Shown one piece after another: positions 1 through 64,000 of a DNA stretch of 64,000 nucleotides. The notes under the pieces were generated by a model. The model was given only the letters and a program-made list of their open reading frames with translations. It was not told the DNA's origin and ran no database searches. The translations under genes and the position numbers were made by a program. Origin of the DNA: an uncultured Gammaproteobacteria bacterium (GTDB lineage Bacteria > Patescibacteriota > Microgenomatia > 0-14-0-10-38-17). How positions within the stretch are numbered: position 1 is the first letter of the stretch; each line of letters starts with the position of its first letter. The stretch spans positions 182,610 through 246,609 of the forward strand of contig CAYGEH010000001.1 of assembly GCA_964348895.1 (NCBI GenBank). The letters are read 5' to 3'.

Positions 1-638
1 TAAACAAACTCGTGACAATAATCACCACCAATATAACCACTATCAGCCTCGACCATCAGGGTTGTGTCTAGTCCCAAGCGAATAAAAATTTTCCGATAAG
101 TTTCTTTCATTTTTTCATATTCTTTTTTAAACTCAGCTTCGTCGCGATCAAAGGAATAAGCATCCTTCATTATAAATTCTCTCACTCTTAGTAATCCCCC
201 TCGGGATCGTAATTCGTCACGAAACTTAGTAGAAAACTGATAAAGATTAAAGGGGAGGTCTCGATAAGAAAGGTTTAAGTTTCTGACTAAATTAACAAAC
301 ATTTCCTCTGCTGTTCCCCCTAGGGCAAACTCTGCCCCAGTTCGACTTTTAATAGTCATTAATTCAAAGGCGACAGCACTAGTGCGATTAGTTTCCTGCC
401 ACAGTTCAATTGGGTGAAGGGTTGGCGAAAGCATTTCTTGGGCTCCGATTTGATTCATTTCATCACGAATTAATTTCTCAATTTTTTGATGAACCATCCA
501 GCCTAGAGGAAGAAAATAGTAATAGCCAGCAGCGCTCTGTCTGATAAATCCGCCCCGATAAAGCAATTTGTGACTATTTAATTTAGCTCCTCGAGGGATA
601 GTTTTGGTGGTTTTGCCAAAAAGGCGAGAGTAATACAT
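1..638 (-). CDS. proS: Prolyl-tRNA synthetase, N-terminal ~212 aa (partial, runs off window start)
   Basis: Minus-strand translation from the ATG at 636-638 gives MYYSRLFGKTTKTIPRGAKLNSHKLLYRGGFIRQSAAGYYYFLPLGW...AFELMTIKSRTG..., a typical class II ProRS N-terminus. Not in the ORF track because it is truncated by the window edge. Confidence 0.8.
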   Translation of the reverse strand, partial: MYYSRLFGKTTKTIPRGAKLNSHKLLYRGGFIRQSAAGYYYFLPLGWMVHQKIEKLIRDEMNQIGAQEMLSPTLHPIELWQETNRTSAVAFELMTIKSRTGAEFALGGTAEEMFVNLVRNLNLSYRDLPFNLYQFSTKFRDELRSRGGLLRVREFIMKDAYSFDRDEAEFKKEYEKMKETYRKIFIRLGLDTTLMVEADSGYIGGDYCHEFV

Positions 639-691
639 TAAATTTTTATTGGGTTGGCTTTAAATTTAACAAAAAAGTTTTTTAGCTATTT

Positions 692-2371
692 TCAAACTTC
701 AATAATGGTCAAAAGCACCATGGGTCGACGACCAGTGGTTCGATAAAAAAATTTTTCCAAAGAATCTTGAATTAACACTTTTAAGTCACGAACGTTAGTT
801 TCTTTTTTAGTACCGCTGATAATTCTATTGATTTCTTTTTGGGCTAAAGATAAAATTTGCCGACCATCCTTAATTTGACCATAAACAAAGCCTCGACTTA
901 AAACTTCAGGTTCCTGAACCGGTTTTCTTGTATTTTTATCTAACATTACCACTGCTGAAACCACCCCCTCTCGAGACAAAATATCTCGATCTCTTAAAAC
1001 AACATTGCCAACGTCGCCAACACCTAAACCATCAACCATCACATCACGAGCCTGAAACTGACCAATAATTTTGGCCTGTCCTTGACTAAGACCAACAACA
1101 TCACCAGAGTTTGGCAATAAGATTTTATCTTCAGAATAGCCAATTTTCTGAGCCAGAAAAGAATATTGTTTCATTTGGCGAAATCCACCGCCAATTGGGA
1201 TCAAAAATTTTGGTTTGACTAAATTAATTAACAGCGACAAGTCACCACGAGCACCATGTCCAGAAACATGTAAATCTTCAGAAATATCAATATAAGAAAC
1301 CTCTGCCCCCTGACGCATTAACAAATCAATTAGGGCTTGAATTGATGATTCGTTGCCAGGAATATAGTCGGTCGAAAAAACAACAAAGTCGCCTGGTTTA
1401 ATTCTAATGTTTTGATGGGTTTGAGACGCAATTCTGTCTAATGAAGAACCGCTTTGAGCTTGAGAACCAGCAACTAAAAGAGTAATTTTATCGTCAGGAC
1501 AGCGATTAATTTTTTTAAGACTAACCTCTTCTTTTTCCGGTAAATTAAGATAGCCAAATTGACGACCAATTTTAATAATTTCAATAATTGAGCGACCAAC
1601 TAAGGCTATTTTTCGTCCGCGAGACAGAGAGGCGTCAATTGCTGTTTTTAGCCGACTAATATTAGAAGACATGGTGGTAACAATAAAGCGACCCTTTGCT
1701 CTATCAATTTCTCTTTCAAAAATTTCTATTAACTGTTGTTCTGATTCTGTATATCCCTCGCGTTCAGAGCGTAAACAATCAGAAAGCATTAAATCAACTC
1801 CTTCGCCAGAGGCCCAGACCATTTTTTCTACTTCAATTTTGGTTTTATCAATTGGCGTCCAATCAAATTTAAAGTCTGAGCCGTGATAAACGTTGCCATA
1901 AGGAGTTCTTAAATAAATATGAAATGCTTCGGGCACAGAGTGGGTAACCTGAATAAAACTAACCCTAAAATCACCCAAGCCCAGGTCTTGCTTGCTGTTA
2001 ATTGGCCGCAGGTCTGCTTTAACTTGGTTTTCTTTTAATTTCCTTTCCACAATAGCCAAGGCCAGAGGAGAAGAAAAAACTGGCACACCCGGAAAAAGCG
2101 GTAAAAGAAAGGGCAGAGCCCCAAAGTGATCCTCATGACCGTGAGAAAGAATAATTCCCCTAATTTTTTCTTTCTTATCCTTCAAGTAACTAACATCAGG
2201 GATAACCAAATCTACTCCCAACATTTCTTCGTCAGGAAAACCAATACCACAATCAACAATTAAAATGTCCTTAGGGGTTTCGTAAACGAACATGTTTTTC
2301 GTTACTAGACCAAATCCCCCTAAAGAAACAATTTTTAATTGATTTTGCTGATTATTTGCTAGATTGTTCAT
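692..2371 (-). CDS. rnj: Ribonuclease J (metallo-beta-lactamase / beta-CASP RNase)
   Basis: HGHEDHFGALPFL metallo-beta-lactamase motif, beta-CASP region and RNase J-type C-terminus; 559 aa. Confidence 0.85.
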   Translation of the reverse strand: MNNLANNQQNQLKIVSLGGFGLVTKNMFVYETPKDILIVDCGIGFPDEEMLGVDLVIPDVSYLKDKKEKIRGIILSHGHEDHFGALPFLLPLFPGVPVFSSPLALAIVERKLKENQVKADLRPINSKQDLGLGDFRVSFIQVTHSVPEAFHIYLRTPYGNVYHGSDFKFDWTPIDKTKIEVEKMVWASGEGVDLMLSDCLRSEREGYTESEQQLIEIFEREIDRAKGRFIVTTMSSNISRLKTAIDASLSRGRKIALVGRSIIEIIKIGRQFGYLNLPEKEEVSLKKINRCPDDKITLLVAGSQAQSGSSLDRIASQTHQNIRIKPGDFVVFSTDYIPGNESSIQALIDLLMRQGAEVSYIDISEDLHVSGHGARGDLSLLINLVKPKFLIPIGGGFRQMKQYSFLAQKIGYSEDKILLPNSGDVVGLSQGQAKIIGQFQARDVMVDGLGVGDVGNVVLRDRDILSREGVVSAVVMLDKNTRKPVQEPEVLSRGFVYGQIKDGRQILSLAQKEINRIISGTKKETNVRDLKVLIQDSLEKFFYRTTGRRPMVLLTIIEV

Positions 2372-2383
2372 TTGAAAAAATAT

Positions 2384-3037
2384 TTAAATTAATTTCATTT
2401 GTTTTTCTGTTTTATTTTGGTTTGATTTAGGGCTATCCTTTTGTTTGTTTTCTTGATTCTCAGTTAGTTTAAGTAAAAACTGGCCCAATTTTTTAAAGTC
2501 TTCTTCTTCAAGAACTCTTATTCTACCACTTCTTAAGGAAGCAGCTGGATGATACATTGGAAAAACAATTTTTTCTCTGCCTTTAAACTGAACAAAGCGT
2601 GGTTGACCATGAACTTGGGAAATTTGTGCTCCCGGCAAAAACTTTTCCAAGGAAAATCTTCCTAGTGTAACAATAACCCGGGGAGAAACTATTTCTATTT
2701 GACGATCTAAGAATGGCTGACAGGCAACCATTTCTTCTTCTAGTGGATCACGATTGTTTGGTGGACGATGCCTTAACATATTCGCAATAAAGACTTCTTT
2801 TCGGTTAAGAAAGGCTAATTCTAAAAAAAAATCCAGCAATTTGCCCGCTCGACCACAGAAGGGAACTCCCTGTTGATCCTCGTTAAACCCAGGCGCCTCA
2901 CCAACAAAAAAAACTAAAGCCTCTGGGTTGCCAGTGCCCGGAACTGGACTATTAGCTGTTTGATAAAGACGACACCTTTGGCAGCTAGCCACCAATTGAG
3001 ATATTTGATCTAGAGCTTCTTTTTTATCAATTACCAT
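2384..3037 (-). CDS. Uracil-DNA glycosylase, family 4
   Basis: GEAPGxxEDxxGxPFxGRAGKLL motif with a conserved Cys cluster (CQRCRL); overlaps the upstream Lon-like gene by 7 nt. Confidence 0.8.
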   Translation of the reverse strand: MVIDKKEALDQISQLVASCQRCRLYQTANSPVPGTGNPEALVFFVGEAPGFNEDQQGVPFCGRAGKLLDFFLELAFLNRKEVFIANMLRHRPPNNRDPLEEEMVACQPFLDRQIEIVSPRVIVTLGRFSLEKFLPGAQISQVHGQPRFVQFKGREKIVFPMYHPAASLRSGRIRVLEEEDFKKLGQFLLKLTENQENKQKDSPKSNQNKTEKQMKLI

Positions 3038-4074
3038 GACGGCAAATATTGATTAATGTTGTTCTCGTCCACAACAAACTTCTCTCCTTCTTGAGAAACA
3101 ATTTTCTTGGCTATTTGTCGACAAATACCATCAATGTTTCTTTTCAAGGTTCTAACCCCAGCGTCATACCCTAAGGGGCGAACAATTTTAGGCCAAAGAG
3201 AGTCTTCTATCACTATTTGGGTTTCCTTAAGACCAGCATCTCTTAGTGCCCGAGGCAAGAGATATTTTCGAGCGATAATAATTTTTTCTTGATCTGAGTA
3301 AGAGGGCATCGTGATTATTTCCAGTCGATCTAAAACTGCTTGAGAAATGTTTGTGGTGTTGTTGCAGGTTGCAATAAAAAAGCTTTCTGATAGGTTAAAC
3401 GGATAGTCAAGATAATAATCTAAAAATCGATCATTTTGTTCTGGGTCAAGCAGACCCAATAAAACCCCCATAATAGAATCCCGAGATTTTTCGCTAATTC
3501 TGTCAATTTCGTCTAATAGAATAATTGGATTTCTAACTTCAGCCCGTCTTAGTCCTTTAATAATTTGCCCAGGTTCAGCTTGAGGTAGAGATCTCGCTTG
3601 GCCTCGTAAATAAAAAGGTCTTTCAATCCCACCAAAGGGGATTCTAATCATTTTCCGCCCCATGCTCTCGGCGATTGAGGCAACCAAAGTAGTTTTGCCA
3701 GTTCCCACTAATCCCACTAAACATAAAATTGGTGCTCGAGCAACCTCTCCAGCCCTAGACTTTAACTCCATTACCGCCAAATACTCTAACACCCTTTCTT
3801 TAATATCAACCAACCCATGATGATAGCTGTCTAGAGTTTCTCTTGCTCTTGCCAAGTCTAATTGATCAACAGTTTTCTTTTCCCAAGGTAAATTAACAAC
3901 CCAATCAATGTAAGCGGCAATATTGTCATACTCTTCAGAAAAACCGCCGAAACGAAGAGAAACTCTTAGCCTTTCAATTGAAGAAAGAGTCTTTTCTTCT
4001 AAGTCTTTTGGTAGTTTGGCTTGAAGAACTTTTTCTTTAAGTTGATCAACCTCAACTAGGTGATTTTCATTCAT
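3031..4074 (-). CDS. Lon-like AAA+ ATPase module lacking both the N-terminal LON domain and the C-terminal S16 protease domain
   Basis: Aligns by eye to E. coli Lon from about residue 250 to 600: YIDWVVNLPW, Walker A LVGLVGTGKTTL, Walker B ILLDEIDRIS, sensor/arginine region DRLEIITMPSYSDQEK. It ends where the protease domain would begin. Confidence 0.75.
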   Translation of the reverse strand: MNENHLVEVDQLKEKVLQAKLPKDLEEKTLSSIERLRVSLRFGGFSEEYDNIAAYIDWVVNLPWEKKTVDQLDLARARETLDSYHHGLVDIKERVLEYLAVMELKSRAGEVARAPILCLVGLVGTGKTTLVASIAESMGRKMIRIPFGGIERPFYLRGQARSLPQAEPGQIIKGLRRAEVRNPIILLDEIDRISEKSRDSIMGVLLGLLDPEQNDRFLDYYLDYPFNLSESFFIATCNNTTNISQAVLDRLEIITMPSYSDQEKIIIARKYLLPRALRDAGLKETQIVIEDSLWPKIVRPLGYDAGVRTLKRNIDGICRQIAKKIVSQEGEKFVVDENNINQYLPSW

Positions 4075-4230
4075 CTTTTTAATCTTATCACAACCAAAAT
4101 TAACTAAAAATTAAGCTTAGTGTTTTTTTGTTTTTTTTAGACCCTACCCAAACCAAGCTTTTTTGTCTTTTAAATCAAAGACAAGGAAACTAAGAAAACA
4201 GCAAGACGACTTTTGTTGGAGAGTTAAAAT

Positions 4231-6447
4231 TTAATGTTTTCGAAAGTGGGAAAATCGGTCAAATTCAGTTTTTGATTTTCTGTCTCGCTGTCTTCGATTG
4301 CCAAAACTTCGATCCAAAGAAGGTTGAGGCTTGTCCTGACCAGATTGATTATTGGTAATTTTTCTGCCAGAAACATCTTCTTCCTCCATTACCATGGTTA
4401 AGTTAATTCTATCCCTTTCGTCAATTTTAATCACTTTAACTTTTACTTTGTCACCAAGAGAAACAATTTCCTTGGGATCTTTAACATAGTTTGTCGACAT
4501 ATTGGAAACATGAACTAATCCGTCTCGATTAGGCAAGATATTAACAAATACCCCAAACGGCTCAATTCGTTCAACAGTTCCCTCAAAGATTTCACCTGGC
4601 CTGACTTCTCTTACTAATCCCTCAATCCATTCAATTGCTCTTTTAACCGACTCTTTGTCTTGACCGATAACACTCACTCTGCCGTCGTCTTCAACATTAA
4701 CTTCACAACCAGTCTCTTGACTAATTTTCTTAATCACTCGACCGCTTGGGCCAATTACTTCCCCAATTTTTTCTTTATTAATTACGATCATTTCTACTTT
4801 GGGGGCCCATTTGGAAATTTCACCACGAGCCTGACCAATTGCCTCGTTCATTTTTACCAGAATTTCCTCTCTGGCTTTTTTGGCTGCCGACAAAGCCTCT
4901 TTGGTCATTTCTAGAGTCAAGCCTTGATTTTTAACATCAAGTTGAATCGCAGTAATTCCCTTAATGGTTCCAGCAACCTTAAAATCCATTTCGCCGTTAA
5001 AGTCCTCTATTCCAGCAATATCGGTTAAGAGTTGATATTCCTCTTTGTCGCCTTCTTTTTGAGACACAATTCCTATCGCAATGCCCGCAACCGCTTCTTT
5101 AATTGGCACTCCAGCATCCATTAAGGACAGAGATGAGGCGCAGGCAGAAGCCATTGAAGTAGATCCGTTAGATGACATTACTTCAGAGACCAGCAAAATT
5201 GTATAGGGGAATTCTTCCTCAGAAGGAATAACTGGCAATAAAGCTTTTTCGGCCAAGGCTCCATGCCCAATTTCTCTCCTCCCTGGTCCTCTCATAAAAC
5301 CAACCTCTCCCACCGTGAAAGGAGGCATAGAGTAATGATGAATATAGCGTTTTTCCTCTTCTCCTTCTGGGCTTTCAATCATTTGACCCAAAGATAGTGG
5401 CCCCAAGGTAGTAATGTTTAAAACATGGGTTTGTCCTCGCTTGAAAAAAGCACTCCCGTGAGTTCGGGGAAAAATTCCAACTTCAGCCTCAATCGACCTA
5501 ACTTCATCAACTCTGCGTCCATCAGGACGCTCACCCTTAAGTAGTCTTTTCTTTATTTCTTTTTTAAACAGCTTCTCTACCACCTTGTCGACTTCAGTTG
5601 AGTTACTGTCCTTGAAGTGTTCTCTGGTCGTTTTTTTGACTAAAGCAAGGCTCTCTAAAAGATCTCCTCCATTAGTAAAAATCGCCAGTAAATCTTTTTT
5701 AACAAACACTTCAATCTCTTTTTCTAGGTCTTTGTTTTCTTTAAGTTGCAAAGCTGTCTTTTCTCGACCAACAACCTTGCTCATTTGGTTAATAAAATCA
5801 ACCAATACTCCATTTGCTTTTAGGCCAAAATCAATCGCTTGTGCTATTACAACCTCCGAAACTTGATCAGCCTGACTTTCAATCATCACTGCTCGCTTGT
5901 CCGTACCAGCTACAACTAAATCTAAACCAGAGTTCTTCATTTGATCAGTGGTTGGATTCAAAATAAATTCTCCCTTTTCTCCTAAACCAACACTAACAAT
6001 TCCCAAGGGCCCAGCCCAAGGTGCTGGCGAAAAAGCTAGGGCGGCAAAAGAAGCAATTGCTCCAACTAAAACTGGATCGTTTTGGCCGTCAACTGACAAA
6101 ACTGTAATAACAATTTGAGTCTCGTTAAGATAACCCTCGGGAAAAAGTGGTCTAATTGAACGATCAATTAATCGACCCGCCAGAATCGCTTCATCCGATG
6201 GTCTTCCGTCTCGCTTAACCCATCGACTTCCTTTAATTCTGCCACCAGCATAAAGCTTTTCTAGGTAGTCAACCGTCAAGGGAAAATAGTCAAACTCTGG
6301 TTTAGCCTGACCAGTGACAATAGTAGCCAAAACACAGGTTTCTCCATAAGTGGCCAAAACAGCCATATCGGCCTGAGAGGCGAAACGGCCAACTTCAAAA
6401 CTTAAAGTTCGATCACCAAAATTAATTTCTTTCTTAACTATTTTCAT
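4231..6447 (-). CDS. pnp: Polynucleotide phosphorylase
   Basis: Two RNase PH domains plus KH and S1 domains; 738 aa; directly downstream of rpsO as in the canonical operon. Confidence 0.9.
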   Translation of the reverse strand: MKIVKKEINFGDRTLSFEVGRFASQADMAVLATYGETCVLATIVTGQAKPEFDYFPLTVDYLEKLYAGGRIKGSRWVKRDGRPSDEAILAGRLIDRSIRPLFPEGYLNETQIVITVLSVDGQNDPVLVGAIASFAALAFSPAPWAGPLGIVSVGLGEKGEFILNPTTDQMKNSGLDLVVAGTDKRAVMIESQADQVSEVVIAQAIDFGLKANGVLVDFINQMSKVVGREKTALQLKENKDLEKEIEVFVKKDLLAIFTNGGDLLESLALVKKTTREHFKDSNSTEVDKVVEKLFKKEIKKRLLKGERPDGRRVDEVRSIEAEVGIFPRTHGSAFFKRGQTHVLNITTLGPLSLGQMIESPEGEEEKRYIHHYSMPPFTVGEVGFMRGPGRREIGHGALAEKALLPVIPSEEEFPYTILLVSEVMSSNGSTSMASACASSLSLMDAGVPIKEAVAGIAIGIVSQKEGDKEEYQLLTDIAGIEDFNGEMDFKVAGTIKGITAIQLDVKNQGLTLEMTKEALSAAKKAREEILVKMNEAIGQARGEISKWAPKVEMIVINKEKIGEVIGPSGRVIKKISQETGCEVNVEDDGRVSVIGQDKESVKRAIEWIEGLVREVRPGEIFEGTVERIEPFGVFVNILPNRDGLVHVSNMSTNYVKDPKEIVSLGDKVKVKVIKIDERDRINLTMVMEEEDVSGRKITNNQSGQDKPQPSLDRSFGNRRQRDRKSKTEFDRFSHFRKH

Positions 6448-6517
6448 TTTAATTTAAAACAAGAAGTCTCCAAGCAAAGGTATCAGACGCGAGGCCTTTG
6501 TGAAGAAATTTCTTAAA

Positions 6518-6787
6518 TTATCTTTTTAGCTCCAATTTTTTAATTAGTTCTTGATAGCGTTTTTGATACCGACCGGCTAAATAATTTAATAAACGGCGTC
6601 TTTTAGAGACCATTGACAGCAGTCCTCGTCGAGAGTGAATGTCTTTTTTGTGACTTTTGAGATGTTCTGCTAACTTCTCAATTTTAGTTGTCAATAAAGC
6701 AACCTGAATTTCTGGAGACCCAGTATCCCCTTGTTCTGTGGCAAACTTTTTAATAATTTTTTCTTTTTCCTCTTTACGTAAAGACAT
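6518..6787 (-). CDS. rpsO: 30S ribosomal protein S15
   Basis: 89 aa; [15 protein letters not shown] motif. Confidence 0.9.
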
Positions 6788-6990
6788 TTTTTCTTTTAAT
6801 TAATTATTTTTTTAAATTATACAATACACATGATACACGTTGTTTATTCTAACACTTTCGTCAGAAAAAAAACAAGAGGCATTTATTTAATCAAAACCCT
6901 TATTTTTGCTAGCAAGACTCATTCCCTAAAGAACCTGCTTTCTCTTGGTCTTTTAGATTTGGTAACAGAAAAAAAGTCTCATCTTAAGAA

Positions 6991-7818
6991 TTAATCCCCA
7001 GCGCTCCCCCGATAGATTTTTGGCCTAGCAAATTCTGTTGTTTTTTCTGGAGAAGTTTGCTCGGAAAAATTATTTTTTAACAGCTGTCCTCCGGCTCGTA
7101 AACAAAACGCCGCTGCTTCGAAAGTGTCTGGGCCAAGACCAGAAACAGAAAAGGAGTTAGTGGCCGCTTGAAGACCTAAAAGTAAATTACCTGCGGACTC
7201 TCCCTCGATTGGTAGGGATAGCCCTTCAATAAGCCCAGCAACTATTTCTGAGAAAGATGAAGCCTCAAGATCAATCAGCTTAATTTGCCCAAAAAACTCA
7301 CTCTCCCTATTAAGGTTAATATTAACTAAGCTAAGAGAATCTAATGTTTTTTTAACACCCAAAGATTTAATTGTCTGGTCTAGTTCTTTTTGAGAAGAAA
7401 AACCAAAAACAATCGCATTTTTAAGACTTCCACTACCTTTCTTAAAAGAAACCAAGCGATCGTTAATTGAGGGAGCTTCTGGTTTTGGCTCTATAATTAA
7501 ACTTACTCTTTCTTGTTCTCGATCGTCCCAGTTAATTTTTTCAATATTAGCCAAAGAATAATTGATGTTAATAATAAAACTTCTTCCTTCAAGTTGGTTG
7601 GTGATTTTCTCAACTCCAACCACCTGACTGAATTCGACTGTTAGGGGCCGAGAACATACCACTTGAGTTTTTTTCCCGCTTTTATTTAATGAAGCAGAGA
7701 GGGCGGTGGCGGCAGCAACTTGATCAAGGCGAGGCTTTTCTGGCAGCAAAATTTTAAGATCATCTGCTTGGCCCAACCAGGCGTTAAGATCGGAAAGGGG
7801 ATAGCTTTTTTTGTTCAT
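6991..7818 (-). CDS. Hypothetical protein, possibly a degenerate DHH-family (NrnA-like) protein lacking catalytic motifs
   Basis: Sits between infB and rpsO, where NrnA/DHH or rbfA/truB occur in other bacteria. The N-terminal LDQVAAATALSASLNKSGKKTQVV resembles the DHH motif-I region, but the Asp/His residues are absent. Confidence 0.35.
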   Translation of the reverse strand: MNKKSYPLSDLNAWLGQADDLKILLPEKPRLDQVAAATALSASLNKSGKKTQVVCSRPLTVEFSQVVGVEKITNQLEGRSFIININYSLANIEKINWDDREQERVSLIIEPKPEAPSINDRLVSFKKGSGSLKNAIVFGFSSQKELDQTIKSLGVKKTLDSLSLVNINLNRESEFFGQIKLIDLEASSFSEIVAGLIEGLSLPIEGESAGNLLLGLQAATNSFSVSGLGPDTFEAAAFCLRAGGQLLKNNFSEQTSPEKTTEFARPKIYRGSAGD

Positions 7819-7836
7819 TAATATAATGAATTATTT

Positions 7837-9270
7837 TTAAGACTGCCTGTATTTTATCACATCGCCAATAGAAAAATCAACCGCAGGAAAAAACATTGCC
7901 CCAAACTCTCGACCCTTTTCCACTCGACTAACTTTTTCTTTTCCTCGCTGAAGAGAAACTATTTTTGTTTTTTTCTCTGTTTTGTCTTGCTTAACAATAA
8001 AAACTTCCGTTTGGTCTTTTATTTCCCCAGAAAGAACCTTGGCTCCAGCAATTCTTCCTTCAGGAAGAGAGAAATTAGCCACTATTTCTGCTTCACCAAA
8101 AATACTCTTTTCTTCTTCGATATTTTTTAGGGCTTTTATTCTCTCTTCAATATGTTGAAGTAACTGATAAATTATTAGTTCCGTTTTAATAAAAATTCCC
8201 TCTATTTTTGCTAGTTTTATTGCTGAAGAAGAGGGTTGAACATTAAAACCAATTATTTCAGCCTGACTTAAAGAAGCTAAAAAAACATCAGACTCGTTTA
8301 TCTGCCCAACGCCAGTTTCAATAATTACCAGGTCTTCTTTTGGTAAAGAATTAAGTAGGGCCTCTAGTGTCCCTTGGGTGTCGGCTTTCACTATTAGTTT
8401 CATTAAAGCCTTTCTTTGTTCGTTGGTTTTTTTATCTTCTTGGTCTTTGCTGTGAGGTTGCTTAACTTCAAGACTAGAATCATAAACTATACTGCCAGCC
8501 GAGGGTTGACTGGTAAAGCCTAAAATTGCCACTGGCTGACTAATCAAGGCTTCTTTGATCGATCTACCTAAGTCGTCAAAAATAGCCTTAACCTTAACCT
8601 TTTCTCCTTCAGAAGCAATTTCCTGACCAACCAAAAGCTTGCCCTGTCTAACAATCACATTTACCAGGGTTCCTTTTTGACGATCAACATAAGACTCAAC
8701 CACCACTCCCTTAAATGGTGCCTCTGGAAGAAAAGCAAGTTCTTCCATTTGAGCTAAAAGAACAATCATTTCCAGTAACTCATCAATTCCTTGCCCAGTC
8801 TTAGCTGAAACTGAAACAAGAACCGTTTCACCGCCTCGATCTTCCGTTACCACCCCAAATTGAGTCAACTTATTTTTAATTTCTTCTTCATTGGCGTTAG
8901 GTAAGTCAATTTTATTTAAAGCAATTAAAAAGGGCACTCCAGCTTTTTTAATGTGATCTAAGCATTCTTGAGTTTGGGGTTTAATTCCTTCATCAGCGGC
9001 AATCACCAAAACCACTAAGTCTGTGGCCATAGCTCCCCGTCCTCTCATTTTTTCAAAAACTTTGTGACCAGGGGTATCAACAAAAGTAATTTTTTGCTTA
9101 CCAATAACAACCTGATAAGCGCTAATGTGCTGGGTAATGCCACCCGCTTCTCCTTTTTGAAGATGGCTTTGCCGGATTCGATCAAGAAGTGAGGTTTTGC
9201 CGTGATCAATATGCCCCATTAAGGCAACAACGGGAGGACGAATGGGGTCTTGAGTTTGATTGGTCTTCAT
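7837..9270 (-). CDS. infB: Translation initiation factor IF-2 (short form)
   Basis: G-domain GHIDHGKTSLLD, DTPGH, NKIDL; 477 aa lacking a long N-terminal extension. Confidence 0.9.
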   Translation of the reverse strand: MKTNQTQDPIRPPVVALMGHIDHGKTSLLDRIRQSHLQKGEAGGITQHISAYQVVIGKQKITFVDTPGHKVFEKMRGRGAMATDLVVLVIAADEGIKPQTQECLDHIKKAGVPFLIALNKIDLPNANEEEIKNKLTQFGVVTEDRGGETVLVSVSAKTGQGIDELLEMIVLLAQMEELAFLPEAPFKGVVVESYVDRQKGTLVNVIVRQGKLLVGQEIASEGEKVKVKAIFDDLGRSIKEALISQPVAILGFTSQPSAGSIVYDSSLEVKQPHSKDQEDKKTNEQRKALMKLIVKADTQGTLEALLNSLPKEDLVIIETGVGQINESDVFLASLSQAEIIGFNVQPSSSAIKLAKIEGIFIKTELIIYQLLQHIEERIKALKNIEEEKSIFGEAEIVANFSLPEGRIAGAKVLSGEIKDQTEVFIVKQDKTEKKTKIVSLQRGKEKVSRVEKGREFGAMFFPAVDFSIGDVIKYRQS

Positions 9271-9341
9271 TTTTATAATTTCTATTTAAAAGTTTGACAA
9301 AATTAATCTGGCTGATTAAAGAAATCCTTTTGTTAATCATT

Positions 9342-10424
9342 TCAGTCAGACTGTTTTGATTCGACTCTTAACTTTTCCTTCGCTCCTTCTTTGCTGTCTT
9401 TTGGGGTTTGTTTCTTCTTGCTAGTTTTCTTGCCCGCTTCGTTTGCAAAAGAATTAATATCAATCTCAAATTCAGTCAGTTGACTGGCTAGTCGAACATT
9501 TTGCCCCTCCTTTCCAATAGCCAAAGATAATTGGCTTTCTGGAGCATTAACTTCAGCTGTCTTCTTAGTCTGATCAATTTTAATGACTAATTCCTCGGCT
9601 GGTAATAGAGCAGAAGCAATTAGCTTTTCAGGATCGTCAGTAAACTGAATTACATCTACTTTTTCGCCTCCCAGAGCCCTAATCACTTCCGCCACCCGAA
9701 CCCCTTTTTGACCAACACAGGCCCCCACTGGATCAACCCCTCTTCGATTAGAATAAACGGCTAATTTTGTTCTAACTCCAGCCTGACGAGCAATTGCTCT
9801 AATCTCCACTGTGTTGTTATTAATTTCGGGAACTTCTCGCCTAAACAGAGCTTTCACCAAATCAGGACTGGTTCGAGACAAGATAATTTGTCGACCCTGA
9901 TCTTCTGTTTCGGCAATTTCTTTAATTAGAAAACTAAATTTGTTGCCAATCGAATAATCTTCGCCACGAATCTGATCAGAAAAAGGTAGGACTCCATAGG
10001 TCCTACCGATATCAACCGAGATTCTTCGACCATCTTGTCTGATTACTGTTCCCATTACGACCGAACCACCCTTATCTTGATAATCGTCAATTATGGCTGA
10101 CTTTTCTGCCTCACGTACTTTCTGTAAAACCACTTGTCTGGCGGTTTGGGTGGCAATTCGGCCAAATCCTGGCGGAGTCACTTCTAGTGCTTGATCGGGC
10201 TTTTCTTCGGGCCAACCATAAATCTCAACCTCCCCAGTACGATTGTTTAAATCAACTCGATATTGCCAGTTCTCTCTAAGGTTTCCCGCCTCTTGGGCGT
10301 CACGAATATAAGCAGCTTTAATTGCTTCTTTAATACTAGACAAAACTACTTCAGGATTAATTCCTCTTTCGCGAGCCAGCTCGGCGACAGCGGCGGAAAA
10401 TTCAGTTCTGGTTAGTTGAGGCAT
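9342..10424 (-). CDS. nusA: Transcription termination/antitermination factor NusA
   Basis: N-terminal domain, S1 and KH domains, acidic/basic C-terminal tail; located upstream of infB. Confidence 0.85.
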   Translation of the reverse strand: MPQLTRTEFSAAVAELARERGINPEVVLSSIKEAIKAAYIRDAQEAGNLRENWQYRVDLNNRTGEVEIYGWPEEKPDQALEVTPPGFGRIATQTARQVVLQKVREAEKSAIIDDYQDKGGSVVMGTVIRQDGRRISVDIGRTYGVLPFSDQIRGEDYSIGNKFSFLIKEIAETEDQGRQIILSRTSPDLVKALFRREVPEINNNTVEIRAIARQAGVRTKLAVYSNRRGVDPVGACVGQKGVRVAEVIRALGGEKVDVIQFTDDPEKLIASALLPAEELVIKIDQTKKTAEVNAPESQLSLAIGKEGQNVRLASQLTEFEIDINSFANEAGKKTSKKKQTPKDSKEGAKEKLRVESKQSD

Positions 10425-10447
10425 TTTTTTGAATTAAATTTAATTTT

Positions 10448-10482
10448 AAAAAAAATGGTGGGCTCTCCCCACCACCGTTTTT
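10448..10482. terminator. Intrinsic-terminator-like hairpin about 25 nt upstream of the nusA start; candidate leader attenuator
   Basis: Stem TGGTGGG / CCCACCA with loop CTCTC, flanked by A8 on one side and T5 on the other. On the minus strand it reads hairpin followed by T8, just before the nusA RBS. Confidence 0.45.
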
Positions 10483-10748
10483 CTCTAGAAACAACCAAGC
10501 AGCCTTAATTTAGGCTCTCCTGGTAAAGGAAATGTTTATCGACAAATCTTCCAAAAACCAATCTCTAATTTAACACAAGAGGAGGTTTTAGTCAATTAAA
10601 GTTTCTCTAAAATATTCTTAAAAATAAAGAATTGAGGGTGTCCGTTCTAGTTTTTTCTTGGAGGTCGTTTTTAAATTAAACCTTTTTGCTTTTCTGTCGT
10701 TTTTTTTAACTAAATCAAAAAATTTTCAAAATAAAATCTTGGCTAAAC

Positions 10749-10786
10749 TTGACAATTATTTAGCAATCGTGTTATAGTCTTGCTAA
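10749..10786 (+). promoter_or_regulatory. Promoter (TTGACA-18-TATAGT) overlapping a CIRCE-like inverted repeat TTAGCA-N15-TGCTAA upstream of hrcA
   Basis: TTGACA at 10749-10754 and TATAGT at 10773-10778. The IR TTAGCAATCGTGTTATAGTCTTGCTAA resembles the CIRCE operator (TTAGCACTC-N9-GAGTGCTAA) bound by HrcA. Confidence 0.6.
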
Positions 10787-10801
10787 TAAAAAGCTGTAAT
10801 T

Positions 10802-11527
10802 ATGGCTCCAACTAATCGTCAAATCGCTATTTTAAAAACCCTGATCGAAGAATATATTGAAACAGCTGAACCAGTTTCTTCTGATACTTTAGATAAAAAA
10901 TATAATCTTGGAGTTTCTCCAGCCACAATCAGAAACGAAATGGCTAATCTAACTCGAGAGGGTTTTATTAAAAAACCGCATGTTTCCTCTGGTCGGGTTC
11001 CAACTCCAATGGGTTTAAAGTTTTACATCCAAAACCTAATAGAGCCAAAGCCTGTTCCAATCACTCAGGAGGTCAGCGTGAAAGAAAGAATCTGGGACCA
11101 CCGACAAGAAATTGACAAACTTATTCCCGAGGCCGCCAGTGAATTAGCCCGCTTAACTAACTCAATGGCCTTAATAATCTCCTTGGATAATCAGAAATTC
11201 AATTGGGCTGGAGTGGCTAACATTCTCGACTTTCCTGAATTTTGGGACATTGACTTAACCCACGCCCTCCTTTCTCTGCTTGATGATGTTTCTTTTTGGC
11301 AAAAATTAGCCAATCAAGCCCGAGGTGAAGCTCGAGTCAGTGTTTTGCTAGGAGATGATTTCGGTAATGAAATTCTAGAACCCTGTGGTTTTGTTTTTAC
11401 TAGGTTTGCCATTAGCTCTAGAGAGTATCTTTTGGGTATAGTTGGTCCAGGACGCTGTTCTTATCAAAAGGTTATTCCTTTGGTTGACTATTTTGGTCGC
11501 TTAATTAGCGAGCTTGGTCAGGAATAG
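10802..11527 (+). CDS. hrcA: Heat-inducible transcription repressor HrcA (short form)
   Basis: N-terminal winged helix ILKTLIEEYIETAEPVSSDTL...ATIRNEMANL; gene order hrcA-grpE-dnaK-dnaJ. Confidence 0.8.
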   Translation: MAPTNRQIAILKTLIEEYIETAEPVSSDTLDKKYNLGVSPATIRNEMANLTREGFIKKPHVSSGRVPTPMGLKFYIQNLIEPKPVPITQEVSVKERIWDHRQEIDKLIPEAASELARLTNSMALIISLDNQKFNWAGVANILDFPEFWDIDLTHALLSLLDDVSFWQKLANQARGEARVSVLLGDDFGNEILEPCGFVFTRFAISSREYLLGIVGPGRCSYQKVIPLVDYFGRLISELGQE

Positions 11528-11551
11528 AAAGTTTAAAAATTAATAAAAATT

Positions 11552-12007
11552 ATGGAAAAGGGGTTAAAAAAAAATAAAAATAAAGAACAAGATTTTCAAG
11601 AAGAATTAAATAAATTAGAGGAACAATTAAAGCGAGCCCTGGCTGATTATGCTAATTTGGAAAAGAGAATTAGTCGAGAAAGAAGCCATTGGATTAATTC
11701 TGCCAACGAAGCCTTAATTGACAAATTGCTTTTTATTTTCGACGATCTAGAACGAGCCTGTCAAAATATTAAGGACTCGGGTGTTGCCATCATTCGCGAT
11801 CAATTTTGGCAAATTTTATCAAGCGAGGGGGTTGAAAAAATTGACAGTCAGGGAAAAATTTTTGACGCCCAAAGTATGGACGCCCAAGAATTAGTTACAG
11901 GAAAGAAAGATCATGTTATCAGTGAAATTTGTCCCGGTTACTTTTATAAAGGGCGATGTCTTCGTCCAGCCAAGGTTAAGGTTGGTCGAGGCAAAAATAA
12001 CTCTTGA
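11552..12007 (+). CDS. grpE: Nucleotide exchange factor GrpE
   Basis: Coiled-coil N-terminus and GrpE-like C-terminus; position in the hrcA operon. Confidence 0.8.
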   Translation: MEKGLKKNKNKEQDFQEELNKLEEQLKRALADYANLEKRISRERSHWINSANEALIDKLLFIFDDLERACQNIKDSGVAIIRDQFWQILSSEGVEKIDSQGKIFDAQSMDAQELVTGKKDHVISEICPGYFYKGRCLRPAKVKVGRGKNNS

Positions 12008-12042
12008 CAGCTTATTGGCAGTCGTGATAACTTATTGCTAGA
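12004..12042 (+). promoter_or_regulatory. Second copy of the CIRCE-like operator/promoter module upstream of dnaK
   Basis: TTGACAGCTTATTGGCAGTCGTGATAACTTATTGCTAGATAAA aligns nearly position-for-position with the hrcA-upstream element TTGACAATTATTTAGCAATCGTGTTATAGTCTTGCTAATAAA. Confidence 0.55.
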
Positions 12043-12053
12043 TAAATTTTAAT

Positions 12054-13964
12054 ATGACAGGAAATAACCTTAGCAACAAAATTATTGGTATTGATTTGGG
12101 GACCACTAACTCCTGTATTGCTGTGATGGAGGGGGGTAAACCTACCATCATCCCCACCGAAGAGGGCGGTCGCCTTATCCCATCAATAGTTGAACCAACC
12201 AAGGGTTTAGTTGGCGAACCAGCCAAAAGACAAATGATTATTAACCCCAAAAATACTTTTTTCTCTGTCAAAAGATTAATGGGGAAGCGCTATGATGACG
12301 AATCGGTTCAACAAGACAAGAAGTGGTTGCCTTATAAGGTCAGTCAGGGCCAAAATAATTTAGCGGTGGTAGAAACTCAAGACGGCAAACAGCTTACCCC
12401 CCAAGAAGTCTCAGCTAAAATTTTACAAAAAGCTAAGGCTGACGCGGAAAGCTATTTAGGCGAGAAAGTAGAACAGGCCGTTATTACTGTCCCAGCCTAT
12501 TTTGACGACTCTCAGCGTCAAGCCACCAAAGAAGCAGGCGAAATCGCTGGCTTAAAAGTGGCTCGGATTATTAATGAACCAACCGCCTCTGCTCTAGCCT
12601 ATGGCTTAGACAAAAAAAAGGCAGAAAAAATAGCTGTTTTTGATTTAGGGGGAGGAACCTTTGATATTTCCATTTTAGAAATTAGTGACGGAGTCTATGA
12701 AGTTCTCTCGACTAATGGCGACACCCATTTGGGCGGCGACGACTGGAATCAGAAAATTATAGAATATGTTTTGGCTGAATTTAAGAAAGAACAGGGAATT
12801 GATTTATCAGGAGACTCTCAGGCAATGCAAAGAATTAAAGATGCGGCTGAAAAAGCTAAGATTGAATTATCTTCCTCGCAAAACACTGAAATTAACCTCC
12901 CCTTCATTACTCAAGGCGAATCTGGCCCCCTACACTTGACTATTTCTTTAACCAGAGCAAAGCTAGAGCAAATTACTAGTTCTCTTTTAGACCGACTCTT
13001 GCCGCCAGTTAAGTCGGCCCTTAAAGACGCCAAGTTGACCACCAAAGACATTAATGAGGTCTTGCTGGTTGGGGGTCAAACCAGAATGCCCAAAATACAG
13101 CAAATCGTTAAAGATTTTTTTGCTAAAGAGCCAAATAAATCTGTCAATCCCGATGAAGTAGTTGCGCTAGGAGCAGCTGTTCAGGGTGGAGTTTTGGCTG
13201 GTGAAGTTAAAGATGTTGTTCTTTTAGACGTTACCCCCCTAACTTTAGGCTTGGAAACATTAGGTCGGGTGGCAACTCCCTTAATTGAAAGAAACACCAC
13301 TATTCCTGTTAGCAAATCTCAGGTTTTTTCGACTGCTGGTGATAATCAAACTCAAGTAGAAATTCACATCGTTCAAGGCGAGCGAAGCATGGCGCCCGAC
13401 AATAAATCCCTGGGCCGATTCACACTAGACGGCATTCCTCCAGCTCCCCGAGGTGTTCCCCAAATTGAAGTTGCTTTTGACATTGATTCAAACGGTATTT
13501 TAACCGTAACTGCCAAAGATAAGGCGACCGGGAAGTCTCAAAATATCATCATTAAGGGATCAACGGGTTTATCAGAAGATGAGGTTGAAAGAATGACTCA
13601 AGAGGCTAAAGCCAACGAAGAAGAAGACCAAAAAAAGAAAGCTTTAGTTGAGTCCCGAAATAAGGCAGATAGTTTAGTTTTTAGTGTTGAGGGCAGCTTA
13701 AAAGATTTAGGCGATAAAATAGGTAAAGAGGACAAAGAAAAACTAGAAAAACAAATTAAGGCCGTTAGAGACTTACTAGCTAAAGACAATCTTCTCGACA
13801 AAGAAGATTTAGACAGAGAAACTAACCAGTTAACAGAACTTTGGCAGAGCTTAGGTCAAAAAATTCACCAACCAAGCCAAGAAGAAAAAGAAGCTTCGCC
13901 AAAAGATAAGCCCGAGAAAAAGAACGATCAAAATGAAGCCGAAGAAGGCGAAGTAGTTAATTAA
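12054..13964 (+). CDS. dnaK: Chaperone DnaK (Hsp70)
   Basis: [33 protein letters not shown]; 636 aa. Confidence 0.95.
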
Positions 13965-14084
13965 AAAATTCTTCTCCTTAAATCAAATAGATTTGTTAAT
14001 TTAAGACTCCCTTTTTTCTTAAAAACAGTTTTTCTTGCTAAAATAGCAAAGAAGTAATTAAATCAGTTTTAATTTATTTAATTT

Positions 14085-14915
14085 ATGAGTAAAGATTACT
14101 ATCAAGTTTTAGGCCTAACAAAAAGCGCCAATCAAGACGAAATTAAAAAAGCCTATCGTAAACTAGCTCTTCAGTGGCATCCTGATAAAAATAAATCAGT
14201 TGAGGCTGAAAAAAAGTTTAAGGAAATTAATCAAGCCTACGAAGTTTTGTCTGATTCCCAAAAAAGGCAAGCCTACGATCAGTACGGAGAAGCGGCCTTT
14301 AGTGGCGGATCGCCCTTTGGGGGCACAACTGGTCGTCGGGGACCATTTACTTATACCTATTCTTGGGGAGGAAACGAAGACTCTTTTGCTGGTTTTTCTA
14401 ATCCTTTTGATATTTTTGAATCATTTTTCGGCAATCGCTCCCCTTTTGGCCGAAGAGAGCAAGTTCCTCACTATCAAATTAGCCTTAGTCTAAAAGAAGC
14501 TGTTGTTGGTACAGAAAAAGAGGTAGAAGTTAATGGTCAAAAAAGAAAGATAAAAATCCCCGCTGGAAGCGAAACTGGCTCTCAAATCAAATTCAAAGAT
14601 TTTTATTTAATCGTTCAAGTTTTGCCTGACGACAATTTTTCTCGCCAAAACGATGATTTAGTTACCAGTAAGAAAATAAGCTTTAAGACTGCTGTTCTGG
14701 GAGGGACTGTTGCTGTCACTAATCTTAACGGAGAAGAAATTAAATTCCGAATTCGACCAGGAACTGATTCGGGAAAAATCATTCGCTTGAGGGGCTATGG
14801 CGTTCCTCGTCGCTTTAGTTCAGGCCGAGGCGACCTTTATCTTCGTCTAGAAATTGCTGTTCCCAATAAGCTTTCCCGAAAACAAAAAGAACAAATTAAG
14901 AATTTAGACTTCTAG
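14085..14915 (+). CDS. J-domain co-chaperone (DnaJ/CbpA-like, no zinc-finger domain)
   Basis: J domain DYYQVLGL...HPDKN, G/F-rich linker, C-terminal substrate-binding domains; no CxxCxGxG repeats. Confidence 0.8.
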
Positions 14916-15601
14916 TTTTCGAAGTAGGGAAGAAAAGAAACTATTCTCGATTTCTCTCTTAGATTTTGATACCAGCCTTGAAATTTTTCGTTCATTTTGC
15001 TTTCTCTGATTGCCTGAAAAGCCTGATTGGCTCGCTCTTCTTCGCCTTCGGCTGTAATTAACGCCTCGTTATCAACTAAATACTGATCAATTTCTTCTTG
15101 GCTAATCTCAAGATCAACAGACAATAGTTCTTCCAAAACTAGCTGGGTTTCAATATCCTTTCTTAGTCGTTCCATTGTAAAGCCTCGAAGAGCCAGGGCC
15201 TCCTCTAAAGAATTCTCTGCCCCCAAATTTTCTTCTATTTGTTTTACTTCTTGGTCAATTCTTTCCTGGCTAATCTTTACTCCTTCTCTTTTTGCCTCTT
15301 GTTTGATTAATTTTTCATCAATTAGTTGTCCCAAAACTTGGCTTCCGTGCTGTTTTTCAAGAGCTTGATTAAATTGCCAGCGCCAAATTGGTTGACCGCC
15401 AACTGTAGCCACAACGAACCAGTGGCGCTTAAAATAAATTAGACCAAGAAGAAAAATAACCGCCACAATGGCAATGGTTGTTTTACGAGAAAGACGAAGG
15501 GGTTGGCTTATTTTTTTAATAACCTCTTTTACTCCTGCCATTTTCAGACAAGCAGTTCTTTTTTCTCCCCCCACACTGGTAACAGTTTTCTTTTTTATCA
15601 T
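14912..15601 (-). CDS. Membrane-anchored SurA-N/PpiD-like periplasmic chaperone domain protein (no PPIase domain)
   Basis: N-terminal TM anchor followed by a helical domain resembling the SurA N-terminal / PpiD chaperone domain. Confidence 0.4.
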
Positions 15602-15705
15602 TAGTTAATTAAAGATTGTATCACAATAATTTTTCAAAAAAAATCTCTTTTTTGTTTTACCTTAAGTCATTCGCTAATTTGTTTTTGTCCACTTAAAAAA
15701 AAGAG

Positions 15706-18312
15706 TTAGGGGGCAATTTCCTGCCAAATCTGATGAGAAGAGCGAAAAAATTCAGGGGCATTAAAAAGATGTCGAGGATTAAAAATAAATAACTCGGCTG
15801 GATTAAAAGTATTGCCACCCTCAAGATCTTTATTTAAAGAAAAGGCAGTTCCGGAAAAGAAAACGCCTTCGCCAACAAACTTTGACTCGGCATCATTTTT
15901 AACAGTGGTAATTTGGCCATCAACGAGAAAGACTCCTTGAACTTGAGGAGTGGTTGAAGCAAGATTCATGGTGCCAACATCAATCGTCAAATCTCCGCTA
16001 ACAATCACCGCCAAGAAACCACTTGGCCCAACAGTAATTTGGTCATTGATATTTAGATCGCCAGCCACAAAAATAATTTTTTTGACATCTCCAATTGCCC
16101 AACCATTAATATTCATCATTCCTCCATCTCCCGAAGAATAAACCACAATATTTCTGTCAAGTGAAACTGGGTTTGTTAGAATATTTTCTTCTCGAAAGGC
16201 TATTTCCTCGTTTGCTTCGTTAACGTCTAGAAGAGAAATAAAGTGAGAATAGTGATAGCGATTTCTTAGCGCACTTAGGCTTCCCCTGATCTGCCAGTTA
16301 GTGTTTCCTTGAGACACTTGGGCGCCGTTAAAATTATCCTGACTAGTGGGAAGATGACTCCGAGCTGAAACAAGCCCCGATTGTCCCCACACTCCACCTA
16401 AAGAGAAGAATCTGTTCGTAGCAAGCCGAGAGATCCGACTGGCAACATTACCCCCGTGAACATTTCCGCCCTGAGTTTGAAACCAGGGGGCAGGAGGTCT
16501 AACGGTAACAAGAATAGAATCATTGTTGGTGCAGTCACGCCAGGTATCACAAGTAAACCCACTTATGGGAGAAGCTCCCCAAGGACAGGCGGGATTACCA
16601 GTACAAATTTCGTTTAAACTTCTGGCATTACAAATAACATGATATGTGCCTGGTTGTAAAAAGGTATGTGTCACGCAACCATTGTTCGGAGGGGTTATGG
16701 GTTCTATAGGGCGAAGCCTTGTCCAAGAATTTGCGTTGTCAAGGGGAGACTCAGAAAAAGCAGAGAAAATTCCGCCACCAAGGTCGGCATTTTCTGTTGT
16801 AACACAGTATTGGGCTGGTTCACCAGAAACAGCCACCAGATTACCAGTAATAATACAAGTTGGGGGAGGGGTAATATTAAAGGAGCGTAATTCGCTATCA
16901 GTGCAACCATCATTATTACAGGCCCTAACAAACCACCAGTATACACCATTGTCGCGAACAGTTCGAGAAATACTTAAAACATTACTTCTGGTGATCGTGT
17001 CTGAACCGGAATATCGCATTTGATCGCTGTAAATTTCGTCACGAACCAGGGTTTCCTCTCCCCCCACTATTGTTCTTTCTGGCTCTTCCCAGTGAGCAGG
17101 TGTTTTGCTTTCAGCCTGGGCACGAGTTAGGTTTTTTACCCGACTAACAAAAAGCCCATATCTTCTAGTGTTAAGCGATATACCATAGCCTCCCCTGGCA
17201 CACTGATACCCCCAACAAAATCTATCGTTATACCAAATATATCTACCCGAACTACAACCATAATGTCTTTGATCGACCCTGTCACAAGTGGGTTCTCCCC
17301 CTTGAAATTTCCACCAAGAAAAATCAAGAGACCCGCCAGTACTAATCCTTGTTCCTTCGGCGGGAAGGTTTAAAGAAGGTCTAGCTGGAGCGCAAGAACC
17401 ACAACCAAGATCCCACCCTACATTAAAACAGGGAGTACAATTACCATGTGGAAACATTCCCCATCTTAACCTCTCACAGGGACCAGCCCCACACCCACCA
17501 TACCCCCAACACTCCCGATAACCAGTAGGACCGCAAGTTGAACCAGAATCAGAGGTACCACCGGGTGGCGTTGGCATAACAATTGGAATTTCTCCGCCGG
17601 TTGTTCCGCAAGGATTCACCGTCCACGAAAACCCATCAAAAATACCTAGGCAAAGATCGTTGCTACAAGAGGGGCCAGGCGAACGAAAATCACCCCAACG
17701 AACAACCGCAACATTTGTCCCAGAACAACCCCCGTTCCCAGTACAAGACCCCCTTACTCCACTCAGTCTAGCTCCAGCTACAATACTACCGCTCACCTGA
17801 CAACATGTTTTGTACCAACCACCAGAAGCACAACCAGTGTCGTTACAAATACCAGCGCAAATACTTTCTCCTGCTGGCTGAGAACCGACACAAGGACCAC
17901 AGCGATCAGCCGCCGAACAATTTTGCTGTTGCCACTCCCAAGCACAAACAACACCTATGATTCCACCAGTAACCGAATAAATATGACGGTCGACAACACA
18001 TTGGGCGCTGTGTGCATAGGTCCAAGTCTGCCAACCGTTGGGACAAGAAACCCCTGGTCGACAGCAAACATTGTTTGGTTGAGAAGAAGAACAAAGCGGA
18101 GTTGAACAAACAACACCAAGAGCACAATCTTGGTTTGCTTCCGGGACGGAACAACACTCATAGTCAAGAACTTCGCAAATTCCGTTATTACAACCTCTGT
18201 ATAGTTGACAACCTGTTTGAGAAAAAAGATCTTTTGGTGAAAACAAAAATAATCCCCCTGTTAACAGTAATAAAAAAAATAGAACCAGTCTTTTTTTCAT
18301 TTTGCTTGTCAA
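15706..18312 (-). CDS. Large secreted Cys/Gly/Trp-rich protein (868 aa) with a central Fn3/PKD-like region and a C-terminal beta-rich domain; unknown function
   Basis: Signal peptide MTSKMKKRLVLFFLLLLTGGLFLF. More than 60 Cys in the first ~500 aa (CxxC, CGxC, GCGxGxC patterns). Fn3-like strand NGVYWWFVRACNNDGCTDS. Locally elevated GC. Start codon abuts the upstream ORF stop. Confidence 0.6.
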   Translation of the reverse strand: MTSKMKKRLVLFFLLLLTGGLFLFSPKDLFSQTGCQLYRGCNNGICEVLDYECCSVPEANQDCALGVVCSTPLCSSSQPNNVCCRPGVSCPNGWQTWTYAHSAQCVVDRHIYSVTGGIIGVVCAWEWQQQNCSAADRCGPCVGSQPAGESICAGICNDTGCASGGWYKTCCQVSGSIVAGARLSGVRGSCTGNGGCSGTNVAVVRWGDFRSPGPSCSNDLCLGIFDGFSWTVNPCGTTGGEIPIVMPTPPGGTSDSGSTCGPTGYRECWGYGGCGAGPCERLRWGMFPHGNCTPCFNVGWDLGCGSCAPARPSLNLPAEGTRISTGGSLDFSWWKFQGGEPTCDRVDQRHYGCSSGRYIWYNDRFCWGYQCARGGYGISLNTRRYGLFVSRVKNLTRAQAESKTPAHWEEPERTIVGGEETLVRDEIYSDQMRYSGSDTITRSNVLSISRTVRDNGVYWWFVRACNNDGCTDSELRSFNITPPPTCIITGNLVAVSGEPAQYCVTTENADLGGGIFSAFSESPLDNANSWTRLRPIEPITPPNNGCVTHTFLQPGTYHVICNARSLNEICTGNPACPWGASPISGFTCDTWRDCTNNDSILVTVRPPAPWFQTQGGNVHGGNVASRISRLATNRFFSLGGVWGQSGLVSARSHLPTSQDNFNGAQVSQGNTNWQIRGSLSALRNRYHYSHFISLLDVNEANEEIAFREENILTNPVSLDRNIVVYSSGDGGMMNINGWAIGDVKKIIFVAGDLNINDQITVGPSGFLAVIVSGDLTIDVGTMNLASTTPQVQGVFLVDGQITTVKNDAESKFVGEGVFFSGTAFSLNKDLEGGNTFNPAELFIFNPRHLFNAPEFFRSSHQIWQEIAP

Positions 18313-18846
18313 CTAATTGGCTAAAAAATCTTTCGGTTCAAGTTTTATAATTTCCTTTTCAGCATCAAAAACAGAAACTATCAGATTAACTCCAAAGTCG
18401 GCAATTTCTCCTGATTGAGTCTTTAAAATTTCTTCTTCTGCCCAAACATTAACCAGCCTCTGTTCATCTCTTCCTGTTAAAACATAATTAACACTAAATC
18501 CGCTATTAAAATCGGTTAAAATTAAACTTGGAAATTGCCCTCCACTGGTCATATTAATATAGTTCATTCTACTGTTTTTAACCTGACCAGCAAAAACTGC
18601 CAAAATTGGTGTGTTTTCTGGAACTTGGTAGCCAATTCCCAAATAGCTTCCGTCAACTTCAACTATTTTTCCCCTGGAACAATATTCTTGAGGTACTGGA
18701 CAATGAAGAAACTTTTTTATTGTGCTTCTTTCAATAAAAAGCTCGTCTTCTCGAGCGGGACGAAAAATAAAAAAATAATAAGAGGCTAAAAAACCAATAG
18801 TAGCCAACAACAAAATAAGGAAAAACAAAACTAAAGGCCGTTTCAC
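18313..18846 (-). CDS. Small N-terminally membrane-anchored protein, unknown function
   Basis: 177 aa; TM helix LVLFFLILLLATIGFLASYYFFIF; translationally coupled to the downstream Cys-rich protein gene. Confidence 0.5.
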   Translation of the reverse strand: MKRPLVLFFLILLLATIGFLASYYFFIFRPAREDELFIERSTIKKFLHCPVPQEYCSRGKIVEVDGSYLGIGYQVPENTPILAVFAGQVKNSRMNYINMTSGGQFPSLILTDFNSGFSVNYVLTGRDEQRLVNVWAEEEILKTQSGEIADFGVNLIVSVFDAEKEIIKLEPKDFLAN

Positions 18847-18890
18847 AGCTTTTTTAGTTTAGGAAAAAAAAACCTCTAAGTCAAGAGCTG

Positions 18891-20816
18891 TTATTGGTCT
18901 CTATCTAAACTAAAAACCAAAGCCTGATCAACTCTCAAAATACGCTCTAGAGAAAAACTATGTGGTCCCATCAGACTTGATGCCGTAAAAATAATCTGAC
19001 TTTCACTGTTTATGGAAATTCCTCTGCTAAACAAGCCTTCCTTTTCGATTTCAGTAAAGATAATTTCGTCAAAACTAACCTGCCTTGCTCCCCAATCTCC
19101 TAGATTAATCTCTTGCGCTGACTTAATTAAAAAACTTAAGCCATGATTAGCCCCCCTCAAATGCTTTTCTAGCAAATTCTCTGGTGTATCTATTGATATC
19201 GCGTAAAAACCTCTCTGTGGAGACCAAATAGCTCGAGTTTGCTCGATAAATGGAGAGCGAAATTTCGCCGTTGACGGTAACCCCCCAATTTCAACCCAAT
19301 AAAATGTTTTGTCAGAGCCTTCTTCCCATATTTTTATTCTTTCTCCTCTTGGGTCAAAATTAAAAGCCATCCGCCACTGGTCTTTTTCGATTGCCTCCGA
19401 CGTGTTAGTTTTTTCTAAAAGTTTTCTTCTAACTTCACTAGCCAAAGCTAACCCCTGTCCAGACGAAGTCCCAGTTTCATCATCAAATTCGAACAAGTAA
19501 CCAGCATATTCTCCTTCTTGCAGGTTGTAGGGGTTGTCCTTCTCTGCTCGGTAAATAACCTTCTCCTCTTCCCAACCAAGAATTAACCCCTCTACGCTTG
19601 GAGCCTTGGCCAATAGCTCTTCTGGAGAAAAAATTCTTTCCCATTTCCATTCGCCTTGTTCTATGTTGTATTTTGCTTGAGCAAGGTTTTTAAAATCTCC
19701 TGTTTCCTGATCCTGACTTTTTAAGATAAAGCTGGTTCTACCCTCTTCGTCGACTGTTTCCTCAAAATCCCAAACCGCAGGCATTTCCTCAAAGTGGGGG
19801 ACTATTGGGTTTTTGATCATCTCGCCATTTATTTGATCAACAAAAACCATTCCTACTTCTTTTCTAATTTCAGCAATTAGAGCTTCTCCTTCAATTTGGT
19901 TGAGGTTTAGTCGTGTTTCTTTCTGACCCTCGTTAAGAACGATCTGCTGGCTTTGAGAGTCAAATTGATAGCCATTGGCGACTAAAAGATTTTCCAGTGA
20001 AAGCGCATTTCTGTTTTCTGGATCAGCTGGAAAATGAGTGGGCAAAAGAGCTAAATAATGGCGAGGAACGCCACTTTCCCCTGAAGTCCGAAGATAGTCA
20101 GTAAAGGCAACTAAGACAGAGTTTAATTCTCCTCCGGGGGTATTTTTGTCAATGGTGATTTCCGTTGACGGCTTGGGTTCATTAAGCAAGCCCACCACGG
20201 TCATTTGGGTTCCTGAACGCAATAAAAAGCTTCGAGGAGTAATCCATTCTTTGAGCTCTGAAGCTTCTTGTTCTGCTTCAGAAGGAACCTCACTTAGAGT
20301 TAGTCGAGCCAAGGACAGTTCGGCCAATTGGGGAAAAATTACTTCTCCGCCTTGTTTTCCAGGAGCGAAAAATCCTTCCTCGCCTCGATAAGCTCCCAGA
20401 GAAACCAAATATTTTAATGGGTCAACTGATTTTTCTGGTAGGTGGGTAAATTTAATTGTTTCTCCCCAAGACTTGCTAACATAGTCTAAACCAAATTCAA
20501 CTAGTGATGTTTCCGCTTGGCCTTCTCCCACTCTTTCTCCTCCGCCGACGCCAACAAAAGCATTTCTAAGATATTCTTCAGTGATAGTTGTCCCTAAGAT
20601 TCCAATTACTTCTCTGGTAGGAGCTGGCTCAATGGTTGGAATCTTGGTAGGGGTAGGTTCTGGTGAAGCAATTACAGAGGTCTTGTCGACCTGTTCTGGC
20701 TGTCGTCCGCAACTGGAAGAAAGGGCGCCAACCACAATGGTCCCAGCAGCTCCCAAAAGGAACTCTCTTCTGGTCATTACTGGCCCTCTATTTAATACTT
20801 CCTTAGAGTTGGTCAT
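18891..20816 (-). CDS. Large secreted lipoprotein with twin-arginine (Tat) signal peptide, unknown function
   Basis: MTRREFLLGAAGTIVVGALSSSCGRQ combines the Tat motif RREFLL with a lipobox LSSSC; 641 aa; first gene of the three-gene operon. Confidence 0.55.
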   Translation of the reverse strand: MTNSKEVLNRGPVMTRREFLLGAAGTIVVGALSSSCGRQPEQVDKTSVIASPEPTPTKIPTIEPAPTREVIGILGTTITEEYLRNAFVGVGGGERVGEGQAETSLVEFGLDYVSKSWGETIKFTHLPEKSVDPLKYLVSLGAYRGEEGFFAPGKQGGEVIFPQLAELSLARLTLSEVPSEAEQEASELKEWITPRSFLLRSGTQMTVVGLLNEPKPSTEITIDKNTPGGELNSVLVAFTDYLRTSGESGVPRHYLALLPTHFPADPENRNALSLENLLVANGYQFDSQSQQIVLNEGQKETRLNLNQIEGEALIAEIRKEVGMVFVDQINGEMIKNPIVPHFEEMPAVWDFEETVDEEGRTSFILKSQDQETGDFKNLAQAKYNIEQGEWKWERIFSPEELLAKAPSVEGLILGWEEEKVIYRAEKDNPYNLQEGEYAGYLFEFDDETGTSSGQGLALASEVRRKLLEKTNTSEAIEKDQWRMAFNFDPRGERIKIWEEGSDKTFYWVEIGGLPSTAKFRSPFIEQTRAIWSPQRGFYAISIDTPENLLEKHLRGANHGLSFLIKSAQEINLGDWGARQVSFDEIIFTEIEKEGLFSRGISINSESQIIFTASSLMGPHSFSLERILRVDQALVFSLDRDQ

Positions 20817-21006
20817 TTCTCTTTGTTTTATTTCTTTTTCAAGAAAACCTAGCCTTTTTACTGTTTAAATAAAAACTAAGATTTGTTTTTATTTAAGAAA
20901 ACAATTAGCAGTTAAAAATGGCTAATTGTTTAATTGTGGGTAGTGTAACATAATTAAAACTATAAGTCAAGACTCGTTTTTCTGTCCTCCTTCGTGGCTT
21001 GAATAA

Positions 21007-21461
21007 TCAGACTAACATCGCGTGTTGGCAAAACCTCTTGACCAGCCCTGGTAATAATCTCTCCTTTTCTACTCTTTGTCCGTTTTGAATTAGTGGTTCA
21101 CCAACAAAAATATATCTTCCTTCTAGCTTGCCATCTTCACTTGTAAGTATGATTACTTTTTGAGGACTGTTTTTCCCTGACCACTCCACTCTGCCAGAAA
21201 AAACAGCATAAATGGGCTCTTCTTTTAGAAGAAGAACTCCCCAGTCACTAACATTGTAATCTAGTTGAACTTTTTTCCCCGCAACAATCTTTCTTCTTCT
21301 ACCGGAGGCCCAAAAATGTCAGCTGGAAGATAAGGAGCTGGGTCTGGAAGAAAAACTTCTATTTGAGATTCTTGAGGCGGAGGAACCTGAAGGTCGACTT
21401 TTTCCCCTTCTCTTCTTGTTTGAAAAATAAAATAAATCCCCCAACCGACTAAAGTTAACAA
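21007..21461 (-). pseudogene. Frameshift-split gene for a small membrane-anchored protein with a beta-barrel-like (M23/LytM-like, non-catalytic) C-terminal domain
   Basis: ORFs 21261..21461 and 21007..21189 are joined by a single +/-1 shift near the G4A6 run at about 21263-21319. The second frame is open from 21318. The fused product is about 140 aa with an N-terminal TM segment. Confidence 0.4.
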
Positions 21462-21842
21462 CGCTAATCCTAGTGCTAAAAAAAAGAAGAAACTTTCGCC
21501 TGCTATTTTTTTGATAAGACAGGGCTTTAATAATAAATTGATTGTTTTTCTTTTAGAGATGTTAACATCTAACTAAAGAATAAAGAAATAAACGACAACT
21601 GTCAAGAGAAACACACTATAATATAAATAACAAACTGAGTGTTTCTGTCATTTGATTTAGAAAGCTATTAGCATTCTTTGTCGAGTAAGCATTTTTCCTG
21701 CTTGCAGAATCGTCGTCTTCTATTCTTATTCTTCTTGGTGTTTGTTAAACCATAAGTTACAATTTACAAAAACTCTTCTATTCCAAACACCCCAAATCCT
21801 TAAAAAAGACCAATATATCCGACAGTCCTCCCCTCCAGAGCA

Positions 21843-22571
21843 ATGATTTATGATAAAATTACCTTAATGAGAATTCATTTTCTTGAGTTTGGGAAAAAGG
21901 GAAAGCCAATCGTTTTCCTCCACGGCTGGCAACAAAATAGTCGTTCTTTTTTGCCATTAGTCAACTTTCTTTGTCAAAACTATCGCCTCTTTTTGCTTGA
22001 CTTACCCGGCTTTGGACAGAGCGAGGCTCCGCCAAATCACTTTTGTTCAATTGACTATGCCAAGCAAATTCAGGACTGGATTAAAAAAAATAAATTAAGA
22101 AACATTACTTTAGTCGGTCATTCTTTTGGGGGGAAAGTTGCAGCAATAATCGCCTCCCAAAAACCACAATTTCTAGAAAAACTAGTTTTAATTGCCAGTG
22201 CTGGAATTCCCCAACCGCCAAAACACGCCACCTTGTTTAGGTTAATCCCCGATAAATTAAAACAAAAAATTCCTTTGAGGTTTAAATTTATTTTTGCCAG
22301 CGAAGATTATAAAAATGCTGGAGACTTACTAACAATTTTTAAAAGAATTATCGGCGAAGACATTCGACCACTGCTGGCAAAAATTAGGGTGCCAACTCTT
22401 ATTCTTTGGGGCAAGAATGACAATGAGTTGCCCCCTGAAGATGGAAAAACTATAAAGAAATATGTTAAAAACAGTCAGTTGGTTTTTATCGGAAATGGAC
22501 ATTTTCCCTTTTGGGAAAATCCGAAAAACACTTCAACTTTAATTAAAAAATTTATAGAAAATGGGCATTAA
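21843..22571 (+). CDS. Alpha/beta-fold hydrolase
   Basis: Nucleophile elbow GHSFGG; FLHGWQQN region; 242 aa. Confidence 0.7.
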   Translation: MIYDKITLMRIHFLEFGKKGKPIVFLHGWQQNSRSFLPLVNFLCQNYRLFLLDLPGFGQSEAPPNHFCSIDYAKQIQDWIKKNKLRNITLVGHSFGGKVAAIIASQKPQFLEKLVLIASAGIPQPPKHATLFRLIPDKLKQKIPLRFKFIFASEDYKNAGDLLTIFKRIIGEDIRPLLAKIRVPTLILWGKNDNELPPEDGKTIKKYVKNSQLVFIGNGHFPFWENPKNTSTLIKKFIENGH

Positions 22572-23730
22572 ACGCTTAAGAAAATTCATTTATCTTCTCC
22601 AGCTGGAAGAATATCAAACCAGTCGCTACAACTTATGGTTGAAAAAACATTCTATTGATCGTCTTGAAGAAAGAAAAAATAAGCTTCGTTGGACAACTAG
22701 GGCAAGGTTAACCCTGGCTCTTTCTTTACTTCTTAACATCTTCTCCCCAGAAGAAAAATCAGTCGAAAATGCTAATCGTTTTTTGGGGCCATTTTTTAAA
22801 ATGGCCCAAAAGCTAATCATTTTGATCGCTAAATTAAAATTAAGATTTTTTTCCCCAATAACCAGAGTCGTTGTTGTCGGAAGCTATGGCAAAACGACTT
22901 TTAAAGAAATGCTTGCCTGGGTCTTGGCAACAAATAGTTCCGTTTTTAAAACTCCTGGCAATATTAACACTGCTATCGGTATCGCCCAAGTAATACTTAA
23001 GAATTTAAAAAAACATCACCAGTTAATGATTATTGAGGCTGATGCTTACCAGGCGGGAGAAATAAAGGAAATTTGCCAGTTGATTGCGCCAAACTTTGGC
23101 GTGATTACCGTTATCGGCTGGATGCATCTTGAAAGATTTGGGAGCGTTGATAATATCCGCTCGACAAAGTTTGAAATGGCGGAATTCATAAAAGATAAAA
23201 ATAGGTTTTTTTATCCCCCAAAAGACCATCAGTTTATTAATTTTGAAAAAACAGTTGAAAAAATTGCTGGCAAACTTTTCGTTCCAACTTCAACAATTAA
23301 AGAAAGAATCGCCAGCTTCACTCCACCAGATCATCGCTTAACAGTCAAAAAGGTTAGCCAAAAAATGATTTTATTGGACGATTCTTATAATTCTAATCCT
23401 TTGGGTTTCCAAAAAGCTCTGGATAAACTAAAAAGCTACCCCCATCACCAAAGAATTGTCGTTACTCCAGGCATGATCGAACTTGGCAGCCAACAATTCT
23501 CTTTAAATGAAACCGCTGGGTTTGAGACGGCAAAAATTGCTGATATTTTCGTCATTGTCGGAAAGACTAATCAAAGAGCGCTCTTGAGTGGTGCCAAAAA
23601 AGCAAAAAGAAAGAAGCTAAGAATCATCTTTATTGATAAAAACGACCGTTTTGCTGATAAAATTAATGCGTTTTTACGCCCTCCAGCGGCAATTCTGCTT
23701 GAAAATGATTTGCCCGACCACTACTTTTGA
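22561..23730 (+). CDS. Mur ligase family protein, MurF-like (UDP-MurNAc-tripeptide--D-Ala-D-Ala ligase) with a divergent N-terminus
   Basis: P-loop VVGSYGKTTFKEM, DDSYNSNP and TPGMIELG motifs as in MurF; convergent with ddl. Confidence 0.6.
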   Translation: MGIKRLRKFIYLLQLEEYQTSRYNLWLKKHSIDRLEERKNKLRWTTRARLTLALSLLLNIFSPEEKSVENANRFLGPFFKMAQKLIILIAKLKLRFFSPITRVVVVGSYGKTTFKEMLAWVLATNSSVFKTPGNINTAIGIAQVILKNLKKHHQLMIIEADAYQAGEIKEICQLIAPNFGVITVIGWMHLERFGSVDNIRSTKFEMAEFIKDKNRFFYPPKDHQFINFEKTVEKIAGKLFVPTSTIKERIASFTPPDHRLTVKKVSQKMILLDDSYNSNPLGFQKALDKLKSYPHHQRIVVTPGMIELGSQQFSLNETAGFETAKIADIFVIVGKTNQRALLSGAKKAKRKKLRIIFIDKNDRFADKINAFLRPPAAILLENDLPDHYF

Positions 23731-24875
23731 GACAAAATTTCACTCTCAAAAGAGAATTTTAATTTATTGGTCGCTCTTTTTCTCTCTTTGGCCAAAATAA
23801 TCATTTTTTCAACAAGTTCTGATCGCTTTATTCCGCTTGCCTCCCAAAGATAGAAAGCCAAAGAACCCGGAATGGTGTTTATTTCGTTAGGATAAATTTT
23901 CCCAGTCTTTTTTTGATAAAGAAAGTCCACTCTGGCCATACCCCAACCGACTATTCTTGGAAAAATAATCTGGGTCATCTGTCTGATTTCCTCGGATATT
24001 TTCTCTGGAATGGGAGCCGGAATAATTCGAGCAAGGCCAGCCATTCCCTTGCTTTTCCCTCCTTTTAAATACTTTTCCTTAAAGGATAGAAATTTATCTT
24101 CAGAAATTGGCTGTTCACAAACAGAAACAATTAGCCTGTTTCCACCCAGCGCCGCACAATTAATATCAACTGCTCCTTCAATGCTTTTTTCAACTAAAAT
24201 TTTAAAATCATAAAGCAGGGCTAAATTAATAGCTTTTGTCAGTTCATTTTTATTATCTACCTTGCTAATACCGATACTAGAGCCACCTCTTGCCGGTTTA
24301 ATAAAAACGGGGTATTTAATTTTCTTCTCAATCCGGCTAATAATTACTTTGGGTTTATTTTTAAATTCATAGCCATAAAAACTCAAATAAGGAGCAACTC
24401 TAAAGCCACACCTTACAAGAAGATCTTTTGTTAAAACCTTATCCATACTTAATCCACTACCCAAAACATCACTTCCAGTATAAGGAATATCAAAAAAATC
24501 AAGAAGGCCCTGTAGTTCACCATTTTCACCACTTCCACCATGCGTCAAAAGCAGTGCCGCACCTAAATCAACATGTTTTTTTAACAAACCTTGCTTAAAC
24601 TCAATTCCCCCCTTAACAAAATTAACATTAATTTTTTGCCTAAGCACTTTTTTAATAAACTTTTGCGGTTCATCCCCTTGAAGAAGTGGACACAGAAAAC
24701 TGTTGTTTTGTTGATCTAAATAGATTAGATAACATTTAAATTTTTGTTGATTAATCCAACTCCACACTTGAAAAGCGGTTACAATTGAAACCTCATGTTC
24801 GGAAGATTTGCCTCCAAAAACCACGGCGAGATTAAGTTGTTTGCCTTTCATCACTTTTTTGATTTTAACAGACAC
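23721..24875 (-). CDS. ddl: D-alanine--D-alanine ligase-like ATP-grasp enzyme
   Basis: N-terminal VVFGGKSSEHEVS, ATP-grasp core, C-terminal EINTIPG; 384 aa. Confidence 0.75.
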   Translation of the reverse strand: MSVKIKKVMKGKQLNLAVVFGGKSSEHEVSIVTAFQVWSWINQQKFKCYLIYLDQQNNSFLCPLLQGDEPQKFIKKVLRQKINVNFVKGGIEFKQGLLKKHVDLGAALLLTHGGSGENGELQGLLDFFDIPYTGSDVLGSGLSMDKVLTKDLLVRCGFRVAPYLSFYGYEFKNKPKVIISRIEKKIKYPVFIKPARGGSSIGISKVDNKNELTKAINLALLYDFKILVEKSIEGAVDINCAALGGNRLIVSVCEQPISEDKFLSFKEKYLKGGKSKGMAGLARIIPAPIPEKISEEIRQMTQIIFPRIVGWGMARVDFLYQKKTGKIYPNEINTIPGSLAFYLWEASGIKRSELVEKMIILAKERKRATNKLKFSFESEILSQK

Positions 24876-25168
24876 TGAGGGTGGGGACTAGTCTTAACTC
24901 CAGTCGCCTCACAAAACGCGGGTCGTGGCTTAACACCATAGTCGCGACATTTACTTTGGCCAAAATCAAAGCGATCACAATTATAAACACCAACCACTTG
25001 CTCATGCCCAAGAGAATCTAAAACCAATTCCTGACCCGTTCGTTGAATAAACGGAAAGGCTTTTAATTCTTTTCGAAGATTAATTGGATCGTTAAGTTCG
25101 GAGGTAATTTTAAAATCAAAACAGCAACTTCTAGAACAACTTTCACAAAGATTCATGAAAAAAAACAA
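24851..25168 (-). CDS. YkgJ-family (CxxCxxCC) putative zinc/iron-chelating protein
   Basis: N-terminal CESCSRSCC motif; 105 aa; overlaps the ddl start by 25 nt. Confidence 0.5.
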   Translation of the reverse strand: MFFFMNLCESCSRSCCFDFKITSELNDPINLRKELKAFPFIQRTGQELVLDSLGHEQVVGVYNCDRFDFGQSKCRDYGVKPRPAFCEATGVKTSPHPQCLLKSKK

Positions 25169-25379
25169 ATTAACTTTATTACCCTACTCGTAGCCAAAGC
25201 CAAAACAACATTTTTAACTTGACTCCAAGAAGATGACTCTTTTCTAGACACCTTAGCAAGATTGTATCATCAAATAACTATAAGTCAAGATTTTTCTCTA
25301 AAAAAACCCTTAACAATTAGCCAAAAAAAGTTTTCCCCTCTTTCCAAAACCTTTTCTTCTATTTATACTAAAGGCCAGA

Positions 25380-27011
25380 ATGATTAACACCGCCATTAAA
25401 AACGGCAAAAAGTTTTTCTCTCAACAGCAAACTGGAATTTTTTCTGCTGCCTTTACTATTGGTTTGGCAATGTTGGGGTCGGCTATTTTGGGCATTTTGC
25501 GTGATCGACTCCTCTACGCTAGGTTTTTCGCTACACGAGCTGGAGAATTAGATGTTTATAACGCTGCTTTTAAAATTCCCGATATTCTTTTTCAAATTTT
25601 AATCACTGGGGCCCTGTCGGCCGCTTTCATTCCTATCTTTTCCGAGCTAATTAACAAAAATCCTAAAATTACCAACAGGGTCGCCTCTATTATGCTCAAC
25701 TGGCTACTTTTAATTTTTATGGTTTTGGGGGTGTTAATTTTTATTTTCGCCCATCCCTTATCAAACTTAATTACCTTTAACTTTTCTCCAGAACAAATTG
25801 ATCTAATGACTCTTTTGACCAGAATTCTTGTTTTGGCCCAACTTTTTTTGGTTGCCTCAACCTTCTTAACAGGAATCATTCACTCTCATCAGCGCTTCAT
25901 TTTGCCAGCACTATCTCCCATTGTTTATAATTTGGGAATTATTGCTGGAATTATTTTCTTTTCCGACCGTTTTGGAATTGTGGGTCCAACTATCGGTGTT
26001 GTTATTGGTGCTTTCTTACATCTTCTGGTTCAGGTTCCTCTGACCATTTCTTTGGGGTTTTCTTTTAAGCCTTTTCTTTTTGATTTTTCTGATCCAATTG
26101 TTAGAAAAATTATTAATTTAATGGCTCCAAGAAACTTAAGTCTAATTATTGCCCAAGTAGAGGCAATAATTATTATCTATTGGGCCACCTCCGCTGGAGA
26201 GGGCATGCTGTCTCTATTTTATTTGGCCCAACATTTATCCCAACTCCCAGTTAGGTTAATTGGGGCAACCATAGGCCAGGCAACTCTCCCTGCTCTGTCT
26301 TATCAAAAAGCCAAAAACGGACTGAATTCTTTTGGACAACTATTGCGACAAACCTTTTCTCAAACCGCCTATTTGGCTCTGCCAGTAACAGCTTTGATTT
26401 TGGCCTTAAGAATCCCCCTGGTAAGGTTAGCTTTCGGAGCTCAAGAATTCCCCTGGGAGGCAACTGTTTTAACTGGACAAATTTTGGCTATTTTATCCGT
26501 GGCGATTTTAGCTCAAACTCTATGTGAAATTACCCGCCGAGCCTTCTATGCTTTTGCTGACACCAAAACCGTTTTATTTATTGATGGTTTGGCAACAGTT
26601 GCTAATCTAATTTTTATCGCCATTGCCACCAGGTTGGGCTGGGGAATTTTGGGTTTAACCGCTGGTATTTCTTTGTCTAATTTAATTCGTCTAGTTCTTT
26701 TCTCGATTAAATTAGAAGAAAAAATTAATTTAATTAATCAGAAAGATTTTGTTTCTTGGGTCAAAATGATAATTTCGGCTATCTTTAGTGTTTTGGTTTC
26801 TTGGCAAACAATGAAACTTCTAGATCGCTTTGTTTTTGACACCACCAGGGTAGTTCCATTAATCTTTTTAACTGCTATTTCTGCCCTAGCTGGTCTTGCT
26901 ACTTATCTTCTTTTCTCTTGGCAGCTAAGGGTGGCTGAATTTAGTCAATTTGCCACTCTGGTAACCAGGCTTATTCGCAGCCCCTTCTGGGCCAAAAAGG
27001 CCGATCAGTAA
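25380..27011 (+). CDS. murJ: Lipid II flippase MurJ (MviN)
   Basis: 14-TM MOP-family topology; RDRLLYARFFATRAGELDVYNAAFKIPD MurJ N-terminal signature. Confidence 0.8.
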   Translation: MINTAIKNGKKFFSQQQTGIFSAAFTIGLAMLGSAILGILRDRLLYARFFATRAGELDVYNAAFKIPDILFQILITGALSAAFIPIFSELINKNPKITNRVASIMLNWLLLIFMVLGVLIFIFAHPLSNLITFNFSPEQIDLMTLLTRILVLAQLFLVASTFLTGIIHSHQRFILPALSPIVYNLGIIAGIIFFSDRFGIVGPTIGVVIGAFLHLLVQVPLTISLGFSFKPFLFDFSDPIVRKIINLMAPRNLSLIIAQVEAIIIIYWATSAGEGMLSLFYLAQHLSQLPVRLIGATIGQATLPALSYQKAKNGLNSFGQLLRQTFSQTAYLALPVTALILALRIPLVRLAFGAQEFPWEATVLTGQILAILSVAILAQTLCEITRRAFYAFADTKTVLFIDGLATVANLIFIAIATRLGWGILGLTAGISLSNLIRLVLFSIKLEEKINLINQKDFVSWVKMIISAIFSVLVSWQTMKLLDRFVFDTTRVVPLIFLTAISALAGLATYLLFSWQLRVAEFSQFATLVTRLIRSPFWAKKADQ

Positions 27012-27151
27012 AGTAAACAATTAAAGTTGACTGTTTCCGTTTTGAAAAAAATAAATTGAACCAAAAAATATTTTTAAAGCCTAAGCTGGCGTTCTTTTGT
27101 CAGCTTCTTTTTGTGCTACAATAAATCTTGCCTTAGCAAACTAAAACTATT

Positions 27152-27223
27152 GGCCTGGTCGCCAAGCAGTAAGGCAAGGGTCTGCAAAACCCTCATTCGT
27201 GGGTGCGATTCCCACCCAGGCCT
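27152..27223 (+). tRNA. tRNA-Cys (GCA)
   Basis: Cloverleaf checked by hand: acceptor GGCCTGG/CCAGGCC, anticodon stem AGGGT/ACCCT, loop CTGCAAA, T-arm GTGGG-TGCGATT-CCCAC. Confidence 0.85.
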
Positions 27224-27261
27224 CCCATTCTTGGCTCTAAAAAACAAAAACTAGTGATTTA

Positions 27262-28083
27262 ATGAAAAAGATTATTCTGCCAATTGCTGCAATACTAGTT
27301 GTCGGACTAGTAGGCCTTTCTTTTCGCCATTCTCTTTTTTCTGATCCCGGAGTTTTAGAAATCATTACCACCCCCTCAACTCAGGTTGTTATTAACGGAG
27401 AGGCTTTGGGAACAACCCCCTTCAAAAGAGAAATGTCTCCTCAAAGAGTCGAGGTTAAGCTTTTGTCTAGTGATGATGGTCAGCAAATTCTCTGGCAGGG
27501 AGGCGTTTCTGTTGTTTCTTCCGCACTTACTTTAATTAAATATCAATTTGAAAGCAGTCAACAGCAAAGTTATGGTGAAATACTTACTTTCAGTAAAATT
27601 CCTGACAAAAATAACGGAGCCTTGTTAGTTTCTTCTTTTCCAGACAGAGCAATTGTTAATCTTGACGGCGAAACCAAGGGTTATACTCCAATACTTTTAG
27701 AAAACGTCCCTTCTGGTCGACATAATTTAGAACTTAGCCTTGCTGGCCACGAAAACACTGTTATTGGACTCAATGTCGCCACTGGATTTCAACTCAATGC
27801 AGAAATAAAAATGGCTAAACTTAAAGAAGTGGTTGAAGAAGAAAATGTCAATTTACCAAGCGATCAAGAAAGGCTTGTAACTATTCTTGCCACCTCTACT
27901 GGCTGGCTAAGAGTAAGAAGCGGCCCTGGAACTCAGTTCCCAGAAACCGCTCGAATCAATCCAGGAGGACAATATCCCCTTTTAGAAGAAGAGGGTGACT
28001 GGCTAAAAATTGCCCTAGAAGAAGACAAAGAGGGGTGGATATCAGCCCAGTATGGAGAGATAGTTGAAGTAGAAAGTCTTTAA
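27262..28083 (+). CDS. Secreted PEGA-repeat protein with C-terminal SH3b domain
   Basis: Signal anchor; two PEGA-like repeats (VINGEALGTTPF; VNLDGETKGYTPILLENVPSGRHNLEL); C-terminal SH3_3-like region GWLRVRSGPG...GDWLKI. Confidence 0.6.
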   Translation: MKKIILPIAAILVVGLVGLSFRHSLFSDPGVLEIITTPSTQVVINGEALGTTPFKREMSPQRVEVKLLSSDDGQQILWQGGVSVVSSALTLIKYQFESSQQQSYGEILTFSKIPDKNNGALLVSSFPDRAIVNLDGETKGYTPILLENVPSGRHNLELSLAGHENTVIGLNVATGFQLNAEIKMAKLKEVVEEENVNLPSDQERLVTILATSTGWLRVRSGPGTQFPETARINPGGQYPLLEEEGDWLKIALEEDKEGWISAQYGEIVEVESL

Positions 28084-28139
28084 TTTTTTTTAAAGTAAAA
28101 ATCTATTCTTAAAAAAGAACAATTTTTCTTTCAACCCCA

Positions 28140-29222
28140 TTAGCTTTCGCCCCTACCTCTTCCTTTCTCAAAAAAAAGCTTAAACCAAGCCGAAAAAGCG
28201 ACCAAAATAACAAAAACCATTACTATGGCATAAAACTTCTGTTGGGAATTTAACGACAAAGCAATTATTCCTAAAACTAAAGACGAGAAGAGATAAAACA
28301 GAGCAATCGCTCGTTTGCTTAAGCCAAGATCTAAAAACTTATGGTGTAAATGGCCTCTATCTCCCCAAACTGGAGACTTTCCCTTAGACAGGCGTCTTAA
28401 AATGGCAATTAGAGCATCCATGGTTGGTATTCCCAAAACTAAAATCGCAGTCGCAACCTTTGCTCCAGAAAGAATCGCTAAAACACCTAAAAAAAATCCA
28501 GCCAAACTTTTTCCGCTATATCCTGGCATAATTTTTTGCGGATAAAAATTCCAGGGCAAGAAACCAAAATAAGCCCCAGAGACAGACGCCGACAAAACAA
28601 TGACCGGCCATTGGGTAACGTCAGCACTAAACCTTAGCCCTAGAACCGCCATTACCAAAGCAGCAATAAAAACAAAAGCTGGTAATTGACCATCTACTCC
28701 TGACGACCAGCCAACAACATTCATATTCCAAACCAACCAAAGAAGCCCAAAAAGGCTTGATAAAATCCACAAAGACCTTGTCTGGCCTAGAAATTCAAAA
28801 ATAAGCTGAGGTTGATCAAGACGAATTAGACCATTAAAGGGGTTGGTAATAAAAGCGATGCCAATTCCCGCCCCAACAACAGACAGAGCCGCCAAGCAAT
28901 TAAAAAACAATCTCAAATAGGGGTTTAAATTAAATTTATCATCAAATAAACCAACCACCAAGGTTATCAAAGCACCAATAAAGATTCCCCACCAGTGCTT
29001 GTCCATCGGCAACCAAAGAAAGCTAGTCAAAAAAACAGCCAAGAAAACTGGTAGGCCTCCGCCTCTAGGAACTGGATATTGGTGAACCACTTTAGGATGA
29101 TGGTGTTTCTTGGGGTCATCAATTCCAATCAGCTTCGTCCGCCAAGCCAGTATTATCGTTGCCTTGGTGAAAATAAAACTTAAAAGCAGTGAAACTAAAA
29201 ATGGACCAAAGAAGCGACTCAT
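28140..29222 (-). CDS. Polyprenol-phosphate HexNAc-1-phosphate transferase (WecA/TagO/MraY glycosyltransferase family 4)
   Basis: Motif DDPKKHHHPKVVHQYPVPRGGG (the WecA DxxxxRKxHxxPxPxxGG motif); 10-11 TM helices; 360 aa. Confidence 0.7.
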   Translation of the reverse strand: MSRFFGPFLVSLLLSFIFTKATIILAWRTKLIGIDDPKKHHHPKVVHQYPVPRGGGLPVFLAVFLTSFLWLPMDKHWWGIFIGALITLVVGLFDDKFNLNPYLRLFFNCLAALSVVGAGIGIAFITNPFNGLIRLDQPQLIFEFLGQTRSLWILSSLFGLLWLVWNMNVVGWSSGVDGQLPAFVFIAALVMAVLGLRFSADVTQWPVIVLSASVSGAYFGFLPWNFYPQKIMPGYSGKSLAGFFLGVLAILSGAKVATAILVLGIPTMDALIAILRRLSKGKSPVWGDRGHLHHKFLDLGLSKRAIALFYLFSSLVLGIIALSLNSQQKFYAIVMVFVILVAFSAWFKLFFEKGRGRGES

Positions 29223-29229
29223 TAATAAG

Positions 29230-29607
29230 CTAAATAATTATAAAAATAATTTGAGCCAAGGTAAAAAAAGCTAAAAAAGCAAAGACTGTTGCTGTCCAAA
29301 TTAAAATTTGCACCAAAAATGGCGAGTCAAAAAATAGACCACTCAAAATAAAATTAAAAATCATAATAAACAAGGACAGGGCTGGCAAAATTAATAATAA
29401 CCAGGGAGAAGCTAATTGGGGATCGCCCCATGGTCGGCTGTAAAAAAGAGGTACTTGAGGTGGTAGCTTGGCCTGAAAAGTAAAAAACAAAACCACCATT
29501 GCCAACACTAAGGCAATTCCAATAAACAAGGCAATTTTAACCTGTTTTTGGTTAAAAACTAGTCCCGGCAACAGGCGTGTTTGGCGTGATAACTTTGGAG
29601 CAATCAA
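29230..29607 (-). CDS. Small polytopic membrane protein, unknown function
   Basis: 125 aa, 3-4 predicted TM helices. Confidence 0.4.
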   Translation of the reverse strand: MIAPKLSRQTRLLPGLVFNQKQVKIALFIGIALVLAMVVLFFTFQAKLPPQVPLFYSRPWGDPQLASPWLLLILPALSLFIMIFNFILSGLFFDSPFLVQILIWTATVFAFLAFFTLAQIIFIII

Positions 29608-29637
29608 ATTGTTTAGGTTTTTTTAATAAAACTTTAT

Positions 29638-31131
29638 CTATAGAGAAAGGTGGCTCCAAACCTGTAGTGAGCCAAACTGCTTAATTGGGTAGTAGTTTTC
29701 AAATAAAAAAGCTAGCAAGTCCGCAAACGAATACCTGTGGTCAAGATCATAAATAATTATTCTTGGAGGATTATTTTTAATGGCAGATAAAACTTCTTGA
29801 TAGCGATTAAAGTCGTGAATGTGATAAGCCACGGTGTAGCGACCAACTGGCAAGCGCCGAGAAAGAGCATATATATTTGGCTCATTACCCCAAATAAAAA
29901 ATCTTTCTCTGGGCAGCAAGAAGTCGTTAAGAAAACTGGCTACTTGATAGTTGCGCTCAGTTTTTTGATCAAACCAATTCAAATAATCGGCCTGAGTTCT
30001 TCTGCCTAAACTAAATTCAATAAAGTTTTGATAATAACCAATCACTGGATATGTATAAAACTGATAATAGAAAAAGCCTGCTAACAACAAAACTATTGGT
30101 GATAAACCAAAAAGAAAATAGGTTATTTTTTCCTTATTTTTTAAAAAAGAAAGTAAAAAGCCGATTAGCAAAACAAGCGGTGCTGCCACCTGAAGAAGAT
30201 AATGAGGATAGGGTCTTGAAGACATAAAAGCACCAAAAATAGCTAAAATTAACCATAATAAAACCAATAAAAACAGCTGTTTCTTAAGTAAAAGTTTTCT
30301 TTTTAGAAAAATAGCCCCTAAAACCAACAATAAAATCAACCCTCGCCAAAATAGCTGCTTAGACAATAAGCTGGTTGCCTCTTGATCCATCCAGGCAAAA
30401 AGATAGGGAAGATTCTGTAACCAGGCCGATTCAAGATAAAACGATAAGGCTCCTGGCTCTAGGGCATAAAGAACAAAAGTCAAGCCAACAGGAATAACAA
30501 AGCCAACCACTAAGGGCCACTTGTTTTTGATTTCAGCAAAAAACTGTTCTCGTTTTGAAAAAGCTAGTAAAAAAGAAAAAATGAGTAGTGACGACCAATC
30601 TAAAAATGGCGGACTTTTAAATAAAAAGGCCACTCCAAACATCAGACCAGAACGCCAAAATCTTTTTTCAATGAAAAAATAAAATCCTAAAATGACTAAA
30701 CCGATAAAGAAATGTTCTGCATTCGTAATCGTTCCTTCAAATAAAGGAAGTGAGGTTAGTAAAATAAAAACTGAAGTTAATAGCAAAGCTAAGCCATCTT
30801 CTTTAAAAAATTTTTTAGCCAATTTAAAAAAAACAACGGTTGTTCCCATTAGCCAAACCATAAGAATAAACCTAAACCAAAAAACGCTTCCCGCAATAGC
30901 CGCTACCCAATAAAGCAGGGGGGGTTTATTGTCATGAATGTCCCGATAAAGAACCTGTCCTTGGCGAATTGCCTGACCTAGGGTTAGGTAAATTCCTTCG
31001 TCCCCATACCAAAAAGGTTCAAAAAGAGATGGAAGCCTAAGTAATAAGGAAATAAACAAGAGAATAACTAAGAAAGCGGGTAAGTCTTTAGTTCTTTCCT
31101 CTAATTTTGCCAGCCAAAAAGAAGGTCTCAT
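29638..31131 (-). CDS. GT-C fold glycosyltransferase (ArnT/PMT family-like)
   Basis: Polytopic membrane protein with a first-loop FWYGDEGIY (DE) motif typical of GT39/GT83 GT-C enzymes; 497 aa. Confidence 0.55.
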   Translation of the reverse strand: MRPSFWLAKLEERTKDLPAFLVILLFISLLLRLPSLFEPFWYGDEGIYLTLGQAIRQGQVLYRDIHDNKPPLLYWVAAIAGSVFWFRFILMVWLMGTTVVFFKLAKKFFKEDGLALLLTSVFILLTSLPLFEGTITNAEHFFIGLVILGFYFFIEKRFWRSGLMFGVAFLFKSPPFLDWSSLLIFSFLLAFSKREQFFAEIKNKWPLVVGFVIPVGLTFVLYALEPGALSFYLESAWLQNLPYLFAWMDQEATSLLSKQLFWRGLILLLVLGAIFLKRKLLLKKQLFLLVLLWLILAIFGAFMSSRPYPHYLLQVAAPLVLLIGFLLSFLKNKEKITYFLFGLSPIVLLLAGFFYYQFYTYPVIGYYQNFIEFSLGRRTQADYLNWFDQKTERNYQVASFLNDFLLPRERFFIWGNEPNIYALSRRLPVGRYTVAYHIHDFNRYQEVLSAIKNNPPRIIIYDLDHRYSFADLLAFLFENYYPIKQFGSLQVWSHLSL

Positions 31132-31239
31132 AAATAGATAGTCTTGTTAAACCATAAAAGGAACTCAAGGTCAAGAAAAAGAAAGTCAAAAACTATAGCT
31201 TTTTTTAGTTTTAGTTTTTAATTTTGACTCTTCTTGGGA

Positions 31240-32727
31240 TTACACTTTTTCCGTTACCCGATATCCTAAATATTTTCCCAGCATTAAACGGGTGTGGGCA
31301 TCGATACCTGGTAAGGCTCCAAAAAAGAACCCTGAAATTGGCATTAGCAAAAATTCAAAAGGAATCAATAATGCTCGTAGGCGAGAAACCTCTTTGGGTC
31401 TTTTTGGCCTCTGCTTACCATTAACCCAAATAACTGCCGCCAGCGATAATAAGGTTAAGGAAAGAATCGCTGAAGAAAAATTAGCCATCATATATCCCAT
31501 TGACGACCTAGTAAATTCAGGATTAATTAGGGCTGGAATATTAACTCCCAGAGTAATGATGAACCAGTGAACTGGCCAGAGAAAATGATCACGCAAAACA
31601 TGTAAAACCCGAACTGTTTTGCTCCAAAAAGAAATTTTTCCCGAAGTTAAGTAGCGATAGATAATATAGGCATCATCAATCGCCCCCCAAGCCCAGCGCT
31701 TATATTGCTCATATTGATTAACTAATGTTTTCCAAGTCGTAGTTGATTCAGCGGCATCAACAAAAACAGGTAATGAAATTGGATCAACCTCTACTTGACC
31801 TTGTTTATCAAAATAAGCCTTAAAAAAAATTCGATAATCTTCGGGAATTATGTCTGGATCCCAATAGCCCACCTCATCAATTAACCTTAAAGAAGCAGAA
31901 TAATTAGCACAAGTAATAATTCGATAAGAGTGAACAGAAAAGGCAAAATGACGAACAGAGCTAAAAGTGTTACTGATTCTGGTTAAGGCGGGAAGATTCC
32001 AAAAATTATTGTAAAACAAAACTACTGGTTGCCAAAACCTTAAATATCGCTTGGGATTGTCTAAAAAGTGATAGGCAAGGGCAGAAAAATATTTTGGATG
32101 ATAAACATGATCGGCATCACAGCTTGATATTGTTAAATAATTAATGTCGTAGTTAAGTTCATCAACTAAGTACTTTTTCGTCTCCAATGCTGCCCAGCGC
32201 TCATTAGAGGACTTCCCCGCCATTTCTCCGGGTTGGAGCTGATGGGTTGTCACCAAGAAATGACCAAATTTAGAACCAAATTCTTTTTTCAAAACCCCAA
32301 CCTTTCGCTCTCTTTCTTTAACATCTTCTTTTGCTTCGGTAGCCAAAACAACAATAATATTTTTTAGAGGAAAATCTTGTTTAGCAATCGCCTGAAGAGT
32401 TCTCTGAAGAATGTGGAGAGGTTCTTTATAGGTAACTATCACTATAATATGATGAACTTTCTTCCAATCTCCAAAACCCTTAGCCTCCCCCAACCAGTCA
32501 GTCATTTTAGAGGCTTCCATTTTATAGTGACCCATAACCGCACCAATACCTAAGAAAGCCGATTGATATAGCCAATAAAGTCCATAGAAAAGAATAAAAT
32601 AGGCTACCGCTAAAGAAGAAACAAACGATCCCCAAAATGGAAAAAGAATTAAATTCCAAGAAACAAACCCAGGCAAAATCTCTAATAAGCGAATCACTAT
32701 TCGACGATTTTTTTCTAAAAATTTCAT
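31240..32727 (-). CDS. Membrane-integrated processive GT2 glycosyltransferase (cellulose/chitin/hyaluronan-synthase-like)
   Basis: GT-A core with DAD(H) and QYEQYKRWAWG (QxxRW) motifs; N- and C-terminal TM helices. Confidence 0.7.
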   Translation of the reverse strand: MKFLEKNRRIVIRLLEILPGFVSWNLILFPFWGSFVSSLAVAYFILFYGLYWLYQSAFLGIGAVMGHYKMEASKMTDWLGEAKGFGDWKKVHHIIVIVTYKEPLHILQRTLQAIAKQDFPLKNIIVVLATEAKEDVKERERKVGVLKKEFGSKFGHFLVTTHQLQPGEMAGKSSNERWAALETKKYLVDELNYDINYLTISSCDADHVYHPKYFSALAYHFLDNPKRYLRFWQPVVLFYNNFWNLPALTRISNTFSSVRHFAFSVHSYRIITCANYSASLRLIDEVGYWDPDIIPEDYRIFFKAYFDKQGQVEVDPISLPVFVDAAESTTTWKTLVNQYEQYKRWAWGAIDDAYIIYRYLTSGKISFWSKTVRVLHVLRDHFLWPVHWFIITLGVNIPALINPEFTRSSMGYMMANFSSAILSLTLLSLAAVIWVNGKQRPKRPKEVSRLRALLIPFEFLLMPISGFFFGALPGIDAHTRLMLGKYLGYRVTEKV

Positions 32728-32736
32728 TTTTTCTGT

Positions 32737-34143
32737 TTATTTTCTAATAAATAATGGTTTTGGTGAGATAATTTTTTTTGCCAAAAAAGTTTCTCTAATT
32801 ATCGTCGTAGCCTGAGGAAGAAATGGCTCTAGCTTTAAGTTAACCGTCAACATTTGTGTAATTAGCCCCAAAAGAACTTCTTTCAGTCTTTTTTTGTTTT
32901 TAATCTGCCAAGGCTGTGCTTGATTAATTTCTTGATCAATTAGAGAAATTTCTTTCCAGATCAAGGTTAGGGCGTCAAAAATTTTATAATCATCCATTAG
33001 ATCAACAAAGGTTTTTTGGTTTTTATCTAATAAACTGGGGTAGCTAACTTTAAAATCTTGTTTGGATAATTGACAGAGTCGAGAAAGACGGGCTGTTAGG
33101 TTTCCCAAGCCGTTAGCAAGGTCCGCATTGTATTTTGCTTTCATTTTTATCCAAGAAATATCGCCATCACCAGCCAAGGTTTTGGCGCTAACCAACAAAT
33201 AACGAGCACCATCAGAGCCAAATTTTTCAACCAATTCTTTGGGTCTAATAATATTGCCTAGGCTTTTGCTAATTTTTTGATCGTTAAGAGTAAGAAAACC
33301 ATGGGCATAAATTGTTTTGGGCAGAGGAAGATTAGCGGACTTAAGCATCGCAGGCCAAAGCAAAGCGTGCCAGCGAGTGTTGTCTTTGCCCAAAAGATGT
33401 AAGTCGGCAGGCCAAAAGCCCTTCGGCGCACCAGTTAAATAATTAATTAAAGCATCAAACCAAACATACAGCGTTTGACTTGAATCGTTTGGTACTAAAA
33501 TTCCCCAAGTAACATTTTGTCTGGAAATAGAAATGTCGCTTAGGCCTTGATCTAAAAAAGCCAACATTTCTCGGGCCCTGCTCTTGGGTTTAATAAAGTC
33601 GGGGTTATTTCTAATGTGGTCTTTTAAAAATTCCTGATATTTCGACCAGGCAAAAAAATAATTATTTTCGGCTAACTTCTTAATTGGTAAGTTGGGATGA
33701 AGAGGGCAGCGGCCGTTATCATCAAGATCAGAAACGGTCTTGTATTCTTCACATCCCAAACAATAAAAACCCTCAAATCTTGCCTGATAAATATCACCTG
33801 CCTCCTTGATCCTAAGATAAAGATCTTTTACTTTTTCAAGATGATCTTTGTCTGTTGTTCTAATATAGCGATCAAAGCCTATATCCAAAGCAGATAGCTG
33901 GTCCTTGTTCTCCGCAACTATTTGGTCAACAAACCAAGAAACCTCCTGACCAACAGCCTTAGCCGCTTCTTCAGCCTTAGAACCATGTTCATCAGAACCA
34001 GTCAAGAAAAAAACTTTTTCACCTTTTAGTCGATGATAGCGAGCCAAAACATCGGCAACCACCTTTTGGTAAGCATGGCCAATGTGAATAACATCATTAA
34101 CGTAGTCAATTGCAGTAGTAATATAAAAACCCTTTTTGTTCAT
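32737..34143 (-). CDS. metG: Methionyl-tRNA synthetase (short form)
   Basis: HIGH motif (VIHIGHAY), TGSDEHG, KISKSLGN (KMSKS); 468 aa. Confidence 0.85.
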   Translation of the reverse strand: MNKKGFYITTAIDYVNDVIHIGHAYQKVVADVLARYHRLKGEKVFFLTGSDEHGSKAEEAAKAVGQEVSWFVDQIVAENKDQLSALDIGFDRYIRTTDKDHLEKVKDLYLRIKEAGDIYQARFEGFYCLGCEEYKTVSDLDDNGRCPLHPNLPIKKLAENNYFFAWSKYQEFLKDHIRNNPDFIKPKSRAREMLAFLDQGLSDISISRQNVTWGILVPNDSSQTLYVWFDALINYLTGAPKGFWPADLHLLGKDNTRWHALLWPAMLKSANLPLPKTIYAHGFLTLNDQKISKSLGNIIRPKELVEKFGSDGARYLLVSAKTLAGDGDISWIKMKAKYNADLANGLGNLTARLSRLCQLSKQDFKVSYPSLLDKNQKTFVDLMDDYKIFDALTLIWKEISLIDQEINQAQPWQIKNKKRLKEVLLGLITQMLTVNLKLEPFLPQATTIIRETFLAKKIISPKPLFIRK

Positions 34144-34225
34144 ACTTTCCTTGAAGATTATTAAAGTTTTTATTTATCGTCCCTTTATTATCTTACCACC
34201 ATAAAGCACTCTTAAGGATAAAAGT

Positions 34226-34585
34226 TTATGAAGAAGGATTGAGAATGTTTTTAATTTTTTTCTCCCAAGTGGTTGCCCACTCCTCTGCTTCGAGACGCTG
34301 GAGAATCTTTTTTACTTCCGAGCGAGAAAGGTCGTTTTGTAGCTTAGCAATTGTTGCTGGAGAAATGTGAAACCTGCTTCTAATTTGGCTGTATTTCTGC
34401 CCCCTTTTAAGCGCCCAAAGAACGGCTAGTCTTTTGGCTAAAGCAATTTGTTCTGCCGAACTCAAGAGTTGGCGACAAAAATTTTCCGCCTCTTCAGGAG
34501 AGTTGATGTCAGCAATCAACTGATGAAGATAAGCGAAAATTTCTTGCTTAATTTTAGGGGTAAGCTTTTTTCCTGATAAACGCAT
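34226..34585 (-). CDS. TrpR/YerC/YecD-family DNA-binding protein
   Basis: Small helical protein with HTH; resembles the Trp-repressor-like YerC/YecD family. Confidence 0.5.
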   Translation of the reverse strand: MRLSGKKLTPKIKQEIFAYLHQLIADINSPEEAENFCRQLLSSAEQIALAKRLAVLWALKRGQKYSQIRSRFHISPATIAKLQNDLSRSEVKKILQRLEAEEWATTWEKKIKNILNPSS

Positions 34586-34869
34586 AGTTCACTAAACTAA
34601 AGCTACTTAACAATATTACATTATAGTATATCACAATTTTATTTGTTTTAATAAAATACTTTTTTTTACTTTACCCTTAATGTTTACACAGTGTTTAATG
34701 GTGTTTACAAAATAAATTTCTTTTCTCCGCCGACTTAGTTTTGTCTTAGAAATAAAAACAAAAAAGTGAAAATTTTTTTACTGATGTTTGTTTAAAGTAA
34801 ATCTTTGTCTTTGTTTTTTTATTTAGTTCTTGCGTTATTGATTAGCGGTTGATAAAATTACCAGCATAA

Positions 34870-35166
34870 ATGCCAGTAACTAAATCAGCCAAAAAAGCTC
34901 TCAGACAGGAAAAGAGACGATGGACAGAAAATCAAAAAACGAAAGACTCTTATAAAGAGGCTGTTCGTTATTTTAAAAAACATCTTTCTTTTGAATCCTT
35001 AGCTAAGGCTTACACTAAAATTGATCGGGCAGCGAAAAACCATTTAATTCACCAAAACAAGGCCTCAAGGCTTAAATCTCAATTGGCCAAGCTCCTAAAG
35101 GGAGTGCAAGCAGAAAAACCTGCTCAAAAACTAAAAAAGAAGCCCTCGACAGTTAAAGCAAAATAA
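34870..35166 (+). CDS. rpsT: 30S ribosomal protein S20
   Basis: 98 aa, basic helical protein; N-terminus MPVTKSAKKALRQ. Confidence 0.85.
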   Translation: MPVTKSAKKALRQEKRRWTENQKTKDSYKEAVRYFKKHLSFESLAKAYTKIDRAAKNHLIHQNKASRLKSQLAKLLKGVQAEKPAQKLKKKPSTVKAK

Positions 35167-35353
35167 AAATTCTTTCGCTGAGCCTAAAAAAAAAGACAAA
35201 CATCTTCAGGACAAAAGAAATGAAGGTTTTGTTTATAGTTTTACTTAGTTTAGACCACCTCTTTAGATGGGCCACTCTTTTCTTTTTTTTATTGTTCTGC
35301 TTGATTCTTTTATCTTAAGACAAAGCCCGAACAACTCTCCTTTTAAAGAGGTT

Positions 35354-35382
35354 TTGACAATCATTAAAAAACAACCTATACT
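35354..35382 (+). promoter_or_regulatory. Sigma70-like promoter TTGACA-17-TATACT for the pilN-like operon
   Basis: TTGACA at 35354-35359 and TATACT at 35377-35382, about 28 nt upstream of the GTG start. Confidence 0.5.
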
Positions 35383-35409
35383 GATTTTAAGATTAGTTTT
35401 TGGCTTGCC

Positions 35410-35973
35410 GTGTCTAAAATAAAAGGGGAAATTTCACTACTACCAAAGGAAAAAGATGAAAACCGACTCGAACAAGCCTCTGACTGGATAATAACTACTG
35501 GTCGGTGGGTTGTTGTTTTTACCCTTTTCTTTGTTTTACTGGCCTTTCTGTCTCGTTTTTGGCTAGACCAAAGAATTGCCGACCTCTACGCCCAAAGCGC
35601 GCAAAGAATTGCTATCGTTGAAGCCTCTAAAGACTTTGAGGAAGATTTTAGATTACTTCAAAATCAGTTTGATAGAATCCAAGCTTTAGATCAAGAAAAG
35701 CCAAATCAGGCCGAACAGGTTAAAAAAATAATTGCAATTCTGCCGGAAAGAATTAACCTGACCTCAATTAACATTGTTGACGATCAAGTTGATTTCACTA
35801 TTATTTCCCAAAACGAGCTTGATTTAAATCATTTTTTTCAAAATTTAATTCTTTGTCCATACCTTGATCAAATTAATATTGCTAACATTTCCACCAAAAC
35901 ATTTGGTATCGAAACAGAAATTTCTGTTAACGCTAGATTTGTCGATGTTATTAGCGAGACCAACAAACAATGA
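35410..35973 (+). CDS. PilN-like type IV pilus assembly protein
   Basis: N-terminal ISLLPKEK...R (INLLP-type PilN signature), a single TM helix and a periplasmic domain; 187 aa; likely GTG start. Confidence 0.55.
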   Translation: MSKIKGEISLLPKEKDENRLEQASDWIITTGRWVVVFTLFFVLLAFLSRFWLDQRIADLYAQSAQRIAIVEASKDFEEDFRLLQNQFDRIQALDQEKPNQAEQVKKIIAILPERINLTSINIVDDQVDFTIISQNELDLNHFFQNLILCPYLDQINIANISTKTFGIETEISVNARFVDVISETNKQ

Positions 35974-36611
35974 TTAATCTACCCAAGCTTTCTTATCGCA
36001 ATGCTTTGTCTCAAATACCAATTCCAGTGCGAGAAAAAAGTCGCAAATGGGCTTCAACAATAGCAACTCTCTTTTTGACTACTTTCTTTATTGCTTTTGC
36101 CATCAGACCCACTGTGATTACTATTGTTGAACTTTTGGCCGAAATTAGAGCTCGAGAGGAATTAAACCAAAAGCTTCAAGAAAAAATAGAGCAAATTATG
36201 GTGGCTCAAAAACTATATAACCAAATATATCCTCGACTTTATCTTCTCGACCAAGCTTTACCGACAAATCCTAAATTTGCCTATTTCTCGCAAACTCTAG
36301 AAAGCAATCGAATAGAGGCTAATTTAAACTTGGAAACTCTTAATTATTCTTCAATAGTTTTAACTGAAATGGCCGACACTAAAACAGAAGAAAAAAATCA
36401 AGAATTTGTCTTTACCACGGGTCTTTCTGGTCGCTATCACGACCTAAAGAGTTTTCTAGAAAATCTTTTTAACCAAAGAAGAATTATTTATATTAATAAT
36501 CTAAAGATTGACCAAAAGCAGAATAATCAACAAGGCGAGCAGGCCCAGGCTGACATCCTCCCCTTAACCATTACCATTGACGGCGAAGCATTTTATTTGG
36601 GCAGTGAATAA
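35970..36611 (+). CDS. PilO-like type IV pilus assembly protein
   Basis: Short cytoplasmic N-terminus, TM helix, coiled coil (ELNQKLQEKIEQ) then a periplasmic domain; overlaps the pilN-like gene by 4 nt. Confidence 0.5.
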   Translation: MINLPKLSYRNALSQIPIPVREKSRKWASTIATLFLTTFFIAFAIRPTVITIVELLAEIRAREELNQKLQEKIEQIMVAQKLYNQIYPRLYLLDQALPTNPKFAYFSQTLESNRIEANLNLETLNYSSIVLTEMADTKTEEKNQEFVFTTGLSGRYHDLKSFLENLFNQRRIIYINNLKIDQKQNNQQGEQAQADILPLTITIDGEAFYLGSE

Positions 36612-37035
36612 CAACATCGAACAAACAAACAATAAAAAGTCGAACAAAAACAACGATTGGTTAATAATCGCCATTTTTGTTTTACTTTGCGCTCTGGTTT
36701 GGGTGGCTACAAGCTCTTATCACAGCTTTGTTGATAAAAAAGAGGTGGTAATTAGACAGGAGCTACTTGTTCCTCTTCAGCCAAAAATTGATCCATCTTT
36801 ATTTGATACTTTAGAGGCTCGGATTCACCCCGACGAAGAGAAGTTAATAGAAATTCTTTCTGAAAACAGTCCCAACATAATTGGTTTGGACGAAGAAACA
36901 GAAGAAACTGAAATGGACCCCATTTCGCCTCGACCAATAGAAACCAGAGAAACAGTCGACCCGCTAGACGGATCAGCTCCTCCGCCAACAACAAATGAAA
37001 TAAATCAAGAAGAGTTGCCGGCTCTAGCTCCATAA
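36577..37035 (+). CDS. Small membrane-anchored acidic protein, unknown function (PilP-position)
   Basis: TM helix LIIAIFVLLCALVWVA; acidic, Pro-rich C-terminus; 152 aa. Confidence 0.4.
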   Translation: MTAKHFIWAVNNNIEQTNNKKSNKNNDWLIIAIFVLLCALVWVATSSYHSFVDKKEVVIRQELLVPLQPKIDPSLFDTLEARIHPDEEKLIEILSENSPNIIGLDEETEETEMDPISPRPIETRETVDPLDGSAPPPTTNEINQEELPALAP

Positions 37036-37067
37036 AAGAAAGAGGCATAATTTCCCTAAAAAAAGCA

Positions 37068-38525
37068 ATGAGGCTTAAACCCGCCAAAACCATTCCCAGT
37101 ATTATTGGCCTTTTGCTTTTAACCGTTCTTGTCTTTGGCGGTGTTTATCTTACTCAAAGACTAGGCAGAACCACCACTCAAATTGCTGCCTCGCGCCAAC
37201 CCTTATCAGTCAGGGTGGCCAATATTACTGATCGAGCCGCTGTCGTTTACTGGCTAACAGAAGAAGAAACAGAGGGAAGTATTAAGCTTAACGATAAAAT
37301 TTATCTTGATAATCGAGACAGGGTTTCTTCTCAGGCAAAAAAACGCTTTACTCATTATGTCGCCATTGATGATCTTCTTCCAGGCGAAACCTATCATTTT
37401 GCCATTATCAGCCAAGGGCAAATTCAACAAAAAGACAGCTTTCAGTTTACCACTGCCCAAGCCTTGATTGGTCCTCCTGCAGAAGTTGCCGATTTGGCTT
37501 TTGGTATTATTTTGGACAATCAACAAAATCAGCCCTTGGCTGACACTCTTGTTACTCTTTCTCTGCCTGGAGCCACTAATCTGGCTAGCCTAACTGACGA
37601 CAATGGTTTTTGGTCTATTCCCTTGAGCACTGCTTATCAGAAAGATTTATCTAGGCCAATTAGTTATGATCGAGAAAAAGAGGTTCTTGAAATCCTAGTT
37701 GAATCTCGTCCTGGATTAAGCTCAACCGTTATCACTAATACTGGTAATGATCATCCAGTTCCTCCGATAATCATTGGAAAGTCATATGATTTTTCCCAAA
37801 ATCCTCCCACCCCAAGACAGCAACCAGAAGATTTTGATTGGACTAACCCTCTAGAAACAGTTGAAGAAATAAACAACTCTTCTTTTTTTCTTCCCCAAGA
37901 GCAAATTGACCCAAAAGAAGCTCAAGCTGTAATCAATATCAACGATCCCCAAGAGGGAGAAACTGTTTTTACCGCTAAACCAGAATTTTCTGGACGAGGT
38001 CCGGCTAATCAAACTATTAAAGTTACTTTAGAATCGCCTAAAAAGTTTGAGGAGGAGATTGTTGTTTCTGCCTTTGGCTCGTGGCAATGGAGTCCACCAG
38101 AACACCTTACCCCCGGAAGACACACTCTCACTGTTGAGTATCACGACGAAAACAACATTCTTCATGTTGTCAGTAGAACCTTTATAGTTCAAGCCTCTAG
38201 TATTTCTCCTTCGCCAACACCAATAGTGCCTCTACCAACCATCCCCCCTCAAGTTACCCCAACTCCTACTCCAGTTCGAACTACTCCAACCCCTACTCCA
38301 GTTCGCACTACCCCAACTCCTACTCCAGTTCGCACTACCCCAACTCCTACTCCAGTTCGAACTACTCCAACCCCTACCCCTTTGCCAACAATAACACCAA
38401 TAATTAAAGAAGCCACTGCTCCAGCCGAAATAGTTTCTGGCAACTTGACGCCCTTGGTTATTCTTGCTATTCTGGGCTTAGGCTTAATTTATTTTGCTTT
38501 TGTTGTTCATCAAAAAAAACACTAA
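37068..38525 (+). CDS. Surface protein with Fn3-like domain, 4x PTPTPVRTT repeat linker and C-terminal TM anchor with basic tail
   Basis: Signal anchor; Fn3-like VANITDRAAVVYW...YHFAI; tandem 27-nt repeats; C-terminus TPLVILAILGLGLIYFAFVVHQKKH. Confidence 0.55.
   Translation: MRLKPAKTIPSIIGLLLLTVLVFGGVYLTQRLGRTTTQIAASRQPLSVRVANITDRAAVVYWLTEEETEGSIKLNDKIYLDNRDRVSSQAKKRFTHYVAIDDLLPGETYHFAIISQGQIQQKDSFQFTTAQALIGPPAEVADLAFGIILDNQQNQPLADTLVTLSLPGATNLASLTDDNGFWSIPLSTAYQKDLSRPISYDREKEVLEILVESRPGLSSTVITNTGNDHPVPPIIIGKSYDFSQNPPTPRQQPEDFDWTNPLETVEEINNSSFFLPQEQIDPKEAQAVININDPQEGETVFTAKPEFSGRGPANQTIKVTLESPKKFEEEIVVSAFGSWQWSPPEHLTPGRHTLTVEYHDENNILHVVSRTFIVQASSISPSPTPIVPLPTIPPQVTPTPTPVRTTPTPTPVRTTPTPTPVRTTPTPTPVRTTPTPTPLPTITPIIKEATAPAEIVSGNLTPLVILAILGLGLIYFAFVVHQKKH
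38259..38366 (+). repeat. Perfect 27-bp tandem repeat, 4 copies, encoding PTPTPVRTT
   Basis: ccaactcctactccagttcgaactact repeated four times with only synonymous variation. Confidence 0.8.
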
Positions 38526-39928
38526 TGCTTCCCGCTTCAAATAAACCATCACCGCCACCTCTTCCTCCAGAAAACTACAAGAATCAAATTGCCGTTAACT
38601 TTAGCTCTATTGACAATAATCAAGTCAAAACCCAACCCTCTCAAGGCTCCAAACAAAAAACAAAAAAAATATTTATAATCATCGCTGCTATTTTTTTGGC
38701 ACTAATAGCGCTAATGGGAGCTCTTTTTTTCATTCGAGAAAGACAAGACATCAGAGAAGAAGCAGCAACAACTGGACGCTTAATTTGTATGCCTGTTGAC
38801 AACAATGGAAATATCACTAATGAAAAATATCAACATGATCGAATGTTGGTTAAAAACGAAACAAATAGAGACATCCAAATCAAAATTCAAACTAATCTTT
38901 GTCCATATCAAGGACAAAATCCTCAAATCGGATATCGCTGCGATGACTATGTTGGCGCTTTCCCTTATATTGTTCGGGCGGGAACTCAGGTAATTTTACC
39001 CAATCCCGATACCGAATCATGGTTGTCACAGGGCTGGGTTGGTTGTCAAAAAATTGGTCAAATGGACATTCAAAAAGATAAAGATCACTACATTCACATT
39101 GGTGTTGACCCCAACACTATTCCAGACTGCTTTAACACTGTTGACAATCGCGTTTGGGAAGGGGGAATTGCTTTTACTATCAAGGCTAATTCTGCCTCCT
39201 GTTGTCCAAAAATGGAAGTAGCCGTCTCCCCTAATAATCCTAGACCAGGACAAGAGGTTGTTGTCAGAGCCTCTAGTCCATCTCCCCTAGTTTGTGCTGA
39301 ACTAGTTAATTTTTCTGGCTTGGCCGGAAAACCAACTTGGATTGGCATGGACGGAAATTATAACTGGTCCTGGAGGGCAACCGCTGGAAACACCCCCGGA
39401 CAATACAGTCTTACCTTTAGGGGCAATACTAGGGATTCTGGTCAAGGAGTCTGTCCGGGTCGGGCGATCGGTGACTGGTGTCAAGTAACTGGCAACTTTG
39501 GTGTTGGCGTTGCCCCAACTCCAACCCCAACTCCAACTCCCACTCCGACAATCTTTCCGACTCCCACTCCAACCCCCACCCCAACACCTCCCCAATACGA
39601 CTACAACTGCCATACTATTAATGTTTACGATGCTAATCGAAATTTAATTAATCGTAACGACTTAAAAAACCTAAAAGCAGGAGACTTAATTTACATCGGA
39701 GTGGTCGCCAACAGTGGCCATCCAATCCACCAAATTAATAAAGCCAGGATTCGTGTTAATCGTAATTATTGGCTGGCTCAAGATGAAACTAGCGAAAAAT
39801 TAACTACCAGCGCTAATCATTTAACTGAATTTGTTAAAAGCTACATTATTCCTGAAGGATTATTGAATTTTAAGATTGAGGCAGAGGTTCACCTTAACGC
39901 TCCCAGTCCAGTCGGAGGCTGGCGTTAG
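38525..39928 (+). CDS. Membrane-anchored extracellular Cys-containing protein with a (TP)n linker and a C-terminal beta-rich domain
   Basis: Pro-rich cytoplasmic N-terminus (PSPPPLPPENY), TM helix, Cys-containing ectodomain, [12 protein letters not shown] linker; its ATG overlaps the upstream stop (TAATG). Confidence 0.5.
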   Translation: MLPASNKPSPPPLPPENYKNQIAVNFSSIDNNQVKTQPSQGSKQKTKKIFIIIAAIFLALIALMGALFFIRERQDIREEAATTGRLICMPVDNNGNITNEKYQHDRMLVKNETNRDIQIKIQTNLCPYQGQNPQIGYRCDDYVGAFPYIVRAGTQVILPNPDTESWLSQGWVGCQKIGQMDIQKDKDHYIHIGVDPNTIPDCFNTVDNRVWEGGIAFTIKANSASCCPKMEVAVSPNNPRPGQEVVVRASSPSPLVCAELVNFSGLAGKPTWIGMDGNYNWSWRATAGNTPGQYSLTFRGNTRDSGQGVCPGRAIGDWCQVTGNFGVGVAPTPTPTPTPTPTIFPTPTPTPTPTPPQYDYNCHTINVYDANRNLINRNDLKNLKAGDLIYIGVVANSGHPIHQINKARIRVNRNYWLAQDETSEKLTTSANHLTEFVKSYIIPEGLLNFKIEAEVHLNAPSPVGGWR

Positions 39929-39940
39929 TTAAAAATTATT

Positions 39941-40414
39941 ATGACATCTAAAAAAACCCTAAAGACCATTGTTATTATTGTTGCCAGCCTCTTGTTGTTA
40001 GGACTAACTGTTTTCTTGGCTAGTCAAATTTATCAAACTCGCCAAGAACGTCTGGCTCCCACTGAACCAAGGGCGGTCAGCCCCACTTGCACTCTGGCTT
40101 TTACTATTTTGCCACCAACCCCAACCCCCACTCCGACACCTCCTCCAATCGTAACGCCTACTCCTACTCCAACCCCAACTCCCACTCCGACACCCTCTCC
40201 GACTCCGACTCCAACCCCAACCCCCACTCCAACACCTCCTCCAATCGTGACGCCTACTCCTACTCTTACCCCAATCCCAACACCCTCCCCAATCGTAACA
40301 CCTCCTCCTACTCCACCAACCACTCTGCCAGAAGCTGGAAGCATTTTGCCAACCATTGGAGTAGCCTTGGGCGGATTATTTTTGGGAATACTGGGACTCC
40401 TCCTCGTTTTTTAA
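39941..40414 (+). CDS. Small Thr/Pro-rich surface protein with C-terminal LPEAG + hydrophobic segment (sortase-signal-like)
   Basis: N-terminal signal anchor, about 90 aa of TP repeats, then [29 protein letters not shown] at the C-terminus. Confidence 0.5.
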
Positions 40415-40427
40415 AAAATTTTAAAGG

Positions 40428-41657
40428 GTGTTATCTGGAAAAAAAATTGCTATTGTTGGCGCTGGAATCAGTGGTTTATACTTGGCTTATCGTTTAAGCT
40501 CTAAGAACAAAGTTATTGTTTTTGAAAAAAATAACCAAGTCGGGGGATTAGCCTCAACTTTTCAATCCGACAACTGGAGTTGGCCGCTAGAAAGCTTTTA
40601 TCATCATTTTTTCACTTCTGATAAAAAATTAATAAGTCTTTTAAAAGAATTATCTTTATCGTTTTTTTGGCAAAAACCAACAACCGCTATTTGGCAAAAC
40701 GAAAAAGTTAATGATTTTTCTTCACCCCAAGATTTGTTTACTTTTCCCGAAATAAGTTTTTTTGACAAGGTTCGCCTGGGAGGAACACTGGGTTTATTAA
40801 AAATAATTCCTAATTATCGCCTAATTCCTAAAAAAGAAGCCAGTAAATTGTTCCCCTTGCTTATGGGTAAAACATCCTATCAAAAAATTTGGGAGCCGTT
40901 GATGCGAGGAAAGTTTGGTTCTTTTCAAAACAGGATTCCCGCCGTTTGGCTTTGGGCTAGAATAAAAAAAAGATCAACCTCTCTTGGTTATCCCAAGGGA
41001 GGGTTTAGTCAAATAACCAATTGCTTGGTTCAAAAAATTAAAACTCAAGGCGGTCAAATAAAAACTAATTTTCCAATCACTAGGGCTACTCAATTGGCTG
41101 GTTTTGATAAAATCATTTTTACTACCCCAAAAATAACTTTCCAACAAATTTTTAAAGAAAAGCCTCTTTGTCAAGTTGCTTACCTGGCAAGCTTAAACTT
41201 AATTATTTCAAGTCCCCAGCCACTTTTTGAAGACAGTCTGTATTGGCTCAATATTACTGACCCCTCTTTTCCTTTCGTGGCAATAATTAATCACTCTGGC
41301 TTGGTTTCTTCTAAAAAATACAATAACAGTTTTCCAATTTATCTTGGCGGATACTATCAACAAAACGATCCCATTATGAAAGAATCAGCTCAAGAAGTTT
41401 TTACTAAATTCAATCCGTTTTTAAAAAGAATTAATCCTAAATTTAATCCCCAAAACTGTCAGTTCTTTCTAAACAAAAACTTATGGGCTCAACCAATTGC
41501 TGATCTTAATCAGCCCCAACCTCATCCTTCGTTTAAAACGAAATATCAAAACGTTTTCTTGGTTAACATGGAACAAATTTATCCTTGGGACCGGGGAGTT
41601 AATTATGCTCTTGATTTGGCCGACAAGTTTTTGCACTCTGTTGCTCTTGTCTCTTAG
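40428..41657 (+). CDS. FAD-dependent oxidoreductase (amine-oxidase / UDP-galactopyranose-mutase-like Rossmann family)
   Basis: IAIVGAGISGL dinucleotide-binding motif followed by VGGLAST; 409 aa. Confidence 0.55.
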   Translation: MLSGKKIAIVGAGISGLYLAYRLSSKNKVIVFEKNNQVGGLASTFQSDNWSWPLESFYHHFFTSDKKLISLLKELSLSFFWQKPTTAIWQNEKVNDFSSPQDLFTFPEISFFDKVRLGGTLGLLKIIPNYRLIPKKEASKLFPLLMGKTSYQKIWEPLMRGKFGSFQNRIPAVWLWARIKKRSTSLGYPKGGFSQITNCLVQKIKTQGGQIKTNFPITRATQLAGFDKIIFTTPKITFQQIFKEKPLCQVAYLASLNLIISSPQPLFEDSLYWLNITDPSFPFVAIINHSGLVSSKKYNNSFPIYLGGYYQQNDPIMKESAQEVFTKFNPFLKRINPKFNPQNCQFFLNKNLWAQPIADLNQPQPHPSFKTKYQNVFLVNMEQIYPWDRGVNYALDLADKFLHSVALVS

Positions 41658-41676
41658 TTGATTTAAAATATGACTA

Positions 41677-42588
41677 ATGCTAAGGGCAAAAACTATTCTT
41701 GCTTCTTTAAGGCCGTATCAGTGGATTAAAAATCTTGCCATTTACGCCGCTCTTCTTTTTACTGGCTATCTCTTCGATGAAAACCACTTTTTGATTACCA
41801 CCGCAGGATTTGTCATTCTTTGTTTGCTCTCTTCTGCTTCTTATTTACTAAATGACATCGTTGATGTTGCTCGAGATCGTCTTCATCCTATTAAGAAAAA
41901 TCGACCTATTGCCACAGGGGAATTATCTGTTAATACCGCTTTTCAAGTTTCCGTGGGCTTGTTTATTTTTGGCCTAACAGCCGCCTTTCTGCTTAGTCGA
42001 GGATTTTTTATCATTTCACTAGTCTTTGTCGTTCTTCATTTAATTTATTCTTTTTATCTCAAAAAGCATCCCCCTCTAGATATTTTGGCAATCGCTGCCT
42101 CTTTTGTTTTAAGAACTCTGGCTGGAACAACCCTAAGCGGGTTTCACATTCCTATCTGGTTAGTCTTCTCGGTTATCTTTCTTTCTCTTTTTATTGCCAG
42201 CGGCAAGAGACGGTCCGAATTATTAAAAAAAGGACAAGGAACTCGACCCGCCCTAAAAGAATATCGTCGAGAATTACTAAATTCTTATTTATCTATTTTT
42301 GGCACCGCCACTCTTATTTCTTACGCTATGTTTACTTTTACCGCTTCTCCCCCCGAGTTTAGCGATAAGCTCTTAAGATTTCTGCTATATAACTATCCCC
42401 AAACGGTTGACAGAAAGTGGTTAACGCTCTCTGTTCCTTTTGTTATTATTGGTCTAATGCGTTATGCCCAATTAGTTTTTTTGGCTCAAGAGGGGGAAGC
42501 TCCAGAGAAAACGATTAAAGACACCTATTTAATTTTAAGTGTTTTGGGTTGGGGAGCGAGTATTTTTGCCATCATTTATGTCTTCTAG
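41677..42588 (+). CDS. UbiA-family polyprenyl-phosphate transferase (decaprenyl-phosphate phosphoribosyltransferase-like)
   Basis: NDIVDVARDRLHPIKKNRP (NDxxDxxxD) motif, about 8 TM helices; 303 aa. Confidence 0.65.
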   Translation: MLRAKTILASLRPYQWIKNLAIYAALLFTGYLFDENHFLITTAGFVILCLLSSASYLLNDIVDVARDRLHPIKKNRPIATGELSVNTAFQVSVGLFIFGLTAAFLLSRGFFIISLVFVVLHLIYSFYLKKHPPLDILAIAASFVLRTLAGTTLSGFHIPIWLVFSVIFLSLFIASGKRRSELLKKGQGTRPALKEYRRELLNSYLSIFGTATLISYAMFTFTASPPEFSDKLLRFLLYNYPQTVDRKWLTLSVPFVIIGLMRYAQLVFLAQEGEAPEKTIKDTYLILSVLGWGASIFAIIYVF

Positions 42589-44200
42589 GCAGGAAAAGAT
42601 TCTTCTCTTGGCTATTCTTGTTTTTTCCGCTCTGTTACGATTTGGTGGCCTGAATTGGGGCGACGGTTATTTCTTTCACCCTGATGAAAACAACATGGCT
42701 CGGGCAATTCTTAATTTAAGTCAAGGGAATAGTCCTGGTCTTTACGCTTACGGGCAATATCCCCTTTTTATCGCTCTTTTTTCTGCCAGAATTTATAATC
42801 TTTTTTCCTTTGTCCATCAACAACACCAGCTAACCTTTAGTCAGGCTGTTTTCTTCTTACGTTTTTGGTCAGCCTTAACTGGAGTCGCGGTTGTTTGGCT
42901 GGTTTATCTTTTGGGTCGAAATTTAATCGAAGCAAGGAGTGGTTTGATTGCTGCTGCCACCACCGCCTTTTTACCTGGTTTAATTCAAGCCAGCCACTTT
43001 GGCACCACCGAATCATGGTTAACTCTTTTTTATTTAACAATGGTTTATTTCTCTTTTCTCTTTTATCAAGAAAATAAAAGAGTCTATCTATTTAGCATTG
43101 GTTTATTGCTTGGCTTAGCTTTGGCAACTAAGATTTCGGCCGCTATTTTTATTTTTGTTCCTTTGACGGCAATAGGGCTTGTTGTTAAAAATGACAAAAA
43201 ATCTATTAAAGATAATTTAATTGGGTTTTTTCTTCTTATTATTATTGCTCTTATCGTAATGCTGCTTTTTTCTCCTTTTTTGGTTATTAATTACCAGCAA
43301 AGCCTTGCCGTCTTAAGGTACGAAATAGCCATTGCCAGGGGTAGTTTACCAATTTTTTACACTCGGCAATTTTTTAATACTCAACCATTCTTGTTCCAAA
43401 TTAAAAAGGTTTTGCCCTTTTTACTGGGTTGGCCGATTCTAGTTTTAGCTCCATTGGCAATAATTTCAATTATTAAAATTAGCAAAAGAAGAAACAAAAA
43501 AAATTATTTTTTTAGCTGGTTAATTGTTCTGCTTCCCAGTTTAATTTTTTTTATTTATCAAGGACAGCTGTTTGTTAAATGGACGCGCTTTATGGTTCCA
43601 ATTCTTCCAGTCTTTTCCCTGCTTTTTGCCCAAACAATAACTAGCTTTTATAAACCACTACAATATATTTTAATAGTTTCTTCTTTTCTTCCTGGCTTAT
43701 TTTTATTTGATTTAGTTTATGGACAACCTGATGTTCGTCAACAGTTTTCCTCTTGGGCTAAAAAAAATCTTCCCGAAAACTCTATTGTTCTTTTTGAAGA
43801 AAATAATGTTGTTGATCTTCCTCTAGGAAAACACTCTTTTCAAACAATTAGTTTTAACTTTTATCGTCTAGAAGAAGAGGACTTTCAAAACCAACTCAGC
43901 CAATTACTGGAATTAAGCGATTATCTTCTTATCCCCAGTCGTAGAGTTTTTGCTAACCATTCTTCAGCTAAATTTCCCAATACCGCTAATTTTTATCAAA
44001 AACTTTTTTCCGAACAGTTAGGTTTTCTTGAGTTAAAAAAATTTAACCCCACCAGCCGCCTATGGCTGGCCAATCTTTACTATGCCGAGGCCGAAAAAAG
44101 GGCAGAAGAAACCTGGACTGTCTTTGATCACCCCACTATCAGAATTTATCAAAAGAAAAAACCATATTCTGCCGAAGAATATCGGCAAATTTTATTTTAA
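42539..44200 (+). CDS. GT-C glycosyltransferase, ArnT/PMT-like (COG1807-type)
   Basis: Polytopic membrane protein with an FFHPDENN (DE) first-loop motif; 553 aa. Confidence 0.55.
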   Translation: MFWVGERVFLPSFMSSRQEKILLLAILVFSALLRFGGLNWGDGYFFHPDENNMARAILNLSQGNSPGLYAYGQYPLFIALFSARIYNLFSFVHQQHQLTFSQAVFFLRFWSALTGVAVVWLVYLLGRNLIEARSGLIAAATTAFLPGLIQASHFGTTESWLTLFYLTMVYFSFLFYQENKRVYLFSIGLLLGLALATKISAAIFIFVPLTAIGLVVKNDKKSIKDNLIGFFLLIIIALIVMLLFSPFLVINYQQSLAVLRYEIAIARGSLPIFYTRQFFNTQPFLFQIKKVLPFLLGWPILVLAPLAIISIIKISKRRNKKNYFFSWLIVLLPSLIFFIYQGQLFVKWTRFMVPILPVFSLLFAQTITSFYKPLQYILIVSSFLPGLFLFDLVYGQPDVRQQFSSWAKKNLPENSIVLFEENNVVDLPLGKHSFQTISFNFYRLEEEDFQNQLSQLLELSDYLLIPSRRVFANHSSAKFPNTANFYQKLFSEQLGFLELKKFNPTSRLWLANLYYAEAEKRAEETWTVFDHPTIRIYQKKKPYSAEEYRQILF

Positions 44201-44248
44201 AGAAGTAGAACCAAAAAAAACCTTGTTGAATGACTTACAACGCTTTTA

Positions 44249-44833
44249 TCAGGCAATAGGTGTTTGGGTAAGCTTTTTCAAGGCTTCTTCTATGGAAGAA
44301 ATCACCACAATATCTTTTCGTTTGTTTTCTGCTTTTTGCCTCCAACCAGGAATCAACCAGAAAAGTTTTGCTTTAGTTGAAACAGCTAATTTTTCCAATA
44401 CTTCTAGGTCATCGTCAATAAAAACATCAAGCCCTTCTGTGTTTATCGCCAAAGATTTAAACTGAATCGGATCTTGGTCTTCTTTATTAATAACAATTTG
44501 GCTAAATAAGTTGGTTAAATTGTTGCACTCCAACCAGTCTAGGGTTAATTGTTTTAAAAAGCTAAATCTGGCAGTAATTAAAAAAAGCTGAAAATCCCCA
44601 AGATTAGACCAGGTCTTGATTTTATTCTTATCAGAAAAAGATATTCTTCTTAAATAATTAATCGTTTTTAAAACTAGCTTCTCCCACCTATTTTTAGGAT
44701 AGAAATGGCTCATTCCTCCATTCGCAATTAATCCACTTTCTTTTTGTTTCCTTATCTTAAACCAAAAATAATCCAAACAGTGTCGTGCTAAAACTCCGTC
44801 TAAATCAAAACCAACTTTTATCGTTGCTGTCAT
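44249..44833 (-). CDS. HAD-superfamily hydrolase (nucleotidase/phosphatase-like)
   Basis: N-terminal GFDLDGVLA (DxDGV HAD motif I); 194 aa. Confidence 0.5.
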   Translation of the reverse strand: MTATIKVGFDLDGVLARHCLDYFWFKIRKQKESGLIANGGMSHFYPKNRWEKLVLKTINYLRRISFSDKNKIKTWSNLGDFQLFLITARFSFLKQLTLDWLECNNLTNLFSQIVINKEDQDPIQFKSLAINTEGLDVFIDDDLEVLEKLAVSTKAKLFWLIPGWRQKAENKRKDIVVISSIEEALKKLTQTPIA

Positions 44834-44905
44834 TTTCTGGTAGTCAGTTTAACATACCAACAGCACCTTTTTTAATCAAGCCAAATCAATTACAATAAAG
44901 CCTAA

Positions 44906-46942
44906 ATGGAAATTGTTCACGAGTTGGGTTTGGTTTTCTATTGGTGGTTTATTTTATTTTCTTTGGGAATAATTGTTCTTCCCTTGACTCAGTTGCTCTT
45001 TCGAGGTTTGTTTTCTTCTGGTTACTTGTTTTCTAAGGTTGTTGCCCTAGTTCTGTTTTCCTGGCCAGTTTTTCTCTTGGCTCACTTAAGAATTCTTCCC
45101 TTTACCCAAACAAGCATTTTGATATTTTTGGGATTAATGGGGGTGGGGCTTTTGTTCTTCTTTAAAAAAAGGCCCTTTCTTGACCGAAAAATGATTAGAC
45201 AAATTTTTTGGCAAGAAATTGGTTTTTTACTTGCTCTTTTACTCTGGTCATATGTTAGGTCTTTAAAGCCAGACATTTCCTGTTTAGAGAAGTTTATGAA
45301 TTTTGGCTTTATGAGAGTCCTAATCAATAGTCGTTTTTTGCCTCCAATCGATATGTGGTTTGCTGGAGAAACAATCAATTATTATTATTATGGTCATTTC
45401 CTTGCTGCTTTCCTAACTAAACTCTCCGGAATAGTCCCAATAATTACCTACAACCTAATGATTGCCACTCTTTTTGCTCTAACCACCAGTCAGGTTTTTT
45501 CTTTAGTTTCAAGTCTTGTCAGTAAAATCAGCAAAAACAAGAGAACCGTTATTGTCGCTGGTCTATTGGGAGCACTACTAATCGGTTTTGCCAGCAATCT
45601 TCACACTCCATATTATGTTTTGAAGGACGGAATCCAAAGCTATTGGTATCCTAACGCCACTCGCTATATTGGTTATAATCCCCCCACCGACGATAAAACC
45701 ATCCACGAGTTTCCAGCCTACTCTTTTGTTGTGGCTGACCTTCATGGTCATGTTTCTTCTCTGCCCTTGGTTATTTTATTTATTGGCTTGAATCTATCTT
45801 TAATTTTGGAGGGGAAAAGTAATTTTTGGCTAAAGGTAGCTTTCTTGGGTTTTCTTTTGGGAATAATTTACATGATTAATGCTTGGGATTTGCCAATTTA
45901 CCTTTTGTTTTTTGGCATTTGCTTGTTAATTAACCTTCTGGCTAGTGTCAAAAAATTAAAGACTTTTTCTCAGTTTATTTCTAAGCTACCAATTATAATT
46001 AAGCCGATAATGGTCGTAATCGGCCTTTTTCTTTTAGCCTCTCTCCCCTTCAATTTAAATTTTCAACCTATGACTCAGGGGATTGGAATAGTAAAAAGTC
46101 AAACACCTTTTTCCCAACTTCTAGTTCTTTGGGGTGCGTTTGGTTTTTGGGCTATAAGTTTCTTGTTTGTCTTTAAATTTATTCCTTCACGAAAACCAAC
46201 TGACTTTTTCGTTTTGGGGTTAATCACAACTGCTCTAATTCTTATCGGATTACCAGAAATAATTTATGTTAAAGACATTTATATTGACACCTTTCATCGA
46301 GCCAACACTATGTTTAAGCTTACCTTTCAAGCTTATTTAATGCTTACGGTCGCCTCTGTTTATATTATAGTTCGAACCTATCAAAGCTTAGGCTGGCTAT
46401 TAAAAAGATTATTTTTATTCATTTGTTTCGTTCTGATTGGCAGTCTTCTTATTTATCCCTTTTTTTCAATTCCTGGCTTTTACGGAAAGCCAAGGCTTGT
46501 TAAAACCCAAACCTTGTCGGGATTAGGCTTTCTGGCTCAAAGATACCCAGAAGACTATCAAGCAATTATTTGGATCGAAGAAAATCTTGTTCAAACGGCA
46601 GTTGTTTTAGAGGCGGCTGGGGATAGTTATACTGATTTTGGTCGCGTTTCTGTTTTCACTGGTCGCCCCACCATTCAAGGCTGGTTTGTTCATCAATGGC
46701 TTTGGCGAGGAAACTATGAAGAACCAACTAGAAGAGCTCTTCATGTTGAGCAAATTTACCAATCAGCCAATATCGATGTTGCTCAAAGCTTATTACAGAA
46801 ATACGCTGTTGACTATCTTTTCTTTGGTCAATTGGAGCGGGAAAAGTATCCCCAAGCAACTCTTGAAAGGCTAAGTCTTCTGGGAGAACCAGTTTTTAGA
46901 GCGGGAAGGACAGTGGTTTTTAGAATAAACAGCAGTCTTTAA
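44906..46942 (+). CDS. Large polytopic membrane protein of the YYY-motif (DUF2298 / Chlor_Arch_YYY) family, putative GT-C-like glycosyltransferase
   Basis: 678 aa, more than 14 TM helices; INYYYYGHF motif characteristic of the Chloroflexi/Archaea YYY family. Confidence 0.5.
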   Translation: MEIVHELGLVFYWWFILFSLGIIVLPLTQLLFRGLFSSGYLFSKVVALVLFSWPVFLLAHLRILPFTQTSILIFLGLMGVGLLFFFKKRPFLDRKMIRQIFWQEIGFLLALLLWSYVRSLKPDISCLEKFMNFGFMRVLINSRFLPPIDMWFAGETINYYYYGHFLAAFLTKLSGIVPIITYNLMIATLFALTTSQVFSLVSSLVSKISKNKRTVIVAGLLGALLIGFASNLHTPYYVLKDGIQSYWYPNATRYIGYNPPTDDKTIHEFPAYSFVVADLHGHVSSLPLVILFIGLNLSLILEGKSNFWLKVAFLGFLLGIIYMINAWDLPIYLLFFGICLLINLLASVKKLKTFSQFISKLPIIIKPIMVVIGLFLLASLPFNLNFQPMTQGIGIVKSQTPFSQLLVLWGAFGFWAISFLFVFKFIPSRKPTDFFVLGLITTALILIGLPEIIYVKDIYIDTFHRANTMFKLTFQAYLMLTVASVYIIVRTYQSLGWLLKRLFLFICFVLIGSLLIYPFFSIPGFYGKPRLVKTQTLSGLGFLAQRYPEDYQAIIWIEENLVQTAVVLEAAGDSYTDFGRVSVFTGRPTIQGWFVHQWLWRGNYEEPTRRALHVEQIYQSANIDVAQSLLQKYAVDYLFFGQLEREKYPQATLERLSLLGEPVFRAGRTVVFRINSSL

Positions 46943-47042
46943 ACTAAGACAATAAGAAAGTTTATAAAAACAATATATTTTTAAAAAAACCTAAAAATGT
47001 TCGCTTTTAACATCACGCCTTGGAGTTTTAATTAGTTCTTTT

Positions 47043-48851
47043 ATGGTCGATATTCTTAGTTCTCTTAACTCCCAACAACAAAAGGCTGTTTGCTTTGATC
47101 AGGGACCATTATTAATCCTGGCTGGAGCTGGTTCCGGCAAAACTAGGGTTATTACCCATCGAGTAGCATATTTAATCAAACAAGATTTGGCTAGAGCTGA
47201 AGAAATTGTTTGTATTACTTTTACCAACAAGGCCGCTCAAGAAATGCAGGAAAGATTAAAAAAACTACTTAGCAACCTGCCTCTTCTTCCTTACGCTGGA
47301 ACATTTCACGCTTTCTGTGCTCGACTTTTAAGAGTTGATGGTCAAGCAATCGGTATTCCCAAAAATTATGTTATTTGGGATAGAAACGATCAATCTTTGC
47401 TTATTAAAAAACTAATTGGGGGCGAGACTAGATGGCGTCACTCCACCTCTAGTATAATTAACCATATCTCTCAGGCCAAAAATGAACTTATCGGACCGCT
47501 GGAATATGCTAAGTTTGCCCAAGGATCTTTTCAGGAATTAGTTGCCCAAGTTTATCTTGGTTATCAAAAAGAGCTTCGCCTCTCTTGCGCTCTAGATTTT
47601 GATGATTTGTTGGTAAAAACAGTTAATTTGTTTAATCAATCCCCGATAGTTTTGGAAAAATATCAACGAAAGTGTCGCTATCTTTTCGTTGACGAATATC
47701 AAGACACCAATCAGGCTCAATATCAAATAACCAAGCTTCTGGCCCAAAAACATCACAACCTCTGTGTTGTCGCAGACGCTTCCCAATCTATTTATAGCTG
47801 GCGTGGCGCCGATTATCGCAACATTAATCGCCTCCAAAAAGATTTTTCTAAAATTACTGTTATGAATCTAGAACAAAATTATCGCTCAACTCAAAACATC
47901 CTTGACGTTGCCTTTCATATTATCACCCAAAACCAGTCTCATCCCATTCTCAATCTCTGGACTGAAAACAATCGTGGCGACAAGGTTTCTGTTTATCAGG
48001 CTCAAAGCGCCCAAGACGAAGCTGGTTTCATTGTAAAAAACATTCTCTCTTTAAAACAGAACGGTTATTCTTTGAATGACTTTAGTGTTCTTTATCGCAC
48101 CAACGCTCAGTCAAGAATCATAGAAGAAGCCCTTCTTCGACATAGCCTTCCCTATCACCTTGTTGGAGGGTTTCGTTTTTATGAAAGAAAAGAAATTAAA
48201 GACATCTTGGCTTTTTTAAGAATAATCACCAACCCTCAAGATTCCGCCTCGAAACAAAGAACTCAAAAAATTGGTCAAAAAATTTTGAAAAATATTTTAC
48301 AGTTGGCTCAGGAGCTTGAAGGCCAAAAGTTAACAACCGTTAAGGTTTTAAATCTTGTTTTAGAAAAGAGCAGTTATTTGGAAAGATTTAAGCCCGAAAA
48401 CGAAGACGACTTATCCCGATTAGAGAATATTAAAGAACTAGAAAGTGTCGCCCTAGAATTTCCCGAGCTTAATCAGTTTTTAGAAAATATAGCCTTAATG
48501 GAACAAGAGTATTTTCCCCAAAACCAATTAAAAGAATTTTCGCAAAATAAAGAAAGAGTTACTTTAATGACCCTTCATTCCGCTAAGGGAACAGAATTTG
48601 AAGTCGTTTTTTTAGCTGGAATGGAGGAAGGGTTACTGCCTCATTCTCGATCTCTCTTTGAAAAAGAATTACTAGAAGAGGAGAGAAGGTTGGCCTATGT
48701 TGGCATCACTAGGGCTAAAACTAAACTTTTCTTAACTTATTCTTCGTCTAGGTTAATTTTTGGACAAACTCAAAGCAATGGACCCTCAAGGTTCTTAATT
48801 GATATTCCCGAAAATCTTATTAGCCAATCATTTTCACCTGTTTACTCTTAG
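47043..48851 (+). CDS. uvrD: UvrD/PcrA-family DNA helicase (short form)
   Basis: Walker A AGAGSGKTRVITHR, DEYQDTN, helicase motifs III-VI; 602 aa. Confidence 0.85.
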   Translation: MVDILSSLNSQQQKAVCFDQGPLLILAGAGSGKTRVITHRVAYLIKQDLARAEEIVCITFTNKAAQEMQERLKKLLSNLPLLPYAGTFHAFCARLLRVDGQAIGIPKNYVIWDRNDQSLLIKKLIGGETRWRHSTSSIINHISQAKNELIGPLEYAKFAQGSFQELVAQVYLGYQKELRLSCALDFDDLLVKTVNLFNQSPIVLEKYQRKCRYLFVDEYQDTNQAQYQITKLLAQKHHNLCVVADASQSIYSWRGADYRNINRLQKDFSKITVMNLEQNYRSTQNILDVAFHIITQNQSHPILNLWTENNRGDKVSVYQAQSAQDEAGFIVKNILSLKQNGYSLNDFSVLYRTNAQSRIIEEALLRHSLPYHLVGGFRFYERKEIKDILAFLRIITNPQDSASKQRTQKIGQKILKNILQLAQELEGQKLTTVKVLNLVLEKSSYLERFKPENEDDLSRLENIKELESVALEFPELNQFLENIALMEQEYFPQNQLKEFSQNKERVTLMTLHSAKGTEFEVVFLAGMEEGLLPHSRSLFEKELLEEERRLAYVGITRAKTKLFLTYSSSRLIFGQTQSNGPSRFLIDIPENLISQSFSPVYS

Positions 48852-49008
48852 ATTGTTTTTATTAAACTCCACCACTAAAAGAATCTTTCAATTTTTTTGT
48901 TTCCTTCTTGTTAATTTAATAACTAAATAACCTCCTGTTCTTTTTCTTGTTTTTCTTGCTAATGTTTTTTGAGTTTCTTTTGTTGATAAGCTATCATAAC
49001 AACTAGCA

Positions 49009-50004
49009 ATGGCTTTGATAATAACCACTAATCCTCAACAAGAACAATACGACAGGCTAGTTAGTCACCCGATTCAATCTTGGGCCTGGGGTAGTTTCCG
49101 CCAAAAAATGGGAGTTAGTCTGACTCGCTTTATCATTAATAACGAGTTTGCTGGTCAGGTTTTTTTTTATAAAGTGCCTCACTTGTCGCTAACAATCGGA
49201 CACTGCCCCAAAATTAATTTCATCAACCCTCCTCTTCTTGACTATTTGCTTTTGCTTAATCAAGAAAAAAAGGCTATTTTTACTAAAATTGAGCCTCAAA
49301 TCATTAGTTCGCCCAAAGCGATTAATCAATTGTCTGCCTTAAAAAAAATTCGTCCTAGCCGAGAAATCTTCTCTTGCTATACCATGATAATTGATTTAAC
49401 CCAAACAGAGGAAGAGCTTTTGGCTGGCTTTACACCTAAAACCAGATACAATCTTCGCTTGGCTCAAAAAAAGGGCGTCAAGGTTAGAGAAAATAATTCC
49501 AATTCTGCTTTTGAGATCTATTGGCAATTAACCAAGCAAACCACCGCCAGACAAGGCTTTTACGCTCACAACAAAGAATATCATCAGAAAATGTGGCAAA
49601 CCATGAGTCAGGCTGGTCTTGCTCATCTATTTCAAGCTGAATATCAACAAAAAATAATCGCCTCTTGGATCCTTTTTAAGTTCAAAAATACCCTTTATTA
49701 CCCCTATGGGGCATCTTCGCGAGAATATCGCAACATTACAGCTTCAAACTTACTAATGTGGGAGGCAATCCGTTTTGGAAAAAACACTAACTGTCATAGC
49801 TTTGATCTCTGGGGGACTTCGGGTCCAAACCCAAAAGAAAGTGACTCTTGGTATGGTTTCCATCGCTTTAAGTCTGGCTACAACCCGAAAATCGTCAAGC
49901 TGATTGGCGCCTATGATTTGGTTACCAGTCCCAATTTCTATCGACTCTATCGGTCGGCTGACAGAGCTCGACAATGGTGGCTAAAACTAAAAACTAAAAC
50001 TTAG
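49009..50004 (+). CDS. FemAB-family peptidyltransferase (peptidoglycan cross-bridge formation)
   Basis: GNAT-like FemAB core with YYPYGASSREYRN...NLLMWEAIRFGK; 331 aa. Confidence 0.55.
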   Translation: MALIITTNPQQEQYDRLVSHPIQSWAWGSFRQKMGVSLTRFIINNEFAGQVFFYKVPHLSLTIGHCPKINFINPPLLDYLLLLNQEKKAIFTKIEPQIISSPKAINQLSALKKIRPSREIFSCYTMIIDLTQTEEELLAGFTPKTRYNLRLAQKKGVKVRENNSNSAFEIYWQLTKQTTARQGFYAHNKEYHQKMWQTMSQAGLAHLFQAEYQQKIIASWILFKFKNTLYYPYGASSREYRNITASNLLMWEAIRFGKNTNCHSFDLWGTSGPNPKESDSWYGFHRFKSGYNPKIVKLIGAYDLVTSPNFYRLYRSADRARQWWLKLKTKT

Positions 50005-50114
50005 GCGCTTCCTTCAAAAAAATAAAAACCCCTAGTTGTTTTGTTTGAGCTAAGACAAAACCAAAAGAATTTGTGATTTAAGTTCTTTTGTTTTAAAATC
50101 AAAAAATTGTTTTT

Positions 50115-50927
50115 ATGAAAATTGGTGTTTTTGACTCTGGCTTAGGTGGTTTGGCTATTTTGAAGGCCTTTAGAAAAGATCTTCCTCAATATGATTATCT
50201 TTATTTGGGGGATAACCTCCATTTTCCTTATGGCAATCGAAGCCAAGAACAAATTATTAACTGGACAAGAAAAGCTGTTCTTTTTTTTATTAGAAACAAC
50301 TGTCGATTGATAATCTTTGCCTGCAACACTGTCACCGCTGTTGCTCTTCCAATTCTTCAAAAAGAATTTTTAGATCAAGCTAAAATATTGGGAATTGTTC
50401 GTCCCACTAGTGAATTTCTGTCTAGCAGTTCGTTTACTAGAGTTGGTATTGTTGGCACCACCAATACGATTAAGTCTAATATTTTTAATTATGATCTTAG
50501 AAGAATAAACTCAAGCAAAAGAATCACCCTCTATCAACAAGACTGTCCTGGCCTAGTCGAAGAAATAGAAAAAGGGCCAACTGGCTGGCAAAACTTAGAA
50601 AAACTTTTAACCCAACACTTGTCTTGGCTGAAAAGAGAAAAAATTGAAGCCTTAGTTTTAGGTTGTACTCACTACAATCTAGTGACAACCCAAATCAGGG
50701 CTATTTTTCCCGAAACTAAAATAGTTACTCAGGGGGAATTAGCGGCTCAAAAATTAAACGAGTATTTAAAAAAACAATCAAAAATAACAAGAGAACTAAG
50801 CAAGGGTCAATCTTTAAAACTATTCTTTACTAAAGAAAATCCTAACTATGAAGAATTGGCTAACTTTTTTCTCGAAAACAATAGTCCAATTAAACCAGAA
50901 TTTATTAAAATAAACTTTTCTGGGTAG
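50115..50927 (+). CDS. murI: Glutamate racemase
   Basis: GVFDSGLGGL, ACNT catalytic Cys region; 270 aa. Confidence 0.85.
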   Translation: MKIGVFDSGLGGLAILKAFRKDLPQYDYLYLGDNLHFPYGNRSQEQIINWTRKAVLFFIRNNCRLIIFACNTVTAVALPILQKEFLDQAKILGIVRPTSEFLSSSSFTRVGIVGTTNTIKSNIFNYDLRRINSSKRITLYQQDCPGLVEEIEKGPTGWQNLEKLLTQHLSWLKREKIEALVLGCTHYNLVTTQIRAIFPETKIVTQGELAAQKLNEYLKKQSKITRELSKGQSLKLFFTKENPNYEELANFFLENNSPIKPEFIKINFSG

Positions 50928-50950
50928 AAGTTTTTTGTAAATCAAAAAAA

Positions 50951-52021
50951 TCAAACTGTTTTTTTTAAAGAAATTAAATTCGTTTGATAATCTAGAAAGG
51001 TTTCTTCTTGAGCTAGGGTTGCCAGTGTTTGTCGGTCAATAAAATTGGTCATCACCATTTGTCTGTGCTCTTGATCAAGTTCAGAAAAAATATCGTCTAA
51101 TAATAATATCGGTCTCTTTTGGGTTATTCGTTCCAAGAATTTTAATTGTCCTAACCTTAACCATAAAACGCTCAGGCGCTGTTCTCCTCGGCTACCAAAA
51201 ATGGTCAAGTCTCGATTGCCAGCTAAAATAAGAAAATTGTCCCGATGAGGACCAGACAGAGTTTTCCCAGCAGCAATTTCAATTAATTGCTGTTTAGCCA
51301 ATTTCTGCGAAGAAAGAACGCTTGGTTGATAAAGAACTCGATAATCATCTTCCGATTCCTGATTGTTAATAAAATCAATTAATCTCTCTCTTTTTTTGCT
51401 GATTTTTTGACCATTTTCCAAAAGTAGACAATCCCAAAAAAACAGTGCTTTTGGCGTGGTTTGTCCATTTCTAATTTGCTCTAAAACTCGATTCCGAGAG
51501 CGAAGACCTTTTTGATAAGAAAGATTGGCTCGATAATATTCTGAGTCTGCTTGTTCTAAGACATCGTCTAAAAATCTCCTTCTAAAAGAAGGCGAGTCAG
51601 TAATAATATCTAGGTCTTGAGGGGAAAAAAGAACGGTTAATAGGTTGCCAACAAACTTGTTTCGTGGTCTTTTGAGACCGTTTATCGAAAACTGTCTCAG
51701 GGGAGTTTTCTGACCATTAACTTCTCCTCGAGAAAGAACTGAAGCGATTTTGATCTGATCGCTATTTTCAATCACTGCCCCCTCAATGTGGGCCACTGGC
51801 GATTGATTGTTAATCATTTGACTAATTTTGCTAGCCCGAAAGCTTCTCCCCGTAGAAAGCAAATAAATTGCCTCTAAAAGATTGGTTTTTCCCGAAGCAT
51901 TTGGTCCCAAGATTAAATTGATTCCTTCAGAAAATTTAAACCGAGCCTGATCGTAATTGCGAAAATTAGTTAAAAATAATTCTTTTAAAAACATTATTAA
52001 AAATTTAATTTTCCAAAACAA
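50951..52021 (-). CDS. recF: DNA replication and repair protein RecF
   Basis: Walker A GPNASGKTNLLEAI, signature/Walker B LLLDDIFSELD; 356 aa. Confidence 0.85.
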   Translation of the reverse strand: MFWKIKFLIMFLKELFLTNFRNYDQARFKFSEGINLILGPNASGKTNLLEAIYLLSTGRSFRASKISQMINNQSPVAHIEGAVIENSDQIKIASVLSRGEVNGQKTPLRQFSINGLKRPRNKFVGNLLTVLFSPQDLDIITDSPSFRRRFLDDVLEQADSEYYRANLSYQKGLRSRNRVLEQIRNGQTTPKALFFWDCLLLENGQKISKKRERLIDFINNQESEDDYRVLYQPSVLSSQKLAKQQLIEIAAGKTLSGPHRDNFLILAGNRDLTIFGSRGEQRLSVLWLRLGQLKFLERITQKRPILLLDDIFSELDQEHRQMVMTNFIDRQTLATLAQEETFLDYQTNLISLKKTV

Positions 52022-52155
52022 AGTCTTTTTGTTTTTATAGCGATAAAGTTATTATTCTTAATCCTGTTTGTTAACAATCAATCTCTTTAAATTACTTCAA
52101 TCTATTGACGGCTTTTAAAAAAGAGTCATGTTTTAAAAAATATATTTTTGTTGTT

Positions 52156-53007
52156 TTATTCTTGACACTTGGAACAAAAAAAAGTTCCTCGTCCTGCCTG
52201 AATAATTTTTTTTATTTTTTTCGAACAATTGAAGCACTCTTTTCCTTCCCGTTGATAGACTTTAAGAAAGTTTTGATATCGACCGAGAGAGGCATCAGGC
52301 CTAAGGTATGCTTTGTCAGCCGCACTAGTCCCACCATGCTTAATTGCCTCAAGTAGAACTTCTCTAATTACCTGATAAAGCTTCTCTGTTTCCCGATTCG
52401 ACAGCAAATTAGCTTGTCGTCGAGGGTTAAGGCCAACTTTAAATAAAATCTCATTAGCATAAATATTGCCAATTCCGGCAATTTTTGTCTGATCCATTAA
52501 AACAATTTTTATTTCTCGACTAGTTTTAGCTAAAACATCTTTAAGTTGATTTATTTTAAAGTCTTTTCTCAACGGCTCTGGCCCCAAAATCGAGAACTCT
52601 CGCTTGGCTTCCGATTTGGTCAAAATTTTCAGCCAACCAAATTTTCTTAAATCATTAAAGAAGATTCGCGAGCCATCGTCTAGTTGAATAATTACTCTAG
52701 TTGCCTTGTTGGGTAATTGATTAGGCGAAAACGGAAGGGGATGACCAAGGCCAATTGGTTTTTTCTTCTTAGACAAATAGATAATTTGACCGGTCATTTT
52801 AAGATGAATTAACAGACTAAGAGAGTCAAGCCCTATAATTAGCACTTTAGCTCGGCGACTAATTTCTTTTATCTTTTGACCAATAATTGCTTCTGGCGAC
52901 CCAAAAAACTGTTTTTTCTCCAAAACTTCAATTTGATTAATCCGACAACCAAGAACCACTTTTTTTAGTTGTCGCTTAACTGTTTCTACCTCTGGTAATT
53001 CGGGCAT
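52156..53007 (-). CDS. mutM: Formamidopyrimidine-DNA glycosylase
   Basis: N-terminal MPELPEVE, H2TH domain, C-terminal zinc finger CxxC...CxxC; 283 aa. Confidence 0.85.
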   Translation of the reverse strand: MPELPEVETVKRQLKKVVLGCRINQIEVLEKKQFFGSPEAIIGQKIKEISRRAKVLIIGLDSLSLLIHLKMTGQIIYLSKKKKPIGLGHPLPFSPNQLPNKATRVIIQLDDGSRIFFNDLRKFGWLKILTKSEAKREFSILGPEPLRKDFKINQLKDVLAKTSREIKIVLMDQTKIAGIGNIYANEILFKVGLNPRRQANLLSNRETEKLYQVIREVLLEAIKHGGTSAADKAYLRPDASLGRYQNFLKVYQREGKECFNCSKKIKKIIQAGRGTFFCSKCQE

Positions 53008-53070
53008 TTTAATAAATAAAAATCTTAATAAGCTAGGATTATTTTGGCCTTGAAGTTAGAGTTTATTTAA

Positions 53071-54207
53071 CTAGGCTTGTTGTTTTTTTAAAGAGTTTAT
53101 TTTTAAAATAAACTCTTTAATCTCTTCCTTAAATCTTTCTTCGCTAAAGCTTCTTGCCCAAACCTGAAGAGTTTCCTTGTTCCAGTTTATTTTCTTGAAT
53201 TGTTCCAAAGCTTTATTGATAGCAGAAACCTCGGTGCTATTAATTAAAATACCCGTTTCCCCATTTTTGACTGATTCCCGAAAACCACCACCATTAAAAG
53301 CAATCACTGGTGTTCCAGCCGCTTGAGCCTCAACTACAGTAATTCCAAAATCCTCGTCCTGAGCTAAAGCCAAGAACCCCTTAGCTTCAGCATAAAGAAT
53401 GGCTAATTCATCATCGTTAACTCGCCCTAAAAACTCAACTATACCCTCTCCAAGTTTTTCTAGTCTTTCTCTTATTGTTTCGTACCCAGCGGTACCGCCA
53501 ACAATTTTTAGGGGCAACTTCAGTTCTTTGGCGGCAATAATTGCCTCCTCTAGTCCCTTTGCCCCCACCAGACGAGACACAATTAAAAAATACTCTTTTT
53601 TCCGCTTAATTTCGTTACTGGTAGCAACAAATTTTCTTACTAGCACTGGAGGATAAATAACCTTAGAATTAACCCGATAAAATTTTTTTACTCTTTGAGC
53701 AACATTTTTAGAATTTACTAGCCAATAGTCAACTTTTTTGGCTGAATAAAAATCAAATTTTCGCAAAAAATGGTTAATCACTAAGGCATAGAGCCTAACT
53801 AGACGATACTTTCTCCAATCACGACTAGTTTGATAGCCATACAGAAACCGTGGCGGAGTGTGACAATACGCCACCACCTTGGTTTGGTTACCAGTTTTAA
53901 ATCCTCGAGCAAAATAACCAGAACAAGAAGTAATTACCAAATCATAGTCGGACAAATCACAGCTTTGCCAAACCAGAGGAGCTAAAAACCTTAACGGACT
54001 ATAGAGATTTCTTCTTTTAATTAACCAGGCCCAACGACTTTCAATAATCTTTCGATCAGCAAAAGCCTTAGCCGCAATAGACTTTCGATCAGCAAAGGCA
54101 GTATAAATTGGCGCCTGAGGAAAAATGTCCGATAAAGAACGCAAAACTCTTTCCGCTCCACCAAATTCTTTTAAATAATCGTGAACTAAGGCAATTTTTT
54201 TTGTCAT
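53071..54207 (-). CDS. GT4-family glycosyltransferase (GT-B fold)
   Basis: EDFGITVVEAQAAGTPVIA (E-x7-E-like) motif; 378 aa. Confidence 0.7.
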   Translation of the reverse strand: MTKKIALVHDYLKEFGGAERVLRSLSDIFPQAPIYTAFADRKSIAAKAFADRKIIESRWAWLIKRRNLYSPLRFLAPLVWQSCDLSDYDLVITSCSGYFARGFKTGNQTKVVAYCHTPPRFLYGYQTSRDWRKYRLVRLYALVINHFLRKFDFYSAKKVDYWLVNSKNVAQRVKKFYRVNSKVIYPPVLVRKFVATSNEIKRKKEYFLIVSRLVGAKGLEEAIIAAKELKLPLKIVGGTAGYETIRERLEKLGEGIVEFLGRVNDDELAILYAEAKGFLALAQDEDFGITVVEAQAAGTPVIAFNGGGFRESVKNGETGILINSTEVSAINKALEQFKKINWNKETLQVWARSFSEERFKEEIKEFILKINSLKKQQA

Positions 54208-55139
54208 TTGTTCTTAAAAAGGTCCATTTGCCCCGAAGGAGCCTTGTTCAGATCCGCCAACAAAGACCTAAACCCTAACAAGGAAAATGTTGACTTTAAT
54301 TTAGAAAAATCAACCCTGTTTGCTTGTAAAGAGTCAAGATTAAAATCAAAAGGAACTTGACAGTTAATTTTAGCTAGTTCGGCTGATAAAAAAACATCGT
54401 TTCGATATTGAACCAACTTTTCCCTGACAGAAAGAGGCTTGACTTGGTCAAGAGAGGCATAAATTGTTGCCAGATTGTCAAATTGATTTAAAAGACTAGC
54501 TCCCGTTTTAGGACCAATTCCTAGAGCTCCCGGATAATTATCGGAACTATCACCGACCAGCCCCTTATAATCCACCACTTGACTAGGCTTAATCCCTAAA
54601 TCCTCTTTCACCTGCCTTGGGCCCATTATTCGCCCCAGCGAAAAGCCATTTTTGGGTAAAAATAAGCTAACCTTATTGCCAACTAATTGTGTTAAATCTT
54701 TATCACCAGTAACAATCAAAACCGGAAATTTGTTTTTAACCTTTTTCGTAACCGTACCAATAAGGTCGTCGGCTTCATAACCAGCTTTTTGACTGGCGGC
54801 AATCCGAGACTGAATCAGTATCTCTCTAGTCAGGTTAATTTGGCTAACTAATTTTTCGTCAGTCTTGGCTCTTTTTGCCTGATAACCAATAAATTTTTCG
54901 TGGCGAAAATTTGGCCCAGGAGCATCTAGGGCGACTAAAAAATATTTCGGAGCAAAATCAGCCCAAAGACGAAGAATCATTTTAAAAAAACCATAAACCG
55001 CTCCTGTTGGCTGTCCCCCAGAAGAAGTCAGAGGTGGTAGGGCGTGAAAGGCTCGATGTAAAACAGCATGACCATCCACAATAATTAACCCGTCATTCAT
55101 AACTCTTAGCCTTTTTCCCCACCACTTTTTCAAACTCAT
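54204..55139 (-). CDS. 5'-3' exonuclease (Pol I N-terminal / FEN-like domain)
   Basis: LIIVDGHAVLHRAFHAL...GFFKM...VALDAPGPNFRHE; H3TH region; 311 aa. Confidence 0.8.
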   Translation of the reverse strand: MSLKKWWGKRLRVMNDGLIIVDGHAVLHRAFHALPPLTSSGGQPTGAVYGFFKMILRLWADFAPKYFLVALDAPGPNFRHEKFIGYQAKRAKTDEKLVSQINLTREILIQSRIAASQKAGYEADDLIGTVTKKVKNKFPVLIVTGDKDLTQLVGNKVSLFLPKNGFSLGRIMGPRQVKEDLGIKPSQVVDYKGLVGDSSDNYPGALGIGPKTGASLLNQFDNLATIYASLDQVKPLSVREKLVQYRNDVFLSAELAKINCQVPFDFNLDSLQANRVDFSKLKSTFSLLGFRSLLADLNKAPSGQMDLFKNK

Positions 55140-56964
55140 TTTGGTCTAGAGTTTCTTTTGTTATTAATTCTTGAACTAGTTTGTCTAGGGTTGGTCTGTT
55201 TTTTTTCAATAACTGTCCAGCCTTCCAATAAGCTTTTTTTATTATTACCTCTATTTCCTCGTCAACTCTGGCTTTCATTTTCGAAGACATCGGATCAATA
55301 AGCGACCAGCTATTTTCATCTTCTTGAACATCCCAAGTAATTGGCCCCAAGGTGCTCATGCCAAAATCAACCACCATGGCCCGAGCCAGCCTGCTAGCCT
55401 TGCCAAGATCGTCCGCGGCTCCAGTAGTCATCTCCCCAAAAACCAGCTCTTCAGCCACTCTTCCTCCCAATAGCACCGATAATCTTTCCATTAGTCTGGT
55501 TTTGGTTTCTTGGGTTCGATCTTGGGTGGGAGAAATCATTGTGTGTCCCAGGGTTAGTCCTCTGGCAACAATTGAAACCCGACCAATTGGGTCAACACTA
55601 GGCAGAAGATGGGCAATTAGAGCGTGTCCTGACTCATGGTAGGCAGCAATCTCTTTTTCTTTTTTAGATTGAAGTCTTTTTCTTTGTGGTCCCAACTTTA
55701 CCTTGGTGGCTGCTTCGTCCAAATCATTCATATCAACCATTTTTTTATTTTCTCGAGCCGCCAAAATTGCCGCTTCATTAAGCATGTTTTCTAGGTCGGC
55801 CCCAGAAAAACCAACTGTTTGTTTTGCCACCGCTTGCCAATCAACTAGGTCAGAAAACGGCTTTCCCTGAGCGTGAATTTTTAAAATTGCTTTTCTCCCT
55901 TCAATGTCGGGTAAATCTAAAACCACTCGTCGGTCAAACCGCCCTGGTCGAAGAAGAGCTTGATCTAATAGGTCGGGCCGATTTGAGGCGCCAATAACAA
56001 CAACGTTATCGTTAGGAGAAAAACCATCCATTTCAACCAGCATCTGGTTTAGGGTTTGCTCTCTTTCGTCATGACCACTACTGGCGGTTCGCGAACGAGA
56101 TCGCCCAATGCTTTCAATTTCATCAATAAAAATTATCGCTGGCGGATTCTTTTTCGCTGTTTCAAATAAGTCACGCATTCTTGCCGAACCAACTCCAACT
56201 AACATCTCCATAAACTCTGATCCTGCCATAGAGTAAAAGGGAACGCCTGCTTCCCCTGCCACCGCCCTGGCTAATAAAGTTTTTCCCGTTCCTGGTGGAC
56301 CAACTAAAAGCACTCCCTTGGGGGTTCTGGCTCCCAAAAGACGATATTTGCCAGGCTGTTTCAAGAAATCAACAACTTCCTCAAGCTCTTTTTTGGCCTC
56401 ATCAACTCCAGCAACATCAGCAAAGGTAGTATTTTGTTTCCCCTTAAAAAACTGCTTTGCTCTTGACTTCCCAAACGAAAAAATAGAATCTTGGGCTCCT
56501 CGAGCCTGTTTAAAAGTATAATAAAAAAAGCCCCCAATCAAAACTAGAGGAAAAATTGTCAAAAGAATATCAAGCCAAATTCGAGACATTGTTTCGTCTT
56601 TCACCATGATTTCAATCTTGGTCGGATCAACCCCCTCTTGTTGCAAAATTGCCACCAAGCTTTCTCCTGATTCCTTTCTGGTTACCATCGAAGTTTCGTC
56701 CTGATAAAAAAGACTAATTTTATCGCCCTCAACTTCTATTCTACTAACTCTTTCGTCTCTAATGTCAGAAAGTGCTTGGGAAAGAGGAATCTCTTCTGGT
56801 GAAACAGCAGTATTGGCTAAAAACCCCAAAAGCCAAAAAACAGAGAAAATAGCTAGGCCCCAAGTTAGGATTTTTTTTAGATTAAGTCTAACTTCAAGTT
56901 TTTTAAAACTCTTTCTGTTTAGCCTTTTAATCCGACCATTGCCAGCCTTGCTTTTTTGTCGCAT
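55093..56964 (-). CDS. ftsH: ATP-dependent zinc metalloprotease FtsH
   Basis: TM anchor, AAA+ GPPGTGKT, SRH, HESGH zinc motif; 623 aa. Confidence 0.9.
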   Translation of the reverse strand: MRQKSKAGNGRIKRLNRKSFKKLEVRLNLKKILTWGLAIFSVFWLLGFLANTAVSPEEIPLSQALSDIRDERVSRIEVEGDKISLFYQDETSMVTRKESGESLVAILQQEGVDPTKIEIMVKDETMSRIWLDILLTIFPLVLIGGFFYYTFKQARGAQDSIFSFGKSRAKQFFKGKQNTTFADVAGVDEAKKELEEVVDFLKQPGKYRLLGARTPKGVLLVGPPGTGKTLLARAVAGEAGVPFYSMAGSEFMEMLVGVGSARMRDLFETAKKNPPAIIFIDEIESIGRSRSRTASSGHDEREQTLNQMLVEMDGFSPNDNVVVIGASNRPDLLDQALLRPGRFDRRVVLDLPDIEGRKAILKIHAQGKPFSDLVDWQAVAKQTVGFSGADLENMLNEAAILAARENKKMVDMNDLDEAATKVKLGPQRKRLQSKKEKEIAAYHESGHALIAHLLPSVDPIGRVSIVARGLTLGHTMISPTQDRTQETKTRLMERLSVLLGGRVAEELVFGEMTTGAADDLGKASRLARAMVVDFGMSTLGPITWDVQEDENSWSLIDPMSSKMKARVDEEIEVIIKKAYWKAGQLLKKNRPTLDKLVQELITKETLDQNEFEKVVGKKAKSYE

Positions 56965-57204
56965 GTCTTTTATTGTATCAAATCAAGCCTTAATAAAGTA
57001 GGGTTTATATTTATTTTTGAAAATTATTGTCTATTTGCTGATGTTTTTTTATCTCTATCACCAATCGTTTTGCTAAGCTAAAAACAAATCGGCTTCTTTT
57101 TTCTTAAACTTGAAAAAAAATACAAAAAAGTTGTTATTTTAATCTCGAGCCTTAGCCCTGCTGATTTTTTCAAAAATAGCGTTTGTGTTATAATATTTTT
57201 TACG

Positions 57205-57274
57205 CGCGGGGTAGTGTACGGTGGCACGTGAGGCTCATAATCTCACAGATCAGGTTCAACTCCTGACCCCGCAA
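57205..57274 (+). tRNA. tRNA with CAT anticodon, probably initiator tRNA-fMet (C1:A72 mismatch)
   Basis: CGCGGGG...CCCCGCA acceptor with a C:A first pair, as in E. coli tRNA-fMet; anticodon loop CTCATAA; T-arm TCAGG-TTCAACT-CCTGA. Preceded by an extended -10 TGTTATAAT. CCA is not encoded. The D-stem and anticodon stem are not fully initiator-like. Confidence 0.55.
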
Positions 57275-57539
57275 CATTAATTGCCAAGTCTTCTAGGGGC
57301 AATCTTTCTTCACTTCGTTTTAGTTTAAATTAAAAAACAAAAAGGCTTTTTGTTTTATTTATTTGGTCTTCGTTTATTTCAAGAGTTTTTCTTTGTTAAA
57401 TTACTTTCTTCTTTGATTCTAGGTCAAGCCAAGGTTAATTAAAGTAATTAAATTTTAAAAAATCCAAAAAAACAATAACAGCTAATAGCCTTAAATTACT
57501 TAAAAATGAAAAGTTTGATAAAATTAAGAGAATTAATTT

Positions 57540-57616
57540 GGCAGGGTAGCTCAGTTGGTTAGAGCAGGCGAATCATAACCGTCAGGCCGTCGGTTCAAAT
57601 CCGACCCCTGCCACCA
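57540..57616 (+). tRNA. tRNA with CAT anticodon (elongator Met or lysidine-modified Ile2), CCA encoded
   Basis: GGCAGGG TA GCTC AGTTGGTTA GAGC A GGCGA ATCATAA CCGTC AGGCC GTCGG TTCAAAT CCGAC CCCTGCC A CCA. Close to the E. coli elongator tRNA-Met / tRNA-Ile2 framework. Confidence 0.8.
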
Positions 57617-57698
57617 AAGAAAACCAGGGAAAACCTCTTTTGCTTAAACTTTCTCCTGACCTAAAAACACTAACCACAAAGAAGCAGGAACAGTTTTT

Positions 57699-58049
57699 TT
57701 ATTTAAAAAATAGACTCCACCATTGTCGCCAGACAGAAGGCTGCTGATCAGTTTCAACCTTGATCTTTTCTTCTGTAAAGAACTCTTCTGGCAAAATTAA
57801 AATTGACTCTTCTTTGGTTAGCCCTAAGCTGTCGCGAGCCTCCCGCTCTAAGAACTCTTCACTTCCAACATAGTCAAGTCTAGCTCTAAGTCGCTGGTTT
57901 TCTTTTTTTAAGTCTTCTAACTCTTGTTGTTCTTTCCTTACCACCAGTCCTCGCCTGACCAAATTAACAGTATTGCTAGATAAAGAAGCGATCGCAAAAA
58001 TTAAAAATAGCAATAATAATAACTTAAGGGCTTTCTTTGTGGTTGACAT
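57699..58049 (-). CDS. FtsB/DivIC-like septum formation initiator
   Basis: TM helix, coiled coil (EQQELEDLKKENQRLRARL), C-terminal EEFLEREARDSLGL motif; 116 aa. Confidence 0.55.
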   Translation of the reverse strand: MSTTKKALKLLLLLFLIFAIASLSSNTVNLVRRGLVVRKEQQELEDLKKENQRLRARLDYVGSEEFLEREARDSLGLTKEESILILPEEFFTEEKIKVETDQQPSVWRQWWSLFFK

Positions 58050-58151
58050 GTTGGCCGATCTGATGTTATTATAAGCTGTAGATAGGCTTATTTTTCTTCG
58101 TTAAAGTCTTTCGCCTGAAAGAGAGAAAAAATAAACCATTGCTATAAAAAA

Positions 58152-59045
58152 ATGACTCAAAATAACAAACTTGTGAACGACAATTTAACTTCACTTAACA
58201 AGGCTTTAGAAAAGTTCCTTGTTCACCTTAAAAATCAAAGTCGCTCCAACAACACCATCATAGCATATCAGAATGACCTTGATCAGTTGATTATTTTTGT
58301 TGGTCAAAAAAATGTTAGCGACATTAGTCAAATAAGCGCCGATCATCTTAAAGATTTCAAAAATTATCTTCTTGAAGAAAAAAAATATACCAGCAAAACT
58401 GTTTCTCGTAAGCTGAATTCAATTAAGTCGTTTTGTCGTTTTTTGCTTGATTCTGGCGTTATCAGCCAAGATCCCTCCAATAGCATCACTCATCCCAAAA
58501 TTAATCAAAAACTACCCCGAATCCTTTCTCCGCTAGAATACCGGGCTCTAAGAGATGTTTGTCGTGATGATCATCGCAGCTATGCCATTATCGAGTTAAT
58601 GCTTCAGGGGGGGTTAAGAATTTCAGAGGTTACTAATTTAGAAATTTCTGATATTCAAGAAGATAAAATTATTATTCGTCCCTACGAATCTCACTCTGAT
58701 CGCGTCATTCCTCTTAACAAAGCAGCCAAAAGAGCCGTTAACGACTACTTAGAAGAAAGACCAAAAACTAGAAAATCAAACGGCTTGTTTATTACTAAAA
58801 ACGGCAATTCCCTCTTGGTTAGAAATATTAGAAACAGTATTAATCGTTACTTTAAAATCGCTGGCATTGAAAATGTCTATGTTAATAATCTTCGTGATAC
58901 TTTTGTGGTTCAACAGCTAAAGGCTGGAGTCCCCCTTAATGTTGTTTCTCAGGTTATCGGCCATAAGCGAGTTTCTTCAACCGAAAAATATTTGGAGTTG
59001 GTTGAAAAGAGAGAAAGTGAAAATATCAAGCTAAAAGAGCTTTAA
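58152..59045 (+). CDS. Tyrosine recombinase, XerC/XerD-like
   Basis: N-terminal SAM-like core-binding domain; catalytic domain with RISEV (Arg I), GHKRVSSTEKY (His/Tyr). The usual HxLRH box is NNLRD here. Confidence 0.7.
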   Translation: MTQNNKLVNDNLTSLNKALEKFLVHLKNQSRSNNTIIAYQNDLDQLIIFVGQKNVSDISQISADHLKDFKNYLLEEKKYTSKTVSRKLNSIKSFCRFLLDSGVISQDPSNSITHPKINQKLPRILSPLEYRALRDVCRDDHRSYAIIELMLQGGLRISEVTNLEISDIQEDKIIIRPYESHSDRVIPLNKAAKRAVNDYLEERPKTRKSNGLFITKNGNSLLVRNIRNSINRYFKIAGIENVYVNNLRDTFVVQQLKAGVPLNVVSQVIGHKRVSSTEKYLELVEKRESENIKLKEL

Positions 59046-59780
59046 CCCTATCGGGCAATGATCAGACCCCATAACCAAAGGTAGGATGAAGGCGTTTTTA
59101 ACTGACTTTATTAAGTCTTGGCTAGCAAAACAGTAATCAATTCGCCAGCCAACATTTCTTTCTCTGGCTCGAGCGTAATAAACCCAAAAAGAATAGTGTC
59201 CTCCTGTCTTTTCAAACAACCTAAAGGTGTCTTTGAAACCCAGCTTTAACAATTGATCAATCTTTTCTCTTTCTTCTGGAGTGAAGCCAGTGTTGTTTGC
59301 ATTATCCTGCGGACGAGCTAAATCAATTTCCTTATGAGCAATATTAAAATCTCCCATTAAAATTATCTTTTTCTTTTCTTTAAGATAAGCAAAAAGCCTG
59401 TCGTAGGCTTCTAATTTATAAGCTAAATCTTGTTTCTGTCGTCCACCGTTAGGTAAATAAAGATTCATTAAAGTGAAGTCCTTAAAAACAAGCTCTATTA
59501 ATCTTCCCTCGTCATCAAATCTTTTTAAGCCCAAAGTTTTATTTATTGAATCAGGCCTAATTTTAGTGTAAACGGCCGTACCGCTATATCCGGCTCGCTT
59601 GGCGGAGTTAAAAATTAACTGATAGCCGGGAATTTTAACTAGGTCTTGGGGAATTTGGTTGCTGTTGGCTTTAACTTCTTGAAGTCCAATAATTTCAGGA
59701 TTAATTTGCTTTAGGTTAGAGAGAAAGTCTTTTTGATAAATAGCGCGAAGGCCATTAACATTCCAAGAAACAATCTTCAT
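59031..59780 (-). CDS. xth: Exodeoxyribonuclease III (AP endonuclease, EEP family)
   Basis: MKIVSWNVNGLRA, QEVK, C-terminal GSDHCP; 249 aa. Confidence 0.85.
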   Translation of the reverse strand: MKIVSWNVNGLRAIYQKDFLSNLKQINPEIIGLQEVKANSNQIPQDLVKIPGYQLIFNSAKRAGYSGTAVYTKIRPDSINKTLGLKRFDDEGRLIELVFKDFTLMNLYLPNGGRQKQDLAYKLEAYDRLFAYLKEKKKIILMGDFNIAHKEIDLARPQDNANNTGFTPEEREKIDQLLKLGFKDTFRLFEKTGGHYSFWVYYARARERNVGWRIDYCFASQDLIKSVKNAFILPLVMGSDHCPIGLKLF

Positions 59781-59904
59781 AAAAATAAAAAATTAAGGGT
59801 ATATTTTATAAATAAATTCAAAAAAACTAGTTTTTTACTTGGTCCTTTTTTTATCACAAACAAAAGAATAATTAGTTTTTATTTTTTTTAAAAACCTAAA
59901 ATTT

Positions 59905-60921
59905 CTATCTGAATAAATCAAATACTTTTCCCCATTGTCCCAAAATAAATCTATTCGTTTTTTCCAAATTTTCTAAAAATATCGTTAATAGGTTTTTCTT
60001 TCTTTTCTCCTGTATTTCTCGATCGGCTCTTGCTCCCAAAACAGCAACTTCGTCATAAAACCTCATTTTAGTATCTTCAATGTCTTCTCCTAAAACTTCT
60101 GGCCAAGCAATCATTTGTTTTTGCATTTCTTCTTCCTCTTGAGAAATTCTTTCCGGTAAAATCAAATAAGAAACTGAGGCTAAATCTTTTAAAACATTGG
60201 TGCCTCTCCCATCATTGGCCAAAACCATTGAGCTTGGCAAAAATTCTACTTTCACTATTCCCGGCTCCTTCCCTCTAAAGAAAACCGTGCCAAATGTACC
60301 CTGATTTGAAAAAAATCCTGGATTGGGCAAACCTCCAGTAAGCCTAACATAGCCAATCTCGTTGTTTATTTCTTTTTGAATGAAAATATTGGCAAATGAT
60401 TCTTCAATTGAAATTTCTACCACTTCTATTTTGTCAGGATCAAAACCCAAGTCTGCCTGAACTGCATTTATCGGCGTCTTAATCCCAGTTATTTCTACGC
60501 TCATCGGAAACAGTTCTCCTAGTCGATACTGCCCTCGAGAAGGAATAATAAAAGAAACAGTTTTGGGGGTTGGGGGAAAACCAAGCTTGAAAAGTAGTTG
60601 ACTCTCCACAAAAACTATGCCCAAAGAAATAAGAGAGAAAACCAGAATTAGCCCTCCATTTAAAATTGCCGAAGAAAGCCCCGCAGGAGATAAGCCCTCG
60701 CTTTTATTGATTTCCCGACGACAAAAGAAGCACCTTCTTCCTTCTTTTCCCGCCCGACATAGGAAACAGGCAGTTTGGGCTGGAGCAAACAGCCACCAAA
60801 TAGGGTAAGCAATCGCCAAAAAAACGCCAAAAATTGCCAAAACATGAATCAAAACCCAAGAGGCAATAAGTAGGGGAATAATAAATAAAAGTAGCTTAAG
60901 GCTTGGTATTTTGGGGTTCAT
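59905..60921 (-). CDS. Membrane-anchored protein with CxxC-x9-CxxC loop and an extracytoplasmic cohesin-like domain
   Basis: Three N-terminal TM helices around CFLCRAGKEGRRCFFCRRE. Residues ~130-250 (FPMSVEITGIKTPINAVQADLGFDPDKIEVVEISIEE...GYVRLTGG...GTFGTVFFRGKEPGIVKVEF...ANDGRGTNVL) match the cohesin beta-sandwich sequence pattern. Confidence 0.5.
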   Translation of the reverse strand: MNPKIPSLKLLLFIIPLLIASWVLIHVLAIFGVFLAIAYPIWWLFAPAQTACFLCRAGKEGRRCFFCRREINKSEGLSPAGLSSAILNGGLILVFSLISLGIVFVESQLLFKLGFPPTPKTVSFIIPSRGQYRLGELFPMSVEITGIKTPINAVQADLGFDPDKIEVVEISIEESFANIFIQKEINNEIGYVRLTGGLPNPGFFSNQGTFGTVFFRGKEPGIVKVEFLPSSMVLANDGRGTNVLKDLASVSYLILPERISQEEEEMQKQMIAWPEVLGEDIEDTKMRFYDEVAVLGARADREIQEKRKKNLLTIFLENLEKTNRFILGQWGKVFDLFR

Positions 60922-61997
60922 TTGTCCAGATAAAACAATAAAATTGAAAAGTCGATCGCATTACACTCGCCGTCATCATTAAGATCACAATCTGAAATAT
61001 TAGCATAAACCTCTTCCCGGCTGGTTATCGCAACCAAGAATTGCTTCCAGTTATCAACCCAACCGCTTACCGCATCATATAGTTCGCCCCCCTCTATCCT
61101 ACCATCTTTATTAACATCAAAAAAAGCTAAAAAAGAAGGAAGAAGAGCCAAGGGTCTGGTTATTTCGGGAGTAGGGGTTGGTAGTTTAGCTTCTGGGGGC
61201 ACAAACAGAGGAGGCGGAGTTGGTAATGTTAATGGGCCCGGTGGGGGCGAATCGTCTAGGGGAAAACTGGGAAAGATGGTCCTGTTAGTGGCAAGATAAC
61301 CCGCTTTTGTCGCTTGAAAAGCACATCTTCCTGCCAAAACTCTACAGGTAGCTGGAAAAACAATTCCTTCAGTTGTCCACCCTGAACTAGGACTAGCTGA
61401 ACGAACAATATTTAGGACTTGACCGTCAAGGTGATTCCCCACATAAATATTTAAAATGGCAGAGGGAGAAACCCTTGGCGTTGTCGTTGAAATCCTCCAT
61501 TGCAAGGCTCCATCGACCACCACTCCTGACGGAAAACCAGACAAAGACCGGAGAGAAACGGCGGCGACAAGAAGGGAAACTGGGTCGTATTTTGCCTCAT
61601 CTTCTCTGGTTATGGCCGTATTTTGAGGTAAAATAATTCTGCTAAAATCAGTAGAAACGGGAATATTAATTGTAATTTGAGTCGAGGCAAGAAGAGAAGA
61701 AACAAGAGTGATGGTGTCTACTGAAGGTTTTCTTAACAGGCCAGCGGCAAAAAGGGAAGCTACTTGGTGGGGGGCAACATTATCAGGGTCTATCGCTGGA
61801 ATCAAGCAGCCAGAAACATTGAAAGTGCAGGAAGTAAAGGGAAGATTGTTGTTCTCATAACACAGCAAGTCCCCGCCTAAATAACCTAAATTAAGACAAG
61901 TTCTGTTTTGTAAGTCGCCAACCTCACATTCTTCATTGCTTTCTACCGTGCCATCACCACAAACATTTATTCTCACCGTTGCTTTAATGTTACCCAA
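60918..61997 (-). CDS. Secreted protein with N-terminal Cys-rich repeat (CGDGxVExxEEC type) and C-terminal type-I dockerin domain; true start probably at 62124 with a homopolymer frameshift
   Basis: C-terminus FDVNKDGRIEGGELYDAV...DLNDDGECNAIDFSILLFYL is two canonical dockerin Ca-binding loops plus helices. N-terminus INVCGDGTVESNEECEVGD matches the Myxococcus-type Cys-rich repeat. The listed start is TTG. The frame stays open upstream to 62111, and an ATG at 62122-62124 in the +1 frame encodes MNKLTLPFQSKKK, which joins a hydrophobic signal h-region if the T10 run at 62085-62094 were T9. Confidence 0.6.
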   Translation of the reverse strand: MGNIKATVRINVCGDGTVESNEECEVGDLQNRTCLNLGYLGGDLLCYENNNLPFTSCTFNVSGCLIPAIDPDNVAPHQVASLFAAGLLRKPSVDTITLVSSLLASTQITINIPVSTDFSRIILPQNTAITREDEAKYDPVSLLVAAVSLRSLSGFPSGVVVDGALQWRISTTTPRVSPSAILNIYVGNHLDGQVLNIVRSASPSSGWTTEGIVFPATCRVLAGRCAFQATKAGYLATNRTIFPSFPLDDSPPPGPLTLPTPPPLFVPPEAKLPTPTPEITRPLALLPSFLAFFDVNKDGRIEGGELYDAVSGWVDNWKQFLVAITSREEVYANISDCDLNDDGECNAIDFSILLFYLDK

Positions 61998-62120
61998 ATG
62001 GCTTGTTGCTTTTGCTTCTTTAACCCTAGAGAGAAGAATAATTTCAAGAAGTAGGAAAAGGAAAATTATAAAAAAAAAGGGTAATTTTTTTTTTGCTTTG
62101 GAAAGGAAGGGTTAATTTAT

Positions 62121-62774
62121 TCATTTTTCTTTTTTCTCCTGCTTGTCTTCTAAAATAACCTCTTTGGTGGTTTTAGGTTTTTTTAGATTAATTTGAATAT
62201 TAAAGAATCTTTTAAAGGCTAAAAGCAGAGCTACTATTGAGAGGAAAATTAACCCCCGCTGTGGCCAAGGAGCATAAACTCTAAAAAAACTAATTAACTT
62301 ATAGTAAAGACCAGAGAAAACATTAGTTGGCTCAACGGTAAAATAGAGTCTGGCAGCAGCAGCTATACCCACTCTGGTTTGGCTCTCCTGAGCCGTTTCT
62401 ATTGGACGAGCCTCCAAATAAGCAAAATAATCACCTGGCTCCATTCTTAGGGGCAGATTAAGCTTGACATCAACTGGCTTGACTTTGCCTGGTTCTAAGT
62501 GAAAAGTTTTAGGAGAAAAAATAAACCAATCCTGCTCTGGTTTTTTTTCTGGTTGCTATTCGTGATATTGAATTGAAATTTCATAATCAGAGGGTTCTCC
62601 TCCAGTATTTAAAACCGTAAACGAAGGGAGCTGATAGATCATTCCCGGCTTTAGCTTCTCATCAACCTGAATTTTACCCACCCCTACCCCCACGCCTATC
62701 TGGGCTAGGGTTTGACTAAAAAAAGAAAGAAAGATTGTTAATAAAAAAAAACAAAAAAACGTTAACCGTTTCAT
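62121..62774 (-). pseudogene. Signal-peptide protein with C-terminal TM anchor, interrupted by a single in-frame TAG (62556-62558)
   Basis: ORFs 62556..62774 and 62121..62444 are in the same frame. The only interruption is one TAG (...ISIQYHE*QPEKKPEQDWFIF...MEPGDYFAYLEARPIE...), and the frame is otherwise open. The product would be about 217 aa: signal peptide, beta-rich ectodomain, C-terminal TM LIFLSIVALLLAF plus KR-rich tail. Confidence 0.5.
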
Positions 62775-62830
62775 TGAAACAATTATACACTAAAAGAGAA
62801 AGAAACAAACTGGTTTATTGGAGAAAATCA

Positions 62831-63340
62831 TTAAAGTGTAGCCTGAACAATCACATCTACATTTTGCGCAGTAAAGACGGTTGAAGGGTTTGGAGCAGTA
62901 ACTTGTAAGTTAAGGGGTGTTGTGCCAAGTGGTGCCACTGACGTTGCTAGGTTTTGATTAGTAAGGGTTAGGGGGGTCCCGCCAGAAAAGGTGCTACAAG
63001 TGGTGTTTAAATATCGATGGACATATTGATCTGCCCCTGGTGTAGCCGCCAGCGTCCAGTTGGCCGAATTAGTCCCTCTGATGTTAAAAGTTGCTGACAC
63101 ATTACCAGTATTAGTCACCGTTTGAAGTTCGTTTGCTTCAGTGGTACAGGTGCTTCTGCTGGTATTGGCTGGTATTATGCCGTAAGCAATTGTCCCATCT
63201 GTAACCGAAAGGGCTATGTTTTGGACTGTAACTGTTGCTATTACTGTGCTCTGGGCCCCAGCATTTCCGACAAAGAAAGAAGAAACTACGAGTAAAAAAG
63301 AAACTACGAGTAAAATGGCAGAGAAGCGTTTTGTTTTCAT
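62831..63340 (-). CDS. Small secreted beta-rich protein (paralog B), pilin/adhesin-like, unknown family
   Basis: Signal peptide containing an 18-bp tandem duplication. Shares motifs GTIAYG, TFNIRG, WTL, QYVH and C-terminal VDV(I/T)(V/I)QA with the neighbouring paralog; 169 aa. Confidence 0.55.
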   Translation of the reverse strand: MKTKRFSAILLVVSFLLVVSSFFVGNAGAQSTVIATVTVQNIALSVTDGTIAYGIIPANTSRSTCTTEANELQTVTNTGNVSATFNIRGTNSANWTLAATPGADQYVHRYLNTTCSTFSGGTPLTLTNQNLATSVAPLGTTPLNLQVTAPNPSTVFTAQNVDVIVQATL

Positions 63341-63396
63341 TAGTATTTAATAAAACAGATTGTAATTTTCTTGTCAAGAGGTATTTTTCTTTAAAA

Positions 63397-64000
63397 CTAT
63401 TGAACTGCCTGTATAGTTACATCAACTGCTTGCTGGCTGTCACAGAAGGAGAGGCTGGGAACAATGATGCGTAAATCAAAGTTCCTAGAGGCACTTTGGG
63501 CAACATTAGTGTAGAGAGCTTGATTGGTCGTGGTTAGGGGAATATAGTTGGTTGGCGGGCTAGTACAAGAAACATCGGTGGTTCGGCAAAATTGATGAAC
63601 ATACTGATTGCTGCCAATAGTTGAGGCCAGCGTCCAAGGACAGGGAGCATTCTGCCCCCTGATATTAAATGTTACCGTAACATTGCCGTTATTCTGGGCA
63701 GTGATAGTCCGATTCATATCGGCAGAATGAGTGGCTCTGGCGCCTCCAGGGGGAACCATCCCATAGGCAATTGTTCCGTTGGCGGTAATCACAACCGAAA
63801 CAACGGCTGTTGAAACTTCTTGCCATTGAAAAGAAAACTGAAAGCGAATATTTGTATCTCCTGCCGCTGCTTCTTGAAAAAGAGCAATCCCCTCGCCTGG
63901 AGAAAGGATTAGTTCGTCGCCAAAAATAATTTGTCTTTCATAAACACCAATACTTTGATTAACAACCCCAGGGGCAGTAACGCCAAGCAAGCGTGAGTCG
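63397..64000 (-). CDS. Secreted beta-rich protein (paralog A), partial, continues beyond window end
   Basis: Same motif set as paralog B (GTIAYGMVP, VTFNIRGQN, PWTL, QYVHQF, VDVTIQAVQ). No signal peptide within the window and the reading frame stays open to position 64000. Confidence 0.5.
   Translation of the reverse strand, partial: DSRLLGVTAPGVVNQSIGVYERQIIFGDELILSPGEGIALFQEAAAGDTNIRFQFSFQWQEVSTAVVSVVITANGTIAYGMVPPGGARATHSADMNRTITAQNNGNVTVTFNIRGQNAPCPWTLASTIGSNQYVHQFCRTTDVSCTSPPTNYIPLTTTNQALYTNVAQSASRNFDLRIIVPSLSFCDSQQAVDVTIQAVQ

Follow-up and report, generated by a model that had tools for sequence, protein, structure and literature searches.

EnvC, DipM, SpoIIQ and Csd1/2 carry non-catalytic LytM domains that serve as protein-protein adaptors. 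These degenerate LytM adaptors, which also include NlpD, retain the M23 fold but have lost its zinc ligands, are tethered to the membrane by a lipoprotein or transmembrane anchor, and act via protein-protein contacts. They steer cell-wall hydrolases or build the sporulation channel as conserved housekeeping proteins, and can be paired, as in Csd1-Csd2. Tat-exported lipoproteins, in which a twin-arginine motif is followed by a lipobox cysteine, are common in Streptomyces and haloarchaea. For CPR bacteria, large Cys-rich extracellular proteins that vary among strains have been proposed to function in attachment (PMC4736985), and the MdbA/VKOR disulfide machinery is enriched in these organisms (bioRxiv 335083). 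The attachment of CPR/Patescibacteria to other cells, and their dependence on them, is little understood, and most of their surface proteins are without annotation.

Here we describe a three-gene cassette located within a 64-kb stretch of Patescibacteria DNA (the window). The proteins A and B resemble the degenerate LytM adaptors in their M23 fold, their lost zinc ligands, their predicted lipoprotein or transmembrane anchors and their pairing. A and B differ from these adaptors in being rare and hypervariable, in their association with a Cys-rich secreted protein in place of an amidase, and in the Tat signal and orphan 320-aa domain that A has in addition. Like the lipoproteins of Streptomyces and haloarchaea, A has a twin-arginine motif ahead of a probable lipobox cysteine, whereas its cargo is an orphan domain without recognisable cofactor ligands. 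The third protein, C, is comparable by description to the large Cys-rich extracellular proteins of Peribacteria, with which it shares a signal peptide, high Cys content, large size, the lack of functional annotation, strain variation and a proposed attachment role (PMC4736985). Whereas that account is generic and defines no family, domain or partner genes, a YKTCC module, Fn3/Ig-like spacers, a β-helix domain and two dedicated LytM-fold partner genes can be resolved here.

Gene layout and nucleotide composition

The ORF listing of the window contains A, B and C as three co-directional ORFs on the minus strand, with the following features.

18891..20816, minus strand: gene A, 641 aa; putative Tat-signal lipoprotein of a rare Patescibacteria family
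20709..20777, minus strand: twin-arginine signal peptide and candidate lipobox of A, aa 14-36, MTRREFLLGAAGTIVVGALSSSC
19632..20591, minus strand: conserved N-domain of A, aa ~76-395; orphan fold with the invariant FTDY.R...PRHY..P.HFPADP.N
18894..19631, minus strand: hypervariable C-terminal half of A, the last ~150 aa being a non-catalytic LytM/M23-fold domain
18313..18846, minus strand: gene B, 177 aa; N-terminal membrane anchor and degenerate LytM domain
15706..18312, minus strand: gene C, 868 aa from TTG; predicted Sec-exported, disulfide-rich multidomain surface protein
18220..18312, minus strand: Sec-type signal peptide of C, aa 1-31; hydrophobic run after KKR, AF2 helix at aa 3-23
17593..18210, minus strand: N-terminal Cys-rich "GGWYKTCC" module of C, aa 35-240; core YKTCC at aa 167-171
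17389..17538, minus strand: second Cys-knot segment of C, aa 259-308, with 10 Cys; after a short Pro/Thr/Gly-rich linker
16495..17388, minus strand: spacers of C, Fn3-like (aa ~309-482) and PKD/Ig-like (aa ~483-606)
15709..16494, minus strand: β-helix domain of C, aa ~607-868; PWFQTxGGxVH ... W-Q-E-I-A-P-COOH

The original prediction regarded the three genes as one functional unit with tight coupling of B and C. Both points agree with our analysis: the same order is seen again in many Patescibacteria loci, and the TTG of C abuts the TAG stop of B, with an ATG 12 nt downstream. Public calls place the start of C at the ATG four codons past the TTG (864 aa) and that of A at Met14 (628 aa). The same cassette is present on 12 public contigs. 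No match above threshold was found for A, B or C in Pfam, NCBIfam, PHROGs or PADLOC, and searches of the literature on DUF7305, on DUF3494 in CPR and on LytM in Patescibacteria yielded no account of the cassette.

The whole operon had been described as GC-rich and possibly acquired horizontally. B is in fact GC-poor (0.341) and A (0.424) is close to dnaK (0.418); the excess is confined to the Cys/Gly-rich part of C (0.47-0.51) and resides at codon positions 1 and 2 (GC2 0.525). With a window mean of 0.320 (sd 0.033), the GC3 values of C (0.321) and A (0.343) lie within one standard deviation, and that of B (0.242) is low, not high. In codon-usage divergence among the 56 ORFs, C ranks 56th, i.e., lowest, A 50th and B 13th. 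The GC excess of C is thus an effect of its amino-acid composition, and horizontal transfer finds no support in composition because GC3 and synonymous codon usage match the window norm, C and A being typical of it. Neither integrase or transposase genes nor other mobility genes were found beside the cassette. We conclude that the cassette is native to the Patescibacteria genome and not recently imported.

Predicted folds of the three proteins

The family of A comprises 34 homologues (clusters) among 5.8 billion proteins, none of which bears a functional name. Two contigs with A relatives are labelled Desulfotomaculum and Gammaproteobacteria, and the relative in locus L006 lies among genes that do not resemble a CPR context. 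A itself matches no family in Pfam or NCBIfam, the sole exception being a match to TAT_signal (PF10518) at 12.8 bits, under the 22.7 cut-off; four homologues have a precomputed PF10518 match. The signal of A consists of T-R-R-E-F-L-L, a hydrophobic stretch and then Cys36 (TRREFLLGAAGTIVVGALSSSC), which fits the Tat-substrate consensus of S/T-R-R-x-F-L-K in the n-region and a moderately hydrophobic h-region. The motif [ST]RRxF[LV] with a later Cys occurs in 29 of the 34 homologues and is replaced by GRREFL in another; the remaining ones include three truncated gene calls. The lipobox in the window reads A-L-S-S-S-C, with Ser and not Leu at position -3 (consensus [LVI][ASTVI][GAS]C), and most homologues have a canonical LLSSC or LAGC. 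The proposed combination of Tat signal and lipobox is supported at the level of the family, the motif being kept in 29-30 of the 34 members. An LGT gene adjoins the cassette in L002.

Searches with approximate E. coli and B. subtilis sequences as queries gave no significant match to tatA, tatB or tatC within the 64-kb window of the roughly 691-kb contig or 354 kb of related loci. Published work reports TatA/TatC from Microgenomatia, Paceibacteria and Saccharimonadia (PMC9166423), so that calling a Tat lipoprotein unusual for a minimal genome was overstated. The same remark is also weakened by large, strain-variable Cys-rich extracellular proteins being a described CPR trait (PMC4736985).

The AF2 model of A has a mean pLDDT of 77.7. 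Its N-domain does not match amidase folds, and its C-terminal domain has, like B, the β-sheet fold of M23/LytM. A profile of five B proteins matches the M23 peptidase 5kqb (E 3.9e-5), as well as zoocin A and LytM, and one B member matches PF01551 (4.5e-7). The zinc ligands are lost in B, where the His/Asp of HxxxD are replaced by Tyr/Gly (Y..G) and HxH by N.I, and no invariant His or Asp is found across the family in the C-terminal half of A. Accordingly, both domains are degenerate and non-catalytic. Their LytM structural neighbours include EnvC, DipM, SpoIIQ and Csd1/2. In L015, the C-terminal domain of A and B are 83% identical in DNA along 362 nt, and the spectrum of mismatches is ordinary; together with the common fold, this indicates that the two are paralogous; the comparison of the window's A C-terminal domain with the B family by hhalign was not significant. 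The LytM folds of A and B did not feature in the original prediction, nor did the wide spread of the C-terminal domain of C or the cassette swapping presented below.

C has the architecture that had been foreseen for it: secreted and Cys-rich, with an Fn3/PKD-like segment and a β-rich C-terminus. All 48 Cys lie within aa 35-594, corresponding to a Cys content of 5.5% overall and 8.4% in aa 32-600, compared with 0.67% in the other 55 ORFs of the window. Gly (11.9% vs. 6.2%) and Trp (2.9% vs. 1.4%) are likewise enriched. Whereas the Cys/Gly/Trp richness is as claimed, the dense Cys patterns are not, because C contains just three CxxC motifs and no internal repeats; the peptide quoted as an example (CGPTGYREC...GCGSC) corresponds to aa 260-307. 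Only five full-length homologues (clusters) of C exist among 5.8 billion proteins, and 19 Cys columns are invariant among them. The GGWYKTCC module is kept across cassettes with 20 invariant alignment columns. AF2 modelled the Cys-rich region with pLDDT below 50. The 868-residue protein found no match in a PDB sequence search, and no adhesin family was matched by sequence.

The C-terminal domain of C is a right-handed β-helix. It has the β-helix fold of IBP-1, and its best structural matches are the ice-binding/DUF3494 fold followed by ComZ, for a model built on a shallow alignment (10 hits in the homologue search with the C-terminal-domain alignment). The identity to ice-binding proteins is 11-13%; C has no Pfam match to PF11999 at E<=1, and the domain profile has no sequence match in the PDB. 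C itself does not match DUF7305 (PF23981), and four relatives score 29.5 (P0193), 26.4 (P0081), 22.3 (P0045) and 16.9 bits (P0189) against a cut-off of 27 bits. The CPR domain differs from the β-solenoids of DUF3494 and ComZ/DUF7305 by motifs of its own, PWWQTxxGDVH and, at the very end, W-x-E-[VLI]-A-P; it invariably occupies the extreme C-terminus, behind variable passengers, and has no pilin leader. Hundreds to thousands of CPR secreted proteins end with this domain.

Co-occurrence and block exchange

The genes occur in the order A-B-C, B-A-C or A-C in L001, L002/3, L004, L005, L008, L009, L015 and L016. A scan of genome contigs for A yielded four loci among species representatives, a set that does not include the window's own genome. 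A metagenome scan for the YKTCC module yielded 21 loci, and an A-type gene lies immediately upstream in all 19 that have upstream sequence (calls by A-family profile match or A-type C-terminal motif; four of the 19 by motif alone). In about 14 of the 19, a B-like gene lies between the A-type gene and the YKTCC gene; B is missing in L027, L033 and L022/23. The proteins in L011 and L012, the two examined, have the same C-terminal domain without a YKTCC module, and they have no A/B neighbours.

L004 and L005 show 94-98% DNA identity on either side of a 3.2-kb block without DNA similarity, which comprises A from about codon 416, the whole of B, and C up to about codon 650. Within this block the A C-half, B and the C N-module group together, the window with L004 and L005 with L009 and L016, independently of the relatedness of the A N-domain and the β-helix. 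The co-variation is not strict: the C N-modules of L001 and L015 share 40% identity with that of the window, although the A C-halves and B of these two loci show no detectable similarity to the window's. Co-inheritance of the three variable parts could reflect merely contiguous DNA between two conserved recombination anchors.

We considered a DGR target, since the surroundings of C include a reverse transcriptase in L002 and an Avd-like gene in L015, and rejected it: L002 has no template/variable repeat, and the repeat in L015 is transition-rich without adenine bias. The window contains neither a reverse transcriptase nor a template/variable repeat of the DGR kind. The closest analogies in logic are cassettes of a phage tail-fibre tip with its assembly chaperone and cohesin-dockerin pairs, in which the gene for the cognate partner travels with the variable binding module and the structural protein retains its conserved part. 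These systems are not homologous to the cassette, in which the N-terminal module is the variable one and the partners are membrane proteins of LytM fold.

A possible envelope module and its alternatives

We tentatively favour, at slightly less than even confidence, a native CPR envelope module in which C is an adhesin-like surface protein whose N-module is docked or matured by the cognate LytM-like A and B. C would be exported by Sec and fold extracellularly into a multidomain protein, stabilised by disulfides, that may act at the surface; for C itself, an adhesin or host-interaction role is the most likely of the readings considered. A is predicted to be exported folded by Tat and then lipid-anchored, and B to be held by a single transmembrane helix, so that each would display a catalytically dead LytM-fold domain on the external side of the membrane. 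We infer that these domains bind the N-module of C as its cognate partners, either as a docking receptor or as a dedicated maturation factor, or both. Such a partnership would account for the A C-half, B and the N-terminal part of C being inherited and exchanged as one block, while the conserved ends, the A N-domain and the C β-helix, may remain with the genome and supply homology for recombination.

Alternatively, A and B might be degenerate LytM regulators (cf. EnvC, NlpD and DipM) of a wall hydrolase in a peptidoglycan-remodelling or division module, with C as a wall-acting or wall-binding effector. The LytM folds would suit this role, as would the Mur ligase, Ddl, MurJ and MraY nearby in the window, the FemAB, glutamate racemase and polysaccharide deacetylase neighbours in L004 and the LysM-M23 protein near the cassette in L001. 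In E. coli, moreover, Tat-exported amidases cooperate with LytM factors. We nevertheless consider it unlikely: unlike housekeeping division factors, the cassette is rare (34 A clusters and five full-length C clusters) and hypervariable, and it is swapped between genomes that are otherwise nearly the same; neither sequence nor fold reveals a hydrolase, amidase or wall-binding domain in C, the A N-domain is unlike amidase folds, and murein genes are frequent neighbours in such small genomes.

Replacement of a single variable block between otherwise near-identical genomes might also be expected of strain-specific recognition or antagonism, with the variable region of C as a polymorphic determinant or toxin (cf. 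Myxococcus TraA and polymorphic toxins) and A and B as cognate partner or protection proteins. Paralogous copies of A and B inside single loci (L008 and L009) point in the same direction, as does the weak similarity of CPR Cys-rich proteins to Myxococcus Cys-rich repeat proteins (PMC4736985). However, Pfam/NCBIfam scans revealed no toxin, immunity or PA14-type domain, the PADLOC and PHROGs scans were empty, the variable part of C is N-terminal or internal instead of a C-terminal toxin tip, and A and B, being large and extracytoplasmic, do not resemble typical immunity proteins, which renders this reading rather improbable.

The C-terminal fold could further suggest that C is a ComZ- or tapirin-like protein associated with the pilus tip or that it binds ice, which we regard as distinctly improbable given the low identity to ice-binding proteins and the lack of sequence matches to DUF3494 or any PDB chain. 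The matches to the ComZ and tapirin folds had prompted us to consider C a pilin. We rejected this identity, as a class III prepilin leader (G|F-T-L-x-E) is absent from all 152 relatives with the C-terminal domain, the N-termini inspected among them resemble Sec signal peptides, and no locus examined has adjacent pilus genes. A recently acquired island with a foreign adhesin or toxin, as originally proposed, is very improbable: the local GC rise to 0.44-0.49 at 16-18 kb and the differing genomic positions in related genomes would fit it, but C deviates least of the 56 ORFs from the remaining window in synonymous codon usage, GC3 is ordinary with the excess at codon position 2, the flanks have no mobility genes, and every named relative of C and of its C-terminal domain is from Patescibacteria.

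The envelope-module reading can be extended to a joint proposal, unlikely to hold, that the β-helix domain is a CPR-wide surface-display or sorting module and that the A/B LytM pair and YKTCC form orthogonal receptor-ligand docking, with block swapping retuning the display of attachment proteins and perhaps the host that can be colonised. The β-helix domain of C would then be, for these monoderm cells of ultra-small size, a functional counterpart of SLH domains, LPXTG anchors or the T9SS C-terminal domain, and A/B-YKTCC docking would follow a logic comparable to that of cohesin-dockerin pairs.

The locus defines a very widespread, unnamed C-terminal β-helix domain of CPR secreted proteins and a three-gene cassette combining a Cys-rich module with two membrane proteins of inactive LytM fold, of which one is a putative Tat lipoprotein. 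It also shows near-identical genomes exchanging exactly the putatively interacting parts. If these partners bind each other, the cassette would offer a way to test how ultra-small bacteria display their surface proteins and vary at strain level, and the degenerate LytM repertoire would reach beyond the control of cell-wall hydrolases.

Genome setting and gene layout

By its gene content, which includes the hrcA-grpE-dnaK-dnaJ operon, nusA-infB and the murein genes murJ, ddl, Mur ligase and mraY, the window reads as part of a small-genome Patescibacteria (CPR) chromosome. The three genes under study are co-directional and together span 15706-20816:

Gene A: 20816..18891, minus strand, ORF of 641 aa
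Gene B: 18846..18313, minus strand, ORF of 177 aa
Gene C: 18312..15706, minus strand, ORF of 868 aa from a TTG start

The TTG start of C directly follows the TAG stop of B, in line with the tight coupling noted in the original prediction; public gene calls start C at an ATG 12 nt downstream (864 aa). Twelve public contigs from several samples carry unchanged A, B and C proteins. The named relatives of C and of its C-terminal domain are all Patescibacteria, Beckwithbacteria or Magasanikbacteria, and those of A mostly belong to Patescibacteria groups, except for two contigs binned as Desulfotomaculum and Gammaproteobacteria.

Three consecutive ORFs with long Pro/Thr repeat linkers (37068-40414, plus strand), of which two end in a hydrophobic anchor and the middle one has 11 Cys, look like a second envelope-protein cluster. 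A 359-aa ORF with 10 Cys (60918-61997, minus strand) opens with a CGDGTVESNEECE-type Cys-rich repeat and closes with a pair of Asp-rich motifs, DVNKDGRIEGGELYD and DLNDDGECNAIDFSILL, that resemble those of dockerins or EF-hands; this ORF may encode a further surface-display component. Besides C, the only strongly Cys-enriched ORF in the window encodes 105 aa with 8 Cys (7.6%; 24851-25168, minus strand); it has the same orientation as ddl, immediately precedes it and overlaps the ddl start.

Signals and folds of the three proteins

A matched no family in Pfam or NCBIfam, and its 34 homologues among 5.8 billion proteins are nearly all without a name. In 29 of the 34 family members, a hydrophobic stretch and then a Cys come after a twin-arginine consensus; one further member has GRREFL, and three of the rest are truncated gene calls. 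Because the RR motif and the Cys are near-universal, the predicted Tat-lipoprotein signal of A, already proposed in the original prediction, is a selected family trait and not an accidental RR. A search of the 64-kb window and of related loci totalling 354 kb found neither tatA nor tatC; TatA/TatC have been reported in Microgenomatia, Paceibacteria and Saccharimonadia (PMC9166423). In three related loci (L007, L008 and L036), several additional proteins bearing twin-arginine signals, such as FSRREILRA, VSRRSFLQG, IGRRDFLKK, ITRRDFLKR and ISRRGLLKN, are encoded in a cluster around the cassette, and Tat substrates appear to be concentrated at such loci.

The signal of A is followed by a Pro/Thr-rich linker, a conserved domain of ~320 aa, which holds all invariant columns of the family (aa 83-392), and a hypervariable C-terminal half. 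In many homologues this half contains the LytM-like motif 'G-T-x-[IV]-x-A-P-F-x-G', and in one the C-terminal region is matched by the B profile. The C-terminal half has no invariant His or Asp across the family, and the domain is therefore non-catalytic. A lone A-family gene without B or C (L006, 8001-9869; 71% identity to A over the N-domain), whose gene call lacks the Tat signal, is surrounded by sugar and amino-acid ABC transporter, GH2 beta-galactosidase and lactate permease genes, which is unusual for a CPR genome; this odd context may reflect another host lineage or a mis-assembly.

B consists of an N-terminal membrane anchor and a single domain. A profile of five B proteins matched M23 peptidase structures (5kqb, E = 3.9e-5, then zoocin A and LytM), and one member matched PF01551 at 4.5e-7. 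The zinc ligands of this cell-wall-peptidase fold are lost (HxxxD to Y...G and HxH to N.I); B is a degenerate LytM protein. At the related locus L015 (6773-7133 and 7506-7866), the C-terminal domain of A and the B gene share 83% DNA identity over 362 nt with an ordinary, not DGR-like, mismatch spectrum, which points to a recent duplication or gene conversion between the putative LytM-like partners. A short reverse transcriptase (RVT_1, 257 aa; 13297-14070) adjoins the C gene at L002, and an Avd-like four-helix protein (PF22296; 10478-10852) is encoded near it at L015; no template/variable repeats turned up.

After its signal peptide, C has a Cys-rich module built around GGWYKTCC (YKTCC module) and, beyond a short linker rich in Pro, Thr and Gly, a second Cys knot. 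Fn3-like and PKD/Ig-like spacers, below threshold by sequence and moderate in the model, lead to a C-terminal beta-helix domain of ~260 aa, bearing out the architecture proposed from the sequence. All 48 Cys lie within aa 35-594, amounting to 5.5% overall and 8.4% in aa 32-600, compared with 0.67% in the other 55 window ORFs, and Gly and Trp are at ~2x the window background; the observation of a Cys/Gly/Trp-rich secreted protein in a three-gene unit is real. It has only three CxxC motifs, and a search for internal repeats found none. Only five full-length homologues were found, among which 19 Cys columns are invariant. An exhaustive profile search gave 2750 representatives of clusters at 50% identity with E<=1e-3, 1805 of them at 1e-10; some were matched via the Fn3 part alone. 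Among 156 sequences inspected for the C-terminal domain, mostly best matches of this search, 152 contain it, and in 148 it forms the extreme C-terminus; the final two residues are Ala-Pro in 99, and 90 have Cys-rich passengers.

The gene 104 nt downstream of C (14912-15601, minus strand) encodes a membrane-anchored, SurA_N/PrsA-like chaperone that lacks a PPIase domain; no terminator-like site was found in between, and the gene is absent from the other cassettes. P0065, a distant 1332-aa protein with the same C-terminal domain, has a sub-threshold SurA_N_3 match at its N-terminus.

Conservation and block replacement of the cassette

Wherever a related locus is long enough for gene order to be seen (L001, L002/3, L004, L005, L008, L009, L015 and L016), the arrangement of lipoprotein A, membrane LytM protein B and Cys-rich C is kept. 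Scanning metagenomes for the YKTCC module yielded 21 loci, several of them near-duplicates, representing roughly a dozen distinct cassettes. The adjacent upstream gene matches the A profile or has the A-type C-terminal motif in 19/19 loci with upstream sequence, four of these by the motif without a profile match. A B-like gene lies between A and C in ~14 of the 19; the others are B-A-C or A-C. Neither A nor B adjoins the genes for two proteins with the C-terminal domain but without the YKTCC module, so the association of A and B is with the N-terminal module of C, not with the beta-helix.

The L004/L005 cassette adjoins HAD-like, DUF2298, UvrD, FemAB, glutamate racemase and RecF-type genes. 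The same genes lie at 44249-52021 in the window, ~24 kb from the cassette, whose chromosomal position is therefore not conserved; here the flanking genes encode an alpha/beta-hydrolase and the SurA_N-like protein.

Between L004 and L005, which come from closely related genomes, a 3.2-kb block lacks DNA similarity, and its two flanks share 94% and 98% DNA identity; the block runs from codon ~416 of A through B to codon ~650 of C. The A N-domains are 94% identical, and C is the same in both over its final 265 aa. Among nine cassettes compared, the types of the A C-half, B and the C N-module match up (the window with L004; L005 with L009 and L016), independently of the kinship of the conserved ends. 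The co-variation is not strict: the C N-module of the window shares ~40% identity with its counterparts in L001 and L015, but the A C-half and B of the window showed no detectable similarity to theirs.

Possible role and origin of the cassette

We tentatively favor an adhesin-like C, a reading that survives from the original prediction, with A and B as dead-LytM partners binding its N-terminal module. C would leave the cell through Sec and undergo oxidative folding outside it, where it may act in adhesion or host interaction. A would be exported by Tat in its folded state and anchored by its lipid, and B held by its transmembrane helix; each would expose a dead LytM domain at the membrane surface, and binding of these domains to the N-terminal module could dock C to the cell or aid its maturation. 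The spacers of the Fn3/Ig type and the beta-helix would add reach and carry a conserved function, in binding or wall attachment.

The LytM folds of A and B and the murein neighbour genes would also suit a murein-remodelling module; this is unlikely, as the cassette is rare, hypervariable and without a hydrolase domain. A strain-recognition or antagonism locus is quite unlikely. The fold by itself could suggest a pilus-tip or ice-binding protein, which we consider improbable; no prepilin leader occurs among the 156 inspected sequences.

Of the operon proposed as GC-enriched and possibly horizontally acquired, only C is raised in GC, which reaches 0.44-0.49 at 16-18 kb in its Cys/Gly/Ser/Pro-rich coding part (GC2 of C, 0.525); the GC of B is low at 0.341, and that of A (0.424) is the same as in dnaK (0.418). 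Since the GC3 of C (0.321; window mean 0.320, sd 0.033) is typical and its synonymous codon usage is the nearest of all 56 ORFs to the remaining window, the compositional case for recent horizontal transfer fails, and a recently transferred island is very improbable.

For the A-B-C cassette, we found no description in the literature searched. The closest published account describes, in general terms, large extracellular proteins of Peribacteria that are Cys-rich and vary between strains (PMC4736985). The locus is a specific new variant of the known, uncharacterised CPR Cys-rich surface proteins, for which LytM-fold partners are unexpected.

Follow-up and report, generated by a model that had tools for sequence, protein, structure and literature searches.

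The DNA analysed here, a window of 64,000 nucleotides from a CPR/Microgenomates bacterium with a very small genome, carries on its minus strand, directly after metG, four co-oriented genes for membrane proteins, which, to judge from their sequences and from structural models, appear to form a lineage-conserved set for the assembly of a sugar polymer. With moderate confidence, we propose that this block is a module in which polyprenyl-phosphate carriers serve for the assembly of an envelope glycan or glycoconjugate. An earlier sequence-only reading of this DNA had described a block of three genes. The motifs and positions given there for GT4, GT-C and GT2 were all recovered on the minus strand, and the co-oriented arrangement adjoining metG stands, but a fourth gene had been overlooked, which encodes a three-helix membrane protein of 125 aa (29607..29230), here called TM125. 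The genes of the block and of its surroundings are the following:

27262..28083, plus strand: envelope protein with PEGA and SH3_3 domains, convergent with GT4 (Pfam PEGA 6e-12, SH3_3 7e-11)
28140..29222, minus strand: GT4/PNPT, 360 aa, WecA/TagO-like polyprenyl-phosphate sugar-1-phosphate transferase (Pfam PF00953)
29230..29607, minus strand: TM125, three-TM protein of 125 aa, between GT-C and GT4
29638..31131, minus strand: GT-C-fold membrane glycosyltransferase, 497 aa (AF2, Foldseek, D44-E45)
31240..32727, minus strand: GT2, 495 aa (Pfam Glyco_trans_2_3, AF2, Foldseek, hhalign)
32737..34143, minus strand: metG, syntenic neighbour, ending 9 bp upstream of GT2
37068..40414, plus strand: three membrane-anchored TP-repeat proteins, after PilN/PilO-like genes ((TPTPTPVRT)x5, long TP runs)
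41677..42588, plus strand: UbiA-family gene, resembling decaprenyl-phosphate phosphoribosyltransferase (NF008978 score, synteny)
42539..44200, plus strand: second GT-C (PMT_2), adjoining the UbiA gene (Pfam PMT_2, 3.7e-14)

These genes are real and not chance open reading frames, as each of them has thousands of homologues and confident AlphaFold models were obtained for GT2 and GT-C. Given the gap of only 9 bp, metG and GT2 are probably contained in one transcript. The PilN/O-like genes and the TP-repeat membrane proteins sit between the two glycan clusters of the window, an unrelated FAD oxidoreductase is found next to the UbiA gene, and MurJ, Ddl and Mur-ligase genes lie within 6 kb of GT4.

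Fold and motifs of the GT2 enzyme

GT2 matches Pfam Glyco_trans_2_3 with 44.9 bits (cut-off 27; 1.5e-11). In its AF2 model (pLDDT 86), two N-terminal TM helices (8-36 and 38-75) are followed by the GT-A domain (92-323), by an interface helix bearing QxxRW (331-361), by two C-terminal TM helices (409-439 and 449-483) and by a gating-loop-like tail. The top Foldseek match of this model is Cv-HAS (7sp7; 7.5e-9, TM 0.54-0.57), followed by BcsA, Chs1 and PcManGT. At the level of profiles, hhalign aligned GT2 with EcPgaC over its full length (residues 36-485 against 14-422, E 8.7e-5), the only full-length profile alignment obtained, and marginally with BcsA (E about 1e-5, N-terminal part only), while no alignment beyond DxD was found with ArnC. 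In addition, GtrB and DPMS structures do not appear among the top 50 Foldseek matches. A GtrB/DPM-type enzyme, the outcome that the sequence-only reading had opposed to its QxxRW synthase, is thus ruled out by the comparison with ArnC, by the full-length PgaC alignment and by the fold matches to HAS, BcsA and Chs.

Conservation of the catalytic motifs was counted over 86 family members, down to 27% identity:

32110..32118, minus strand: DxD, D204-A-D206 (CDADH); D204 in 86/86, D206 in 85/86
31837..31842, minus strand: ED motif, E296-D297 (IPEDY), putative catalytic base; D297 in 84/86
31693..31707, minus strand: QxxRW, Q341-Y-K-R344-W345 (within QYEQYKRW); Q and R in 86/86, W in 66/86
31246..31263, minus strand: C-terminal Y489-R-V-T-E-K494, FxVTxK-like; the protein ends one residue later

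Specifically, DxD aligns to DGD of PgaC and DCD of BcsA, the ED motif to TED of both proteins, and QxxRW to QRLRW (PgaC) and QRIRW (BcsA), its Trp being replaced by His in 19 of the 86 members. The position of the first UDP-binding Asp ('DD(G)') is occupied by Glu131 in 84/86 (LATE versus LDDG of BcsA), which may be regarded as a conservative change. As for the C-terminal motif, FxVTxK is the gating-loop motif of cellulose synthases, where its function has been described (PMC10592267). EcBcsA carries it as FNVTAK at 617; PgaC and ArnC are devoid of it. Within the GT2 family, K (85/86) and [FY] (84/86) are nearly always kept, T (70/86) and V (62/86) less often. When the GT2 sequence is shuffled, a [FY]xVTxK motif turns up in 1.4% of cases; among 69 long ORF segments of the window, GT2 alone carries it. 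It follows QxxRW by about 148 residues, versus 124 in BcsA, and from this order and spacing of motifs, not from an alignment, we infer that the tail is equivalent by position to the BcsA gating loop.

Sequence and model together suggest that GT2 is a minimal cellulose-synthase-type membrane glycosyltransferase. With BcsA, CesA, CrdS and BgsA it shares a GT2 GT-A domain placed between TM helices, QxxRW on an interface helix, and the motifs TYxEP, GKxSN (KAG-like), DxD, QxP and ED, and its fold matches to BcsA (4p00, 5ej1) are significant. It differs from BcsA in its length of only 495 aa, in having two N-terminal TM helices instead of four, in Glu131, in the marginal sequence similarity and in its setting, no BcsB-like partner being present among the neighbour genes. 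Since no more than four long TM helices are predicted and BcsA TM7/8 are missing, GT2 may lack a complete glycan channel. Likewise, because the protein stops one residue past the gating-loop motif, at residue 495, it has room neither for TM7/8 nor for PilZ; a co-conserved PilZ or c-di-GMP domain, which the sequence-only reading had suggested looking for, gave no Pfam match in GT2. PgaC (IcaA) is equal to GT2 in overall size and architecture, with DxD, TED and QxxRWAxG in register, but lacks FxVTxK, and GT2 reaches only 24.5 bits on the PgaC_IcaA equivalog TIGR03937 (cut-off 422.3). The best structural matches, class I HAS (Chlorella virus, vertebrate) and chitin synthases, have near-identical length and helix order; however, their sequence identity to GT2 is 11-14%, the TM-scores are only moderate, and their gating motif is WGTR/KG instead of FxVTxK (PMC10592267).

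The PNPT, the GT-C protein and a possible link to a pentose donor

GT4 matches Pfam Glycos_transf_4 (PF00953) with 77.8 bits (cut-off 27; 1.2e-21) and carries IDDPKKHHHPKVVHQYPVPRGGG at residues 34-56, sharing with WecA, TagO and GPT the N-terminal stretch DxPxxxKxHxxxxPxxGG. The earlier call of a WecA-like initiating transferase holds at the level of the PNPT family: GT4 scores 76.3 bits on wecA (NCBIfam TIGR02380, cut-off 326) and 43.2 bits on mraY (TIGR00445, cut-off 192), both far below the equivalog cut-offs, and the HMM of its own family scores 74.7 bits on EcWecA versus 40.3 bits on EcMraY. The canonical features DD (D94/D95), the second Asp of DGxDG (D177) and HxHH (HLHH, H291-H294) are kept. 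Unlike in WecA, the counterpart of D156, first Asp of DGxDG, is Ser174, and Lys in most relatives, and a Tyr takes the place of D217:

28518..28520, minus strand: GT4 Y235, at the site of the Mg2+-binding Asp of PNPT 'FMGD' (EcWecA D217, EcMraY D267), placed by alignment

The role of this Asp is described in PMC5039524 and PMC6218659. The surrounding QKIMPGY is conserved across the family and both Asp replacements hold throughout it. By its residues, GT4 would be a WecA-like PNPT with an atypical active site.

The AF2 model of the GT-C protein (pLDDT 92) shows about 11-13 TM helices and a C-terminal alpha/beta domain. Foldseek matches it to ArnT (5f15; 1.3e-6, TM 0.52) and then to STT3, PglB, ALG12, ALG6, DPY19, PIG-M and PimE, although no significant sequence match to solved GT-C proteins was found. 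The first extracytoplasmic loop, between TM1 (19-36) and the next TM helix of the model, contains an acidic motif:

30997..31002, minus strand: GT-C D44-E45 (YGDEGIY), invariant in 32 homologues

In hhalign, D44-E45 aligns weakly (E 0.014) with the DE within WQPDETRY of E. coli ArnT. The fold and the invariant DE agree with the ArnT/PMT-like enzyme with a DE loop proposed from the letters, and the combination of GT-C fold and acidic motif in the first outer loop is common to ArnT, PMT, Emb-Aft and TfpW. In Pfam, the window protein has no match, and of the 32 homologues six match PMT_2, two GT87 and one PMT; PF27757 appears in precomputed annotations of some homologues. An oligosaccharyltransferase of the STT3/PglB/AglB kind was rejected, as the WWDYG motif (WWD[YW]G) occurs in 0/32 family members and there is no large external domain, the C-terminal domain of the model spanning only about 100-130 aa.

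TM1 and TM2 of TM125 are joined by a conserved loop, LPPxVPLFYxxPxGxxQL. An orthologue was found in 44/56 loci, always between GT-C and GT4, and in all 63 loci with both of these genes the gap between their matches is 346-611 bp, so that there is room for a gene of TM125 size in every one. TM125 matches nothing in Pfam or NCBIfam, including GtrA and DUF2304 signatures, and has no similarity to ArnE or PgaD. The PgaC/PgaD (IcaA/IcaD) poly-beta-1,6-GlcNAc synthase is a known case of a synthase with a small membrane protein as partner, but TM125 is linked to GT-C and GT4 and not to GT2. Similarly, GtrA/GtrB/GtrC systems (also CsbB/GtcA/YfhO and GacI/J/L) have a GT2 encoded close to a GT-C and a small membrane protein, whereas the GT2 of the block is synthase-type and not GtrB-like.

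A further gene is coupled to the block in relatives. Directly downstream of GT4, in 55/59 loci, lies a UbiA gene, which in most relatives overlaps the GT4 3' end; in this genome it has moved to 41677-42588, a position shared with its closest relatives (L003 and L005). The best NCBIfam match of the GT4-linked UbiA is decaprenyl-phosphate phosphoribosyltransferase, with scores just under the equivalog cut-offs: 195 bits on NF008978 for the window protein (cut-off 207) and 209 and 230 bits on NF008977 for two relatives (cut-off 234). Other UbiA subfamily models give at most 55 bits on the window protein and at most 61 bits when relatives are included, and the generic 'UbiA family prenyltransferase' model gives 155 bits for the window protein and 146-156 bits over the window protein and relatives (cut-off 351). 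Together, TM125 and this phosphoribosyltransferase-like UbiA suggest that the GT-C enzyme uses polyprenyl-phosphate-pentose donors. The combination of a DPPR synthase, a GT-C and a small membrane protein has a precedent in pilin glycosylation (bioRxiv 10.1101/2020.04.19.049825). The coupling to UbiA and a small membrane protein also recalls the mycobacterial DPPR-synthase pathway (UbiA, Rv3806c), with the differences that neither the gene lists of loci L091-L093 nor that of the window showed a DprE1/DprE2 homologue and that TM125 is not of the GtrA family.

Proposed pathway and protein glycosylation as an alternative

Family and fold assignments, catalytic motifs and gene order are observed, while the steps of the pathway are drawn from known functions of the families. 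The WecA-like PNPT would transfer a sugar-1-phosphate from a nucleotide sugar onto polyprenyl phosphate at the cytoplasmic face, generating a lipid-linked primer, and the phosphoribosyltransferase-like UbiA would supply a polyprenyl-phosphate-pentose donor. GT-C would then take a sugar from a lipid-linked donor and attach it to an acceptor on the outer side of the membrane, probably together with TM125, for which an outward orientation of the conserved loop is predicted. From a UDP-sugar, GT2 would synthesize a beta-linked chain, probably threaded across the membrane, its [FY]xVTxK tail acting as a gating loop over the active site. Candidate acceptors would be a wall polymer or, speculatively, the nearby TP-repeat surface proteins. 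Several observations weigh against this module: PcManGT, which is thought to be non-processive, is among the GT2 fold matches; neither the Mg2+-binding Asp nor a counterpart of WecA D156 is kept in the PNPT; and the UbiA scores remain just under the equivalog cut-offs, with DprE1/DprE2 not seen in the loci examined.

PcManGT, an archaeal membrane mannosyltransferase, is also central to the strongest competing explanation, to which we assign roughly one chance in four. That is, the PNPT would prime polyprenyl phosphate for a short lipid-linked oligosaccharide, a non-processive, PcManGT-like GT2 would add one or few sugars, and the glycan or lipid-linked monosaccharides would be flipped and used by the GT-C enzyme(s) to O-glycosylate Thr/Pro-rich surface or pilus-associated proteins a few kb away. 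The significant match of GT2 to PcManGT (6yv7), the match of the GT-C model to STT3 and PglB, nearly as good as that to ArnT, and the position of the TP-repeat and PilN/O-like genes between the two glycan clusters are in keeping with it, as is the case of Pseudomonas TfpW, where pilin glycosylation involves a GT-C and a donor made by way of DPPR synthase (bioRxiv 10.1101/2020.04.19.049825). However, the synthase fingerprint of GT2 is complete, down to the gating-loop-like motif, and its best fold matches are processive synthases; moreover, the WWDYG motif of oligosaccharyltransferases is missing throughout the GT-C family.

Conservation of the gene order

The sequence-only reading had considered a processive beta-glycan synthase unexpected in a reduced genome. 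GT2 is found in at least 569 species-level genomes of the lineage, and given such a wide occurrence the block is normal for the group and not an oddity; 29 glycosyltransferases have been counted in one published Microgenomates genome (PMC7143001). The comparison across relatives also bore out the co-conservation of the genes: GT-C and GT4 follow GT2 in 52/56 related loci, down to about 53% GT2 identity, and the block is also recovered when GT4 or GT-C homologues are used as seeds. In addition, metG lies directly upstream of GT2 in 67/69 loci and the PEGA and SH3_3 gene on the opposite strand is present in 50/56.

A conserved order might nevertheless reflect history only, with the genes serving separate pathways, for example GT2 a free exopolysaccharide and PNPT, UbiA and GT-C a different wall polymer, an explanation that we consider improbable, though it deserves some weight. 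As CPR gene order keeps also metG and a TrpR-like gene, equally conserved and with no plausible functional link, adjacency alone is no proof of a shared pathway. Furthermore, GT2 can be up to 5.4 kb away from the GT-C unit, in 4/56 loci neither GT-C nor GT4 is found within 10 kb of GT2, and in 22 loci a gene of the other orientation stands between GT2 and the GT-C/TM125/GT4 unit, so that the two are not always one operon. Against mere history, adjacency is kept in 52/56 loci, down to about 53% GT2 identity, and the genes inserted between GT2 and GT-C are almost all glycan-related: 22 loci have an SDR sugar-nucleotide enzyme there, 18 an additional PMT_2 GT-C and, more rarely, a YfhO/PTPS-related protein or an ABC transporter is found (2 loci each).

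That GT4 is simply the MraY of the organism, the peptidoglycan lipid I synthase, unrelated to the other two enzymes, is very improbable, despite the MurJ, Ddl and Mur-ligase genes nearby, the presence of no second GT4 gene in the window or in roughly 10 kb beyond each end and the name 'MraY family glycosyltransferase' given by NCBI to close homologues, because both the equivalog and the family HMM scores favour WecA, HLHH is WecA-like, the gene overlaps the phosphoribosyltransferase-like UbiA gene in most relatives, and essentially complete peptidoglycan pathways are reported for CPR genomes (PMC7143001).

The envelope glycan module favoured here would resemble mycobacterial arabinogalactan assembly and Pseudomonas pilin arabinosylation (bioRxiv 10.1101/2020.04.19.049825) in its lipid primer, its lipid-linked pentose donor and a GT-C acting outside, to which a synthase-type GT2 is here added.

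Arrangement and conservation of the glycan block

The source organism is a member of the Microgenomates (CPR/Patescibacteria), near Shapirobacteria, and its putative glycan block consists of four minus-strand genes directly following metG:

34143..32737, minus, metG, directly upstream of GT2
32727..31240, minus, GT2, 495 aa
31131..29638, minus, GT-C-like protein (GT-C), 497 aa
29607..29230, minus, three-helix membrane protein (TM125), 125 aa
29222..28140, minus, WecA/MraY-family (PNPT) protein (GT4), 360 aa

From metG to GT4 the successive genes are separated by 9, 108, 30 and 7 bp. Promoter and terminator scans gave signals no higher than shuffled expectation and were left unused. The AT skew of the plus strand is strongly positive between positions 28001 and 32000 (0.21-0.23, versus about 0 elsewhere), a stretch that coincides with the four membrane-protein genes; most likely, this excess of A over T reflects the codon composition of hydrophobic minus-strand genes with a T-rich coding strand.

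Scanning genomes with the GT2 profile gave relatives from no fewer than 569 species-level genomes. The enzyme is the norm for the lineage, and the view of the sequence-only reading that such a synthase is not expected in a reduced genome does not hold; a Microgenomates genome paper has noted 29 glycosyltransferase genes (PMC7143001). Synteny was counted in the best 80 GT2 loci. Specifically, metG lies directly upstream of GT2 in 67/69 loci with sufficient flanking sequence, GT2 is followed by co-oriented GT-C and GT4 genes in 52/56, as the co-conservation proposed earlier would have it, TM125 is detectable in 44/56, and a convergent PEGA/SH3 protein is found in 50/56. Moreover, seeding with GT4 or GT-C homologues retrieves the same block. 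In all 63 loci having both, the GT-C and GT4 matches are 346-611 bp apart, whereas GT2 and GT-C may be separated by as little as 6 bp or as much as 5.4 kb. GT-C, TM125 and GT4 therefore form the tightest unit, and GT2 is a persistent neighbour of it. The contents of the GT2-to-GT-C gap are mostly glycan-related and comprise a second PMT_2 GT-C (18 loci), an extended-SDR sugar-nucleotide dehydratase/epimerase, usually on the opposite strand (22 loci), YfhO/PTPS-related proteins (2 loci), ABC transporters (2 loci) and, in one locus each, a NUDIX gene and a reverse transcriptase. The latter, an RVT_1 gene at 12433-13437 of locus L037 from one Microgenomates genome, may belong to a group II intron or be a retron-like element.

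Related loci were found in assemblies of Shapirobacteria, Woesebacteria, Blackburnbacteria and Chisholmbacteria, and a protein identical to GT-C is encoded on a 691-kb contig. Many contigs carrying the Microgenomates-specific block (L005, L010, L011, L013, L017, L028, L074 and others) are labelled 'uncultured Gammaproteobacteria', 'Bathyarchaeia archaeon', 'Clostridia' or 'Alphaproteobacteria', titles that are probably placeholders or wrong taxonomy.

GT2 as a putative truncated synthase core

GT2 belongs to the Pfam family Glyco_trans_2_3. Searching PDB sequences with single sequences or profiles gave no useful match for GT2 or GT4 and no match for GT-C; only fold comparison was informative. 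The AlphaFold model of GT2 (30 homologues in the alignment, pLDDT 86) is closest to the Chlorella virus hyaluronan synthase (E 7.5e-9, TM 0.54-0.57), followed by BcsA, chitin synthases and the archaeal membrane mannosyltransferase PcManGT, with soluble GT2s such as TarS and TarP further down the list. At the profile level, GT2 aligns nearly full-length with E. coli PgaC (E 8.7e-5), with DxD, TED and QxxRW in register. A GtrB/DPM-type identity, which would have counted against the sequence-only reading, was dropped, because the polyprenyl-phosphate GT2 ArnC gave no alignment with the GT2 profile beyond DxD and no GtrB or DPMS structure was among the top 50 fold matches.

Conservation was assessed in 86 sequences, namely 12 close homologues and 74 full-length representatives with identity down to 27%. 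Near-invariant positions are E102, E131, K172, N175, D204xD206, E296-D297 and Q341xxR344; W345 follows in 66/86. A further 19 of the 86, distant members (P0361-P0510), have His in its place but retain Q, R and the C-terminal Lys that belongs to the motif described below. Two distant relatives lie in different contexts: one (L088) adjoins a GtrA-family gene (GtrA_DPMS_TM), and its 520-aa neighbour has no detectable GT-C relationship; the other context is uninformative.

The six residues preceding the C-terminal Val, Y489-R-V-T-E-K494, match the gating-loop motif FxVTxK known from cellulose synthases. Of the 86 sequences, 84 have the aromatic residue and 85 the Lys; the motif arises in just 1.4% of GT2 sequence shuffles and, among the long ORF segments of the window, occurs in GT2 alone. 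In E. coli BcsA the corresponding FNVTAK lies 124 residues past QxxRW, as against 148 residues in GT2, while PgaC and ArnC, unlike GT2, are devoid of a motif of this type. The gating loop contacts UDP and is needed for activity in BcsA and CesA8 (PMC10592267), and together with D, D, D, QxxRW, KAG and QxP it forms the fingerprint of GT2 beta-glucan synthases (PMC6821405). As profile alignment with E. coli BcsA, full or truncated, covers only 90 columns of the N-terminal GT-A part, the equivalence of the gating loop rests on motif, order and spacing. GT2 has four long TM helices only and is without TM7/8 and without PilZ, so that no c-di-GMP module, such as might have been looked for, is present. 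Given these motifs and this C-terminal end, GT2 looks like a cellulose-synthase core truncated just past the gating loop. Few enzymes of the cellulose-synthase type in which a gating motif can be recognised would be smaller, and GT2 would thus be useful for defining the minimal machinery of coupled synthesis and translocation.

The accompanying membrane enzymes

The GT-C protein of the window has no Pfam match, PMT_2 being reached by 6/32 of its homologues. Its model (pLDDT 92) is closest to ArnT (1.3e-6), then to STT3, PglB, ALG12, ALG6, DPY19 and PimE. In the loop after TM1, D44-E45 is invariant and falls on the DE of E. coli ArnT in a weak profile alignment (E 0.014). An oligosaccharyltransferase identity was dropped, since the WWDYG motif is found in 0/32 homologues. 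TM125 has three TM helices and, between TM1 and TM2, a conserved loop, LPPxVPLFYxxPxGxxQL, which the K/R-rich N-terminus suggests would face outward; it has no family match in Pfam or NCBIfam, and no similarity to ArnE or PgaD in hhalign.

GT4 is a Glycos_transf_4 protein (77.8 bits), nearer to WecA (76 bits) than to MraY (43 bits) and far under both equivalog cut-offs. In an alignment of its family HMM (63 sequences, the window protein and 62 orthologues) to E. coli WecA and MraY, it keeps the DD motif (D94/D95), the second Asp of DGxDG (D177) and HLHH (H291-H294). Two aspartates conserved in both E. coli enzymes are replaced throughout the Microgenomates family: the position of WecA D156 is Ser174 (28701-28703) and Lys in most relatives, and that of the 'FMGD' Asp (WecA D217, MraY D267) is Tyr235 (28518-28520), in an invariant QKIMPG context. 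The FMGD Asp is a Mg2+ ligand in MraY and DPAGT1 (PMC5039524, PMC6218659). Its loss is unusual, yet by analogy with DPAGT1, where D252A leaves 7% activity and D252N raises activity five-fold (PMC6218659), it need not inactivate the enzyme. The family provides a test of the dispensability of an 'essential' Mg2+-binding aspartate. The call of a WecA-like transferase is right for the family, though this PNPT is non-canonical; Pfam, fold and profile matches bear out all three family calls of the sequence-only reading (PNPT, GT-C and synthase-like GT2), and every motif it quoted is present. The processivity and HexNAc specificity that it assigned are assumptions.

A UbiA-family gene lies directly past GT4 in 55/59 loci, overlapping the 3' end of GT4 in all three loci having gene calls. 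By a wide margin, its best NCBIfam match is decaprenyl-phosphate phosphoribosyltransferase, with scores of 186-230 bits just below the cut-offs of 207 and 234; other subfamily models reach at most 61 bits, and the generic 'UbiA family prenyltransferase' 146-156 bits (cut-off 351). In the window genome and its closest relatives UbiA is relocated about 9-10 kb past GT2, where the region 40428-46942 forms a second envelope-glycan cluster:

40428-41657, plus, FAD oxidoreductase (NF005560, 334 bits)
41677-42588, plus, UbiA, decaprenyl-phosphate phosphoribosyltransferase-like
42539-44200, plus, another PMT_2 GT-C, weak Agl23-like match
44906-46942, plus, Chlor_Arch_YYY/DUF2298 membrane protein

The two clusters are separated by PilN/PilO-like genes and, after these, genes for three membrane-anchored proteins that contain long Thr-Pro repeats (35410-40414, plus strand), for example (TPTPTPVRT)x5 and a 157-aa protein consisting almost wholly of TP. 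These are possible targets of O-glycosylation.

Candidate pathways and neighbouring genes

Taken together, the components would be a PNPT that makes the primer, a phosphoribosyltransferase-like enzyme producing a lipid-linked pentose donor, at least one GT-C, a small membrane protein and GT2. Parallel component lists are known from mycobacterial arabinogalactan assembly and from arabinosylation of Pseudomonas group IV pilins by the GT-C TfpW (bioRxiv 10.1101/2020.04.19.049825); unlike in these systems, the GT2 of the Microgenomates block is of the membrane-embedded synthase type. We lean, by a little, towards an envelope glycan pathway based on polyprenyl phosphate, with GT2 as the source and probable exporter of a beta-linked chain. 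Protein O-glycosylation via a short oligosaccharide, with a non-processive GT2, would suit the Thr-Pro-repeat proteins and the TfpW parallel, and would have to accommodate the synthase-like fold and gating-like end of GT2; we consider it rather unlikely. Separate pathways with a merely historical synteny would agree with the variable GT2-to-GT-C gap, and are improbable beside the recurrence of the block across the loci. That GT4 is MraY is hardly credible and was dropped on its bit scores, even with no second GT4 gene in the window or about 10 kb past each end and no canonical MraY in the same flanks (by look-up of the outermost window genes).

An extended form of the envelope glycan pathway, which we regard as doubtful, is a previously undescribed Microgenomates surface glycan or glycoprotein coat. 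In this case, the minimal cellulose-synthase-type GT2 would extrude a beta-glycan backbone; as it ends at the gating loop without TM7/8, the remainder of its channel would come from a partner or from oligomerisation. The GT-C enzymes would decorate or attach the backbone outside the cell, using polyprenyl-phosphate-pentofuranose donors from the mycobacterial-type phosphoribosyltransferase, and the lipid primer would come from a PNPT working without the canonical Mg2+-binding aspartate. If true, this would represent an arabinogalactan-like logic in a CPR lineage.

Every part of the block falls in known superfamilies. Within the libraries and literature searched, no characterised system corresponds to these particular variants, a BcsA-like GT2 that is truncated and a PNPT that is Asp-less, or to the conserved association between them, and nothing specific came from literature searches combining CPR with cellulose synthase, decaprenyl or glycosyltransferases of the cell envelope. 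Hardly anything is known of the envelope chemistry that must mediate host attachment and phage interactions in CPR/Patescibacteria. The block, among the most conserved non-housekeeping gene sets of Microgenomates, offers four concrete enzymes and the relocated UbiA for heterologous expression.

Elsewhere in the window, three consecutive minus-strand ORFs at 15706-20816 (868, 177 and 641 aa) are without Pfam match. A signal-like N-terminus and a very high content of Cys and Gly make the 868-aa protein a probable secreted or surface protein. More wall-related genes lie at 49009-54207, and two further genes beyond them:

49009-50004, FemAB-family peptidyltransferase
50115-50927, glutamate racemase-like gene
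53071-54207, GT-B Glycos_transf_1 enzyme
58152-59045, tyrosine integrase/recombinase
60918-61997, Dockerin-like repeat protein

Follow-up and report, generated by a model that had tools for sequence, protein, structure and literature searches.

PilN and PilO homologues in a conserved Microgenomatia operon with candidate wall-anchored envelope proteins

Genes and features of the locus

In this work, a 64 kb stretch of DNA (the window, at its full length) from a tiny uncultured bacterium of the Shapirobacteria, class Microgenomatia, was analysed. Six genes on the plus strand, termed g1 to g6, follow a sigma-70-type promoter at 35354..35382 (+) that consists of TTGACA, 17 nt, and TATACT. The promoter scores 11/12, which is the top score within 34-42 kb, and the GTG start of g1 lies 27 nt downstream of its end. 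Both hexamers and their spacing are exact in nine Shapirobacteria relatives despite diverged flanks, and in these relatives the promoter lies 10-32 nt upstream of the g1 start. Promoter-like sites are not in excess in the region (17 observed, 16.4 by shuffling), so the promoter, already noticed in a sequence-only reading of this DNA, is called from its score, position and conservation and not from site excess. The same reading had described six overlapping genes, which holds for three of the five junctions: g1 and g2 share the 4 nt of an ATGA, g2 and g3 share 8 nt when the GTG at 36604 is taken as the g3 start, and g4 and g5 overlap by 1 nt in a TAATG. Gaps separate g3 from g4 (32 nt) and g5 from g6 (12 nt). 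The same-strand run continues past 40414 with three further genes (40428..44200, +; Pfam and NCBIfam), at gaps of 13 and 19 nt and then an overlap. They encode an FAD oxidoreductase (40428-41657, +), a UbiA-type prenyl-phosphate phosphoribosyltransferase-like protein (41677-42588, +), and a GT-C glycosyltransferase of the PMT_2/Agl23 type (+, start at 42539 or 42578, end at 44200).

Judged by sequence comparison, g1 and g2 are true PilN and PilO homologues, as had been proposed from their general features; both pass the Pfam cut-offs and both have the Myxococcus xanthus proteins as best PDB matches. The product of g1 (35410..35973, +; 187 aa) reaches 27.1 bits with the PilN model PF05137 (cut-off 22.8), and this model was matched by 36 of the 39 family members, with a best E of 6.8e-14. 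The g1 family profile found M. xanthus PilN (3jc8_N) as the best match in the PDB (E 1.8e-5), and the remaining matches had E > 0.5. The protein has a short cytoplasmic N-terminus with an ISLLP motif (residues 8-12; 35431-35445), one TM at residues 34-52 immediately followed by an invariant SRFWLD, and a C-terminal PilN domain. The pattern [ILVM][NS]LLP is present in 59 of 77 orthologues and the remaining ones carry near variants, which means that a PilM-binding-type motif is kept among sequences with an overall identity of just 25-30%. With g1 as the query, a full HMMER scan found 657 relatives (E <= 1e-3), and since each is ~180-190 aa long, none is fused to PilM. The product of g2 (35970..36611, +; 213 aa) is bitopic, with a single TM region at about residues 27-57, and passes the cut-offs of both PilO (PF04350; 24.8 bits, cut-off 22) and T2SSM_b (22.0 bits, cut-off 21.7). 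PilO was matched by 26 of the 39 g2 family members (best E 1.7e-11), the best PDB match of the family profile was M. xanthus PilO (3jc8_O, E 1e-7), and the weak PDB matches include Pseudomonas aeruginosa PilO (2rjz, 5uvr). Orthologues of g2 are labelled PilO by NCBI and JGI. The C-terminal domains of g1 and g2 also match each other weakly in a profile-profile comparison (E 5e-4, probability 30%).

Gene g3 (36604..37035, +, from the GTG at 36604, with an alternative TTG at 36577) encodes a small bitopic protein of 143 aa, in which a basic N-terminus is followed by a TM, an invariant Tyr, and a conserved segment of ~25 aa (LLxPLxPxLDxxxLxxIExR). Conservation is confined to the TM and these ~25 residues, and the acidic tail is lineage-specific. 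With a single TM and 27 D+E against 11 K+R, the product is indeed the small acidic membrane protein that had been described. No Pfam match was obtained for any of 32 g3 family members and no match in a PDB sequence search with g3, and an assignment as PilP/GspC (HR domain) was rejected on these results.

Gene g4 (37068..38525, +) encodes a protein of 485 aa, which was characterized by Pfam, an AlphaFold model (pLDDT 79) and Foldseek. It begins with an N-terminal TM or signal and contains three beta-sandwich domains at residues ~45-130 (FN3-like), 143-241 and 290-374 (Big_13, 30.9 bits in Pfam), a disordered Thr/Pro linker at residues 379-458, and a sorting-signal-like C-terminal tail composed of IVSGNLTP, a TM and HQKKH (38430-38522). 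The model matched adhesin and FN3 stalks in Foldseek. The linker is encoded in part by a tandem repeat (38255..38377, +), for which TRF gave a period of 27, 4.6 copies and 91% matches. The claim of four perfect 27-bp copies is accurate for the peptide, PTPTPVRTT being repeated four times without change, but not for the DNA, where the 4.6 copies are ~91% identical. The predicted variation in repeat length is supported by alleles of four, two and one copies in near-identical sequences; the single-copy allele (an 81-bp indel) occurs in otherwise identical assemblies, and the two-copy allele in a near-identical strain (P0020). The 485-aa (four-copy) protein has no record elsewhere, and the exact 29-nt repeat-flank pattern was not found in JGI metagenomes. 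The difference between four, two and one copies may also be due to repeat collapse in assembly.

Gene g5 (38525..39928, +; 467 aa) encodes a type II membrane protein with a proline-rich cytoplasmic N-terminus, a TM at residues 49-67, Cys-rich beta domains at residues 86-327 that differ between lineages, an internal (TP)n linker (39515-39592), and a conserved C-terminal beta domain of ~100 aa (residues 362-457). The middle domain is swapped for another in four of the related loci (L008, L009, L014, L016), and no Pfam family was matched by g5. A fold search with the g4 and g5 models returned only generic Ig/FN3/MG-domain arrays (adhesin stalks, contactins, complement proteins and one S-layer protein), none of them specific. 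Gene g6 (39941..40414, +; 157 aa) is supported by the conservation of both ends of its protein, which places it on the plus strand. An N-terminal TM or signal is followed by a conserved segment LAPTEPxAVSxxCTLxF, a Thr/Pro-rich tract of 76 residues (40103-40330), and LPEAG (40325-40339) with a 24-residue hydrophobic protein end that lacks a basic tail. Public gene calls miss g6 and take instead an antisense ORF (40033-40356, - strand) across the Thr/Pro tract. Both g5 and g6 are present in most lineages, and are sometimes duplicated or absent.

Three surface proteins with TP-rich tracts and C-terminal anchors had been proposed in the sequence-only reading. The tracts are present, as in the linker of g5, and LPXTG-like tails occur in g4 and g6, but g5 has no C-terminal hydrophobic tail. 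Most g4 orthologues end in [VI]Px[ST]G-x-LTP, a TM and a basic tail, of which the window g4 has a degenerate form (IVSG), and LPx[AS]G with a hydrophobic C-terminus is kept in 57 g6 orthologues. These patterns make the C-terminal tails of g4 and g6 candidate LPXTG-like sortase signals. The operon itself contains no sortase gene; the 279 kb contig that carries it has one (PF04203; L011 21201-21680), located outside the window, ~10-11 kb before its start. Nearly all Microgenomates have a sortase (PMC6744442).

Conservation of the gene order and its surroundings

Gene order was compared in 80 loci of GTDB species representatives; 159 species were matched. The order pilN-pilO-g3-g4 was found in essentially every usable locus, with g3 in its place behind pilO and ahead of g4 in 68 of the 80, and each of the junctions g1/g2, g2/g3 and g3/g4 has a median of -4 nt. 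This core is adjoined by murJ and rpsT, whose orientation flips, and the surrounding genes are rearranged among the related loci. Constantly found next to the module are murJ, rpsT and genes for chaperones and for glycosylation, and therefore wall biogenesis is indicated as much as pili. In most lineages the module is bordered by PMT, PMT_2, UbiA and LCP genes; downstream, most related loci contain the same trio as the window or PMT/LCP genes. No description of such an operon was found in literature searches.

The absence of an adjacent pilM, secretin, ATPase or prepilin, noted from the sequence at the outset, extends well beyond the operon. Neither the 64 kb window nor the 10 kb on each side of it contains pilM, pilB, pilC, pilT, pilD, a secretin or a prepilin gene. 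The 80 related loci of ~20 kb likewise lack pilM, pilB, pilC, pilT and pilD and show no PilB/PilT-type Walker motif or prepilin, and in about 90 loci no pilus gene was found at a distance of up to 10 kb from the module. A pilin identity of g3-g6 was also rejected, as the class III signal peptide was absent both in a motif scan of the window and related loci and when the N-termini were read. The proposal of a surface fibre is thus left unsupported, since g3-g6 are not pilins and g4 and g5 are ordinary strings of Ig-like domains.

A closed Microgenomatia genome (Ch65) has, by the annotation of its authors, a single T4P locus with PilA, minor pilins, PilD, PilB, PilT, PilC and PilM (PMC7143001). 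PilN and PilO are not listed for this locus, which fits their supply from another locus (PMC7143001). As the present operon shows, the absence of pilN and pilO from CPR pilus loci does not mean that the genes are missing.

Possible roles of the operon

The reading that we favour, to which we give somewhat less than an even chance, is that of a conserved Microgenomatia envelope operon that encodes the PilN and PilO of the pilus at a distance from pilM and expresses them together with wall-spanning partners specific to the lineage. The link of the operon to pili is one that we infer. A module of PilNO and envelope proteins had been suggested previously; a possible functional link between them is supported by the strong class-wide conservation of gene order with overlapping junctions.

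We hypothesize that PilN and PilO would form the usual bitopic heterodimer, and that the N-terminal peptide of PilN would clamp a PilM encoded elsewhere, in the locus of pilB, pilC, pilT, pilD and the pilins, and so connect the motor in the cytoplasm with the membrane's outer face. At this face, g3 and those domains of g4 and g5 that lie nearest the membrane could bind to PilNO. The sortase of the genome would cut g4 and g6 and fix both to peptidoglycan. Their Thr/Pro linkers would span the wall, and the PMT-type GT-C enzymes encoded alongside probably O-glycosylate them. Together these parts would make up a collar or guide, anchored in the wall where the pilus leaves the cell, that may take the role of diderm PilP, PilQ and TsaP in a cell without an outer membrane, and changes in the repeat length of the linkers could alter their span or the surface properties.

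Some features of the locus speak against a pilus reading. There is no PilP similarity in g3, and g4 and g5 are generic Ig-like arrays. The presence and domain content of g5 and g6 vary in an adhesin-like manner. The g4 motif in the window is degenerate and g6 lacks the classical basic tail. Pilus genes are missing within 10 kb in all of the about 90 loci, and a second pilN/pilO pair may lie beside pilM elsewhere in Microgenomatia genomes.

A broader proposal covers pilus-linked and pilus-independent cases alike, and we regard it as possible but rather doubtful. PilN/PilO, g3 and g4 may be the membrane base of an undescribed, Microgenomatia-wide envelope-spanning complex of sortase-anchored, glycosylated Ig-like proteins, either the wall conduit of the CPR pilus (a monoderm counterpart of PilP/PilQ made of unrelated parts) or a PilNO-based structure independent of pili.

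Among the alternatives to the favoured reading, the PilN/PilO-like pair could be a co-opted scaffold that has lost its pilus role and organises with g3 and g4 another process at the membrane and wall, for example the placing or anchoring of sortase substrates, the attachment of surface glycoproteins or an S-layer, or wall growth near MurJ. This is unlikely, though it carries real weight: the module always lies beside murJ and rpsT, it is surrounded by PMT, UbiA, LCP and glycosyltransferase genes with pilus genes nearby in none of the loci, and there is a precedent in the PilMNO homologues borrowed by Campylobacterota flagellar cages (PMC10823254). On the other hand, purifying selection clearly acts on the PilM-binding peptide, PilM is encoded within the T4P loci of CPR genomes (PMC6744442, PMC7143001), and the module is not accompanied by a second PilM-like gene.

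It is distinctly improbable that the genes merely share a promoter as a result of genome compactness, pilN and pilO serving the pilus while g3-g6 are ordinary sortase-anchored, glycosylated adhesins or wall proteins. The variable, domain-swapping g5 and g6, the polymorphic linker lengths, and folds that are generic adhesin-like Ig arrays would agree with such an arrangement. However, overlaps of 4 nt join g3 and g4 to pilO in >60 species at only 25-30% identity, and this coupling is kept while the surroundings are rearranged, to a degree unusual for unrelated genes.

A use resembling type II secretion, with the pilus machinery including PilN/PilO as a piston that helps the Sec-exported g4-g6 across the wall, is very improbable. 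Mutants of pilM, pilN, pilO, pilB, pilC and pilD in Clostridium perfringens release less of the Sec-exported BsaC and BsaA (PMC11580942), and g4-g6 are all of the Sec-exported type and encoded directly behind pilNO, but the sequence carries no sign of substrate specificity, the basis is a single analogy, and sortase substrates normally need no such help. The probability that g1 and g2 are FtsL/DivIC-type division proteins misread as PilN/PilO is negligible, and the identity was rejected: both are bitopic and DivIC weakly matches g2 (14.9 bits) and 4 of the 39 family members, but this is far below the DivIC cut-off of 28.9 bits, g1 has no DivIC match, the PilN and PilO models and PDB structures fit best as described above, and a distinct DivIC gene is located in the window at 57699-58049.

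Comparison with known systems

With the PilM-PilN-PilO-PilP(-PilQ) alignment subcomplex of T4aP in M. xanthus and P. aeruginosa, the operon has in common the homology and order of PilN and PilO, the overlapping pilN-pilO junction, and the xNLLP-type PilN peptide. The positions of pilP and pilQ are held here by a small protein and then by larger envelope proteins, whereas pilM is not adjacent and there is no secretin. In contrast to PilP, g3 has no lipobox, PilP domain or sequence similarity, and the downstream genes encode Ig-like stalks that carry Thr/Pro linkers and candidate sortase-type anchors, amid murJ, rpsT and glycosylation genes. The GspL-GspM-GspC type II platform is related through g2, whose score lies above the T2SSM_b (GspM) cut-off. 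PilN has its counterpart in the periplasmic portion of GspL, and GspC is a bitopic third partner linking the platform to the outer component. Unlike this platform, g1 has no fused cytoplasmic GspL domain, and the HR/PDZ domains of GspC, as well as GspD, GspE and GspF, are absent.

The Gram-positive T4P of C. perfringens and Streptococcus sanguinis are similar in having a single membrane and no secretin while PilN and PilO are kept. C. perfringens also offers a precedent for PilMNO affecting how Sec-exported surface proteins cross the wall (PMC11580942). In these Gram-positive bacteria pilM, pilN and pilO are grouped within pilus loci, with pilin genes behind them, whereas the present pilNO pair is isolated and the genes behind it encode non-pilin proteins of the sortase type. 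Gram-positive LPXTG proteins share with g4 and g6 the N-terminal signal or TM, the Pro/Thr spacer, and [LVI]Px[TSA]G with a hydrophobic stretch, and share the basic tail with g4 only; a sortase gene is present on the same contig. The motifs here are, however, non-canonical (LPEAG in g6, IVSG in g4) and the sortase is encoded outside the operon, and LPXTG proteins are not known to be constantly associated with pilN-pilO.

A central part in how CPR/Patescibacteria attach to host cells and feed on them is ascribed to type IV pili. Because g3-g6 are tied to PilN/PilO in a conserved operon in at least 159 species and include proteins with sortase-like wall-anchor signals, they are candidates for the missing outer part of the pilus machine, by which it would be held in, and pass through, the wall of a cell without an outer membrane or secretin.

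The flagellar scaffolds of Campylobacterota show that PilN/PilO homologues can be recruited outside pilus loci for the envelope structure of another machine (PMC10823254). In contrast to these scaffolds, there are no motor genes near the present operon, and the partners are putatively wall-anchored Ig-like proteins. To our knowledge, CPR bacteria have no flagella. Alternatively, the operon may represent a second reuse of PilNO as an envelope scaffold, after the flagellar cage of Campylobacterota.

Operon layout and the PilN and PilO homologues

Genes g1 to g6 lead a plus-strand run of nine genes from 35410 to 44200, in which g1 (35410–35973, GTG start) encodes the PilN homologue and g2 (35970–36611) the PilO homologue, followed by g3 (36604, or 36577, to 37035), g4 (37068–38525), g5 (38525–39928) and g6 (39941–40414), and then by genes for an FAD oxidoreductase, a UbiA-type transferase and a GT-C glycosyltransferase. 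The sequence-only reading had described six overlapping genes, which is an overstatement because gaps separate g3 from g4 (32 nt) and g5 from g6 (12 nt); overlaps do occur at g1/g2 (ATGA), g2/g3 (8 nt) and g4/g5 (TAATG). The promoter that it had placed upstream, TTGACA-17-TATACT (35354–35382, plus strand), is present 27 nt 5′ of the g1 GTG and has the highest promoter score in the region (11/12). Promoter-like sites in the region are as numerous as expected from shuffling; identical hexamers and spacing are retained 10–32 nt 5′ of g1 in nine relatives despite diverged flanks, and the promoter is therefore taken as real. Metagenome contigs as long as 279 kb carry identical copies of g2, and the relatives of g2 bear the source names Shapirobacteria or Microgenomates; the window is assigned to a Candidatus Shapirobacteria genome (class Microgenomatia, CPR/Patescibacteria).

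Against the Pfam models, g1 scores 27.1 bits for PilN (cut-off 22.8) and g2 24.8 bits for PilO (cut-off 22) and 22.0 bits for the GspM-type T2SSM_b (cut-off 21.7). PilN is also matched by 36 of 39 diverse g1 orthologues (best E 6.8e-14), and PilO by 26 of 39 diverse g2 orthologues (best E 1.7e-11). When the two family profiles were compared with all PDB sequences, the top matches were M. xanthus PilN (3jc8_N, E 1.8e-5) and PilO (3jc8_O, E 1e-7), with no other close match in either case, and some g2 orthologues were already labelled PilO by public pipelines. By these sequence comparisons, g1 belongs to the PilN family and g2 to the PilO family, as had been proposed. The peptide ISLLP lies at residues 8–12 of g1, N-terminal to its single TM, and [ILVM][NS]LLP recurs in 59 of 77 g1 orthologues, with near variants in the remainder, at overall identities down to 25–30%. 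We take this type of peptide to be the PilM-binding element of PilN, as in PilM–PilN complexes. In a collection of 1.84 billion proteins, the g1 family has 657 representatives (E ≤ 1e-3), all of them about 180–190 aa long, so there is no PilM fusion among them.

Surface proteins, predicted anchors and repeat variation

In the small bitopic g3 product, conservation covers the basic N-terminus, the TM, one invariant Tyr and ~25 residues that read LLxPLxPxLDxxxLxxIExR; the acidic tail is lineage-specific, since many orthologues stop after these residues, and the family has no relative in Pfam or the PDB. In the g4 model (pLDDT 79), an N-terminal helix leads into three beta sandwiches (FN3-like, CarboxypepD_reg-like and Big_13), which a disordered Thr/Pro linker connects to a C-terminal TM; in Foldseek the model matches adhesin-type stalks. 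In the g5 model (pLDDT 80.5), a disordered proline-rich cytoplasmic N-terminus and a TM precede Cys-rich beta domains, after which come a (TP)n linker and a C-terminal beta domain that is conserved; relatives have different Cys-rich modules in place of the Cys-rich beta domains. Residues 1–47 of g5 (38525–38665) carry PSPPPLPP before the TM, with PPPPPP runs in relatives, and a cytoplasmic partner could dock there. The g6 product contains little beyond a signal or TM, a conserved LAPTEPxAVSxxCTLxF, a 76-residue Thr/Pro-rich tract, LPEAG and a hydrophobic end, and its relatives have globular or Cys-rich domains inserted. On identical contigs, an antisense ORF (40033–40356, minus strand; 107-aa Gly/Val-rich product) is publicly annotated instead of g6; the plus strand is regarded as coding because the N-terminal segment and the LPxAG tail are conserved in 57 orthologues.

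In these 57 aligned g6 sequences the C-terminus reads LPx[AS]G followed by a hydrophobic tail, and in about 70 aligned g4 orthologues it reads [VI]Px[ST]G-x-LTP, a TM and a basic tail, with a degenerate IVSG at the motif in the window's own g4. Both are predicted to be LPXTG-like sorting signals. Of the three C-terminally anchored proteins previously suggested, g4 and g6 remain candidates, and g5, which has no C-terminal hydrophobic tail, does not. A sortase gene (PF04203) is located on the same contig, about 10–11 kb beyond the window start, in locus L011; sortase is reported to be near-ubiquitous in Microgenomates (PMC6744442). This sortase gene is preceded by one for a 741-aa protein without clear family, the two together spanning L011 18856–21680 (about 8–11 kb beyond window position 1). 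Some lineages have additional module genes (L016 13468–14448 and L042 12710–13873) whose products have a g5-like N-terminus and Cys-rich domains and end in a g6-type [LV]Px[AT]G tail, a sign of domain shuffling between the module's variable members.

The repeat in g4 (38255–38377) had been called a perfect 27-bp repeat of four copies; this holds for the peptide, PTPTPVRTT x4, and not for the DNA, which comprises 4.6 copies at 91% identity. Other assemblies, identical in the rest of the 300-bp alignment, differ by an indel of exactly 81 bp and have a single unit where four stand here, and a near-identical strain has two units and, in g5, one TP pair fewer; for the four-copy protein there is no other record. 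These one-, two- and four-unit alleles support the suggested length variation by slippage, although collapse in short-read assembly would give the same picture. The repeat is missing from g4 orthologues at 60–70% identity and is therefore a recent expansion in a generally variable linker.

Other secreted or possible surface proteins are encoded in the window. Two overlapping minus-strand genes (59905–61997) encode a 359-aa protein (Dockerin_1, 28 bits, cut-off 22.9) and a membrane protein of 338 aa whose Cohesin match is weak and below the cut-off (E 0.003), and by these matches may be a cohesin–dockerin surface pair in a CPR genome. For two paralogous secreted proteins (62831–63990, minus strand; 169 aa and at least 197 aa), neither Pfam nor NCBIfam gives a match; they are followed, just off the window, by a 1074-aa protein and by a VirB4/TrwB-like ATPase. 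An 868-aa Cys-rich secreted protein without family match (15706–18312, minus strand) adjoins two more exported proteins without family (18313–20816).

Conservation and putative glycosylation neighbourhood

When one genome for each GTDB species was scanned with a PilN alignment, 159 relatives were recovered; the titles that can be relied on name Shapirobacteria, Woesebacteria, Blackburnbacteria or Microgenomates, and many others are obvious mislabels. Purpose-built HMMs of g1–g6 and their neighbours were mapped onto the best 80 of the 159 loci. In these, g1-g2-g3-g4 were found in essentially every long-enough locus, always beside murJ and rpsT, with a median spacing of –4 nt at g1/g2, g2/g3 and g3/g4, and g5, g6 or both were present in most. 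In related loci, also by precomputed Pfam annotation, the module is followed by UbiA and two PMT_2 genes, or by PMT/LCP genes.

In the window, the corresponding plus-strand set (40428–46942) encodes the FAD oxidoreductase (PRK07233 family, 334 bits), the UbiA-type protein (best match decaprenyl-phosphate phosphoribosyltransferase, 195 bits, just below the cut-off of 207), the PMT_2/Agl23-like GT-C protein and a chlor_Arch_YYY protein (482 bits). By these family matches, the genes look like a polyprenyl-phosphate-pentose glycosylation set. In Actinobacteria, PMT enzymes glycosylate such Thr/Pro-type linkers. Cumulative GC skew falls near-monotonically over positions 1–64000, and comparable strand disparity has been reported in other Microgenomatia genomes (PMC7143001).

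Proposed role and comparison with known systems

Homology, motif, topology signals, operon structure and conservation are shown directly. We tentatively hypothesize, at somewhat short of an even chance for the whole mechanism, a wall-anchored PilNO assembly. PilN and PilO would form their usual heterodimer, the PilN N-terminal peptide would grip a PilM encoded elsewhere, and on the outer face the pair would dock g3 together with those portions of g4 and g5 that lie nearest the membrane. Sortase would anchor g4 and g6 to the wall, which their Thr/Pro linkers would span, the adjacent polyprenyl-phosphate-sugar genes probably serving to glycosylate these linkers, and the assembly would position or guide a pilus through the wall of a secretin-less cell.

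As the sequence-only reading had stated, pilM, a pilus ATPase and a prepilin are not adjacent: no PilB/PilT-type ATPase motif, prepilin, pilM, pilC or pilD was found in the window, its 10 kb extensions or 96 related loci. A co-opted scaffold working independently of pili would agree with this finding, and the retained ISLLP-type peptide speaks for a pilus link; we consider such a scaffold rather unlikely. Co-transcription of unrelated surface proteins, a still more doubtful explanation, would suit the variable g5 and g6, and is opposed by a four-gene core that stays constant while murJ and rpsT orientation varies by lineage. A T2SS-like aid carrying g4–g6 across the wall, suggested by analogy with C. 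perfringens BsaA/BsaC (PMC11580942), appears improbable. That g1 and g2 are division proteins, the FtsL/DivIC-type alternative raised earlier, can practically be dismissed given the PilN/PilO scores, a DivIC score of 14.9 bits against a cut-off of 28.9 and a separate DivIC gene at 57699–58049.

The operon does not amount to a new system, nor to a surface fibre; g3, g4, g5 and g6 all lack a prepilin signal. No literature description was found of an orphan pilN-pilO fixed class-wide to g3, a sortase-type Ig-like stalk and variable Thr/Pro-rich partners in a murJ/rpsT/glycosylation neighbourhood. The PilN and PilO families are known; the class-wide coupling of an orphan pair to g3, g4 and variable partners is apparently new. 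Among CPR in general, many genomes are said to have pilM, pilN, pilO, pilB, pilC and pilT clustered together (PMC6744442), and in Saccharibacteria pilMNO lies within both pilus loci (PMC12206443). The closed Microgenomatia genome Ch65 (order UBA1400) is described as having a single pilus locus with PilA, minor pilins, PilD, PilB, PilT, PilC and PilM, in whose description PilN and PilO are unmentioned (PMC7143001). This annotation, made by another group on a different order, is compatible with PilN and PilO being supplied by an operon of the kind described here.
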